Positions 1-64,000 of a stretch of DNA of 64,000 bases are shown here, piece by piece (position 1 is the stretch's first letter; each line of letters starts with the position of its first letter). Under the pieces are notes generated by a model. It was not told the DNA's origin. It searched no databases and worked only from the letters and a program-made list of their open reading frames with translations. The stretch is from Intoshia linei (Eukaryota; Animalia; Orthonectida), in the NCBI GenBank assembly GCA_001642005.1, contig LWCA01000016.1:1-64000 (forward strand). The letters are read 5' to 3'. The translations under genes were made by a program, and so were the position numbers.

Positions 1-464
1 TACATCTATAGGCAAATATACTTTTTGATCTTTAAAAAAGTGGACACCCTAGTGTACATTGTACAATCTTAAAAATAAAGTAAAAACAGTACAATTCTAA
101 AAATTGTCAAAAATAGCTTAAATCTCAGAAAAAATAAAATTATAAAAACATTTTTTGAATTTATTAGAGAGAACGAGTATAATACCAATAATAATATGTT
201 AAAAATAAAATAACAACAGTAGAATCCTAAAATCCTAATTCTATAATTTTATCAATAAATGTAATCGTTGTCATCTAAATTTCCGATTAAACTTTAGTTT
301 AAGTAAAGTTGGAACTTACAAGTTGCAAGTTGCAACCAAAATGAATTCAATATAAATTTTAAATATAAACCAAAATTTATTTTCAATATCATTGTAATAA
401 AGTCTCTACCGTATCAAATTTAATTAAAAAAATTTAAACATTTAAAAACATTCAAAAACCCACC

Positions 465-3400
465 ATGTTTGATTACTCAACAAAACCAAATTTTTCAGAA
501 ATTAATTTTGATGCATTCTTGATAACATTTTCTCAAGTAATAATTTTTTTGTGTTTGATAATTTGATAATTTGATAATTTTAGATTTTCTTTTTTGCTAT
601 TGCAAAATTATTTTTTAATAAATATTTATTTCGTAACTTTGAGGTAAATTTAATTTATTGTTTACAATATTATTTTAGATTAGAAATAAAATTGTTCCGT
701 CTATATTTTGCGTAACATTTTCTGTTTCTTGTGTTATGTTTGAATTGATCATTTTTGAAATTGTCGATATTTTCCATAGAAAGTTTTTTTTAAAGTTTTA
801 AGTATTTATTTTTATTTTTTAGTTCTCGTTTGTTTTACTCGAAAATGCAATTAAATATGATGCTATTTGTTCTAATTTTTGTGTTACCATTCTATTTGGC
901 ATTTTACATTGTTGGGTGTTTGCAATATAGTATTTTTTATTATTTTGACAGTAATATAAATGTACATTGTACAATGAAACTCGTCTACAATGGCCATTGT
1001 TATAGTGAAAAATTACTTGAAAATTAAAAATTAGTGAATTAAAATTAAAATTATTATATTAGTACAATTGTATACTATTGTACAATATTTTTTAAGTTTT
1101 CTACCAAATTTATAACTAAAAATAATAAAAATTTAATATAAATCAATAAACTATTCTATATGTCGGGTCGGCAATTTTTTGCATCTCGTGGGCCACTTTT
1201 TTTTATCAAAAAATTCCCCACCCCGTTTTTAAAAATTTTCACATAATATATTTCATTTTTAATTAAATTAATTGATACAGTTCTAGTATATTTAACAAAA
1301 TTAAATCCAGGACGATTTGAAAATTCAGTATTAAAATGATTATAATGAGCTAATTTTAGTAGAAAATGTTTAAAATGGTGTTTAAAAAATGAAAAATTTA
1401 AAAATAAATAAATTACATATTTACTCAAAGAGACACCAAAATTATTTTGTTGGCCACTGGTTGTCGACCTCTGCTATATGTGTATCATTTATTTTTAGTT
1501 GAAAAAAACAATTTTCGCCGATTTTTATATAGCATTTTATTATGGCTTAAATTTATATATTTTTTTTGGAAAATTGGAACTGCCTTCCCTATTGAAAAGC
1601 CTAAACAAAGTAAATATTTCATAATTACGTTATTGATTTGATTAACTTTTAATCAATTATTTTTGTAATTTTAATATCATTATTAGCATAGCCGAACCTA
1701 CCAATCTCGAAGTCGCCCGAAAACGAAAAATGACTTAAAAAACTATTCATATACGATGCGTAGTGTCATATAAACCTAGCCACATCTCCAAGGTTCTTGA
1801 TTTGGCATTTTAAATTTAACATACAAAATACAGTGTGGTTATGATATTCAAGAATTAAATTTTTTCAATGCTCAATTTGAAAATATGTGTCCGAAATTTT
1901 ACAAAAATTTCGTCGAGGCCCCGAAGGGTCTCGATATGGTAGGTTTGGCACTGATTATTATTATTATTATTATGGCTGCAAATTTTTTACCAAAAGATCT
2001 TTCCTTGGTGGGCCTTCAATTATAATTTATTTAATTTAAAAATATATGAAAATTATTCTGTATTTCCTAATTTTAAACAATATTTAAACTTTTTATAATA
2101 TACTAGATTCTAGTAACTAGAATAAATTCTATAACGGCGTTCATTTTCTAGACTCTATAAAATTTATATGTTAACCCCTAGATGTGTAATTTATCCTGTC
2201 GACCACTAAGGGGTCCACAGGGACCCGTCGAGAACCACTAATCTAAAGTGACATTCATTTGAGCAATGTATTGTAGCGATACATCATAGAGCCACATAAT
2301 CATCGATTTTACGTATATATCATATTGATTTTTTCAAGAAATTTTTGTGGGTTTTGTTAGAGAAAATTTTTTAAACCGATTTTTAAAGAATTTAAAGATA
2401 ATTTTGTTCAAATAAGTTATAATTATTTTTAAAATCTTTAAAAATTGGGTGATAAAAATCAATTATATGATTAATTAGCAAAATCTATGATTACGTCGCT
2501 CTAACAATACATCGTTTAACTGAATGTTCGCCCTTTAGAACAAAAAAATAGCTGAATAGCTGCGATTTATTTACTTTTTCAAAAAATTGGGTAATTTTGG
2601 ATTTTGACCATGAAAATGCAAATTTATGAGATTGAAATTTATCTTATTTTCTGCACAAGAGAAAACTGATTTGAAATTTCTGGGATTGTCAGTTTTCTAA
2701 ATAAACCTTTAAACAGACACATTTTTAGCAACTTACTATATTATTATTACAAGTAAGGAGTTTTGTAATTTAATTATGTTTATTTTTAGTTTTTTCTGCA
2801 GTAGATCACTGTGTTAGCCGTATAGGTGTTATTGGAGTTACAGTAATGTCAATATTATCCGGATTCGGTGCAGTCAATTATCCTTACACTTGTTTAAACT
2901 ATTTCATGAGGTTATATTCATTATACATTATTTTTTATACATTACAATGCTTTATATTATGGGTTCTCACACTTTTTTGAAGGCGGACCGGTAATAAATT
3001 ACAAAATTTATCGCGGACCACTAAAACGATATTACAAGGGAACATTAAAAAAATTTTGATAAAAACGTAATAAATTGACTTTTAATTAATAAATCAATGT
3101 TTTTGAAAATTATTGCGCGGATCGGGATTTGGGAAACGTTGTATTATACGTTATTGTATTTATTTATTAGTTTGATTATTTTTGGGGTTAAATAGTTAAT
3201 TTTGATTTTACTCAACAGGATTCCATAAACAGAATTGTGTAATCACTGTCCGTTAGTTTTGAACTACACCACGCCATATAAAAAAATGTAATTTGAATTA
3301 AAAATTTAAATTTTAGAACTGTAGATCACAATTACATTAAAAACCTTGAACATAGAATACTACAGTCTGTCGATATAATTATAGAAAAACAAATTGAGTG

Positions 3401-6400
3401 ATATTTTTTTACAATTAATTAAAAAAATGAAAATTATATTTTCAGTTTAGTAAAATTAAAACAAGAGAAAAAGAGAAGAAAAAGAAATGTTACAAAAGTT
3501 GGTTTATTCCAAAGCGCGTTTATTTTGTTTAAGAATGTTTTTATTGGTCGAGTGAGTGGTATGTATTTTTTATATAATTTTAAAAATGTAATTTGCATTT
3601 TGGTATTTTATAATTTTAGATACTGATAAAATGAAAAAATCTATTGCTAATTTAAAAGAAATTAATAGGCAATTATTTTTAGAATTAGTCGATGTTCACA
3701 ATGATAGAGTATGTTTTTATTTTCAAATTTTTAAAGTATCTTATTCTTATATGTTATATTAGGATCGCGTTCAATTTTCAAAAACTCTTAAAGGCAAATA
3801 TTTCAATTTTTTGGGATTCTTTTTTTCTATATATTGTGTGCTGAAAATTGTGATGGTATTTTATAATATATTTTAAAAGGTAGATGTTATAAAACCGTAT
3901 AAACAGGGATAGCCATCAAGGCGATCGCTATCGACTGATCCATGGCCAAATCATTATATGAAACATATTGTTAAATTGTAGTTAAATTGTTTTAACTACA
4001 TGTCAGAAAAATATATGAATGAAATAATAAAAGTGGTAGGTTAGTTTGATGTAAGATTTTTTGATTTTAAAAGGATGGAACAAATTGAATCGATAATTGT
4101 ATTTCTTTGAAAATTTCAGAGGTACGTTTGGATGAGGGTGAAACCAAATTGAAAATTTTGTCATTGAAAGCTAAAATTTATCTTTATCGTATATTTATAC
4201 TTATCTCGTAATTCAGAGGATGATATTTTAAATTTTGTTGGTTAAGAAATATACGTAAATTTACGAAGTTGTAGCGAATAAATTAATTAATAATTAATAT
4301 TTTGGTTCAACTTATGCGAATTGGCTTTTTCTTTCATGATTATAATAAAATCAAAGAAAATATCATTGTTGACTGACTCACATGTGGTAAACTCATTGAA
4401 ACTATCACTAACAAATTACACACACAATTTAAAAAAATAGCCGATGAAATTAAATTAAATGGCGGAATCTTACTAATTATTAAAATTGTAAACTATTATT
4501 TTGCTAATTAAAATATATTCATATATTTTTTATCACAAAGTAGAGGCGTAAGTGAGAATCCGAAATTGACCACTTTTGCTTCAAGATTATTAACATTAAC
4601 ATATCATATTTAAATAAAATTAGTTGGCTGGATTAGAAAAATCTCATAGTCAATCGCATTAAAAACTAGTTGGCACCCCTCGTATAAAAGATAAAATTGT
4701 ATTTTAGCAATTTTCGAATTGTTGATTAACTTTTTTGAAAGCTAAAATTTTTAAATGAGAATTAATATATACATTTTAATATTGATGCAGTTTTATTGAA
4801 TTTGTAATTTTAAAATTTAATCATAGTTTAGTAACTAAATATATTTTTATTATTTTAGGCCATCATCAACATATTGTTGGATAGAGTTGGTAAAGTTGAT
4901 CCAATTACTCGTGGGATCGAAATTTCTGTTAATTATTTAGGATTTAATTTTGATGTTATTTATTCAATTGAAAATTTTACAGTTTATTCACTTTAGGTAC
5001 GATTTTGGGCCCAACAACTGTCGTTTTGGTTGATTGGAATTATCATTATAACTTCAATTCGCGGATTCTTGTTAACGTTGACAAAAGTAATTTTAATCTA
5101 CATTTGATTTCATTTATTTAGTTTTTTTATGCGATTGCCAGCTCTAGGAGTTCCAATATTATTATTTTATGTATTGCACAAACTATGGTACGTTTTTAAT
5201 TATTAATAATAAAAATTTTTTTCCTATATAAAATAAATGTCTGTTACCGTTTATTTAAAAAATTAAGAGTGGTACAATTACAAAAATCCAAACTCTGTTA
5301 CAATTTTTGAAGGGTAATGCAAATTTCATAAATTTATTCAAGAAATGGAACTGTTTAGGTTAATAAGCCCCAATTTTAAAAAATGAAAAAAACTAAGAAT
5401 CCCTGAATTTTGTAAAATGTTATAGCTAGGCAAAGTTTTTTTAACCTATTAAATAGATCAAAATAAAATTTTAACTTTTTTTACCTATAAAAAATTAAGT
5501 CAAAATTCAATTGGGTCCCAGATAATAAAATAAGTAAAAAGATTAATTATGATATATTACATAGTTTTTAATATCATTGAATAAAAAATTTATTTGTTAC
5601 AGTTGTTAGTTAGTACTTTCTTCAGTATGCTAAAACTTGTTTCTATACAGCAATAACTAAAAACAGATTATAATACATTAACCCTATAATCACTTTTCAA
5701 TTTGTATTTCCTAATTCAAGTGGTATCATTCAAATGTAAAGGTTTTTGTCAACAGAAAATTTATGACTGAACCTAAAGTAATTTTAATTAATAATTTTAA
5801 ACACGTTTTCGTCTTAAAACGTCGTTTACGTCAGGGTACACTGTAGAGTTCTGCATCGGATTGTGTTGAAGTGAGATGTACGAACGAAACGGAAAATGTT
5901 TGTCCGAAACACGATTAAAATTTAATTAAATTAAGTTAAATTTTACTTAGTTATAAACTTAAAACACGAAATATTTAAATTTTGTAAACACGATCTGAAC
6001 ACGACTAAAAAATTTCATAATAAGCACTTTAGGGGATGTATTTTGTGTCAATGGTTTTGTTGATAAGAATGAATATGCCTTATAAATACCGGTAATTTTA
6101 TATTTATAGATAATTTTTATATTTTATTTACATTTTGTTAATTGATTGAAAGTTTTCAAAATTAGTTAACTTGATACGTTTTTCGTAATAATTTTTTTGT
6201 TTAAATTTAAAAAATTGTAAGCTTCACTTAGTACATTTTTATAAATTTAATGTTACTTTTTGCAAAATTTTACAGAATGAATTTGTAGATCAGGAATTCT
6301 CAATCTGACAGATTGTGCACATTTGGGCGGTGTATTTTCAGAACAAAATTATTTTATAATTGATATTATAATTTCCTTGTACATTACATACGTATTAAAT

Positions 6401-7040
6401 TCATGAAATGAAACTACACTTTGTATTAACTATTAAAGCCAAGCGATTAAAATGTCTATTTTAAGAAAAAAGGAAAACAAAAAAAATTTTTATTAGAAAG
6501 TTCGATGCGCAGTTATTACTGCAAAGTCAAATAAAAATGTTATTATTAGAAAAGTCACCTTACAATTGCTAGACAAGCAAAAAATTGTAAATTCCAAAAA
6601 TTTTGTTAAATAGGTGATTTACATCATTTTTATAATGCTAAAAATTAATTTAAATAATTTTTGCTTAATTTTCATTATTATAGAGTTCATAATTAATGTT
6701 TTTAGGAGAGGGAGATAATCTTGCAAAATCTTTTTAATCTTTAATTATTATAAATAAAAATTTTATAATTATTAAAATTTTTTAATCTGGGGGGATGGTC
6801 CTTAAAAGGTTTTATTTTATCCACTGGTAATGTGACGCACGTTTTGTCAACATGTATTTATTTTATATATTAATCATTTAATCTAGAGGTATAATAACAT
6901 CAGTATTGGGAGACCTGGAATTTAGGTTTTATCACAGATGGTTTGATGTAATTTTTTTGATTTCTGCTTTAAGCAGTATTTTATTCCTGTACATTGCCGC
7001 ACATCGACGTAAACTTAACAATTTGAAAATTAAACTGTAA
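465..7040 (+). CDS. GPR89: Golgi pH regulator (GPR89/GPHR), multi-exon
   Basis: Spliced translation: [24 protein letters not shown]|[20 protein letters not shown]|[28 protein letters not shown]...[24 protein letters not shown]...[28 protein letters not shown]. These are GPR89 motifs. Introns are GT-AG; stop TAA at 7038-7040. Confidence 0.95.
1161..1471 (-). mobile_element. hAT-type MITE, inverted relative of the 8411-8693 and ~37349-37614 copies
   Basis: Degenerate TIRs (gggtcggcaa ... ttgtcgacctctg). The internal gcatctcgtgggccac and ggccactggttg segments match the reverse complement of the 8411 element. Confidence 0.55.
1687..1953. mobile_element. MITE with ~25-bp TIRs and an 8-bp TSD (hAT-like)
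   Basis: TIRs CATAGCCGAACCTACCAATCTCGA ... TCGATATGGTAGGTTTGGCACTG; flanks ATTATTAG / ATTATTAT. A related copy lies at ~37999-38156. Confidence 0.7.
2961..3141 (+). mobile_element. hAT (Buster-like) MITE family A, copy 1
   Basis: Shares ggcggaccggtaataaatt...aaattttatcgcg and the terminal ttgggaaacg(t/c)tg with 11779-11965 and the inverted 38316-38507 copy. Confidence 0.75.
3904..4680 (+). mobile_element. Internally deleted hAT element with a transposase C-terminal remnant
   Basis: Ends CAGGGATAGCCA ... TTGGCACCCCT, flanked by the 8-bp direct repeat CGTATAAA. A frameshifted FGSTY-(C)[13 protein letters not shown] dimerisation-domain remnant lies at ~4300-4355. Confidence 0.7.
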
Positions 7041-7066
7041 AAATTTTAATAAATATTGAAACAATT

Positions 7067-9854
7067 TTAATCTATCCAATTTACATGTACGGTGTCTGTA
7101 CGATATCTAAAACATTGAATAAACATTTACATTGTATGTAAAGGTTACCTTTGAGTTGTATTGGTTTCATTCCAGCTGGTAGGTCCATTTTTATCATACA
7201 TTAATTGTCCGGCCCTAAAAAATTAAAAACTACCTTAAATTATAAACCTAGCAATCATTGCACCATTGTCTATGCAAAAACTTTCATCTGTTGCATATAA
7301 AATACCGCCAGAATCTTTAATCATATTTTGCATCATTTCCTGTAATCTTAAATTGCCTATAGTTTATTAATTTAACAAACGTAATATCATACATCCAACT
7401 CCACCGACAATTAAAATTTCGTTCAATTTTATATCAACCATAGCTCTTTCTAAAGGTAAAAATTTGTAAATATAAAAAATTGAAAATCAAACCTACTACC
7501 TCAATAATCATTGAAAAGGCAGTTTCTTGTAGAGAAAAACATATGTCGGCAATAGTATACTCGTCAGACCAATTTTCTTTAGATATTATCGTCTAATTCA
7601 AAACATTACATAATAAACCCAATTAAATTGCTAACAGTGATCAGATTTTTGGAATATTTTCATAAAAAAATTCTACCAAAAACGTCATTGTAATGTAAAT
7701 TAAAATTAATTACTTGTATGGTAGAAATTATTCCGGAAAAACTGAAATTCATGCCTCTAACAACATATGGTAAATCTACTAGTTTTTTTCCTTTTTTTGC
7801 TTCTTGTTCAATGTTGTAACCTGGACATGGATCATTGGAAAGTTTGAGCAGTCTAGCTGCTTTATCAAAAATATTTCCAACACCCGAATCCATAGTCTCT
7901 CCGATAATAGCATATCTATTGTTTCGATAATATATAACCTAATCAAATATTAATACATATGCTCAATTTTCCCTTTATAAATTATACTGTAACAACGTTA
8001 ACATCTCAGCATTCATTACAATTTAAATTTTAAATCAAATCAAGTAAAAATATTACTTGAGTATTTCCTCCGCTAGCATATAAAATCATGGGTTTATTAC
8101 ATTTTGTGACTAATCGGCCCATTTCAATATCTAATTTACAAATTTAAGTGTAAAAAAAATTCATTTACGTCCGATGCAATGATTTACTGCAACAATTGGT
8201 TTTTTCCAAAGCCGGGAAATCAATCTAGCTACAAAGGCTACATCGGTTAAACAGCTAGCTATTCCTGGCCCTAAACATATACATTTATAGCGCTATGAAA
8301 AACTTCAAAGATTTGGGTTTACTACGAAAGAACTACATTTGAAAGTATTCATAGTACCAGCACTAAATGACCATCTCAGGTTATAATTATCAATATAATA
8401 ACCTAAAAATCAGGGATCGGCAACCAATGGCCTAAAAAATAATTTTGGTGGCCCTTTGAGTAAATATGTAAATTATTTATTTTTAAATTTTTCCGTTTTA
8501 AACATTTTCTACTATAATTGGCTATTATAATCATTTTATTACTGAATTTTCAGATCGTCCCGAATATTATTTTGTTGAATATACTAGAAACGTTTCTCTT
8601 CAGTTCAAATTGTAATGTATCATGGGTAAATTATGAAAAAATGGGGCCCATATTATAAAGTGACCCACGAGATGCAAAAGGTTACCGTCCCTGCTCAAGA
8701 TGAATATGAAAAAATTAGTTAAGGATTGTAGTTTTTCATCTCCAATTTAATGTTTCAAAAAAATAAAATTGAATTTTTAAGTAGAAATTTATTGTTCAAT
8801 ATCGTAGTGATTCTCTACTAGAAAATAAGTTATATGACTATTATAACGATATCACATCCAATGAGTCATGAATCATTAAAAAAATCCGGTTTTACCAAGC
8901 CTTTAGGAAAAAATCCAGTTTCATCAACCCTTTAGGGAAAATTCTAGTTTTACCAACCTTTAAGGAAAATTCCACTTGTACCAACTATTACATGCGATTC
9001 TAAAACACAATCTCTTTTCATTTTGGGTATTGAATTAAATTGCTTTATGCAAACATGAAATTCCATTTAGTTTACAAAATTATAATTTTTAAGACAAGTT
9101 TTTTGCATTAGATAAAATGTTATATACATTTGGATATAAATCAATCATATCATACCAAAAGGTACTTAGTGGTTTTTCATAGAAAATATTCGTGCAGTGG
9201 AATCATTTATTAAATCTATTATTTCATCCTGTACTTTATCGGGAATAGTTTATATATTGAGTGAAGAAGAACATTTAAAATTGTAATAGAGAATGTAAAA
9301 ATATTTCCGTAACAGTATCATGTTAATATTATAAATAAAAAAATAAATAAATGTATAATAAAATTTTTAAATTCTCACGAGACCCCCTGACAAATTTCGC
9401 GACACCGTGTTGAAAACCACTGGTTTAGACTGTGTTCATATGCAAAATAATATGTTTGTTTTCTGAAAAAATAACGGCCTATAATATTTTAATACGACTA
9501 GGGGTAGAGATAATTTTTTTGGGGGAACTAATGGACGAATTAATTGTAGCTTTCTATCCCTGATTTTATAAGTAAATTGGACCTTTGGTAAAACAGATAA
9601 TATCTATATCATCATAAACCATATTTGCTTCTTGAAAGGCCCGTTTAATTAATTTAATAATATTTTTTCTGTGATGGACAGCAACATAACGCGGAACAAA
9701 TCCTAAAATGAAACTCATCGATGAAATAAATTGTGATACCGTCGCCATCTGTAGCAATAAATGTTTTACGAATATTTATCAACACTTTATCGCCTCTCAT
9801 TATTCCTATCCCCAATTTGTTTGCACTTCCTTCAATACCCAATGCACATGTCAT
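7067..9854 (-). CDS. OSGEP: tRNA N6-adenosine threonylcarbamoyltransferase OSGEP/Kae1 (KEOPS catalytic subunit)
   Basis: [18 protein letters not shown]...TKG|PG...VNHCIGHIEMGR...YASGGNTQ...[27 protein letters not shown]...[14 protein letters not shown]...CIDNGAMIA...[14 protein letters not shown]. The Kae1 motifs run across ~33-45 nt introns. Confidence 0.97.
8411..8693 (+). mobile_element. hAT-type MITE in an OSGEP intron
   Basis: TIRs CAGGGATCGGCAACC ... GGTTACCGTCCCTG. The internal gccctttgagtaaatatgtaaattatttattttt is shared with ~37405-37440. Confidence 0.7.
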
Positions 9855-9916
9855 AGTTTAAGATTTAAGATTTAAAATTTAACAATAAAGATATTTTCAT
9901 TTAGAAAAAGTAAAAA
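9855..9916. promoter_or_regulatory. Putative bidirectional promoter between OSGEP and TP53RK
   Basis: 62 bp separate the divergent ATGs (9854 and 9917). The spacer contains repeated (A/G)ATTTAA units. Confidence 0.7.
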
Positions 9917-10759
9917 ATGGAATCTAACCAATGTTTTTTGCAAGGTTCAGAATCTAAATTATATTTAGAATGGTACAACGGTCAATTGGTAATAAGAAAG
10001 TGGAGATATCCTAGATCTTACCGACATGCGACTATTGACGCTAGATTACGTAAACGTCGAACAAAAGCGGAGAAAAAAGCTCTTGAAAAATGCTACTCAT
10101 TAGGTATACTTGCAATTCAATAATTTGCACTGTTAAGGTTTAATTTTTAATTATGCTTAGGAGTTTCTGCTCCATCCTTAGTGGATGATAATATCGACAA
10201 AACTACTCTATATATTGGATACTTACACAATACAATTCAATTGGGTGATTATATCAACAAAATGTCCAAAGATGAAGAATTGGATCAGGAACATGTTATA
10301 AAAAAGTTAAATTGGGCTTTTTCAGAATTTGGTCGATTAGTAGCAAATTTACACTCCCATGACCTGATTCACGGAGATTTAACCTCATCGAATGTACTCG
10401 TAGAATTGGAAAAAAATCACAAATATCTTAAAAAAATTACTTTACCCACCAAATGTGACCATGCAATAGAAAAACAAGTTCCTTTGAGTAGTAATAATAT
10501 CGATTCTTTTAAAGGGGAAAAATTGCACCTTGTAGACTTTGGACTTTCATCAATTTCTCTTAGTGCTGAAAGCAAAGCAGTTGATTTGCATTTATTGGAA
10601 AGAACAATTCAATGTAGATATGACGATCAAAAATACCCAAATTTGTTCAATTTTTTTATGGATTCTTATTACAAACATGTCAATTGTGAATTTCTATACA
10701 AACAAATCTCGCAAAAACTTGACTCTGTACGCAAAAGATATCGAAAAATTGGATGTTGA
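9917..10759 (+). CDS. TP53RK: TP53-regulating kinase PRPK/Bud32 (KEOPS subunit), 2 exons (9917-10103, 10161-10759)
   Basis: QGSES, KWRYPRSYRHATID (Bud32 KxRxxKxYRHxxLD), RTKAE, IHGDLTSSNVL, LVDFGLS, ESKAVDLHLLE and a basic C-tail. One 57-nt GT-AG intron. Confidence 0.95.
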
Positions 10760-10782
10760 TTATAATTTTAATAAAATTTTGA

Positions 10783-11232
10783 TTAAAAGGGATTTGGTTC
10801 ATAAATACAATTATAAGTGTTTTTGTAGCATTCTTCACAGCAATAACAATTGTAACACTCTGGACACGATTCATGACATTCTTGGATACAGTTATATTCC
10901 AATGTTAAATTACAACAACAATTATTTGTTTCGATTTCTGAAGGAGAATTTGTGTTTAGTTTTTTCCATAAATCTTCATACATTTCCATTTTTATGTCAT
11001 TTTCCCAATTTTTTGGTGAATAGTTTGATGATTTATAATGATTTGAAGATCGCAATAAAAAAACCATTGATTCTTCAATGGTTGTTCCACCAGGTTCCTA
11101 TAATTTTATTATAATGTGTAAAAATTATATATAAAATACAAGATCTATGCTAGTCCAAAGTTTTTTTGATTTTTTGAGCATTTTTCGTTTAGACGATTTA
11201 GGCTTAATGTGACCGGCTAAAACTTGACCCAT
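10783..11232 (-). CDS. Orphan 135-aa protein with an N-terminal MG, a polybasic patch and a Cys-rich C-terminus; 2 exons (11140-11232, 10783-11097)
   Basis: ATG at 11232 gives MGQVLAGHIKPKSSKRKMLKKSKKLWTSIDL. A 42-nt GT-AG intron (11098-11139) joins it in frame to EPGGTTIEES-MVFLLR...NNCCCNLTLEYNCIQECHESCPECYNCYCCEECYKNTYNCIYEPNPF*. Confidence 0.7.
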
Positions 11233-11778
11233 TGGTTATTTGTTCAGATGTCAAGTGTGGTATATACTATTCGATAAGTATGTAGTGTTATTTTATAAAC
11301 TACAAAATGATCATTTTTTTAAATGGTTTTGACCCAAATTGATTTTATTTTAATTATTGATTTATTCAAAGTCATGATTGATAAATAACACTCTCGACGT
11401 TATCATATTAATGTGTTAACCTTGGATTTTTATTCACATTAGTATTTATGCGGATAGTCTTTATTTAAAATTCATCATTAACATTGATTTTTCATGTTCT
11501 CAATTTTAAACATAAATTTACATTAGTGAGTGGGAGTATAAGACTAAACACAATTGTCAACTGGTTAATATTTTATTTTTTGAATGGATTTTTTATTAGA
11601 AATTAAAAAAATATTTCCGAGTTTATGGGTTTCATTTCGTCAACTATTAAAAAATGGTTTACGCTAGTCCTAACATACATGTATATAAAACTTTTAAATT
11701 TTTTTTAAAAAAGGCATCAATTTGTGAGATTGACATTTTTAGTGTATGTTAACTGGAAATAACCGTATAAGGCTAATA

Positions 11779-11965
11779 CAGGGGTTCCCACATCTTTTTC
11801 ACGGCGGACCGGTAATAAATTATAAAATTTATCGCGCACAATGAAAGCGAAATTACTAAACAACATTACAAAAGGTTTGATGTAAAATGTAATAAATTGA
11901 CTTTTAATTAGTAAAAATTATTTCGCGGAGCAGAAAAACATTGGAACGGCATTTGGGAAACGCTG
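11779..11965 (+). mobile_element. hAT (Buster-like) MITE family A, copy 2
   Basis: TIRs CAGGGGTTCCCA ... TGGGAAACGCTG; left flank GGCTAATA fits nnnTAnnn. Confidence 0.8.
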
Positions 11966-11971
11966 GCTTAT

Positions 11972-12559
11972 CAGAGCCGTTTTAAGGTATGGTTAATATG
12001 GGCTGTAGCTCAGGGACACTCATTAAAAAAGCCCCAAATTAATAAAAGATATTTACATTTATATCTTAAAAAGAGGCTCCAATTTATTAAAAAATACTTC
12101 ACATTTAAATTATTTGATTGGGAAAAAACAAGCAATAACATTTTATATATGTATAAAGATATACAAATGATAAATTGGAATCATTATTTCCTAATATTGA
12201 AATCATATTTGATAATATCATATCTGATTTCTCTCAGAAAAAAGTAAGAAAATAACATTTGTGAAGAATTGTCAAAAATTTTTTTGACTGCATGGTGCTT
12301 TATTTTCAAATGAAAAAGTAAACTTTGTTCATTAATTAAGTAAGTTTTTGTAAAAGAAATAAAAGTTACTAGAAATCTACATAATATCTTTTAATGCTTT
12401 TATTAACACTCAATGAAATAAGACGCTAAGTCTCCAACCAACAGTATGCCTGTCTTCTAAAAAGGGGCCCTAATTTTTTTTTATCGCTTCGCTCAAAACT
12501 TTAAAGGGCCTGGGCCCTTCGCTTAGCCCAGAGTCACGAAGTGGCTTAAAACGGCTTTG
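11972..12559. mobile_element. hAT-type MITE with a perfect 8-bp TSD
   Basis: TIRs CAGAGCCGTTTTAAG ... CTTAAAACGGCTTTG; TSD TGGCTTAT at 11964-11971 and 12560-12567. Confidence 0.85.
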
Positions 12560-14382
12560 TGGCTTATAGTATAAGCTTGGATTTTTTTTTAAATCTTTCA
12601 ATAATAATAAATATAATAATAAAAACTTTTTTCAATTTAAAAAAAGTATAATGATTAGAGCACTGCTTCCAAAACTTTTTATGTTCGCGGCGCCCTAAAA
12701 AATAAATATATTGCGACGCACTATACACTATATCAAGGGTACCCACACTTTTCTTGATGCGATAGACTTTAAAATTTTTCAATGAGTGCGATCGACTAAT
12801 AAATTGACTAGAAAAGATTTCTCTGATTGGAACTTATTGCAAAAAAATCACCTTGCATATCCAATAAAAAATGTTTATCTACATAATTTTAGTGTGATCA
12901 TCGAAAACATATAAATTAAAATTCAGAATAATTCCAATCACTTTCGATGTATATTTGAAAATTATCGGCAAAATCTATTTTAAGCAATAATGGACTAATT
13001 TATTTACTTAACGATTTAAACAAGTTACAACGCATTTATTGAAATGTGTACAAATTTTAAAAATAAATTAAATAATAAAAAATATATCAATATTAAAATC
13101 ATTTAATAACGAGTATTATCAAAATAAAAAATTAATTATAATTTTGACGATGATTGATAATGTGATGGACAGGTTGGGCATCCCTGCACTATATGAATAT
13201 ATTTATATTTTTGATTATGTGTATTATCACAATCGTTCTCACACTTTTTTAATGAGGGTCCCCTCACATGCAATAATTTATAATTTTTTTTATAATGAAA
13301 ATTTGGAGTAATTAGAAAAATAATTATAATTACAGAGTAATATATTTTAAAATCACTGTTTTAGTGTATTTATAAAATGTATGTACTTTAGATATTTAAT
13401 AGACATTTTTATAATTTTAAATTATTGATTATTAAAATAAATAATAAAAATTTAAAAAAAAAGCAGATTTAGTTACCGGCGCATTATTTGGGAAGCAATG
13501 GATTAGACTGTAATATCATCTAGATCGAGTAATACAAAATTTAAGTTGCAATTTATGATAATGGTCATAATTTAAAAAAAAGTTCTTTGGGTTTATAAGT
13601 CTGAAAAGCTCAATTTCTTAAATGAAATGAATGCGATGAAACATCACTTTCGAAAATAGTTTTAGAAATTGGTGTTTTTAAAACTCTACGACTCTCACTT
13701 TCTTAAATAACTAGGAACCAACCGGCAGCCACCCGTTTCAAGTTAGATTACTTTATATAAGGAAGGATTATTTATCTTTACATTTTTTGGTCAGGATTCA
13801 TATCAATACTTTTCATATTTATTTATTATATTGCATATTTAATAAAGTATGATTGGTACAATATTATTAAAATCCTTTTTTTTCATCTAATTTTGACAAT
13901 ATCATTAAAGCATTTATGAAACATTGCATTTTGACATCAATAGAAAGTACGAATTAAAATATAGCACATTACATATAGCCTCTAATATTTATCTATTTAT
14001 GACAAATGATATTGTTTGTAATAATTAGTTTCATACATGTATACTGAATGTGATATTTTCATTTTAATAATATTTAGCTGATTGAAACATTAAATTTGAA
14101 AGTCTGATCTTTCTGCAATAAAATTTAAAAAAGTAAGTTAATTTTATAAATAAACACTAATAGAGGAGATTTCAATGAGGATATTCATTTAAACTTTGAT
14201 ATTGTGGAATAATTTATTCATTATTTTTTAAATTATGAATTATTCAAGGAAAGTACAAATAGTTGCACCTAAAAAATTGAAATTTAGAGAAATGATATTT
14301 TCTAGAGAAGGAGTTTTAATTCCTACAAACGGAAGAGTTTCATCTAGAAATCGAATTACACAAATGTCGAGTAATCAATTTT

Positions 14383-15687
14383 GTGAAAATCAAGACAGAG
14401 ATGAAATCAACATGTTCAAATAATGTACGCGATAGTATAAAATTGAATCAAATCGGTAATGTTGATGTTGAAATGCAGGATTTTAATTGTAATGTCAAAA
14501 TTGATAAAAGTATGAACGGTGACATTGCAAATCATAGTTTGAATAATGATATTGTCATGCAATCACCAAAAGTAGAAAAAATAGCAAAAGTTATAGAATA
14601 TAACAAACACGATGTCCCGAAAATTTCAAGTCGATACGTAAAAATGTCTAATAAAATGTTTTGTGTGGCGGTAGCTTTTGATAAGGAATTGAATTTTGAT
14701 AATATTGAACGTGATGCAGCACCTCTACCATAGCCCAATTTTAAAATTATTGCCGGGTCATCACAGCGAGGCAAAGATAAGCTGATCGATTCGAACGACT
14801 ATAGTTTCAATATAAAGGTTGTACGTGGAGCAACAACCTACTGGCAATGCATTAGTAGGTCGAAAACGGTTAACTGTCGGGCAACAGTTATACAAAAACA
14901 TGGCAATTTTAAAAGAGAAAGTCAACCACATATACACCTAGCACTGCCAAGATAAAAAAATGTACATATTGTAAAAAAAACAATAAAAGAGCGGGCAAAA
15001 TAAAACATTTTTCAATCGGCAGCAGAAATTGCTAGGCAGGTTGTCGTAAACCATATAAATGAAGCACCAGCTTCTTCACTGCCAAGCATTGAAAATCTTG
15101 CCCGACAGGCTAATAGACTGCGCAGCAAAAATATGCTTGTGGAACTAACAGATTCATATTTTGAACTAAATCTGGATCACGTGCCAAACAATTTTTTAAA
15201 AAAAGATTTTATGGTCGAGGAGAACAGGCATATAATTTTTGCAACTGACCAAATGTTGCAATTAATGACCAATGCAAAAACCTGGTACATGGATGGCATT
15301 TTTAAAATTGTTAAAAAGCCCTTTTCGCAACTATTTAACATACACGTATTTATTAAAGAACGGGATCACACGAAGCAAGTTCCTGTGCTTTTTGTTTTAA
15401 TGACATCAAGGTCAAAAAAAGATTACAAAAAACTGTTCAAAAAAATAAAAGGACTTTTGACTGGTGATGTCAAATTGAAAAAGGGCGTGATGGATTTTGA
15501 AGCAGCAGTTTGGAAAGAATTTCCAGACATATTTCCAGGAGTGAAATTGCAAGGCTGTTTGTTTCACTGGACACAATGCGTGTGGAGGCACATTCAAGCA
15601 ATAGGGCTGCAGGCATCCTATATCCAGGATAATGGAACCTTCAAGTTTTACAGGAGGTTGATGGCTTTGCATTTTCTTACCTCATGA
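14383..15687 (+). pseudogene. Degraded Mutator-like (FLYWCH + MULE) transposase
   Basis: One reading frame interrupted by 3 stops (14731, 14953, 15001). It carries a FLYWCH finger (SQRGKDKLIDSNDYSF...TYWQC...CRATV...PHIH) and a MULE DDE core (WYMDGIFKIVKKPFSQLFNIH, VPVLFVLM, VMDFEAA, GCLFHWTQCVWR), and is truncated at the C-terminus. Confidence 0.88.
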
Positions 15688-16023
15688 AAAAATACCCGAG
15701 GTGTTCCATCGGCTGCAGAGGCAGTTATGTCGCTCTAAGTTGTATAGTTTCAATACATCTCTCAAATGAATGTCGATAACTGAATGTTCGCATGGATAAT
15801 AAATTATGAATGTTCTAACCTGTGCCTGTGTAACCATCTATTCAGAACACCGATAGGCCCAAAAATTATAAATCATTTTTTTCGGCACAACGTAAGACAA
15901 ATTTAAAATTAAAAAATGTGCACTTTCACGGCCAAAACCACATAACAGTCAAATTAGTATGAAAGTTAAGTAGAAAATCCAAGGTAAACCAGTAATCATG
16001 TGAAAATTTAATTATTTATAATT

Positions 16024-17898
16024 TTATTGATGATATAAATGAGGGAAATCTTTACATATTTGTACAAATGCATTGCATATTTTGTTAAATTGAACAATAT
16101 TTAAGGAGGTAATGTTCATTGTTGGGTCAATGTCAACTTTAAGCATTAACAAGTCAGCTAAATCAACATTTTCTTGTGGAAACATTTTTCTAAATTAAAT
16201 TAATTTAAATTTACATTTTTTAGCATAAACTATACAAAAAGGGTTATCTATCAATAATTTATCTACAATTTATCAAGCGCCCTCATCACAAATGTATTTT
16301 AATTAAATTAAATTTTTATTTCTGAATACATATAAAATTCTATAATTTTTAAAGTAATAAAACAATAAAAATTATAAATTATTAAAAATAATTTAATAGA
16401 GTCGCGAATCGTAACTCGACAATTAACAACCGGTCATACAAATCATTTTCAAAATAGGGTTCAATGCAATTCGATTTAAATATGTTTTGATGATCTATTA
16501 CTTTACCACAAATTCACCAAAATCATTAATTCAGTAAATAAAATAATTACCTAATATTAAATAGAATATGTTTGGATTTATGGTTAAATAGATGAGTGAT
16601 AATTTTGTTAATCAAAGGAAAAGGATGATTAATTAGTGGTTTCTTTCTTGGAATAAAATGTACAGTTCCAGCATCAACTTTTGGTCTAGGAACAAAAACA
16701 CTGTTTGGTATATCATAAACTGATTTACAATTACAATATATTTGACAAATAAAGGACAATCTTGAACGAATAAGTGAATTTGGTTGGCAAACGATTCTAT
16801 CGCAAATTTCTTTCTGAAATGTCAATGTCATTGGAACTCTATGATATTTCCATGCACTTTGCCTTTCAGATATTTGTTTCATCCATTTTACCACAATTGC
16901 CGTCGAAACATTAAATGGTAAATTTCCAATTATTCCAAATTTTGGAATTTCATCAACATCCCATTTTGGCTCATTTTTCGATTCAAATGTGTCTTCAAAT
17001 GAGCATTGCATTACATCGTCAAATACAACATGTATAGGAATATTGGTAGATTCACAAAGAATCTAAAATTAAATACACTAAAAAATATTGACGACCCGTT
17101 TAAGAATTAATAGACATTGATATCACATCAGTAATGTGTAAAAAAAACAAAAAATTACTCTTAGTAATTGGGAAAATCTGGTATCCTTTTCAATTATCAC
17201 TATTTTCTCTGGGTTTAACTTTACAAGCGATCTAGTTATCCCGCCAGGTCCAGGACCTATTCTATATTTTAAATGTAAAATATAAATACCCAAAAATTTC
17301 AAATACTACCACAAATTTCACAATACTGTTCTAAACACGCCAAAACACAATATAGTAGCAGTACGAAAAATTTCAAATGAACGAACATGCATATTTTTGT
17401 AAAAACCTGAAAACATTTGTTAATGTAAATTTGTATATTAATACGTATACTTTGTAATATGGAAAAATAAAACTATCAATTTTAAAGTCAGTTTTTACCC
17501 CAGCCTGGAAACGGTGCAATACAGTAATAAATATTACAAGAATCGTAACCCGAGTCAGTTTAAATTTATACGTGTCCAGTGCACTGTTTTCTAGAAATTT
17601 GAAGCACAATTGAAAAAAGTTGAAAAACATAAAAATAACAAAATGTACTCGATAACAGTTGACCCAAATTTCAATCCAGACGATTTCACCAACTTATCAC
17701 ATATATTTTCATCCAAAATAAAATTTTGTCCAAGATTTTTTCTGGCTGATCTATACAAAATAATATCAATGAAACAAACACGTACACTTTATAAATTCTA
17801 ATCATATCGCTGATAGTAGGCATAGGCGGTAATCTTCTAAATCTTGGGCTCAGACTGGCTTCAATTATGCCTTTTCCAACAGTTTTCATTAACGACAT
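16024..17898 (-). CDS. TFB1M: Mitochondrial dimethyladenosine transferase 1 (TFB1M)
   Basis: RLPPMPTISDMIRIYKV|SARKNLGQNFILD...VIE|IGPGPGGITRSL...IEKDTRF...IIGNLPFNVST...MTLTFQKEI...RSRLS...FVPRPKVDAGTVHFIP. The last exon ends PHLYHQ* at 16024. Confidence 0.95.
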
Positions 17899-18052
17899 GC
17901 TTATTATTGTTCAAATGTAATAAAAATGTATAAAATTTAAAATTTAAAATTTAATAATTAATATTCAAAATATAAAATATAACTAACTTTACTTCACCCT
18001 ACAGTAGTAAACTTTACTTTAAATTAAATTTGTATATACTATTGGGATAATT
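17899..18052. promoter_or_regulatory. Putative bidirectional promoter between TFB1M and PAM16
   Basis: 154 bp between divergent ATGs, with a tandem AAATTTA x3 at ~17933-17953. Confidence 0.55.
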
Positions 18053-20031
18053 ATGGTGGTAATTTGGATCAATTACTTAAATCGACTAAAAATATTATTT
18101 AAAGGCTAGATATCTTATAAACATTGTACTATCGGGAACCAGAATAATTGCATCTGCATTTGGAAAAGCTGTACGAAGTGAATATGATGCAAGTCGGAAT
18201 GCTGCGAAAACACGTGCCAATATTAATAAAAACACAAAAACAGAATCTATTTTTTATAATGATATTACACTAAATGTAAGTTTTAATTTTTTGGTTTTAA
18301 ATTGTCTGTCACCTAAGGACTGACCTTATGGATTGGATACACCGATACATTTCATTAGGTTAGATTTTTATATATGTTGCATAGAATGTGTACAACTGTG
18401 AAATGTACACATTTCACGGGTAAGTCGTAGAATGTCTAAAACTTTCATTTATATTTTAGTTTAATTTTGGGTTTTAGAAATTTTTTTTAAACCAAACTTT
18501 TACGGGGGGTTTTATAAGATTTTGTTTTAACCAAACTTTCAAGAGGGGTTTTTAAGATTTTTTTTGAACCAAACTTTTGAGGGAGGTTTTTAGGAAATTT
18601 TATTTGAACCAAACTTTCACGAGGAATTTTTAAGATTTTTTTTGAACTAAACTTTTAAGGGGGATTTTTAGCAATTTTTTTTGAACCAAAATTTCAAGAG
18701 GGGTTTTTAAGATTTTTTTTAAACCAATATTAAACTAAAATATAAATGAAAGTTTTACACATTCTACGACTTGCCCGTGGAATGTATACATTCTATACGA
18801 CATATACATTCGTTACTAGTATTTCGATTAAAGATCTATAAACCACTTTAAATTTAAATTTTTGTAAAAAAATCACAATAAAAGTAATACTCAACTTAAG
18901 TCTCAAGAAATAAAATTTCATTTTCATTTAAATTTTAATTAAAAAAAAGAAATTTTTAGTTTGGTAAAATAAAATTTGGTTGGTAAAATTTGATTTTTTA
19001 TTTTGGGGTTTGATTAAGTGGATTTGAAAATTTAATTCTCTGAGGGTTTGAAATTGTATTTTTTATTTAATTTTATTAATGGTGAGATAAATGTGAAATT
19101 TTTGAAATAATCATGTAGCGGTCGTTTAGAATTTGGGATAAATTGCCAACATCTGGAAACATCTACGGTAGTAATAAATATTAAATTTTTTTATATTTTA
19201 TTTGAATCTCACGGACCCCAGACTTATAGTTTTGCTCTAAAGGGTCTAATATTTTATTTCTAATAAACATAATGTTTAGTTTAAATGGTTCGCATTTGAA
19301 TAAAATGCATTTTTTGGTCACTAGAATGACTCATTTCTAAATATGGTGATCTTTATTAATTTTTTAGTTTAATAAATTTTTAATTTTTACAAGTCACGAT
19401 TCTTTTCACATTTAAGATTCCTACCAGTCTCAATAAACCTAAATTTAAAAATCTTTTATAGAACATGAAACAAATGACTATCCAAGTCTGGAATAACAAA
19501 AAAATTTTTTTTTCTATAAAATGTAAATTACTGGTTAATGTTTCATTTAATAATAACTTGATATTATTACAATTAAACTTTCTAATATTGCAGGTTTGAT
19601 TACTTTGTGTCTATTATTTGTATTTAATATTTGTAGTTTATTATTTATTACTTTAAAGAGCTTTGATTTTTTTCTATAGAGTGTATTACATTGACCTGTC
19701 ATTAAAACTTTTAATTATACTTGAATTAGCGTAATTACGACTCTTACGTAATTTATGTAAGAATCCGTAAATTAATATTATTTATTTAGGAATCAAAAAA
19801 CATTTTATCAATTAAAGATGAAAATAATTTAGAAGAAATAAACGCCCGATTTAAATATTTATACGACATTAATGAGAAATCAAAGGGAGGGACATTTTAT
19901 TTGCAATCAAAAGTATTTAAACATTATTAAAATGTACATTTAAATGTACTTAGATTTACCGAGCTCACGAGTTTCTAGTAGATAATTATTCAAATCAAAA
20001 ATCAACTAAACCGGAAAATTCTAAAGATTAA
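18053..20031 (+). CDS. PAM16: Mitochondrial import motor subunit PAM16/Tim16/Magmas
   Basis: Micro first exon ATG(GTG), then ARYLINIVLSGTRIIASAFGKAVRSEYDASRNAA...ITLN|ESKNILSI...RFKYLYDINEKSKGGTFYLQSK|IYRAHEFL...*. Exons 18105-18275, 19790-19912, 19954-20031. Confidence 0.93.
18371..18806. mobile_element. TIR element (~90-bp inverted arms) enclosing a ~39-bp tandem array
   Basis: Left arm cacgggtaagtcgtagaatgtctaaaactttcatttatattttagtttaa mirrors the right arm ttaaactaaaatataaatgaaagttttacacattctacgacttgcccgtg. Six or more internal units of ttttttgaaccaaactttcaagaggggtttttaagat. Confidence 0.8.
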
Positions 20032-20320
20032 ATTTATAACATGAACCTGTAAAATTTCTAATCAAATTATCCTCACCCATAAAATAAATTTTTTCAATTT
20101 GTTTCAACATACGTGTGATTTTATTGATTATAATTGTCTATGTATAGTCTACAATTAATACTGTTACAATATAATGGAACATTAATTGCATTAATATCAT
20201 TTTATCTAGGAAACTTTTGTCTAGTATATATAGAACAATATATTATGTATTGTATGTTCTATAAACAATACCAAAAGGTAAAATTAATCTCTGACTATAA
20301 TTATTCTACACTTATTTGAT

Positions 20321-23300
20321 ATGATAAATCAGGATTATGACGAGAAGGGCTTTGATCATGTTCATAACGCCACAGTAAAAGGTTTCGTTAAATCTATTGA
20401 AAAGTTTATATTGACTGATGCTAATGAATTGGAAAAGGGTATTTCTTTGCATATTGTGGTTACGTTCAGAGTTAATGTTTAATTAGTTACACGGGATGGT
20501 CTTCAGTCTACTCCATTATTGTTGGCCGCACAATACGATCATTTGGATGTGTTTAAACTGCTGGTTACTTTAGGAGCTAACCTGAATCATGTCAATACAA
20601 AATCTTGCGGAATCATAGATATTTGCGTGGAGCATGAATCATTTAATGTCATTTTTTATATGATTAATGTTTGGAAAGCACAGAATGACAATTTAAATGA
20701 ATCTGTTGAAAAATCAAAATCGACGGAAAAGTATCAAAATATTTTTCAAAAGGTATTGCATTTTTGTTTATTCTATGTTAAATGCATCTTATTTTTTTAC
20801 CGGTTTTTTTAATTTTTAAAATAATAAGGTAATATTTTCATAGTACAACTCCCATAAAATTCATATTAAACGAATTCAAAAAGTCTGGGTAACCTCAAAA
20901 CTAACAAAATTTTATAAATTTTTTTAAAAATCCTTCCTTAAAAGCAGTGTTTCTCATGGTGGTGACTGGTCACCCTAAGGGTTGACCAATTTTATTAGAA
21001 GGTGAATACGACAATTTTAGATGATTGGAGTGGATGATACATTTTAAGCATATTTCATTTAATTTAGTAAAACCTTATGAGAAAAAACCAAAAATTTTAC
21101 CACCTCGTAAGGAAAATCCCTCTATCTGATCCCTAAAGAAAAAACATAATTTTACCAATTCCTAAGGATAAAACCGCTTTTACCAATATTTTTCTGAAAA
21201 ATCCCTCTATCTCAAGGTTTCTTAACCTTTTTTAAGTTTAGCACAACCGTTAGCCAGATCAATTATTTCCAGTACACCTGGAAAATAAAAAATGATACCT
21301 TAAAATTCAATTTAAAAATCGTATTTTATTGAGATTTTAAAAAATCCCCCTATTGAACATCATCAATAAATAAACATTAGGGTGATCACCATATTCAAAG
21401 ATCAAAAAGTATTTTTCACCATCAGGATTATTGGTGATGGTGATTGTAGTAAACTTTAGTTTACTATCTCCTTATTGATTCTATATTATTAACTTGTAAC
21501 GACTTATAATAAAATTAACTAAATTGTTTATACACATACATTTCTATTACAGTGATTACTTTCCTGAAAAAATTATTCAAATTGGTTGAGTTTGGACCCG
21601 GCCACTCAACATTGAAATTTTTCCCTATAAAGTTTAAATTAAACATTATTTTCATAGTTAGACACCATATGACATATGACATAGATATACAGTCGATTCT
21701 GTTCTATATGAACATGAAGAGACCAAGTTTTAATCATGTTCATACTATACTGTAATATGAGCATATATGAATGGCGATAATAATACAATTAAAAGTTTCG
21801 AAAAGTCCAATCAATGTTTGTTCAAACAAAATTGTCGTGTTCATATTAAGCTGAGTTCATATTCTAGGATGTTCATATAGAACATAATTGACTGTACACT
21901 TATTTGAGTCATAAAATAAATTTCAATTTGAAAATACGTTTAATTAGATTTTTTTATTAACATTTTTTATTCAAAATTTAAAAAATAATAATAGTTTTTC
22001 TAGCACCTCTAGGGGTGCTATTACTTCCGGTTAAGAAACCATGACTCTATCTGATTTCTAATAAAAAACTTAATTATATCAACCCTTAAGGAAAAAATCC
22101 GCTTTTACCAATATTTTTCTGAAAAATCCCATTTTACCAAACTTTTAGATCAATAATTCATCTATCTGATTTCTAATAGAAAAAACCTAATTTTACCAAC
22201 CCCTAGAGAAAAAATCCCTTTTTGCCATTATTTTTTTGTGAAAATTTCCTTTATCTGATTCCAAAAGAAAAAACCTAATTTTACCAACCCTTAATAAAAA
22301 AACCCGCTTTTACCAATATTTTTATGAAAAATCTCTTTTTACCATTATTTTTTTGAAAAATCCCTCTATCTGATCCCAAAAAAAAAACTTAATTATACCA
22401 ACCCTTAAGGAAAAATCCCATTTTACCAAACTTTTAGATCAATAATTCATCTATTTGATTTCTAATAGAAAAAACCTAATTTTACGAACTCCTAGAGAAA
22501 AAATCCCCTTTTGCCATTATTTTTTGTGAAAATTTTCTTCTATCTGATTCCAAAAGAAAAAACTTAATTTTACCAATCCTTAAAGAAAAAATCCAATCAT
22601 ACTAAACCTAAATCTCTCAAATTAACTCAAATCTTAAGTTAAAGTATAACATTATCCATCGAAGTTGCGGTATTTAAGTTGAAAGAGTCAACTTTATCAA
22701 CCTATTTATTTATTATTATTATTATTTACCTATTATAATAATACTAATAATTAAATGAAACTACATCAAGTTTAGTTGATAAATACACTGGAAAGTAGCA
22801 TACAACACCAATCAAAAATTGTAGCATCCTCAAGTAAAATAATATTAGAAATACTAAATAGACCAACAAATGAAGCATGTTACGACGAAATGATGTCATT
22901 AAATCTACTAGAAACGTTGATTCAGGTGTTAAACTCTGCCGAAAAATGTATGATTGAAAACATAAAAATTAACAATGAAGAAGTATTAAGCATGTACCCT
23001 TTAATTAACATTTTATTAAAACTATGCTACACGTTAATAACATATGCAAACAATATACAGCGAAAATGCTACAAACAAGAAAAATCTAATTTACCTGAAA
23101 TAAAAAAATTACAAAAACTAAAAAATGTAATAACAAATAAAGTGACAACTCAAATTTCTCAAAATAAGCCTATTCTATTGAAAAATGAAATTATTGGTGT
23201 AAATATCGATATCATGATTAGATTATACAAATCTGAATCATTTCAAGTCTTTGTTAATTTTTTGAATGTAACTAAACAAATGGTCGCTACTAGTCGACTT

Positions 23301-26300
23301 TATGACGAGAATGCACTCCTGTTGATGAGTATTTTGAATATTGTGACTGAAAGATCTAAAAAAGATATTGATCATGTCGAACATTTAAATATAGCCAAAT
23401 ATGTCAACAGAAAACAGAGACATGTGTATAAAACAACAAGAAGGATAATAAAAGATATTAAATTGTACATTTATTATATTATATTATTATTAATTGTAAT
23501 TTCATTTTTTATTTGGAATGAATACTTTTTTAGAGAAACATCATTAGAATTAGAGGCTTTGCATTATCAAAATATTGGATGGATGACACTAAGTAAAATA
23601 AATTGCATGGCAACTTTATCGGAAATTTTGCAGATTTATATCGGTTTCTTTGAACAAGTTAGATGTATTCAAAAAAAAGAAAATTTAAAAAATACTTCAT
23701 CTGATGTTAGACAATTTAAAGACACTTTAGAGAAGGAAATGAAAAAAATTCATACAATTGGCAATAATTTACCGGACGAAATTAGCGACGGGGATTCTCA
23801 CTCTACTAACTCTCATTATGAAAATGAAAATGAAATTACCAATGATGAACCACTTATTTACAGTATTAACAAAATTATACGTTATAATTTGAAATTGATT
23901 TTAAACCTTGTTACATGCAATTGGGAGTATCAGACCAGCGGTAATTTTTTATTAGTGATTTATTCCAAATCATCGTTTACTTTTATAAAATCCTTAGTAA
24001 TAACAAGTAATTTAGACAAAAATGTATGTCTGTTTATTTATTTAAGAAAGTAACAAGAGTAGAGTTTTAAGAATACCCATTTAGAATAAAGTTTTTCGAG
24101 GGTGATGTTTTATCGCAAATTTCATTTTCAAAAATTAAGTTATCCAAGATAAAGTCAAATCCGCAATTATTCTTTTTTTAAAATTCAAACAGTCCTTTAA
24201 TTATAAAAAATACACAATCTGATAAAGAGTTTAAAATCATCAACATTATGATAACTTTCAATGTCAAAATCTTATATCTTTACGGCTAAAACCAAAAATT
24301 ACAATTTCAAATGTTTTGTGTGTGTTAACAGGATACAACCGTACCACTTGTAATTTTTTTAAAATTCTAGGTCTGTTTTCATTTAAAAAAAAGGTAATTT
24401 GTGGTTTTGGCCCTGAAGATATATCTTTTTTAAATTTAAATTTATGATTTTAAAATTCGTATCAGAGTATATATTTTGTTGTATATAGTTTGGGAGGTTG
24501 AAATTTATCTTACTTTCACCCTCAGAAAAAACGGTACTAGAAATGTGGACTTTATAAAATTCTAACTCTGGTAATTATTGAAATATACGATACCACACAC
24601 ACACACAATGACAAAAAATCATATTATATTAGTAAAAATGTAAGGATATCTATAACTATTTTGTTATTTTGGTCTGGCTGAACCTACTCTTAGAACTCAA
24701 CGACCCTGTTGGTACTAAAACTTATTTTAGACTTTGTAATCGGTCACAAGTATACACTATATATCCATGTTTAGCATGTGCCGACGGAAAAATAATACAA
24801 ATGCTTAAAATATTACTTTCAGCAAAAATGTTGACAGAAAGAAACGTAAACAAATCCCTAATCGAATCAATCTGTGAATGTATCAGACAATTGACTTGGA
24901 AAAATAAAATCAACCAAAACAAATTTTTTGATACATTCAACGTTTTCAAACCAATTTTACGTATAATTAAACAACACAGAAACAATTTAAAAATGCAAAT
25001 AATGGCTGTAAACGTAATCGAAGCATTAATAGTGGACAATGAAAAAAACCAAGAAATTGGTCGAGATTTGGGTTTAATTTATATATTATTACAATTAATG
25101 TCAATAAAGTCATTTGTTTCCAACAATTCACCTACAAAAAAGGGCCAATATGCAAAAAAATTGTCATTTAGTTATAAAACCAGTAAACGAGAAATATCTT
25201 CCGATAGTGTGGAACAAGAACTAAAAAAGAAAAATTTATATGAACGCTCAACAATAACTTTATGGGAATTGGGCGGTACAAACATTGAAACCCAATACTT
25301 GATGGCGTCCTTAATTGGCGTATCACGATTAATCAACCTTTTATCATTACAATCTGCTCAACTACAATATATAGGATCGAAAGGATTAGGTGTATTGTCC
25401 ACCCTGTCTTGTGATTGTAGTTTATCTTCTCAACCCATAATTGAATCCAATGGCGTATTTTCGCTAATTAAATTAATGAAGTCCAATAATCATAGTATTG
25501 TTTTACAGTCTGTTAAAACGTTGGGATGTTTATGTATTGATATCGGTTATATACCTAATGAACGGATTCAAAATAGTTTATCATTATACAGAGGAATTGA
25601 AAATTTATTAGCATTACAAATGTTTTGTGATGATATATCCATTCGGATTGAATCAGGTCTAACTTTGAGTTGTCTATGTCTTAAAAACCAACTGCTACTT
25701 GAAAAGTGTTATAATAATAAGGATTTTGATTTGCTGACTTATCTAAAATTTTTTCGATCACATGTTGATTTGTATGAATCATCATTGCATCGAATTTCAA
25801 GTGTTTCTAATGAAAAAACTACCGATATTAAAGATTGCGTCGATTCTTTAGGTACAGGGAGTATTTCTGAGAGTACCAATCATCAAGATAATACAATTGA
25901 AGATGTTTTAACTAGGTGTATTTCTGCTAGTATGACCATTGCAACTTTTTGTTATAATAATGTGACTAATCAAATCAAATTTGCTCAATATGGTGGCATT
26001 CATTGCTCTTTTTTTGTTAATATTCTAAATAATCCCATCATTGAACCAAAATTTAAAATTATAGTCGCTTTTCAGTCCATCATTTTATCCAGGATTATGA
26101 CAGGCATCAAAAAGGTCAACATTTGCTGTATAGCTATTTCTCTTTTAACTAAATATCTTGACAGTTCAGAAAAAACCATCATTCTAAGTCCAGTCGCAGA
26201 TTGTGTAATAATTTTTATTATAACTTGTATTTTTTACAATGTTATTTATAAACTTTTTTAGATTGCAAGACTATCTCATACCAGATGTGGTAAATTATAA

Positions 26301-29090
26301 TTTAATAGAAAGAAAAAGTAAACAATGGTTCGTAACCTTAATAGTATTCCAAAATTTTTTTAGGGTCATTAAACGTTTTGAAGGAATAATACAAATATTT
26401 TTGTACATAATAATATCTAAAAAAATAAGAAACAGTAGTTACTTTTGCACATGACAATCACAATCAGGAAATTTAAGGTTGTTTATAACTTAGTTAACTT
26501 TTTAGCCAAATTAATTGGAATAAACTGTATAAAAATTTTTTTTTTCAAAATTCTGAGACTATTAATTAGTTATTTATATTAAATAGTTAGTTAATAATTT
26601 TTATTTAAATAATAATAAAATAATGAAAATAAAAAAAAATACAATTTTTTTTTGACCGTGAAAACGTTAATTTTTGAAATTCAAATTTTTTGTTTAAAAC
26701 TGGAAATAACTGTATAAACTGAAATATTTTTTAAATTACAGGGTTAAACTTTTTTTAAAGATAGGGTATACATAACATCTGGGGATTTACTATGAAAATG
26801 TAAGTTTCTAGACATGATATTTACGATCATGTCAAATGTTTAAAATTAATAATTTATTTTATTTAAATTCTACTACTTATTTTATTTTAAAAAAATAAAG
26901 AGTAATTTGGGTATTTAACCCTAAAAAACTCAACTTTCTGAAAATATGATTTGCGATAAAATTTAAAATCTACGACTGTTAATATTTGAATTTAATGGTA
27001 ACACATAAATATAAAAATAATATTAACAAAGTTGTTTTATTGTCGTTGTTTAGTTTCTATTTAAATTGTATCAACATGCTTTGAAAATGAGAATTTGAAA
27101 TTTAAAAATTGCGTAGCAATGAAAAACATTCCGAAGAAGTGAATTATATAGATTTTCACCCATATTTCTTTGTTGGAAATGTGTAGACGTGCATTGTAAA
27201 TTTTTTTTGAAATTGTAGGATCAATATTTACATTTTCAATTTTTATTTTAATCGATTTATTTGAAAAATATTGGTTGAAATATATTAAAAATTATTAATA
27301 ATCGGGAATGCGTAGATTTCTCGGGTTGAACTTTTGTATTTATATCAACTGGAATAAGCTCTATCAGAATAATCTTTTTTTTAGGTTAAACTTTTGTATT
27401 TATATCAACTGGAATAAGCTCTATCAGAATAATTTTTTTTTTTAATTTTCAGACCGTTAATTATTTCACATTTTTTGTTTTAATAAAATATTTAGAAAAA
27501 ATATATATGAATACTAAAATGCTTTTTTGACCATGAAGGCATCACTTATTCAGATTGAAATTTTTTGTGTGTGTTAACAGGATACAACTTTACGACCTGT
27601 AAATTTTTTTAAATTCTAATGCTGTTTTCATTTAAAAAAAGGGTAATTTGGGGTTTTGGCCTTGAAGATATAATTTTTTTAAATTTAAATTTATGATAAT
27701 GTTTATGATTTTAAAATCCGTATCAGCGTATATACTTTTTTTTAATTCTCCAACTCGTTTGATTTTCAAAAAAAGGACAATTGGGGTTTTTGACCCGTAA
27801 GATGTGAGTTTGGGAGGTTGAAATTTATTTATTATATGCCCCGAAAAAAACTGTAATTGAAACGTGGTCTTTAAAAAATTCTAAGAGTGGTAGTTATTTC
27901 AATAAAGTTTTTGACCCGTAAGATGTGAAATTGGGAGGTTGAAATTTATCTTATTATACCTCCAGAAAAACTGTAATTGAAATTTGAACTTTATAAAATT
28001 TTAAGAAGGGTAGTTATTTAAATAAAGCTGGACACACACACAAACAAAAATAGCGTAGCATATTATATAAGTTAGGATTATATATTATTAAGGAAATCCA
28101 AAAAAGTGAGTTATGGTGGAAAAAGAATTAATATAAATTCACTTCAAAAAATCTTTAATAGTTATATTTAATAGTGCAATAAGTGACATCAACTATTTCG
28201 TAAAATACTAAATCAGATTTTGAGTATGTCTCACATTGGAAAATATTAAAAAAAATTTCCAATGTCGTCAAGGAAGATAAATGTTTTATAGTTTTTTATG
28301 AAAACCATAAAATTTTAATTTTATTTATAATCAAAAATTAAGGCATAAAGAATTCTTTTGTTGCCATCGGTATAATTCCTATTCTCTGTCGACATTTGAC
28401 AAACCATTCTGAATGGTTGCGCCGTAGCGCATCTATAGCGCTAATGTATTTCAGTTATAATAAATCTGCAGCACGGCAAATGTTGGGGATGTAATATTTT
28501 TACGTTTGGTGTAAATTATTTAAATTTAGATTTCATCGCCGTGAATCACTCTTTCAAGTAATGCAACACTATACTAAGGAAAAAGTGTTTGGCAAGTATT
28601 TTACAGAAATGTGGTTTCAGAAAAATTTACGACATTTTAGTTTTAAACAGGAGTAATTCGATTATACTTATTATAGAGTCAAAATGACACATGGGGGGGA
28701 AATCATCGTTGTGTATTGTTGTGTTGTACATTAATCTGTTGTCAAATATTTTATTTTCTGTGATTTTTTTGACAACCCTTAAGAGAAAATCCCATTTTTC
28801 CAATATTTTTTTGAAAAACCCGATTTCATCAAATCTTATCAGCCAAAACCCAAAAGAAAAAATAGAATGTTAATTCCCTTTAAGAGAAAATCCCTTTTTT
28901 CCAATATTTTTTTGAAAAACCCGATTTCATCAAATCTTATTAGCCAAAACCCAAAAGAAAAAATAGAATTTTAACCCCCCTTAAGAGAAAATCCACTTTT
29001 TCTACTGGGAACCACTGTTGTAAGACTATTAATATGTTTCAAAATAAGTCGAAACTACCAAGCTCGAGGCAACCTGAAGATGAAAAATAG
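20321..29090 (+). CDS. Ankyrin + armadillo repeat protein (ANKAR-like)
   Basis: MINQDYDEKGFDHVHNATVKGFVKSIEKF...STPLLLAAQYDHLDVFKLLVTLGANLNH (ankyrin), then long ARM-repeat exons at 22776-23940 and ~24774-26204, then IIPILCRHL...RRSASIALMYFSYNKSAARQML. The final exons and stop are tentative. Confidence 0.75.
21213..22044. mobile_element. Buster-like hAT MITE with nested insertions
   Basis: TIRs CAAGGTTTCTTAACC ... GGTTAAGAAACCATG. TSD CTCTATCT at 21205-21212 and 22045-22052. A short relative lies at 45530-45824. Confidence 0.75.
21690..21894. mobile_element. Tc1/mariner-pogo type MITE
   Basis: TA|CAGTCGATTCTGTTCTATATGAACAT ... ATGTTCATATAGAACATAATTGACTG|TA: ~26-bp TIRs and a TA TSD. Confidence 0.8.
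24280..24646 (-). mobile_element. Non-autonomous Helitron fragment (5' part)
   Basis: Homologous to the 46519-46925 and 55473-57181 family (ggccctgaagatat, tgggaggttgaaatttatctta, CA microsatellite, taagga end). Confidence 0.6.
27010..28077 (-). mobile_element. Non-autonomous Helitron, partial long copy with internal tandem duplications
   Basis: Colinear with 56055-57181. Ends gacacacacacaaacaaaaatagcgtagcatattatataagttagga, which is the 5' TC on the minus strand. Confidence 0.7.
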
Positions 29091-29629
29091 CAATCAGAAT
29101 TTCCGAAAATTATTCGTAGTTTCATATAGACCTAGACACCTTTTAAAGGGCTTGACTTAACATTACATTAACTTAATATATATAGTATATTATTTTTTTT
29201 ACTTGTGAACCATGTTCATAAAATCATGAAATTTACTTAAAGCTTAAAAATTAAAATTAAAAAAAAATTTTGATTTTTATCCCAATTTTATTTTGTGTTT
29301 ATTTTCAGGTTATATTTTGTGTTAAAAAAAAGTTTGCCCTTATTAATTGTAATTAAACCGAAATGACAGCATAATACATTTAATATAAATAATGTTTTTA
29401 GTAAAAAATGGCTAAAAAACCTTCTAACAAGTGAAATGAACGTAAATACTAGTGCAAAAATATTATCTATAAAAGTAGTCAATACAGATACCGAAAACAG
29501 TGAAAAGTCCGATTAAAATGTATGAATTTAGTCAAAAGTCGATAAAATTTTATTTCAATAAAATAACAAAATAAATATTAAACCAGAAAAATTATAATTT
29601 GGTAAAGTAAATACTGGAATAATGTCTGT

Positions 29630-30991
29630 TTATGTAAATTTCCATTGCTAAAAAAATTTAAATCAAAATAATTTAATTTTTAATAGGGCAAGTGTTTAAA
29701 TTTTAAAATGAAAAAATGTTGACAAACTAGTCTAAAATTATAAATCACTGTTACTTGCCCTAATCATAATACTTTGAAATTATCATGTATCCACAACTGT
29801 TTGGCCCAGTGTTCCGCCTTTTTCTTTTCATCTAAATACTACACAATATATATAAAATGTGTAGAATTAAATACATTGTACTTGGCTCTACTAATTTTTA
29901 AATAACCAGCAATGACTTCAATTTTATCATAATCTGTGTATTCCAACTTTAATATACGGTATCGAATTTGCCATCGTATAAATGTATAGATATAAGTAAC
30001 TAAGTAATAGGGCATAAAAAACATTTGCACAATAAAAGTATATTTTATTGAAGCTGGACGGTAGGATCCTCTAAAAATAAAATAAGATAAATTAATAAAT
30101 CATAAAACGAAAAAATAAATACCCAATGTCCATTTTCGATGTGATAATTTGTTCAATAATTTTTTGTTCCTTTTTTTTAATTTCAGTCTAAAGTATTTAC
30201 ATGCAAATGCGATAACAAATATACCTTGGACATTTGCCTTTTAGCCTTTTTGTCGGCCATAAAATCTAGCATTCCTTGTTCATTAGCAATGCGTTTGGCT
30301 TCAATTCTGTATTTTGGTTGTACTGATAAATATTTAATAGCGGTTCTGTTATTATTCACATCTCGCATATACTAATTAAAAAATTATTAAAAAATGTAAA
30401 TATTACTTGTATCAAAGACACCAAAATGATAGTAAAGACAATGACCACCCGAATGTCAATATCTTGTTTAATTCGTCTGCGGTAATAACGATAATAGTGT
30501 TCATAGTATAATGCTATAAATTATAAAAAATTGAAAATGTGATAATATCATTTTACATGGATCGGCCAACATGTCGTCATAGTCTTTACGCACCTCTTCA
30601 TCTTTTAGAACCTCATATGCCACAGTCATATCACTAAACTTTTTAACAGCATCTTCCGGGTTCTAATTAATAAATCAAATATTAAATTTAAAAGGTATTA
30701 CACTTCCTTTATACTTATCCGGGTGCCAAATTCTTGCCAATTTTCGAAATATACTAATAATTTCTTTCTAAATTAATTATAATTATCAATTAAAAAAATA
30801 AAACTCTGGTAGAATTTGGTTTGGCGTTCAATACTAAAATATTGCATGTAAATTTAATAAATAAACAAAATTCAATAAATTAAAAACTTACTATCATAGC
30901 AATTTGCTTCTCCACAGTACAATTTAGGCATGAGTTCGGCATAAGAAGATTGGAAAATGGAGCAAATAAAAATGAAAAATATCCACTTCAT
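29630..30991 (-). CDS. DNAJC25: DnaJ homolog subfamily C member 25
   Basis: Signal-like N-terminus followed by LYCGEANCYD; J-domain with WHPDKYK; AYEVLKDEEVRKDYDDML; YYRYYRRRIK..DIRVV; AIKYLSVQPKYRIEAK; RWQIRYRILKLEY; LWIHDNFK. The last exon is tentative. Confidence 0.9.
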
Positions 30992-31334
30992 GATAATAAA
31001 TTTAAATCATAAATTTGTTTGAAATATTTAATGAATAAACGACTAATCTTGGTTAAACACGGGTGTAAGCGATATCGTATACAATCTCATAAGAGATGAC
31101 TAAGTCAATAGTTTGTTTGAAATAAACTTGATAAATGTTGATAAAATTCCAGACAATCGTAATTCAAAATTCTCCACTTGAATTTTTGTTGTCAAATATT
31201 TCATGCAAATAAAGCATTGTTAAATATTAATGATATCGTTGCCTATTGACATGGTTAAATATTAAAATTGCACCGTTTCCATAGATTTAAATAAAGATTA
31301 CAATTACATTATCGTAGTTTCAATTTTTTTGAAA

Positions 31335-34300
31335 ATGACAGATTTAGTTGATAGCTTGGATTTATACGGAGATATTGATTCTTCAAAGGTATACTTTACA
31401 TTTATACTCAAATATTAATTTACATTTTATGTGAATCAATTTTATACTTGTTTATTTAATCTCATTAATTTTTTAGCCATCAGATGTAAAAAAACCATCA
31501 CAGTCTGTTTCCGATTTATTGACAACGTCTAATGAAGATTTGTTATCGTTGCAAAATACGCGAATTGAATCTTCCACAGTGAAAAAAACTAGACCATCAC
31601 CTAAAAGAACCAGGGAACATTCTCATATTGAAAAAATTTCGTATAATGTAATACTAATATTGATTATTTGTTTTAGTTTCTAAATAAATACAATTTATTT
31701 TAGAAATATAATATTAACGTTAATGAAAAAGATGATTCTAATACTTCAGCCATGATTATTATTGGAAATTTGTCTTGGGTATTTGAATTTTTAGTTATTT
31801 TTGTAAAATTAATTATAATCAATAATTATCAGAGTGGTATCTGAAATTTTTTTGTAATGCGTCTCATGATAGATGATAAATTCAAATTTTTAATATTGGA
31901 AATCTGAAATTATAAACATTATTATGGAGATTTTCTTATTTACGATAAGTAAATTTTAATTAAATAATTATCAACATTTTATGTTTGACAAAATAAAGCG
32001 AGTAGTTACAGCTTAAGTCATAAGACAATGTTTCTAAAGTTTTTTTGAAATTTATTCACAGGTAGTTTATACTTATGCGTGGTTATTTGACTTTGGATTT
32101 ATCGTGGACATTACAAGAAGCGTAAATATTCTCAACAAAAGTTTATAAGGCAAAAATGTATTGGTCATACATTTGTTGGGTAAAATTTGTGCCTTTGTTG
32201 AAAAACTAAAATTGTTTATTATTCAACTTGGACAATGGGATTTTACAAATTTTCTGACATTGGAGATGTATCAATCAGAGGACGTATTGGTATATGTACA
32301 AAAATGCGAAGACCTAAAAGTACAATTTGAAGGTAGGTTTACTGATTATAAAAAAAGTATGCCTTTTTTTGATGTATACACCAAACCTTTTTCAATGGAA
32401 CCAGGAATGGCACCTGGTCATTTTCAGCTAGAGTCGATTGACCTCCAAACAAACACCGAACTGAAATAAAAATTTGGCCTCTTACCTCTACAGAAATTTT
32501 ATCGATATTGGATTTCGGCCACTAATTTTCTCTTTCTTCACAGCAATGCAATGAAGATACTGACCCTTTTCGGTAGTACATATAGGTGCGAACAATTGTT
32601 ATCGTTGAACACGACTACTAACCAAATACTAGACGAAAATTTAGCACATTGCTTCAAATTATATTCCACCGATGTAACTTTGGAACAAATGTTTGAAAAT
32701 ATGAAATTTAGATTTACAAAAATAAATTTTAATCTAAAAAAAAAATTTTTTTTTTGGTCGCTCGAGCGCGATCATAATTTAAAAATCTTTAGAATCTAGT
32801 TTATTCGTTGAATTTTCTTTTTGAACAATAACCATAGCTGTACAGGTTATTTGATCCAACGCTCTGCATGCAGTGACAAAAAATTAGAATTTTTTATTTT
32901 TGTATGTATAAATTTGTATGTTTGTGTGAATAGTTTCGATTTCAGGGCTACAAATATTATGACATATGTCAAGCTAGGAGTTTCATGCTTCCTACATGTA
33001 GCTACAGCTCTAGATATAAATGTACAAGCCAAGCTGATTTTGGGCGTGGTAACTATGTATAATCTGATTATTTAAATGATCATGAGCACTCGTAAGCAAA
33101 AACACCACCTATGTGGACATCACGGTTATATTCTTTAATTATTAAATATAATTTAGTTGAGTTTTCCCTTAGCTTTGGTAAAATTGTATTTTTTGATAAA
33201 ATATTAGAAAAAGATGGTTTTAACTTAAGGGTTGGTAAATTCTGATTTTAACCCTTAAGGTAATGGTTCCCAATTCAAAATATTCATTTTTTTGACCCAA
33301 AGGAAACACGAAATATAAAATATTTATGGAAAAATAATGGTTTTTTTTCATAAGGTTTGGTAAAATAAGTCGAATTTTCTTTGATGTTTGAAATGATATT
33401 TTTTATTAAATTTTATTAATGGTGGGTTTTTTAAATAATAATGTAGCGGTCGTCTAGGTTTTGGAATAAATTCACATCTGCCAACTCTAATAAATATTAA
33501 AAATTTACCTATAAAAATAAAAAAAATTTTTTATATTTTATTTGAATCTCACGGACCCAAACGATATAGTTTTTGATCTCAGGATGTCCAGGAACGTCTA
33601 ATTGGGAACCAATGTCTTAAGGGTGGGTAAATTTGTATTTTTGTAATTGGATATAGGGATGGGCCATTTGAGAAGAACTGATTTAATTTAAACACAAATT
33701 ACGGATCGTGTTTAATAATGATTCGATTCATGTTGCAGACTAATCCGCAGGTTAATTTTTTAAATGTTTGTATCAATTTGCAACGATAGAATTTAAAAAA
33801 TCAAGATGTCGCGTGTCACTAGTGACACGCACAGGAATTCTGCCAAAGACGCTGGTAAAAATGTTATTTGAAATTTTTAATATGGTGTGGAAAAATTAAC
33901 TCAGAAGGGTGTAATAATTAAAAAAAAAATTTGACACGCCAACTAAAAAGTGCCATAACAGGGTTAGGGGATGAGCATTTCAAATCAAAATTTATGAACC
34001 ACTTTTATAAACTATTTTTAATAATTGATTTAGTGGACTACGGATGACGACATTTTATCTACATTTAGAAGAAACAATTTAAGTGGTCTTGTAGACATTA
34101 AATTCTATGAAAATAGAGTCAATGGTCAATCCAAAGGGTATTTGATTTTAATTCTAGTTTTATTATTGAAATTATTATTTTTTACTAGCTACGTTACTTT
34201 GACTTTGGACAGTCGAGATTCTGTAGAGAAGGTTTTAACTATATTTAACAATCCAACTCAACCCGTCATGATTAACAAACAATGCCCTCAAGTGACAAAA

Positions 34301-37300
34301 TTCAGTAGATCCATCTTGAATGAACTAGAAGCCCAATCTCGTAAAGAAACTAGCCTTGGTATTTGTTAATTTAAATTATTCATTGTAAATATTGTAAAAT
34401 GTTGTGTATATTATTATATATTGCCAAATATAAGTAAACGTTGCTTAATATTCGTAATATTTGATATATCGATTCGTCCATTTCAATGTGACACAATACC
34501 GCAAGTTTAGTTATACTGTATTAGGGCGTGCTAAAGGAATGAATAATTATCGACAAAATGGTCCATTTGGCGTGGAAGGGAATCCAATGATGAATAATCA
34601 GTGGATGAGAAGCATGTTTGCTTCCGGCATGCGTAATATGCCTTTTAATCCTATGCTTCAAATGCAAAACTCTAATATGATGGTAAGATTCGTCATTTAA
34701 CTTAGAAAAATGTAATTATTTATTAGAGAAATCAAATGCCTCCCTTTAATATGCAAGTACCACCCTTCAGTACGTTTTAATCATTTTTAAATGTTCCATG
34801 TCAACAGGTTTTATTTTTTTTGTCGTTTGATTTTTACGTTATATCATACTTATTAATTTTACTTGAAGTTTTGTTGTTTCACGTCATTTAGTTGAATTTA
34901 ATTGTATTGTAAATTTGTTGCTGTACAATAAATGTTTATAAATTATAGTTGTAGTGTATAATTAATAATGGATTGTAAGTATCAAAATTTTAGAGGTTAT
35001 ATTGCAGCAACGTGGACAACGTCACATTCTCATGACAAACTAATTTTTTAAACATTTAGTTTGCGAGTTTATACATGATTTATTTTCATTTGCCATCCCT
35101 GCTTAATTAATGCTATATAATTTATTGTGTTTCTACTATTTAGATGTACGATTAACAATGATTAGTAAATAAAAATTATCATTACCACATTACTTGAGAT
35201 TAACACACGTCATAATATTCAAAGTTTAAATTAAAATGCAGACTACATCTGTAAAATGTAAATACAGCAGATGGACAAATCATGAAAATGTAACCTTATT
35301 AGCTATACTTATGAAAAAATTTACAAGATTTTTGTATAAAAATAATTTATTAATCTTAATTCAATTGAATTTTATCCATATTAATTAATAGACTATATCA
35401 GAGGTCTTCATGTTTCTATAAAGAAATATTGTATTGTTATTTTTGAATTAAACGTTAAACAGATATTCAATTTTTTACCAGTAAAGGATACAATTTTGGT
35501 GCCGCGAAACTATTGAAATAATAAAATTCATTTATTAAAATGGGTGAGGGACTCATGGACTATATCCATTATGTAAATTAGTTTTTTGATTCTTTTCAAC
35601 TACCATTAATTCAAGAATTTACAAATTTTTTAAACTAATTTTGGAAAAATACATGACTACTTGTCCGGATAATCTTGCAAAAAATTCGCTCATGAACATT
35701 CTTCCACGTTTTAGAACAAGATCGAGACTATTTTTGTCAAAAACCCTTGATGGTATTGAAAAAAACGAATAAATACTGAATTAAAAATCTCTAATCATAT
35801 TAATACATTATAAATCTTGTACATCATTCATTTATTGTACCGACCTGTTTATAACATTTCAACCAGGGATTTCTACACTTTCTGCATGGCGGTGATACTT
35901 TCTAGAATTTGAGATAAAAAACGTAATAAATTGACATTAAATTAGTTTATATTTATGATAGTCATTATAAATAGATTCTACAGATAAAATTTTTATTTGG
36001 AATTTTTGGTTCATACAAATTTGTTAAGAAAAAATAAATAATTCAAATAACCGCTAACAAAAATGTTTTTAATAAGGACTTAGACTGTATTACATACTTT
36101 TAATAATTTTAAAATTTTTTGAACTTTAAAATTATTTCTAATAATTAAAAATATAGAATAACTTTAAATGAATGAGAAAATTAAATTAAATGCCCTTTAA
36201 CACCAGGAACTTAATTTTTATATTTACCTGTAACCAAGATTTTGACCTGAGCATAGCCGGTGCGCCATCAGTACAAAAACCGCATACATTGTTACAATTT
36301 AAATTTCTTCAATAAAAAATTCATTAATTTTTTTTAAAATATCCATTATTTTATTTGTAAGGAGTTCACTACAAAATGAGAATTCTATCTTAATTTCATT
36401 CAAGAAATACCTCACAAATAATTTATAATAATTTGCCACCCCTAACGACCGCGACCACTTGAGAAACTGTGATCTAAATTTAGATCATTTATTATTAGAT
36501 TCTAAACGAAAAATTTGAAAAAATTCTACGCTTATGCCCTATTCATTAGAACTAGTTCAGTGGTTCCCAACATACTTCAAGTTTGGTACTCTACGCATAA
36601 AAATGAAATTTCGTACCCCTATAATAATTTCTAGTTGTAACTGACAAAGTATAAATTAAAAAAATTATATTAAAAATTTTAAATAAACATTTAATTTAAA
36701 CCTTACTTCACTAAAACGTATATTTGAAAAATTATTGAAGTCATAATAGAAACGTTAGAAATTAAGTTTTTTATAATTTTTATTTTTAATTATTTTGTGA
36801 AATCTTAATTTTTGTATATTTTAAAAGATATTTAATTTATAAATAAAACTATGAATCAGGCTCAAGACTAACTGGGACCTCTGATATCATTGTGTGATTT
36901 GATCTCCATTTGTCAACTGCTGTTTCATGCTTATGAAATTTATATATTTTACATACCTAGATAATTTCTAAAAAAATTCATAGAATAGTAAAGATAATTT
37001 AAAATTATTTAAATAGAAAAGTTTAAACGTCGAATATATATTATTTTATAAATACACTGAATTGATTACACCTGTCAAAAAAATTAATTCATTTTGTTTA
37101 TTTATTTATTTGTGTTTACGGACTTTTAATTCGATATAAGATTAATGGAAAATGATTTTAAAGTTGATTATTATGACCTAATTGAAGATTTGATTAATAA
37201 ATATAACATTTTTTTGACATTTAAATTTCATAATGTCTCGGCAGAATCAAATTTGAAAATGTATATCAATATTATACAAATATAAATTTTTGTATATCCA

Positions 37301-39154
37301 ATACAATATATTTATTATAGTAATAGGATTGTGACAAATATTTTAGACGAGGGGTAGGCAACTAGTGGCCCACGGTCCAAAAGTGGTCCACAGAATAGTT
37401 TTAGTAGCCCTTTGAGTAAATATGTAAATTATTTATTTTTCTACCATAATTGGCTCATTCATTTATCACATGTTCATTTTAGCTCTATTTACTAGAACAG
37501 TTTCTCCTCAGTTAAAATTGAAATTTATTATGTTAGAAAATTTCAAAAACGGAGCCCGTAGAATTTTTTGATAAAAAAAGTGGCTACGAGACGCAAACGT
37601 TTGCCGGACTCCGGATTTTAAATTAACTAATTGAATTTTGTTGACGTGGAATATTTCATAATGTATATTTAAAAATTTATAATATTCTACAATAATAGAT
37701 CAAAATTCTTCTGAAATGCATGTGAATCCTGCGTTTTTTCAACAGAAACAGGATGGTCATAAAGATCGGTACAAGGAGGATAAATACGAAAAGTCGAGAG
37801 ATCGTTATTCCTCACATCACAGTCGAAAAACCAACAGGTACAATGATTTGAATGATGGAGACGATGCAAGTATAAATCGATTGAAAGACTTGGTAGATAA
37901 TGCTGTTGGTACGGCTTATGACATTGCAAAGCGTGGTGAGTTTTATAATTTAAATTTATACACTCTAAATAAGCTAGTTCAAGATGCGACCTTTTACCAG
38001 AGCTGAACCTCCGTATTCGGAGATAAATTTAATTAAAATATCAAGTGAATACCGTTGGTGATGTGACTAGATACATGAGACTTCGCATTATTTGTTAACA
38101 TTTTTAGGGCTATTTTTTATTTTCGGGTGGCATCGAGTTTGGTAGGTTCGGCTGTGCCTGTTAGTCTAAAGTTTATGGCCTGCCAAAAATTATAATGTAA
38201 AAGAGGATCCTTATAAATTTTTTAATATTTTGAGTCAAAATTTAATTTTTAAGCAAAATAATAATATTTTATTAAAGCTAAAGCGTTTGGTACTATAAGA
38301 AAGTTTGACGTACTCCAGCGTTTCACAAATACCGGTCTGTGAACCAGTATTGGTCGGTGAAAATGTTTTACTAATTAGAAGTTATTAATCAATTTATTAC
38401 GTTTTTTATCAAATTTTTTTTAATGTTGCCTAGTAATTTCACTATAATGGTCCGCGATAAATTTTATAATTTATACCGGTCGCCGTTAAAAAAATGTGGA
38501 AACCCTGGCGTACGCTATGGATTTTTTTGAAAGCTGTATGCAACTGTATTTTTAATTTTTGGTGTCTTGTGAAAATTCCCATTTCTTCGGATAACCCTGA
38601 TATAAATACTTTGCAATTGTTAATTGTTAATTTAGGAAAAGCAGCAGATGCTCTTGATCATATTGTCCAAGCTTTAGGAACTCTTAGATCATCAAACCAT
38701 TCTTCTTCACGTAATACTGTCAGAAATCTTATTGAACAATTACAAGACGTGTATAGTTCCATTGAATCATCCAGTAAACGTAGAAGGTATATAAACAATT
38801 TATAAAATTTAAAACAACATAATTACAAGTGGAACTATTTACTCAAGTGTTTCTCAACCGTTTTATTCTGGCGCAATTTAAATTTTTAAAAAACATGCGG
38901 CTTCTTATTTGTTGGTTCCATTGGTACAAACTGTTGGTGTCCTAATCGGGCGGACCCGATTGGGAAACACTGATTTATGACTTTCATTGACATGACATTT
39001 ATTAAAATAATTTAGAAGCAGATCCAGAACTCAAGGTAGTGATTCCCGACACAGAAGAAGAAGACGTCGAAGTAGCGAAGATGAATATGATCGGTATGAT
39101 AGATACAGACGATCATCATCTAGGCACTCTTCAAATTATCGATCTCGACGATAA
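31335..39154 (+). CDS. CPSF6: Cleavage and polyadenylation factor Im large subunit (CPSF6/CFIm68)
   Basis: MTDLVDSLDLYGD; RRM YIGNLSW|WTTDDD...IKFYENRVNGQSKG|YV; HVNPAFF; helical region ending LQDVYSSIESSSKRR; RS-rich tail ending SNYRSRR* at 39154. Confidence 0.92.
32060..32700 (+). pseudogene. hAT (GTF2IRD2/SPIN-Buster-like) transposase C-terminal relic in a CPSF6 intron
   Basis: AWLFDFGFIVDITRSVNILNKSL*GK...AFVEKLKLF...QFEGRFTD...FQLESIDLQ...LFGSTYRCEQLLS, with stops. Confidence 0.8.
33261..33614. mobile_element. Buster-like hAT MITE inserted in the minisatellite
   Basis: TIRs TAATGGTTCCCAATT ... AATTGGGAACCAATG; TSD CCTTAAGG / TCTTAAGG. The interior matches ~19050-19245. Confidence 0.75.
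35399..36471 (-). pseudogene. Buster/ZBED5-FAM200-type hAT transposase relic
   Basis: Minus-strand FVRYFLNEIKIEFSFC...NVCGFCTDGAPAMLRSK at ~36240-36420. Boundaries are approximate. Confidence 0.65.
38316..38507 (-). mobile_element. hAT MITE family A, copy 3 (inverted)
   Basis: Reverse complement of 11779-11965. Flanks ACGTACTC / GCGTACGC form a degenerate nnnTAnnn TSD. Confidence 0.75.
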
Positions 39155-39196
39155 TTTATAAATGTAATCTGTTTTGTAGAAATAAATTTTTGTAAT

Positions 39197-42100
39197 TTAT
39201 TCTTGACAACAATAATATTTTTCACATTCACCAGTTTGGCATTTAAGTATACATGGGATTTTGGGTTTATTTCCAGACTAAACAGAATTACATTTAATAG
39301 ATAGAATAAATACAAATTTTACATACTTGAATAAATTCAGGTTGAACGGTGGTATTATGAATTCCATTGTCATGAAATAATTCTTTGACCATTTTCGCTA
39401 TAATCATGTAGCTATCCACGTTTTTGCAGCTTATATGTATAGATGCAATGACTGAATTACATGTCAGTTGCCATACATGAAATTCGTGTATTGCTTTTAT
39501 ACCAGGTATCTTAATATTTCATGTTAATACATATAATTATAATATTACATTTTCGAGTAATTGTTTTAATCGATCGATATTCATATTGACTGGTGCAGTT
39601 TGCATTAAAATTAATGAAGCACGTTTGAAAAGAGGTATAGTTCCACATAAAATAATGGTAACGAGGAGTAGACTAATGATTGGGTCAACAAATTGTGCCC
39701 AATCGGATTTTACATATTTTATAATTAAAACGCTTATTATGACAACAATTGATCCTAACGTATCACCGGCGATATGCAGAGCGACTCCTTGCATATTTAA
39801 ATTATCACTTACTAAATTTCAATTTTATTTTATAGAGTTATGTGTTACAACAGGATATAAATATTCTAAATAATACAAATTGTTTCTTTTGTTTTTTTTT
39901 TTGGTCCTATAATATAAAATAAAATATAGGAACCTCGACAATGTTAATTTAATTAAATCTAAAGTAAAAGGTGCTGATAAAAGCATTATAGGTAATAAAT
40001 TATAAACAATTATTATTATAATATATTAATTTTAGTAATAATTACATTTTTCTGATGAGTGGATTCATAAGCACTGCAATTATTTTTAGTTTCAATTAAA
40101 CTGTAGTATTCGGCATCAGATGGTTTATGGTTATGTGAGTGATCGTGCCCATGATCTATAATTTAAAGCTGATGAAATTTGTAATATTATTTTTATTCAG
40201 AGGTGGGCACAGTTTTTTAAAAGCTAAAACTGATTTTTGGACATATTTATTTAGAATTAGTTGTTAATTATACTATTTGAGATTTCTCAAATATAATGAT
40301 AGTTTTGATTAAACAAAATATGCCATGACATTAATTAATATATTATCTATGTATGATACTGCATATAATACATATTCAGCGTTTCTAATTGTGTTTCAGC
40401 TGGCTTTGAAAACCACATTATTAGAAACTGTAATTTTATGACTATTTACTATTTAGGATTAAATTAGGAAACCCACATCTCACTATACTTCAAAATACAT
40501 CGTAAATAGTACAATAAACATTGATTAATAATGCTCAGTTATGTTATTTTTACTCATCATCATGGACGCTGGATCATTAAGCAACAATGATAATTTGATG
40601 GAAGAGACTTTTTCCATTTCCATTTTATAATTTCCATTTTATAAACAATATTTTTAATTTTCACCTTTGTACAAAATTAGAATAAATATAACAAAATGCA
40701 CAATATAGTACTAAAAATGTTAATATATAAATTACAATCTCCAATAATACAAAGTCCCAATATATTTATAGCTAAACCAATCGAAGCAACAATTAATAAT
40801 AAATTGACGTTTTTATCTTCAATTAAAAGTTTGATATTGGATGCATCATTTTTGTCTAATGTTGCGAGTAGTGTAATTTTTTGTATTGCTTCCGTAACAA
40901 TTATAAAGCATAAAGCCCCCATGTATACTGAATTAACTAGGGCTCCTAAAATGCATTTAATTTAAACTCTTATCAAATATATGTGTCAGTAAATTAAAAT
41001 TAAAACCACAAAAATAAAATGTTCATCGTGCAATAGGGCTATTCTACTTTTCTAATATAAAAATGATATTTATAGAATATGAGCGCCGCTTAATTTGCTG
41101 CAGAATGATATTAAAATATTTAATTTTTATCCAAAAAAACCCCCGAGTCTTAAAGTTTTCATTTTATGTTTTTTCAATTAGTTTATTGAAAATTTTAATA
41201 ATCCGTTGTTGTGTTGATAAATTTAAATACCAATTTTCAATTTATCTGAATTTATAAAACTTTTAAAAATGTCGAATATTGAAATGATTTCATCATTCGA
41301 AAGTTTACAATAAATTTCCGAAATAATTTCGTATTTTGTTGAATCAAACGGTATAATAATGACCATTGAACCTTGTCAAAGATCATTTTCGACATTAATT
41401 AATGTTAGTAAATTAACTATTAAAATTGAAAATATACTTTCAAAAACTATAAACAAATGTAATTCATATTTGTTTGTTAAATTCAATTTAATTTAAATTC
41501 TTACCAATTTTCTATGTACAAATGTACTTGTGTAAAAAATAGTTAAGAAATATAGATAGTATCTACGGTAATAAAATATTCACAAAAGTGATGAATTAAA
41601 TTTTATTATTTTTTAATCCGTTTTACTCTTAATACTATAAACTTGACAAAATTATTTTTTTACAATGGTATTTAAAAAATATTTGAGTAGTAGCATTTAA
41701 AACATTTTGACCCAGTTCATATAAATTCATGTCTTTTTTTGAAATTATATAATTTTTTTAAAAATGACGAAAAGTTTGTCCGTGAACCGTGTCTAAAATA
41801 AACGATTTTTATTGATTTTTTTTAATTAATATGATAAGTGTCACATGATCTATGTTATATTTTAGAATTATAACAAATGCATGACAATTACGGGGAAAAA
41901 AATGTTGCCATATTTTTTTACTATGAAAAATGTTAGGAAAACAGAAAAAGGTAAAGACGCGGGGTGCTTAATTTTCTTTGTTACAAAAATAAAAAAATTA
42001 TATCATTCTGCAGCAAATTAAATGAAGATTATTATCTATATATGTCTTTTTTAAATTTCAAAAAAAATTATACAAAGTCCAAATTAGAATAGCTAATAGC

Positions 42101-42698
42101 AAATTCTTTGTAATTTTAATAATAAAAAAAAAATGTAATGATCCTAATCTCTAAAATTAAAATTAGAAACAATTAATTATAATTTTTTTGTAACCATCGA
42201 TTTTCAAATTTAATTTAAATTTAAATTTACTATATTTGTATTTTTATATTATTTTAATCAAACTTTTTCAAAATAAATAAAATTACAAACAATTTGCTAT
42301 TTCTTAATTGTAAAATGTACATGTACATAATTAAATTAATATAATAATTACCAACAATTTCGGCTCTAACCCAACCGAATCTAAATTAGTGGAAAAAAAA
42401 TTTAAAATAAAATACGTATTTTGTCGACTTTGGCGAGTTGAAATCTAAAACATAATATAACTGTAAGAAAACTAAATGTAATACATGTAAATGTAATCAC
42501 AACGTAAATAAAGAAAATTACTTGTAGAGCAATTATTCCTATAATTAAAGACATGATATCAGAAAGCATATGATATGCATCAGACACTAATGCTAACGAA
42601 TTTGTCTTTTGACCGACAACTAGTTCAGTCAAAAAAAAGGAAAATGTTAATATTAAAATAACTATCAATTTAATAGTATCCTTTTTAATTTTCAACAT
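39197..42698 (-). CDS. SLC30A1: Zinc transporter ZnT1/SLC30A1-like, paralog A
   Basis: ELVVGQKTNSLALVSDAYHMLSD; micro-exons giving NTFGWVRAEIVG; His loop HGHDHSHNH; LNMQGVALHIAGDTLGS; HEFHVWQL...FHDNGIHNTTVQPEF; Cys tail PCILKCQTGECEKYYCCQE*. Confidence 0.9.
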
Positions 42699-42923
42699 GT
42701 AAACATTCAAAAAAAAAAGCAAAATTATTTACTACTACAATTCATTATTGTAACAAGATAAAATAATTATAGTAAAATAGTAAGACAAGTAAAAATTGTT
42801 AACATTGTACAATTGTATATAATAAATAATAAAAATAGAATTTATTGTTGCATTTTATATAACTATATCACATTCAAATGTAATTAAATATATTATATAT
42901 TTCTGATGTTTGTCTACATTGTA

Positions 42924-45900
42924 CTACTTTTTTTCCAAAGTATTTGTTGGTTTTGTTTTTAGTTCTGACTTGGTTTCTTTACAACAATAGAATTCGTCAC
43001 AGTGCTGAGTATCACAAGCTAGCAGACAAGGGGATAATGATTCTCGTTCACTTTGTGTTGTATCATTTTCAGACTATATTTTTATTGTTATTATAAAAAC
43101 CACCAAAAAATTACTTCCATAAATTCTGGTTGAACTGTTATACTGTGAATTCCATTATCATGGAAAAAATCCTTCACCAATTTGGCAATCATCATGTATT
43201 GTTGAATTGTTCGGACTCTTATGTGAATAGAAGCAATTATGCGTTTTCCAGCCAACTGCCAAACGTGGAATTCGTGAACGGCCGATATTCCTTGGATCTG
43301 AAAAGATTAAGTCGTTTCAATATACTATAGTAGTTAAATAATTTTTTTTGCAAAGTTAAATTGTTCCAAATTAATCCTACCCTAAGAACAGTAAGTTTTT
43401 CTCGATGCAATTTAAAACAGTACTAAATAGTAGAGTTCTGTAACACATGATACGATTCAAAGCACGATTCAATATGTATCAAAAGTTCGTGCTTCGAGTT
43501 GTAAAGTAGGACTCTACTAACTGTATGTGGCAGATTCACTGGTGAATAACATTTCAATGATTTAAATCCCCTAATAGATTGACAAACTTTGACTTGTTAA
43601 CCTTTTTAAAGTTGCTGGAAAACGTTTACCCACAATAAAACTATTCGTTTGTCTCACACTGTTTTATATTAAAAATAATTACATTTCTAAGTAATTTATT
43701 CTCTAAAGCTTTAATGTTGATATTGCTAGGTACAGTTTGTAACAAGATGAGAGCAGATTTTTTGAATAAAGGTAGAAGGCTTGCGATTATTATACAGACA
43801 AGTAGAAGGCTAATAAAAAATTAAAAAAATAAAGCACGCAATAAACATATTAAATTATCATAAAACATGTATTACAATAAATGTATAACATTTAATTTAC
43901 ACTAATAAATCAAACCTTAATATTGGATCGATAAATTGAGTCCAATCACCTTCAACATATTTCATTATTAAAATGCTGATTATTACGACAATTGATCCCA
44001 ATGCATCACCCATAACATGCAAAATTACTCCTTTCATATTTAAATTATCCGCGGCTAAAAATAAATATAAGAAAAATAAATTAAATCAGTAATCAAAAAA
44101 TCAATTATACCCAACAAAAAATACACACAAATTTAGTACAAAAAAAATGAATAAATAATAAGTTGGCAAGTTCTTTAGTGCATTCCATTATTCTCATATT
44201 TTTTCAATAAAATTTAGTCATTATAATACAATTAAAACATATACTATATAGTATGTTTTCCAATAGTCTAGCACTCGTTGGAAAAATCAGAAAGAGTGAA
44301 AAAAATTTAAATTCATCTTTTCATATTTTGAACCAGGGATTCTCGACCTTTTCTATTAACATTTTTGATTAACTGCTCAACTTTTTCCGATCCTGCACTT
44401 AATTTTTAAAATTTGTTACATCCTTAACCAACATACTCTTTTTATGTACATTTAATTTAATCTATAAATATTAAAAAAAATTCAGCCAGAGTAATAGTAA
44501 CTGATATTGTTAAGTGACGGAGATTAACTGGAAATAAAAAACGTGTGCCAAAATAAATTATTTATAAATTATTATTGGTATTACAGAAACATGTGAAAAA
44601 TTTTTTAAAACCACTGGCATGTTTTTGTTTAGTGTTTTTATTCATTTCAATAATTTCACAACAATTATCAATTGATTTTGGAACAATATCATCTGTACTT
44701 ATAGATGTATTGGAATTTTCCATGTCTGTTTTTAATTCAAATAATTCTCGTGTGGTATAGTTTTCATTTTTAATTTCATTTGATGATTTAATAGATTTTT
44801 CATGGCTATGTGCATGGTCATGGCCATGGTCGTCTTCATGGCTGTGACCATGTGAATCTAAATAAACTGTGTAATTCGTGTATGATTTATGTTTTATAAC
44901 AGTGTTTACAAAATTGATAATTTACAAAGTTCATCAAGGACCAAGTATGGGCATCAAAAGTGGCATATATGAACTAGAGCCTGACACGCTGAGAGTAGCC
45001 GATAAAATATTTTTTAATATTAATAATACGGTCTAAAATTGTCAGTCTGAAAACAGGATCCGTAGTTCGAAATTCGAATGCCGAATGCAAATTTCAGAAA
45101 GTGTTTCATCACAAACATAACCAAATTGTAATATGTTTTTCTATGACATGCATTCAATAAGTCTTTAACTAAATTTAATCCGACCGAGAACACGAAAATT
45201 CAAAACGTGACAAAAGAGAAAAGAAAGAAACGTGCTTCGAAACGTGTTGCAGACTCCAATCAGTGGCGGATCTAGGATTTTCAACCAGGGGGCGAAATAA
45301 TTATTAGGGTTGAACTCATATAATGTATTTAAATTTAAATTTTTATATTATGTTCATTAATATATTTCTTCATTTTTAAAAAGTTTAATTTAAATTAATT
45401 TAATTTAGAATTTAAAAAAGCATTCTAATACAATTATTAAATAATTTTTAATCTCCAAGAATGTATAGTTTACATCAGACATTTCAACACTTTTTCGCTG
45501 TGGACGCCTACGATGATCCTGCTCTAAAGCATGGTTTCTTAACCTTTTTTAAATATAGCACCCCGTTAGCCAGATCAATTATTTGCAACACCCCTGTAAA
45601 AAATAAAAAACGATACTTTCAAATTCAAAGTAAAAATCCTATTTTATTGTCATTTTTAAAAACCACCCTATTAATATCCAACATAATCAATAACCACATC
45701 AATACATGGTAAAAATGAAGAAGCTGAATTTGATAAGATTTAAATTCACTTCAAATTTAAATATTTCACTTATTTCATCGATAAAGTAAAACTAGTTTTT
45801 CTAGCACCAGGTTAAGAAACTTTACTCTAAAGAGTTGCTTTTGACATAAAAATTGTTTTACACATGCAGGATACAAAAACTTAGAAATTTACCATAATCG

Positions 45901-47913
45901 CGGAGAAATCTTTTAAAAATTGTTTTAATATTTAAATATAATTTCAGTAAAAATCTCAGTTCAATACCAAATGCTGCAAATAGCAACCCTTACACTGCTA
46001 TAAAACTAAAAAATATTATAATAATAATATAAATATATAATATATACATTATATATATATTATTATTGTATTAATATTTATAATTAATATTAAATATTTA
46101 TTTGGGTAAAAAAATAATTACGTCCTCCAAGCACAATCAAGCCAACAACATTGATGGCTAATCCTACTCCACCAACTATTAATAGTAAATTAAAATTCTT
46201 TTTATCAATTAAATAATGATTATCCATCTTGACGTCATCCTCTGACATGGTTGCAATTGTAGTAATTTTTTGGATTGATTCTATAACAATGGTAAAACAA
46301 AGTGCAGCCAGATAAACTGCATTTACTAGGGCTCCTAAAAAGAGCATAATAAAAACAAAAACTAAGTACGGATGCTAAAGATGTATAAATAACTTTCAAA
46401 TAACTTGTAACGCAGAGGTGACCAGTGGCCACTCTATATCGAGTATTAGCCACATTATACATATTTTATTTCAGCGCGGACCTTATTAAAAAAACTTTTT
46501 TTTATATTTTATAACTCACTAGGTTGACTGTTATGTACTACGTACAAACAACACCTAACTCTGCCGAGAGCACATTTTTATTCTACAAACAAATAAATTA
46601 AAAAATATATAAAGGGTTATTTGGGGTTTTGCACTGAAGATATTTATTTTTTTAAAATTTAAATTTATGATAATATTTATGATTTTAAAATCCACATAAG
46701 AAAATATATTTTCTTTAATTCTCCAACTCGTTTGATTTTGAAAAAAAAAAACAATTGGGCTTTTTGACACGTAAGATGTAATTTATTTTGCTAACACTCC
46801 GGAAAAAACTGTAATTGAAATGTAATTTTATATGGACTTTATAAAAGTCTAAGACTGATAGTTATTGAAATAAACGGTAACACACACACAAACAAATATT
46901 GCAAAGCATATTATATAAGTAAGGATATTTTATTTATAGCCTGCCAAAAATTTTGTATACAATTTTACCAAGTTAGTTACAATAAAACCTAATTAAGAAA
47001 AAATGCTGATTAATAACTGATAGATTCCCAATCTCAAAATATAGAATTAAAAAATTTACATCGATGTTTCTACTCATTTTGTTTTTTTATATTTTTTCAA
47101 TCCCCTTGAAACAATTTTCGGGTACGTGCAAAATTAAGTATTTAAGAATTTACAAAATTAAAATAATTCTATAATTATAGAATTTAAATATACTTTGGTA
47201 AAATCGTTTTTTACAAAAAAATATTGGAAAAGAATAGTTTTTCCATTACGGGTTGGTAAAATTAGATTTGGAAGTTGTTGCTGTTATCATTTTTTTATTA
47301 TAGGATATTTACAAAGTCGACATTTAAAAAATTAACAGAACTAGAATTTAAAAAACCCAACTTCTAACAGTTTTTCGCAACGGATATTTTATCCATGTTT
47401 AATTTTCCGAAATTGACTCCTTCAGATACATATAAGATATATTGAAACAAAAACATAAAATTTCTTGTATTCATTCATATATTCAATATCAATGTATCCA
47501 TTCCACACCCCCGCGTTTATATAATAACATTGTATACATTTTTAAACCATAATTTAAATAAAAAGTTGAAAATACCCAAAACTTCAGCGCGAGCCCATCC
47601 GAAACTAAATATTATAAACTATAAATTAAACTATTGTATAATATTACGTATTTCTTTTGCTCCGTCTCTTGGACCACTAAAAGTTTAAAAAATTAACAGC
47701 CTCGTAAATTGAAAATAAAATTACTCTCAAAGAAACAAGTCCTATAACTAGAGCAATTAAATCGGAAAGCATATGGTAGGCGTCAGAGACCAAAGCTAAA
47801 GAATTAGTTTTCTGTCCAACGACCAATTCAATGACAAAAAATAAGCTTGTCAAGAACAACATGATGGATAGTCGCACAGTATTCGTTTTCAATTTATGTT
47901 TGATAGAGTCCAT
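42924..47913 (-). CDS. SLC30A1: Zinc transporter ZnT1/SLC30A1-like, paralog B
   Basis: ELVVGQKTNSLALVSDAYHMLSD; NTFGWARAEVLG; HGHSHEDDHGHDHAHSH; LNMKGVILHVMGDALGS; HEFHVWQLAG...FHDNGIHSITVQPEF; PCLLACDTQHCDEFYCCK. Stop TAG at 42924. Confidence 0.92.
45530..45824. mobile_element. Buster-like hAT MITE
   Basis: CATGGTTTCTTAACC ... GGTTAAGAAAC with a perfect 8-bp TSD CTCTAAAG (nnnTAnnn). Same family as 21213-22044. Confidence 0.8.
46519..46925 (-). mobile_element. Complete short non-autonomous Helitron
   Basis: Minus strand reads A|TCCTTACTTATATAATATGC...(TG)n... then hairpin TGTTTGTAC-GTA-GTACATAACA, then TCAACCTAG|T. It has a 5' TC, a 3' CTAG, an AT target and no TSD. Confidence 0.8.
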
Positions 47914-50092
47914 CAAACTTCTATAATATAATATAACGATGACTGTAGTTTTATTGATTATATGTAAAATATATAATATAAAGATTAAACGTTATGTAAC
48001 AAATATTTAAATAAATCGGTGGCACATTTATTTTCGTAAATGGAACACTGAAATATTTCTATAAAAAGGTTTTGCGTTATTTAATTTAAACGTGTGCATT
48101 AAGACATGAATATTATAATTTGATATTTATTTATTTGCACAAACTGCAACAGATACATGTATCTGGTGATATATTATTGTACGATTTTTATCAATTTCGT
48201 CTACATGTATTTTGTATTGGTAGGATCTAGGTCAATTTATCAACATTTGTATTTCAGGTTATAACTGTATTTGTTTTTCATTTGATATTGGAATCAATTG
48301 AGTTTACCAATTTCAAATTAAAGTATTGTTTTACAATGAATTATACACGTACAATTTAGTTATCCTTTATTTATATTAAATTAAATGGCGTGTGTTACCG
48401 TTTATTTAAAAAATTAAAATATAAATTTGAATGTTAATACAAAATATTTAAAATCTGATTTAAACAACTGAAATTAATGAATTATTATTGTATTTAAAAA
48501 TGAGAAAATCGTAATATTAATAATTTTAGTAAATCAGTAAATAGAATAGAATATAAAGACAATTTTTTGTAAACGTAATATACATATTCCCCTTTTTTAA
48601 ATAAATGTATTATCCATCTGCCTTATTAATAATAATAAGTTATTAAACATTAAAGTTTTCTTTAAATATTTATAATCATTTTCAATTTAAATGTGATTTA
48701 AAACTTATGTACATTGTACATTAGAGCTACTCCATCCTTCTAATATAAATGATTTATTAATTGATTTTTTTTAATTAGTATGATTGGTGTCACATGATCT
48801 ATGTTATATCTTAAAATTATAACAAATGCATGGCAACAACGGGGAAGAAATGTTAGGAAAACAGAAAAAGGTAAAGACGTCTATTATCCTAAATTTTTTA
48901 CGTTTTATACATGGCGATGCATCGCTGAGTTTTTACATTTATTTCATTAAAATTTTATTAAAATTGAAGCAGACATAATTTTATTTTTCCAATCAAAATA
49001 AAATACCCTTAAAAAAGACTTGAAAAAACACGCTTTAAAATACTTAATTGTTATTTAATTTTTTCAAAACTATAAAAATTTATATAAATTTAATTACAGT
49101 ACATATAAAGTTATTTATATTAAAAAACATACAATTACACTTTCATTATAATTTAAAAAATTATAAATAAAATTTTAACAATTGTTAAACGTGGTACCGA
49201 CTTTATAATATTGTTCTCTATGTTTAGTTATACAGTTTATTTTTTTAAATTTGTTTCTAGCTCAATTTTTTTGGATTTTATCAACGATTTAATTTCTCGA
49301 ATTCTGGCAATTTACATTATATCAATTGTATTCAATGCATATAATTTAGCAAAAATCCAAAAAATTCTAACACCCTAATAGGCATATTAAAGATTTATAA
49401 AAGTAATTAATTTATTATACGTCTATCTTATTTACATATTTACATGTTAATCTATTGATATCAATTAATGAAGTGTTAAATTTACCTTTTTCGACGATTG
49501 ATCATTTTTTAAAATTATTTAAATATGAAATGTGTATGATTTTAAAATATAATTTGAAAAGTTAAAATTGTACATTATTTTGAAATATATTTAGTTTTGT
49601 TTATTTTAAACTTTGTTTTTAATTTGAAATTTAATGTCAATTATCAATATTTATAAAGATACTATGGTTTTAAAATTAATCAATATGTTGCGATTGTTTT
49701 AAAATACTATGAATAATTAATATTATTTTTAATTATTGTAACGATTGGCTGAGTTGAACTCAGATAAGTTCATTTTAATTAAAAAGATGTCCAAATTGTG
49801 ATTCAAACTATAGCCACGTAAAATACAATTACAATTAGTACAAGACTAGTATACTTAGACTAAATATGTAATAGTCATTGATTATAACCACTTTGTCAGT
49901 TAGACATTAACTAATGATAATCATAATCAAAATCAAAATCATAATCAACATAATTATTTGAATAACTATCAAGATCAAAATAGGTCTCTGCAATTTTTTC
50001 AATTAAATTTAGATGACTAGAGTTAGCAAACAAATTCTCATATTGTATATGATACATTTCGAAATCATCAAATTTCTTATGTTTCCTTGAAA

Positions 50093-50485
50093 TTCTATAT
50101 ATATTATATATTACAAAATTAAAACTGAACTTTATTTTAACGGAAATTGGCGTTTGAGCTTTTAAACGTGGTACCGACTTTATAATATTGTTATACATGT
50201 TAAGTTATACTGTTTATTTTTTAAAATTTGTTTCTAACTCAATTTTTTTAGATTTTATTTTTTGTTTGAATACAATTTAAATAATGTAAATAGCCAGAAT
50301 TCGAGAAATTCAATCGTTAATAAAATCCAAAAAATTTGAGCTAGAAACAAATTTTAAAAAATAAACAGTATAACTTAACATGTATAACAATATTATAAAG
50401 TCGGTACCACGTTTAAAAGCTCAAACGCCAATTTCCGTTAAAATAAAGTTCAGTTTTAATTTTGTAATATATAATATATATAGAA
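50093..50485. mobile_element. Foldback/MITE: ~165-bp near-perfect inverted arms with a ~60-bp spacer
   Basis: 50093-50259 is the reverse complement of 50319-50485. A partial third copy lies at ~49184-49320 and a diverged one at ~58405-58480. Confidence 0.8.
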
Positions 50486-50631
50486 AACTTTAAATAATCA
50501 GGCTAACTTCAATATTCCTTGAAATGCATTAATATTTTGGAAATATCGTTTTTTTTATACTTGATCACTATTATACCTAAGGATGTTCAAAAATATAATT
50601 TTTCATTTTTTTTGAGATGTACAATTTACAT

Positions 50632-53410
50632 TAGGGTGTCACATCGATTTTAAATTTTGAGAATTTGAAAAACTAAGTAGCTAGGTGGGGTGTATTTTTG
50701 AATGCAGATCACGATGTTAAAAACAGTTTTTCAAAAAAGTCAGTAACGATGTTGCGTTGCTCAATTAACTAATTAACAAAAAATAGCTAAATTCAACTTT
50801 ATTTTCATGTTTTTTTTAATTTTTTCATACAAAAACTTAAATTCCTGCTTCGTTTGCGGAGAAAAATTAAAAAAAATTGTATATTTAAATATATCGTGTT
50901 CATCTAAATCATTTACAATTGACTTTATTTTATAATATCAAAAAAAAACTTTGAAAATTATAGTTATTATTATTTTGTTTTGGTGTTTAAACAATATTTT
51001 ATGGGGTAAATAAATGTAGACACTTTTTGTAACGTTTCGAAAATTTTACTCTAATGATAGAAGAGACATTAAGATAGTAATAATACAACAAAAATTTTAT
51101 ATATCCTCAATAGACCAATAAAATAAATAATTTTATAAGTTTTTATTTCAAATCAATATGTGATTATTTAATTAAGTGGTTCTCAATTAGGGTAATTTTA
51201 CTATCTGAAGGAGAGAAATTGAAAATTCAAGAATTATCCATTAGAAAATAAAATTTGGAATATTTAACAATCTTAGAAAGTAAATTTTTATGAATTGAAT
51301 GTAACTGAAGTGGGTTTAGTTTTATATTCTTTATTGAAAAATTCCTGATCTATTACAGTAGTGGTATTCTACCTTTATCTGTTCGCGACCCCTTATAAAC
51401 ATCAAGAAGAATCAAATTCTTGACCCATATCATCTATTTAAATATACCTTCATTATCATTGAATTCTAATCTCAGTTTATTTTATAAAATGTCAAATAGA
51501 AAAGGTAATATTTTCTGCGGCCTATTTATAAATTTCAAATTTAATACTGCAAAATTACCGACGTATATGAATGTTCTAAAAAGAATGCTTAATTTAAAAG
51601 AAAATAAAATGATATATACGTTTAATATTTTAGCAAAAGAAATATTTGAAATATATAAAAAAACAGGATTAAATATCATTTTTGAATAGGTAATTAACAA
51701 AAGACTCGATATATTTTACGTCGAATATAGAAAAGTAGAATTTTGTTTTAATTTAATTAAATAAAATTTAGATATCCAGGAATCCTCACACTTCGAGCTA
51801 AGATATTTTTATATTATCTTGAAAATGACTTGTTTGATTGTTCTAAACTTGATCAATCTAAAAGCTTGAAGGAAGATATATAATTCTTAGAAGCTCAAAA
51901 AAATTTGTCGGTAGTATGGCAGGCCCTTCTACTATTTTACATCCATATAACCTTCCCCCAAAAAAAAATCAATATCGAAAAATAAAATAAAGAGAATTGA
52001 TCAAAATGGAAAATATTCAAAGGATAATTACATCTATACATTTAGTGATGAATCAATTAATTCAAATAAAGCAAATATTAGTGTTGAAATGGATAAATTG
52101 AGAGAGTGCGACAGAAAAAACATATCTTTACGTGGATCTTCTTCTTTAATGGGAGTATCTCACAAAACACTGCGTAGAAAGTTAAGCCACCAAAGAAAAT
52201 CGGATAAAGAAAATATTATAAAGAAGGTACATGAAATGAACAACGTCGTTGTATATTTCGATGGAAAGAAATTTGATGGTGGTGAACGCATGGCTGTTGT
52301 AATTATTGATATAGTTAATAAATTTGAGATTATATTAGGAGTTCAACTGCAATCGGATGCTAAAGATATTACAACAACAATCCTCTTTGTTCGAGATGAC
52401 TATCGGTATAATTTATTATATAATATACAACTAATTATATAAATAGAGAATGCTGCAATTTACTGTTGAGCATTTTTAAAGGAACTAAAATATTACTATT
52501 GAAGCCTGGTGCAGTATCACATGCAAAGTGGATGGCAAAAATAATATATTAATTAAAATCATACATTTTGGGATTAAATAGATCAGTAAATATGAAATTG
52601 TTCATTATTTTCATATATTATGGATATATAAAATATTGTTTAAATTGTTTCGACCCTAAGTTGGCATCTTAAAATGACATTGAAATGGTGAAAATGTGGG
52701 AAATTATGGCTAAATCATCTATAAATCTAAAATCCATTGTTAAGCAACAAAAGAAAAATACGATAACCATAAATATTAAAAAAATAAAGATTTAACAAGT
52801 ATAGGTATAGCACCAATTGTAAACGATGCAGCCAAAAGAGCATTACAAAAATATAAAAAAGCATTAAAATTGTCCACAAAAGAAGAAGAAATTTAAAATA
52901 TAGTGACTATTTTAAATAAATTTTAATATTTTATTGGTCTATTGAGGATATATAAAATTTTTGTTGTATTATTACTATCTTAATGTCTCTTCTATCATTA
53001 GAGTAAAATTTTCGAAACGTTACAAAAAGTGTCTACATTTATTTACCCTATAAAATATTGTTTAAACACCAAAACAAAATAATAATCATAACTATAATTT
53101 TCAAAGTTTTTTTTTGGTATTATAGAATAGAGTCAATTGTACATGATTTAGCTGAACCCGATATATTTAAATATACAAATTTTTTTAATTTTTCTCCGCA
53201 AACGAAGCAGGAATTTAAGTGTTTGTATGAAAAAATTAAGAAAAACATGAAAATAAAGTTTAATTTAGCTATTTTTTGTTAATTAGTTAATTGAGCAACG
53301 CAACGTCGTTACTGGACCAATCTGTGAGTTAGTCATCGGATTGTTATTTTTTTTCAAAAATACACCCCACCTAGCTACTCAGTTTGTTAAATTCTAAAAT
53401 TTTATAAATT
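50632..53410 (+). mobile_element. Degraded hATm-like DNA transposon with ~480-bp terminal inverted repeats
   Basis: Begins TAGGGTG. Positions ~50650-51125 are inverted at ~52928-53410. Internal transposase relics: VVYFDGK...ERMAVVI, KPGAVSHAKWMAKIIY*LK, IVNDAAKRAL...STKEEE. Confidence 0.75.
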
Positions 53411-55472
53411 AGGTTTAAATACTGATAAAGTTGCAAGCTGTTTAATGACTACTAAATATACGTCAATTAAGAATACTATTACATACACATTAATATAAAT
53501 TGATTTCTTCTAATTAAATTTAAAAGTCTATATTTGTTTCAATTTGCTAAAATATTAATCAATAGCACAACTTTTCATAGATTTATTTTATTATTAAATT
53601 TGTTTGATAATGTCAAATATTTATAAATTATTTTTGTTTGTCTTCTTTGCCATATTTTTGGTTGATCAAACTTTTGGTATGTTTTTACACTTATTATTTT
53701 TATATTAACAACATTTTCCGACATGTTAGAAGTCAATGACATTAGTACAATTTTAGTTTATAGAATAAAATGCGTATATAATGTATAAATAGTTTAATGA
53801 AAAATTGATATATTGAAATAAACAGACTAACAGCAAACGCTTATCTTTAAACATAAATAATTAACTAATATATACTACATGTTAACCTATTCCTCAAACG
53901 TAATTTTTAGTTAATACCAAAGTAGAAGAGTATCAAATAAGCGTGAAACTTTTTATTACTCAAAATCAATTTTAATTTAAATGATAAGAAAATCAGATTA
54001 AAACTAAATTAACTTACAATTGAAACAAATTAACCTTTTTGAAAATGTTGCGAATGCAATAATGTGTGAATACCAATGAGTATAGACATTGTTTTAAATA
54101 TTATGGAATAATATGTGTATTTGCATAATAAACGTATAACTGACGGGTATATAGAGTAGTAATCATAATAAATTATAATAATAGTTATTAATTATGATTA
54201 AAATTTGTGTGATTTTTATACAGGGCGAATGAACTTATTTAGTGTTTCATTGATATTTTAATTACTTTTCAAGAGTTAACATCAATGCAATGTACAATGA
54301 CACTGATCAATGATCATTGATCATGCTGTACAAATTTTTTCAGATTGATTATTATGATGAAAAATTAAAAATTTTGATTTTAAACTCGCTTGACTGTTAT
54401 GTATTTACTAAATAATTTAGTGTAATAACAGTGAAAATAAATACTTTACAACTGTAATTGATACAAGAATAGAAGAAAATGTGTGATTTGGCTAGAAAGT
54501 GGCCACCCTGTTCTAAATTATTTTTAGTATTCATAACTAATTTATTTGATAAAAACTATTATAGTTTACATTTACCTTAATTTAAGTGGAAATCGATTCG
54601 TCTATAATTTAAAGTTAATGATTTTCTGAATATCAATTAGATTTGGATTAAATTTCGTCAAATTATAAGCGTTGTTCTATATAATTAGATGTATATTATT
54701 AGAATATTATCAACTATTAAATACGTCTCAAAAATTAAATGACAATAATTAAGAAATGCGTGCAAAGCATACACGTGGCATGCGTATAATTAAATATAAA
54801 TTGGTCTGAAAAAATTATTTTTGATTTAAATTTATTTTGATTTGATATTTCAGCACGCATTTTATAGAAATTATATCAAAACTCTGAACACTCTCGTTTT
54901 GTTTGGGATGACTTTGATTTTACGCAGTGAAATCACATGAATCAGACAAGAAATCATGTAAACTAAAATGGTATACACTAGTGATGGCAAAAGCCGTTTT
55001 CGTTTCAAAATTCACATCTGACGTTTTTTTATACAATACAAAAAATATACCTTAAAAAATCATAAAATAAATAAATTCCATGTGTAAACAAGGTTCACTT
55101 TCGTAGCATTTAAATCTACAACATATGTTTAACGAATATTGTTAATTCTCTTGAAAAAATTGCTAAAATTACTCATTTTCTCTCTTAAATGTAAATTTTA
55201 TATAATTTATGTCAGCCCAAATTGTAAGGCTGCTTAACATTTTATTTTGTTTCCATCACTGGTATACACTATGGTTGGCACTATATAAAATTTTATTGAT
55301 TAATTGCAATCATTAATATACCCCTCATTAAAAATAACTCAAATAAGAAAATGTAGTTTTAAATAGTAATGACTTTGACAAGGAAAACCCTCATGTGTAT
55401 ATCATTAATTTTGTAAATGTGTATTAGACTTGTTTGACAATCAGTGCATAGAGTTTACAATTTATATAAATA

Positions 55473-57181
55473 CTAGCTTGACTGTTATGTACTACGTACA
55501 AACAGCACATAGCTCTGCCGAGGGTACATTTTTATTATACTAAAAATATAAATTCACGTTGAAAATCTAACTTAAAAACCCTACTATTAACTATTATCAA
55601 TCCTTTCAAGAAGTGGTTCCCTAATTTTTTTCAGGTGGAAATATCATATCACATTACTTTTTACTTTAAATTGAATTATTTCATCTTAATTTTTTGTTTA
55701 ACATTTGCGTAAAGAATTTTAAAAACAATTGTTATCTTATTTTTTTTTTTATTAGACAGAATGTGTGTATAATATTAAAAATAAAGTAAAAACAATCCAA
55801 TACTAAAAATTGTCATAAAGGTGTGAGTTTTGGAAATTGAAATTTATATTATTATATGTAAAAATTGTCATAAATACCATAAATTCCAAAAATAATAAAA
55901 TTATAAAAACCTATTTTGTCACTTTCAATGTGACGATATATATTCAGTACCAATTTAATAAATACTTAAAAATATCAATTGTGTATCAATAATTAACTGA
56001 ATCTTCACTTTATAAACATTTCAGTCGAATTTTACCATTAGTGCAAAGGATTGTAATATAAAAATAATATTAACAAAGTTTTTGTAGTTTCTTATTTAAA
56101 TTTGAATGTTTTAATAGAAATGTTTTGAGAATAAAAATTTGAAATTTAAAAATTGCGTAGCAATGAAAAAAATTCCGAAGGAATGAATTATGTAGATTTT
56201 CACACATCTGTCTTTATTGGAAATGTGTATGTAATGTTCAGATGTTATATGTGTAATTTTATTAAATACAAATAAGATATTATTTGATGTTTCACGTGTA
56301 TTGTTTGTCTTGAACTTCACTTGAGTGTATCTAGGTTAAGTGTAGTTACGTAATGAAGTTATGTACTATGTAGATGTACAATGCGCATTTTTTTTGAAAT
56401 TGTAGGATCAATATTTACTTTTTCAATTTTTGATTTTAATCGAAATATTTGAAAAATATTGATTGATAATATATTAAAAATTATTTTTCACCTGGAATAC
56501 TTAGATTTCTGGGGTTGAAATTTTCTATTTATATTAACTGGAATAAGCTCTATCAGAATAATCTTTTTTTAATTTTCGGACCGTTAATTATTTCAAATGN
56601 TTTTTTAAAATTATAGGGCTGTTTTCAAAAAAAAGGCATTTTGGGTTTTGGCCCTGAAGATATAATTTTTTTATATTTAAATTTAAAGATAATTTTTATG
56701 ATTTTAAAATCCGCATCAGCGTATATATTTTTTTAATCTCTCCAACTCGTTTGATTTTCAAAAAGAGGGACAACAGGGGTTTTTGACCCGTANAAAGAAG
56801 GGTAATTTGAGGTTTTTGCCCTGAAGATTTAATTTTTTTAAATTTAAATTTATAATAATGTTTATGATTTTCAAAAAGAGGGACAACTGGGTTTTTGACC
56901 CGTAAGATGTGAAATTGGGAGGTTGAAATTTATCTTAATATATGCCCCGAAAAAAACTGTAATTGAAACGTGGTCTTTAAAAAATTCTAAGAGTGGTAGT
57001 TATTTCAATAAAGTTTTTGACCCGTAAGATGTGAAATTGGGAGGTTGAAATTTATCTTATTATACTCCGGAAAAAACTAATTGAAATGTGGTCTTTAAAA
57101 AGTTCTAAGACTGGTAGTTATTCAAATAAACCGTAACAGACACACAAACAAAAATCGCGTAGCATATTATATAAGTTAGGA
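55473..57181 (-). mobile_element. Long non-autonomous Helitron (contains assembly Ns at 56600 and 56793)
   Basis: Same termini as 46519-46925 (actagcttgactgttatgtactacgtacaaacagcac ... atattatataagttagga), with internal tandem subrepeats. Confidence 0.75.
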
Positions 57182-57244
57182 TATTTAGAGTGTCTAATTA
57201 AATCCAACCATTCTTATTAAACATCACAATTTCTAACACTTTAG

Positions 57245-57735
57245 TGAAAATTCCAGTTTACCAACCCTAAAACGAAAAATCCAGTTTTACCAACCCCAAA
57301 AAGAAAAATGCTGTTTTACCAACCCTTAAGGGAAAAATCCAACTTTACTCAATTGCGGAGTCTCCCATAACAAACTCAGTATCACAAACAAAACAAATTC
57401 AAGTTCTTAAATAGAAAGATTATCGATAAACAGATGTTATAACCGCTTTAATACTTACTTAAACTGATGATGAAACAAATAAAACGTTTTAAAATAAAAT
57501 TAAATTTTATATAATATAGTTATGGATTTTTCCCTTAAGCCTTAAGAATTGTAAAACTGAATTTTTTTTTTAGGGTTGGTATAACTATATTTTTCCCTAA
57601 TGAGTTTGTAAAAGTGGTTTATCTCTGAATGATTGGTAAAACTGGAATTTTCCTTCAAGGGTTGTTAAAACTGAATTTTTACTTCTAAGGTTGGTAAAAC
57701 TGGATTTTTCCTTAAAGCTTAGTAAAAGTGATTGT
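57245..57735. repeat. Two oppositely oriented arrays of the ~30-bp minisatellite flanking a unique core
   Basis: AAAAATCCAGTTTTACCAACCC units at 57245-57350 and their reverse complement (GGTTGGTAAAACTGGATTTTT) at 57525-57735. Confidence 0.7.
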
Positions 57736-57756
57736 TAGTAGAAGTGATTGAGTTTN

Positions 57757-58147
57757 TTTTTATATGTGTTAACAGGATACAACTGTACCACCTGTAAATT
57801 TTTTAAAATTATAGGGCTGTTTTCAAAAAAAAGGCATTTTGGGTTTTGGCCCTGAAGATATAATTTTTTTATATTTAAATTTAAAGATAATTTTTATGAT
57901 TTTAAAATCCGCATCAGCGTATATATTTTTTTAATCTCTCCAACTCGTTTGATTTTCAAAAAGAGGGACAACAGGGGTTTTTGACCCGTAAGATGTGAAA
58001 TTGGGAGGTTGAAATTTATCTTATTATACGTCCCGGAAAAAACTAATTAAAATGTAGTCTTTAAAAAATTCTAAAAGTGCTAGTTATTTCAATAAAGTAG
58101 GACACACACACAAACAAAAATCGCGTAACTTTTTATATAAGTTAGGA
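57757..58147 (-). mobile_element. Helitron fragment adjoining an assembly gap
   Basis: Near-identical to 56601-56792 and the Helitron 5' terminus (ataagttagga). Confidence 0.7.
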
Positions 58148-59189
58148 TCATAGTACTAATCATTCTGAAAAACCAAATGTGATAAAATACCATTTTTTGT
58201 AAATAAAAACACTAATGCACCAAACGTATAACAGAGAATATGTGGTAGATAATTTGAAATATTCATATTGATTCTTTAAATTTGTAATTTTGATAAAATG
58301 TTACCATGTATAAAAAATAAAATAAACAACTAGACATTTAAAGGGTATTTTGAAAACGTCTATAAAATTATTGCATAAATAACCGAAATTTGAACGTCGA
58401 TAAAACCACAAAAATCGAGCTAGAATCAAATTTTAAAAATTGAAATGTATAGTTAAGCGTGGGTGTTGAGACCATAAAGTATAAACCATGACAGCTTACC
58501 ACAATGTTGTTTTTGTAAAAAAAAAAGTTACATTTAAATTTTTATTTACTATTTTTAAGTTATTTATTAGTTATTATTATTAATAGATTATTATAGGATT
58601 CCTATATCAAAAATATACTTTTATGCAAGGACAGCTTAAACCTAAATAATATGTTAGGTTTAAGCTGTCATTGTTTATCAATCAAATAATTGTTTAATTG
58701 TTTTTATAATATTTTACTTTATTGGCAATTACTGTTTCAGTGACCATTTGTCACTATTACGAATGGGGCATTGATACATTTTTGGTTAGTATGGTAGAAA
58801 TTTTGGGATTCGCTGAGATAATTTTCCGTGAGAGTCTAACCGTACTACTTAGAAAATTATTCACTGACAGTTTATCTAGTCATTTTATATATTCACTTTA
58901 TTTATTGATTTATTATTTATATATTAAATATTATGAATAAACTAAAAGTGGATCATGTAATTAAAATTTAAAATTTGTCGACAATTTAAACATTAACAAC
59001 TCATTACGTCGATCAATTTTAAAATGTAATATGTGTAAACGTTAAATAGTTTACCGTATTAATGATATTAATATGAAATATCAAATATTGGTTCCTTGAG
59101 TCTGTCAATATAAAATGTAAACATGGAGACAGTTAATATTTCATTTAGAAATTCTAACAGAATGGTGAATATATTCATTTTATTGTGAA

Positions 59190-59508
59190 ATGAGTCCATT
59201 AAAATTACCCAAATCAAAGATTTCAAGTAGTTTCAGGGAGAAACAGTTTAGCTTGTTACACTGGAATAAACACATGGAAAAATACCAAGGTATAGAAGAT
59301 AATTCCAAAATTATCAACCATGTTGAAATGGCTAAACATAATAATTTTCAGGATGCATGGATTTCTATTCAAGGTTTTTTATTTATATTAAAATTTAATT
59401 ATATTAGGAATCATTTATGATGTGACTGAATTTTTAAATTATCATCCAAGTGGAGAAGATGAACTTATGAGAGTTGCGGGATTAGATGGAACTTTCTTTT
59501 TTAATCAT
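59190..59508 (+). CDS. CYB5R4: Cytochrome b5 domain N-terminus of a CYB5R4/NCB5OR-like protein (5' fragment; remainder lost at the gap at 60014)
   Basis: FSLLHW...EMAKHNNFQDAWISIQG|IIYDVTEFLNYHPSGEDELMRVAGLDGTFFFNH|. This matches the NCB5OR b5 signature (YHPGGEDELMRAAG). 34-nt intron at 59374-59407. Confidence 0.8.
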
Positions 59509-60014
59509 GTATTATTTTATTTTATAGATGGCGTGTTTACACAAGTACATATTATTTTTTTATTTATAATAATTTGAGAGTTAGGTTTATCGGAAATTGA
59601 TTTTGAGAAATTGAGTTTTTCAAAGTCAAAAAACCAAATTACCATTATTAAAAAATAAAATCAATTTTACAAGTTTATATAACATACAATACGCGACATA
59701 AGTCTTAGGCACCCTACACATTTTCATTAAAAACTACTATAAAGTTAATAAGGCGAATCTTGAACTTGAAATTAAATATCAGACTAATTAAAGAATGATC
59801 TCACCAATATATAACCATGCTGATGTTATAAACTACTTATAAAAAGATACATTTTAATATAGTTTTATTTGAAATATTAAAAATATTTACGACATAAGTC
59901 TTAGACACCTTGATAATTTCAATTAAAATTAATTAAATATCCATAAAAACGAAAAAAGTAATGAATTATTAATGATCTATAAATTAAAAATAACTATTTG
60001 TTTAGTAAATGACN

Positions 60015-60350
60015 TTATCGATAAACAGATGTTATAACCGCTTTAATACTTACTTAAACTGATGATGAAACAAATAAAACGTTTTAAAATAAAATTAAAT
60101 TTTATATAATATAGTTATGGATTTTTCCCTTAAGCCTTAAGAATTGTAAAACTGAATTTTTTTTTTAGGGTTGGTATAACTATATTTTTCCCTAATGAGT
60201 TTGTAAAAGTGGTTTATCTCTGAATGATTGGTAAAACTGGAATTTTCCTTCAAGGGTTGTTAAAACTGAATTTTTACTTCTAAGGTTGGTAAAACTGGAT
60301 TTTTCCTTAAAGCTTAGTAAAAGTGATTGTTAGTAGAAGTGATTGAGTTT
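60015..60350 (+). repeat. Exact duplicate of 57420-57755 abutting N gaps (probable assembly artefact)
   Basis: 336 bp appear identical, and each copy ends or starts at an N (57756, 60014). Confidence 0.85.
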
Positions 60351-60387
60351 AAGAATATTCTTAATATTTAAATTTATTTTTTTGTAG

Positions 60388-60629
60388 GCAAATATCCACA
60401 TCAAGATTATAATGCATACGAAAATGGCGAAGGTATAAGTACCTCAATGTAACTAATGTCCATTTAGGAACTATTCATTTACAAAAATATGGTAATTAGT
60501 AATTACATTCAAAAACATTTACCATTTAAATTCAAATATACAGTAAAATATCTGGTTAAACATGGCTTAAGTCTCAGTTATTGTGACAAAAATAATGAAG
60601 CTAAATATAAATTTAAAAATCAAAACTAA
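60388..60629 (+). CDS. Orphan 3' exons of an unidentified gene
   Basis: Three short AG/GT-bounded segments are open in phase 1: KYPHQDYNAYENGE-G-TIHLQKY-V-KYLVKHGLSLSYCDKNNEAKYKFKNQN*. No recognisable homology. Confidence 0.3.
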
Positions 60630-61159
60630 ACATACCAAATATGCTTTGAAAATGACTGATTAAGCCTTTTGTAGTTGCACCACAAAGAATTCTGATGTAA
60701 AATTGGAATTATTTTAGAAAACTATCGTTTCAGTCGGTATAGTGGTTACCAGCGGAATAAATATAATATGATACATTGCAATAATTTAAGTATTGAATTG
60801 AATAATTTACCAAAACCTCTAATTTTGAGATCCACAGTTTTTAGTAAACTTTGCAAAAAATGGTGTCCCAAATCGAGGTCTGACTGAATTACATATAGAA
60901 TGATATTTGTTTCTGGTAATGCACATTAAATCATTTGGGTAAAAAATTAAAAAAATAACGCCATTTTTTTTAAACTTATGCCCGTGGCCTCAAAAAGGTT
61001 ACCACCCTGCATGAAATTTAATAAAAAATAATTCTAGATGAGTTGGCGAAAGAGCAGGCATTAAGGCAATTTTTCAAATCAAGAGCTTTTCTAGGATAAT
61101 GTGTGCAATTAAATAATTAATAATTATAATCAATTTATTGTTGTATTATATAAATACAT

Positions 61160-62441
61160 TTATTCATAATTTGCAATAATTATCATTATAAATACTCCAA
61201 ATCCAATAGCCATTAAATGTAAACAAGAAGTAAAAATATTCGTACAACTTTTAATAATTTGCGGAAGTAGATTTACACACGATATGTAAATAAAACCTCC
61301 AGCAGTGATTGGCAAAGCATATTGGCTGGAATCTTTTACAAATTCTTCAACGTGTATTGCTAAAAATGTTCCAAATGGTCCACCGAGTGCTGTCAAAAAT
61401 TGAAGTAATATAGCCTAAATTTTTAATATAAATTATGACATTTTTTCGTTACATTTTAAATACAATCTAATACAAATTCGCCATTAATTTTTTAATTACC
61501 CGTAACAACCATTAGCGGCGGGGTAAATGTAAAAATTATTTTTTCATAATTTACAAAATATAAATATGAAAAAATGAATGAATGAATGAAATAAATTAAC
61601 AAATTGACTTTGATGGAACCTATTGTTTATCCATATTTCACAACCTCAATAAATGGGACTGATAAACGCAAACATTTCCGTAAAATAATGTATTTCAAGT
61701 AACCTTATGCTTAGAAATTCCCGATTGAACTAAAACAGAAAAATCGCCAACTTGATGTGGAAACTCGTGTAAAAGAATCATAAAACTTGACCCAAATCCA
61801 ACCTCCTTTGAAACATTAAATGAAGATCCAATAGCCAAACCATCGGTAAAATTGTGCAAAAAGTCTGCAATCAAATTAAGAATTGCTGCAGAAGAGATAG
61901 TACAACCGGCTGTAGCTAAAATAATTTTTTTTAAAAATTAATACTTTCAACGTCAATTACACAATTCCTTCTTTTTCAATTGTTTGAATCGTTTTCTATC
62001 TGAAGTGTCTTTTATTATTCTGACTATAATTTCTAAAACCATAAAAATTCCCATTCCAATTAGGACATATAGTCCTGTTTTCATTTCAAAATTATGGTTG
62101 TGAGTATGTTGTTGATGAGCATGGTCATGTACATGGTGAGAATGGTCATGTAAATGGTGAGAATGGTCATGTAAATGGTGAGAATGGTCATGATCATGAT
62201 GAGAATGTAAATTTTGGTTATCTTGACTCACGTGTGAGTGACCAGCAAGTGCATGTGGAATGATATGAAGGAATGCATCACCCAACATACCTCCAGCTGC
62301 AAATGTTATCATAAGTTTAAAAAATATATCGTTTCGTTTAGAAGTATCAAACCGAATCAAATATAGAAAGGTTGCAGGTATCATCGATACGGCTAGAGAT
62401 ACCATAATTATCATGAAATGGTCTTCGTCTTTTGCCAACAT
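61160..62441 (-). CDS. SLC39A7: LIV-1 family zinc transporter, ZIP7/SLC39A7 (Catsup/KE4)-like, 3 exons
   Basis: [18 protein letters not shown]; His-rich loop; [21 protein letters not shown]; [19 protein letters not shown]; [11 protein letters not shown]; [18 protein letters not shown]. Confidence 0.9.
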
Positions 62442-64000
62442 TTTTAAAAATTTTGATAAATTTTTAATAGTAGGTATGGTAATTAACACGTATTTGTTTA
62501 ACTGTTTGTTAGCAATGTTTGTTACATATTTGTTAAAAATTATTTTTAAATTTTACAAAAGAAATGAAAATTTTAAAACTGTCTGATTATAATCATCTGA
62601 TAATTATCAGACTCTTATATACGATTTGTTTGTCTCAATTCTTGATACGGTATTATTGAGATAATAATTATAATCTCTATCCTTTACTTATATACAATTG
62701 AATGTCTGTGTTACGGTTGATTTAAAAAATGAACAGTCGTAGAATTAAAAAAACCAAATTTCTAGTACAATTTTCTCCAGTGATGGCTATTATTATTTTG
62801 TTTCTAATTTTCATTTTCCGAAATTGAGTCGTTCAGGAACAAAAACCTAATTGCCTTTTTTTAAAAAATATAATCAGCCAAAAATTTAAAAAACATAAAT
62901 TATAAGACGCTATTTAAAATCATTAAAATTGTCGTAATTATTACCTTTTGTTTTAAAAATTATAAATGTTTTAAAATTTTATAAAATTTATAAATTTATT
63001 AATTCTGAAATAGTTTTTAAAATCATGAGGATTATCATACCTACAAAGATTGTATTTTCACGTTTAAAACGCCTGACCACCAGTTTTTGAAAAATGAAAA
63101 GAGCCTTAGAATTAAATAAAAAAAAGAAAGATTATTCTGATTCAGCTTATTCCGTTTTTTTTATAGTTATAAAAAATTTAAAACTCAGAAATCAACGCAT
63201 TCCCGATTAAAAATAATTTTAAAAATATCAACTAATATTTTTCAAATGTCTGGATTAAAATTAAAAATAAAAAATATAAATATTCATCCTACAATTTCAA
63301 AAAAAATGTCGATTGAACGTATAAATATTTGAAATACTTAATTATGAGTTTCAATCTCATAAATTGATTCATTATGTTTTTTATCAGTGCTACGCAGTTT
63401 CTCATTTGCAAAAACTTTCACTTTAATCTAAAGCAGTTCTTCTCAAAGGGGTCTACACAATATAACAGGGGATGTCCACAGTTAAAGGAATGTATTATTT
63501 CAAGAATTAATTTAATATTATTAAGGAGAAAACACCAGTTGTGTTTAGTGGATTTAGTCTAAATCCAACTTCAAAAAAGAAAATCCCTTTTTTCAATATT
63601 TTTTAAAAAATACACTTTTACCAAATTTAAAGAAAAAACCACTTTCTCACACAGTGTTTCCCAAGCGTGGGGCCAAGCCCCACTGGTTAAGCATGACGAA
63701 ATTTTTGGTGGGACATTGGAAATTTAGTGGGGATTACGACTTTTTGATGGGGCCTGGGAAATATTACAAATTTATAGGATTATGAAAATTTTAGATTAAT
63801 TTATTGTTAATTTTATACAATATTCTTAGGTTTATAAGTGGTTATGTGATACTTGAACCAATTAATTGTATTTCTAAAGTAGATAACAGTTAAGTAAGTA
63901 CAAATCAGACAAAAATTTACTGTTTATTAAAAACAAATATACATTTAAAAAGATAGGTACAACAAAAGAGTAAGCACCAAATAATTGGTATAAAATAGTA

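What the first reader, a model, noticed from the sequence alone, without database searches (positions are those of the whole stretch)
7067..10759. KEOPS mini-cluster: Kae1 (OSGEP) and Bud32 (TP53RK) head-to-head with 62 bp between start codons
Seen: the OSGEP ATG (9854, minus) and the TP53RK ATG (9917, plus) are 62 bp apart, so both promoters and both 5' UTRs must fit in or overlap this spacer. Known: Kae1 and Bud32 bind each other directly in KEOPS/EKC (tRNA t6A synthesis). They are adjacent or fused in many archaea, whereas human OSGEP is paired head-to-head with APEX1 and is unlinked to TP53RK. Inference: this animal-type genome may have re-evolved physical linkage of the two core subunits under one bidirectional promoter, giving stoichiometric co-expression. 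That would be a eukaryotic analogue of the archaeal fusion.
Basis: partly seen in the sequence, partly recalled or inferred. Interest (0 to 1): 0.85.

Follow-up and report, generated by a model that had tools for sequence, protein, structure and literature searches.

The report
Kae1 and Bud32 genes head-to-head
In the tiny genome of the parasitic worm Intoshia linei, the genes for two directly binding subunits of the tRNA-modifying KEOPS complex sit back to back with 62 bases between their start codons; this is real and not seen in ten other sampled species, but nothing yet shows it is more than a by-product of genome shuffling and compaction.

Summary
The window is contig C2463 of the 41.6 Mb genome of the orthonectid Intoshia linei.

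- **Genes:** an intact 10-exon OSGEP/Kae1 gene lies on the minus strand (CDS 9854-7067, 335 codons). An intact 2-exon TP53RK/Bud32 gene lies on the plus strand (9917-10759, 261 codons). A 62-bp spacer of 13% GC separates them.
- **Expression:** spliced transcript contigs from three public runs confirm every intron and show both genes expressed. Kae1 contigs reach 9890-9898 and a Bud32 contig starts at 9896. The whole spacer is therefore transcribed and the two 5' ends abut without merging.
- **Second Bud32 form:** one Bud32 contig is spliced from the last exon of the upstream GPHR gene (donor after 7008) to an AG 13 nt before the Bud32 ATG. It skips the whole antisense Kae1 gene.
- **Synteny:** no Kae1 lies within 10 kb of TP53RK in two annelids, a nemertean, a brachiopod, a priapulid, a spider, a wasp, amphioxus or an unnamed AT-rich eukaryote. 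The linkage is derived.
- **Against selection:** the flanking convergent gaps to unrelated genes are even smaller (26 and 23 bp). One adjacent complex pair among about 9,000 genes is expected by chance once the whole genome is scanned.

Verdict: a real, lineage-specific divergent pair that probably shares a promoter region. Adaptive co-regulation is unproven.

The parts
7067..9854 (-). OSGEP/Kae1 gene, CDS of 10 exons (1008 nt, 335 codons plus stop). Introns skipped by RNA contigs, plus-strand coordinates, give or take the 1-2 nt shift the tool states: 7107-7148, 7214-7246, 7356-7391, 7450-7492, 7593-7713, 7937-8054, 8131-8168, 8270-9581, 9702-9738.
   Evidence: Joints with CT..AC ends (GT..AG on minus) appear in all three runs. 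Exon-by-exon translations show [36 protein letters not shown] and the C-terminus [14 protein letters not shown]. Pfam TsaD matches. For the 7714-7935 exon, arch_KAE1 scores 75.6 bits and NF007174 84.3 bits against TsaD 39.5 bits.
9855..9916 (.). 62-bp spacer between the two start codons, 13% GC. It holds both 5' UTRs and is presumably a shared or overlapping promoter region.
   Evidence: Sequence. Kae1 contigs extend to 9898, 9892 and 9890 in runs X1, X2 and X3. A Bud32 contig starts at 9896 in X2. No contig merges the two genes.
9917..10759 (+). TP53RK/Bud32 gene, 2 exons (9917 to about 10099, and about 10157 to 10759; one 57-nt GT..AG intron), 261 codons plus stop.
   Evidence: 100% and 97% match of P0001 to the two exons, single copy in the genome; intron joint in all three runs. 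TIGR03724 arch_bud32 136.5 bits against a cut-off of 125; invariant K28, H133-G134-D135, N140 and D188-F189-G190 are kept; 2094 homologues.
9903..9904 (+). AG splice acceptor 13 nt upstream of the Bud32 ATG, preceded by a pyrimidine-rich tract. It is used by a transcript coming from the GPHR gene.
   Evidence: In run X3, contig record 13 has 30 nt of 6979-7008 joined to the Bud32 5' region. The eight unaligned letters match 9905-9911/12, give or take one A. GT lies at 7009-7010 and AG at 9903-9904.
6887..7040 (+). Last exon of the left neighbour, a Golgi pH regulator gene (GPHR/GPR89) whose exons run from about 2795 to 7040. Its stop is at 7038-7040, 26 bp from the Kae1 stop. An internal alternative donor lies after 7008.
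   Evidence: PF12430 ABA_GPCR C-terminus. GPHR_N at 2795-2920 and ABA_GPCR pieces at 3775-4026, 4973-5092 and 6894-6998; these were the only matches in the genome. RNA contig joins the exon ending about 6090/6091 to 6886/6887.
7041..7066 (.). 26-bp convergent gap between the GPHR stop and the Kae1 stop. It holds AATTTTAATAAA at 7042-7053.
   Evidence: RNA contigs run through it (X3 record 11 reaches 6979; X2 record 7 reaches 7064), so the 3' ends overlap.
10760..10782 (.). 23-bp convergent gap between the Bud32 stop and the stop of a minus-strand cysteine-rich ORF. It holds AATTTTAATAAA at 10764-10775.
10783..11067 (-). Right neighbour: last coding stretch (94 codons) of a cysteine-rich gene with no Pfam match.
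   Evidence: ORF. No Pfam family. Low-depth RNA contigs at 10792-10971 and 10880-11096.
8270..9581 (-). Unusually long Kae1 intron (1312 nt; published genome median 57 bp) holding two dispersed repeats of about 300 bp, at about 8407-8717 and 9121-9430.
   Evidence: joint; 43 scored matches elsewhere in the genome at 75-91% identity, 954 first-look candidates. PMC6543705 gives the median intron size.

Best explanation
This is a lineage-specific head-to-head pair of two intact, expressed housekeeping genes in Intoshia linei: OSGEP/Kae1 and TP53RK/Bud32, the catalytic subunit of KEOPS and its directly bound regulator.

Both are transcribed outward from a 62-bp, 13% GC spacer. The mRNA 5' ends abut or overlap by a few bases inside it. 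Each core promoter must therefore lie on the other gene's 5' UTR or first codons, and the two share one very small promoter region.

The juxtaposition most likely arose by gene-order scrambling and intergenic shrinkage in this fast-evolving compact genome. Any co-expression is a consequence of that, not a demonstrated cause.

Shown: positions, orientation, gene integrity, identity of both genes, expression of both, 5' contig ends in the spacer, absence of the linkage in other animals, and equally tiny gaps to unrelated neighbours.

Inferred: shared regulatory elements, correlated expression, and neutral origin.
For: - Sequence and gene models.
- RNA joints for all introns, and contigs ending at 9890-9898 (Kae1) and starting at 9896 (Bud32) without merging.
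- Orthology. The second TsaD-family gene, on C1769, is the Qri7/TsaD type. Bud32 is single copy.
- No Kae1 within 10 kb of TP53RK in Owenia, Paralvinella, Lineus, Lingula, Priapulus, Parasteatoda, Microctonus, Branchiostoma or an unnamed AT-rich eukaryote. This rests on gene calls and on tblastn of each Kae1 exon with a positive control.
- Neighbouring gaps of 26 and 23 bp to GPHR and a cysteine-rich gene.
- Unchecked first-stage notes on the same genome list other very tight pairs of unrelated genes.
Against: - A specific pair being adjacent has a prior of only about 2e-4, and it is the very pair that archaea fuse or place in an operon. Selection therefore cannot be dismissed.
- Large parts of the window are not gene-dense, so compaction is not uniform.
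- Contigs are unstranded and cannot fix true transcription start sites.
- One Bud32 form comes from an upstream promoter.
- The closest relative, Intoshia variabili, could not be examined.
Confidence: 0.6

Rival explanations
1. Selected co-regulation module. Linkage of the two binding partners under one bidirectional promoter is maintained by selection to balance their dosage, as a eukaryotic counterpart of the archaeal kae1-bud32 operon or fusion.
For: - It is the same gene pair that archaea fuse or co-transcribe (PMC10989989).
- The linkage is derived in this lineage.
- Both 5' ends lie in one 62-bp spacer and both genes are expressed in all three runs.
- The a priori chance of this pair being adjacent is low.
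Against: - No conservation data exist within Orthonectida.
- The Kae1:Bud32 contig-depth ratio varies from about 1.1 to 2.8 (weak measure).
- The other t6A genes are unlinked: Sua5 on C1487, a Pcc1 candidate on C2456, and no Cgi121 found.
- Equally tight spacing to unrelated neighbours.
- The pair was selected after the fact from a genome-wide scan.
Confidence: 0.2
2. Not a shared promoter. Bud32 is mainly supplied by transcription that starts at the GPHR promoter more than 7 kb upstream, reads through the antisense Kae1 gene and is spliced to the AG at 9903-9904 (or the acceptor serves another upstream exon). Only Kae1 would then start in the spacer.
For: - In run X3 the Bud32 contig begins with 30 nt of GPHR's last exon joined at a canonical GT..AG.
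- A strong acceptor sits 13 nt before the ATG.
- GPHR is on the same strand and ends 26 bp before Kae1.
Against: - In run X2 the Bud32 contig runs unspliced through the acceptor back to 9896.
- Intronic and antisense coverage across Kae1 is low; the 9304-9497 bin has depth 9, 0 and 0.
- In the spliced form the GPHR frame continues to a stop that overlaps the Bud32 start (derived from the sequence). Bud32 would then be a poorly placed downstream ORF.
Confidence: 0.15
3. Assembly artefact: the two genes are joined by a mis-assembly of the draft genome.
For: The assembly is a draft of 3520 contigs. No RNA contig bridges the spacer by 31 nt or more.
Against: - Independent RNA contigs cover 9739-9898 and 9896-10099 with zero mismatches.
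- The spliced 7008|9905 contig ties the GPHR/Kae1 3' region to Bud32 on one molecule.
- The NCBI annotation places Bud32 on an 86.9-kb contig.
Confidence: 0.02

Closest known systems
Archaeal kae1-bud32 fusion (M. jannaschii MJ1130, Haloferax volcanii) and the kae1-bud32 operon of Saccharolobus islandicus
   Same: The same two orthologous genes, whose products bind each other directly in KEOPS, are physically linked (PMC10989989). NCBIfam NF007174, the model of the bifunctional fusion protein, matches both Intoshia genes.
   Different: In archaea the genes are co-oriented and either co-transcribed (with a 40-bp overlap) or fused into one polypeptide. Here they are divergent, spliced, separately transcribed eukaryotic genes. 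The linkage could only act through a shared promoter region, not through one mRNA or one protein.
Mammalian OSGEP/APEX1 bidirectional promoter
   Same: OSGEP is one arm of a head-to-head pair with a short shared promoter (PMC3418287 citing Ikeda et al. 2002).
   Different: The partner in mammals is a DNA-repair gene, not a KEOPS subunit. The Intoshia spacer is 62 bp of 13% GC. No CCAAT-box scan was run here.
Bidirectional gene pairs of compact eukaryotic genomes in general
   Same: Divergent genes with start codons tens of bases apart and overlapping 5' ends. In this same cluster the convergent gaps are 26 and 23 bp.
   Different: The two partners happen to be subunits of one complex. Most such pairs are functionally unrelated.
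TP53RK head-to-head with a GST-like gene (Lingula, Branchiostoma)
   Same: TP53RK is one arm of a divergent pair with a few hundred bases between the genes (341 bp in Lingula, 615 bp in Branchiostoma).
   Different: The partner is a GST-domain gene, seemingly the older arrangement. In Intoshia that place is taken by OSGEP.

Membership tests
Kae1/OSGEP (TsaD/Kae1/Qri7 family, Kae1 branch; PF00814, TIGR03722) | Sequence match to the family domain along the whole protein | tested here: met
   Seven of the ten exons, searched one by one, match consecutive parts of the model from position 2 to 290 of 323. PF00814 matches over the cut-off.
Kae1/OSGEP (TsaD/Kae1/Qri7 family, Kae1 branch; PF00814, TIGR03722) | Kae1 type rather than bacterial/mitochondrial TsaD/Qri7 type | tested here: met
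   The largest exon scores arch_KAE1 75.6 bits and NF007174 84.3 bits against TsaD 39.5 bits. The second gene, on C1769, shows the reverse: TsaD 59.2 bits against Kae1 35.8 bits.
Kae1/OSGEP (TsaD/Kae1/Qri7 family, Kae1 branch; PF00814, TIGR03722) | Metal-binding His-x-x-x-His and the conserved ASKHA motifs | tested here: met
   NHCIG at the end of exon 3 with IEMG opening exon 4 (the second His is the codon split by the intron), SGGNTQ, VGGVG and DNGAMIA are read in the exon translations. They were judged by eye against motifs known from the literature, not by an alignment of the joined protein.
Kae1/OSGEP (TsaD/Kae1/Qri7 family, Kae1 branch; PF00814, TIGR03722) | t6A synthase activity in a KEOPS complex | not testable with these tools
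   Needs biochemistry or genetics.
Bud32/TP53RK (TIGR03724, atypical RIO-like kinase/ATPase) | Whole-protein score over the curated cut-off | tested here: met
   P0001 scores 136.5 bits against a cut-off of 125. It has 2094 homologues at E of 1e-3 or better.
Bud32/TP53RK (TIGR03724, atypical RIO-like kinase/ATPase) | Catalytic Lys, HGD loop, Asn and DFG retained | tested here: met
   K28, H133-G134-D135, N140 and D188-F189-G190 are invariant columns in a 30-sequence alignment that includes the Intoshia protein.
Bidirectional (divergent) promoter pair | Opposite-strand genes whose 5' ends lie under 1 kb apart with no gene between | tested here: met
   62 bp separate the ATGs. Transcript contigs end at 9890-9898 and start at 9896.
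Bidirectional (divergent) promoter pair | Shared cis elements that drive both genes, and correlated expression | not testable with these tools
   Only unstranded contigs of three runs were available. Contig depths are not a valid measure of expression.
Archaeal-type kae1-bud32 operon or fusion | Same strand, one transcript or one polypeptide | tested here: not met
   The genes lie on opposite strands, each is assembled as its own contig, and no contig merges them.
Conserved microsynteny block | The same neighbour pair in related species | tested here: not met
   No Kae1 within 10 kb of TP53RK in nine other eukaryotes, including two annelids, a nemertean and a brachiopod. Other orthonectids were not available.

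The most novel reading that the evidence does not exclude
Orthonectids have independently rebuilt, in eukaryotic form, the archaeal linkage of Kae1 and Bud32. On this reading a selectively maintained divergent pair has two interleaved core promoters in a 62-bp spacer that couple the dosage of the KEOPS catalytic subunit and its ATPase regulator. A read-through and splice route from the upstream GPHR gene would add a second input to Bud32.
Probability: 0.15. Interest if true: 0.55.

Novelty: new member of a known kind. Interest (0 to 1): 0.3.

Why it matters
If the linkage proved to be conserved within Orthonectida and to give coupled expression, it would be a rare animal case of convergent clustering of two subunits that archaea fuse. 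It would also offer a natural test of dosage-balance ideas for KEOPS, whose subunits all cause Galloway-Mowat syndrome when mutated.

As it stands, it mainly illustrates how far intergenic space can shrink in this parasite. Two divergent mRNAs start within a few bases of each other. Convergent genes end 23-26 bp apart. A splice from one gene jumps a whole antisense gene to reach the next. That is useful for annotating the genome and for studies of promoter architecture in compact animal genomes.

Tried and rejected
- **Look-ups that found nothing.** The look-up of encoding contigs had no record for P0001, the window's own Bud32. It also had none for the Ischnura protein (P0015) or the Mizuhopecten protein (P0288).
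- **No close orthonectid relative.** The best non-self Bud32 hit is 38% identical and the highest identity among non-self hits is 42%. The named top hits are simply other AT-rich taxa: Undinarchaeales, Bonamia and Marteilia. Conservation in Intoshia variabili is therefore untested.
- **Other KEOPS genes.** Cgi121/TPRKB (PF08617) gave no match in the genome. Pcc1/LAGE3 gave only a sub-threshold candidate at C2456:11139-11270 (19.7 bits). GON7 was not searched. These blanks do not show absence, because small intron-split genes are easily missed.
I could not locate it, so that note stays an unchecked lead.
- **Literature.** The Intoshia linei genome paper is not held in the library. No held paper mentions a eukaryotic Kae1-Bud32 linkage.
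- **Steps not taken.** The spliced (joined) Kae1 protein was never assembled, searched or folded.
- **My first reading of the left neighbour was wrong.** I took it for a 66-codon small membrane protein. It is the last two exons of GPHR.
Full report
**Origin of the window.** The window is G000:C2463:1-64000 of a 41.6 Mb assembly in 3520 contigs, with about 26% GC. The large Bud32 exon is 99% identical to the NCBI protein 'hypothetical protein A3Q56_00324 [Intoshia linei]' (P0001, 261 aa). The genome is therefore that of the orthonectid Intoshia linei, a very simplified spiralian parasite with a compact genome. Its published median intron length is 57 bp (PMC6543705).

- On the minus strand an ATG at 9854 opens a gene whose exons match the Kae1/TsaD family.
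- On the plus strand an ATG at 9917 opens Bud32.
- The spacer 9855-9916 is 62 bp with 13% GC.
- The finding's outer coordinates are the two stop codons, 7067 for Kae1 and 10759 for Bud32.

**RNA evidence for the gene models.** The look-up of sequencing runs gave three small runs of one 2024 study. Their kind is not on record, but their contigs skip introns, so they are transcript assemblies. Laid on 6200-12000, they give nine Kae1 introns with CT..AC ends on the plus strand, which is GT..AG on the minus strand. The skipped stretches are 7107-7148, 7214-7246, 7356-7391, 7450-7492, 7593-7713, 7937-8054, 8131-8168, 8270-9581 and 9702-9738. There is one Bud32 intron of 57 nt, about 10100-10156. 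Boundaries are as the tool gives them, with its stated shift of 1-4 nt to reach the canonical dinucleotides.

The exons sum to 1008 nt for Kae1 (335 codons, the length I recall for human OSGEP) and 786 nt for Bud32 (261 codons, equal to P0001). Each exon was searched alone by reference.

**Identity of the two genes.**
- Seven Kae1 exons hit consecutive parts of TIGR03722 (arch_KAE1) and of NF007174, the model of the archaeal bifunctional Kae1-Bud32 protein. These hits score well above the bacterial TsaD model: for the largest exon, 75.6 and 84.3 bits against 39.5 bits.
- The exon translations carry [36 protein letters not shown] and the C-terminus [14 protein letters not shown].
- The only other clear TsaD-family gene, on C1769, is the Qri7/OSGEPL1 type. 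It has LGIETSCDDTG and scores TsaD 59.2 bits against Kae1 35.8 bits.
- Bud32 is single copy and passes the TIGR03724 cut-off, 136.5 bits against 125.
- Bud32 keeps the invariant Lys28, HGD 133-135, Asn140 and DFG 188-190 in an alignment with 29 homologues.
- Both genes therefore look functional.

**Other t6A genes.** They are elsewhere in the genome. Sua5/YRDC is on C1487. A sub-threshold Pcc1 candidate is on C2456. No Cgi121 match was found, which does not prove absence.

**Transcript ends in the spacer.**
- The Kae1 contigs run through the ATG into the spacer as far as 9898 (X1), 9892 (X2) and 9890 (X3). The latter two were computed from record lengths. The 5' UTR is therefore at least 36-44 nt.
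- A Bud32 contig in X2 starts at 9896, at least 21 nt before its ATG.
- The whole spacer is thus covered by transcript contigs, and the two sets meet at 9896-9898.
- No run merges the two genes into one contig. For an unstranded assembler working on 31-letter words (an inference on my part), this suggests an overlap shorter than about 30 nt.
- If these ends are near the true starts, each core promoter lies on the other gene's 5' UTR or first codons. This would be an interleaved, very small bidirectional promoter region.
- Contigs cannot prove starts or strand, so this step is inferred.
- Contig word depths are 147, 86 and 123 for Kae1 and 135, 40 and 44 for Bud32. They show that both genes are expressed at the same order of magnitude. 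The ratio is not constant, and the tool warns against ranking by such depths.

**A second Bud32 form.** In run X3 the Bud32 contig (record 13) begins with 30 nt that lie on 6979-7008. Eight letters follow that match 9905-9911/12, give or take one A, and then the Bud32 sequence. The genome has GT at 7009-7010 and AG at 9903-9904 after a pyrimidine-rich tract. This is a canonical intron of about 2.9 kb on the plus strand, and it contains the whole antisense Kae1 gene.

The donor exon is the last exon of the left neighbour, which is the Golgi pH regulator GPHR/GPR89. The evidence is PF12430 at the C-terminus, GPHR_N at 2795-2920, and ABA_GPCR pieces up to 6998, which were the only matches in the genome. 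In the spliced form the GPHR frame runs on for a few codons to a stop that overlaps the Bud32 ATG. I derived this by reading. The spliced form therefore looks like a read-through by-product rather than the main Bud32 mRNA. Its share could not be measured.

**The neighbourhood is equally tight.**
- GPHR stops at 7038-7040, 26 bp from the Kae1 stop.
- A minus-strand cysteine-rich ORF (10783-11067, no Pfam family) stops 23 bp after the Bud32 stop.
- Four genes are thus separated by 26, 62 and 23 bp, and the outer two have nothing to do with KEOPS.
- Both convergent gaps hold the 12-mer AATTTTAATAAA, at 7042-7053 and 10764-10775. The window has 3 copies against 1.4 expected.
- Other first-stage notes on this genome report many more tiny gaps between unrelated genes. 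They are unchecked, and my one attempt to verify one failed.
- Short spacing is therefore a property of the genome, not of this pair.

**The linkage is not ancestral.** I took TP53RK proteins of other species and read the DNA around them.
- Owenia fusiformis: an LSM gene lies just upstream on the same strand.
- Paralvinella palmiformis.
- Lineus longissimus.
- Lingula anatina: head-to-head with a GST-like gene 341 bp away.
- Priapulus caudatus: head-to-head with an ABC-F gene.
- Parasteatoda tepidariorum.
- Microctonus hyperodae.
- Branchiostoma lanceolatum: head-to-head with a GST-like gene 615 bp away.
- An unnamed AT-rich eukaryote.

None has a TsaD/Kae1 gene call within 10 kb. tblastn with each Intoshia Kae1 exon found nothing beyond noise, while the positive control scored 1e-13 to 1e-47. 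In three of these species no upstream gene at all lies within 10 kb, so for them only '10 kb' can be claimed. From general knowledge, human OSGEP (chromosome 14) and TP53RK (chromosome 20) are unlinked. Mammalian OSGEP shares a bidirectional promoter with APEX (PMC3418287). The Intoshia arrangement is therefore derived. Whether it is shared with Intoshia variabili could not be tested, because no close relative turned up in any search.

**How surprising it is.** With roughly 8,700 genes (from memory of the genome paper, which is not held), a named pair is adjacent with p of about 2/8,700, or 2e-4, and divergent with a quarter of that. Across the 15 pairs among six t6A genes the chance is about 3e-3. 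The pair was noticed in a scan of the whole genome for anything remarkable. With tens of thousands of known same-complex pairs (a rough figure of my own), several adjacent ones are expected by chance. The same pair being linked in archaea (fusion in H. volcanii and MJ1130; operon with 40-bp overlap in S. islandicus; PMC10989989) makes it an attractive coincidence, not evidence.

**Verdict.** The finding is a real, well-supported, lineage-specific head-to-head pair of the two core KEOPS genes, with a probable shared minimal promoter region. The claim that it evolved for stoichiometric co-expression is unproven and, on present evidence, less likely than neutral juxtaposition in a scrambled, compacted genome. 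It is a new instance of a known kind, a bidirectional pair of complex partners. Interest is moderate to low until conservation in other orthonectids or a genome-wide enrichment is shown.

Noticed in passing
window 6979-7010 and 9900-9916: A transcript contig joins GPHR's last exon (donor after 7008, ten codons before its stop) to an AG 13 nt before the Bud32 ATG. It skips about 2.9 kb that contains the whole antisense Kae1 gene. This looks like a read-through conjoined transcript, or a hint that such near-ATG acceptors serve upstream or trans-spliced exons in this genome.
   Followed up: partly
window 7042-7053 and 10764-10775: The 12-mer AATTTTAATAAA sits 2 and 5 nt after the stop codons of the two plus-strand genes, inside the 26-bp and 23-bp convergent gaps. 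The window has 3 copies against 1.4 expected. It is probably a poly(A) signal context that reads as ATTAAA on the other strand. This repeats an earlier first-stage note.
   Followed up: partly
window 8270-9581 (about 8407-8717 and 9121-9430): The one long Kae1 intron (1312 nt against a genome median of 57) holds two different dispersed repeats of about 300 bp. The genome has 43 scored matches elsewhere at 75-91% identity and 954 first-look candidates. Many variant transcript contigs lie on them.
   Followed up: partly
L021:6817-9660 (Lingula) and L022:1-9386 (Branchiostoma): In a brachiopod and in amphioxus, TP53RK is head-to-head with a GST-domain gene (314 and 354 aa; 341 and 615 bp away). 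The two share a weak tblastx link (E 7e-6). This may be an old bilaterian divergent pair that Intoshia has lost.
   Followed up: partly
window 2795-7040: The only GPHR/GPR89 (Golgi pH regulator) matches in the genome lie here on the plus strand, with introns of about 0.8-1.8 kb, far longer than the genome median.
   Followed up: partly
window 15133-15687; 16547-17011; 42402-42722; 61953-62489; 22776-24053; 24669-26261: Other coding pieces in the window: a MULE transposase domain (plus strand), an rRNA adenine dimethylase (minus), a cation-efflux (ZnT) exon (minus) and a ZIP zinc transporter exon (minus). Two long ORFs of 425 and 530 codons have no Pfam match.
   Followed up: no
G000:C1769:4400-6600; C1487:1261-1738; C2456:11139-11270: Other t6A pathway genes: a Qri7/OSGEPL1-type TsaD gene, Sua5/YRDC, and a sub-threshold Pcc1/LAGE3 candidate. 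All are on other contigs. No Cgi121/TPRKB match was found.
   Followed up: partly
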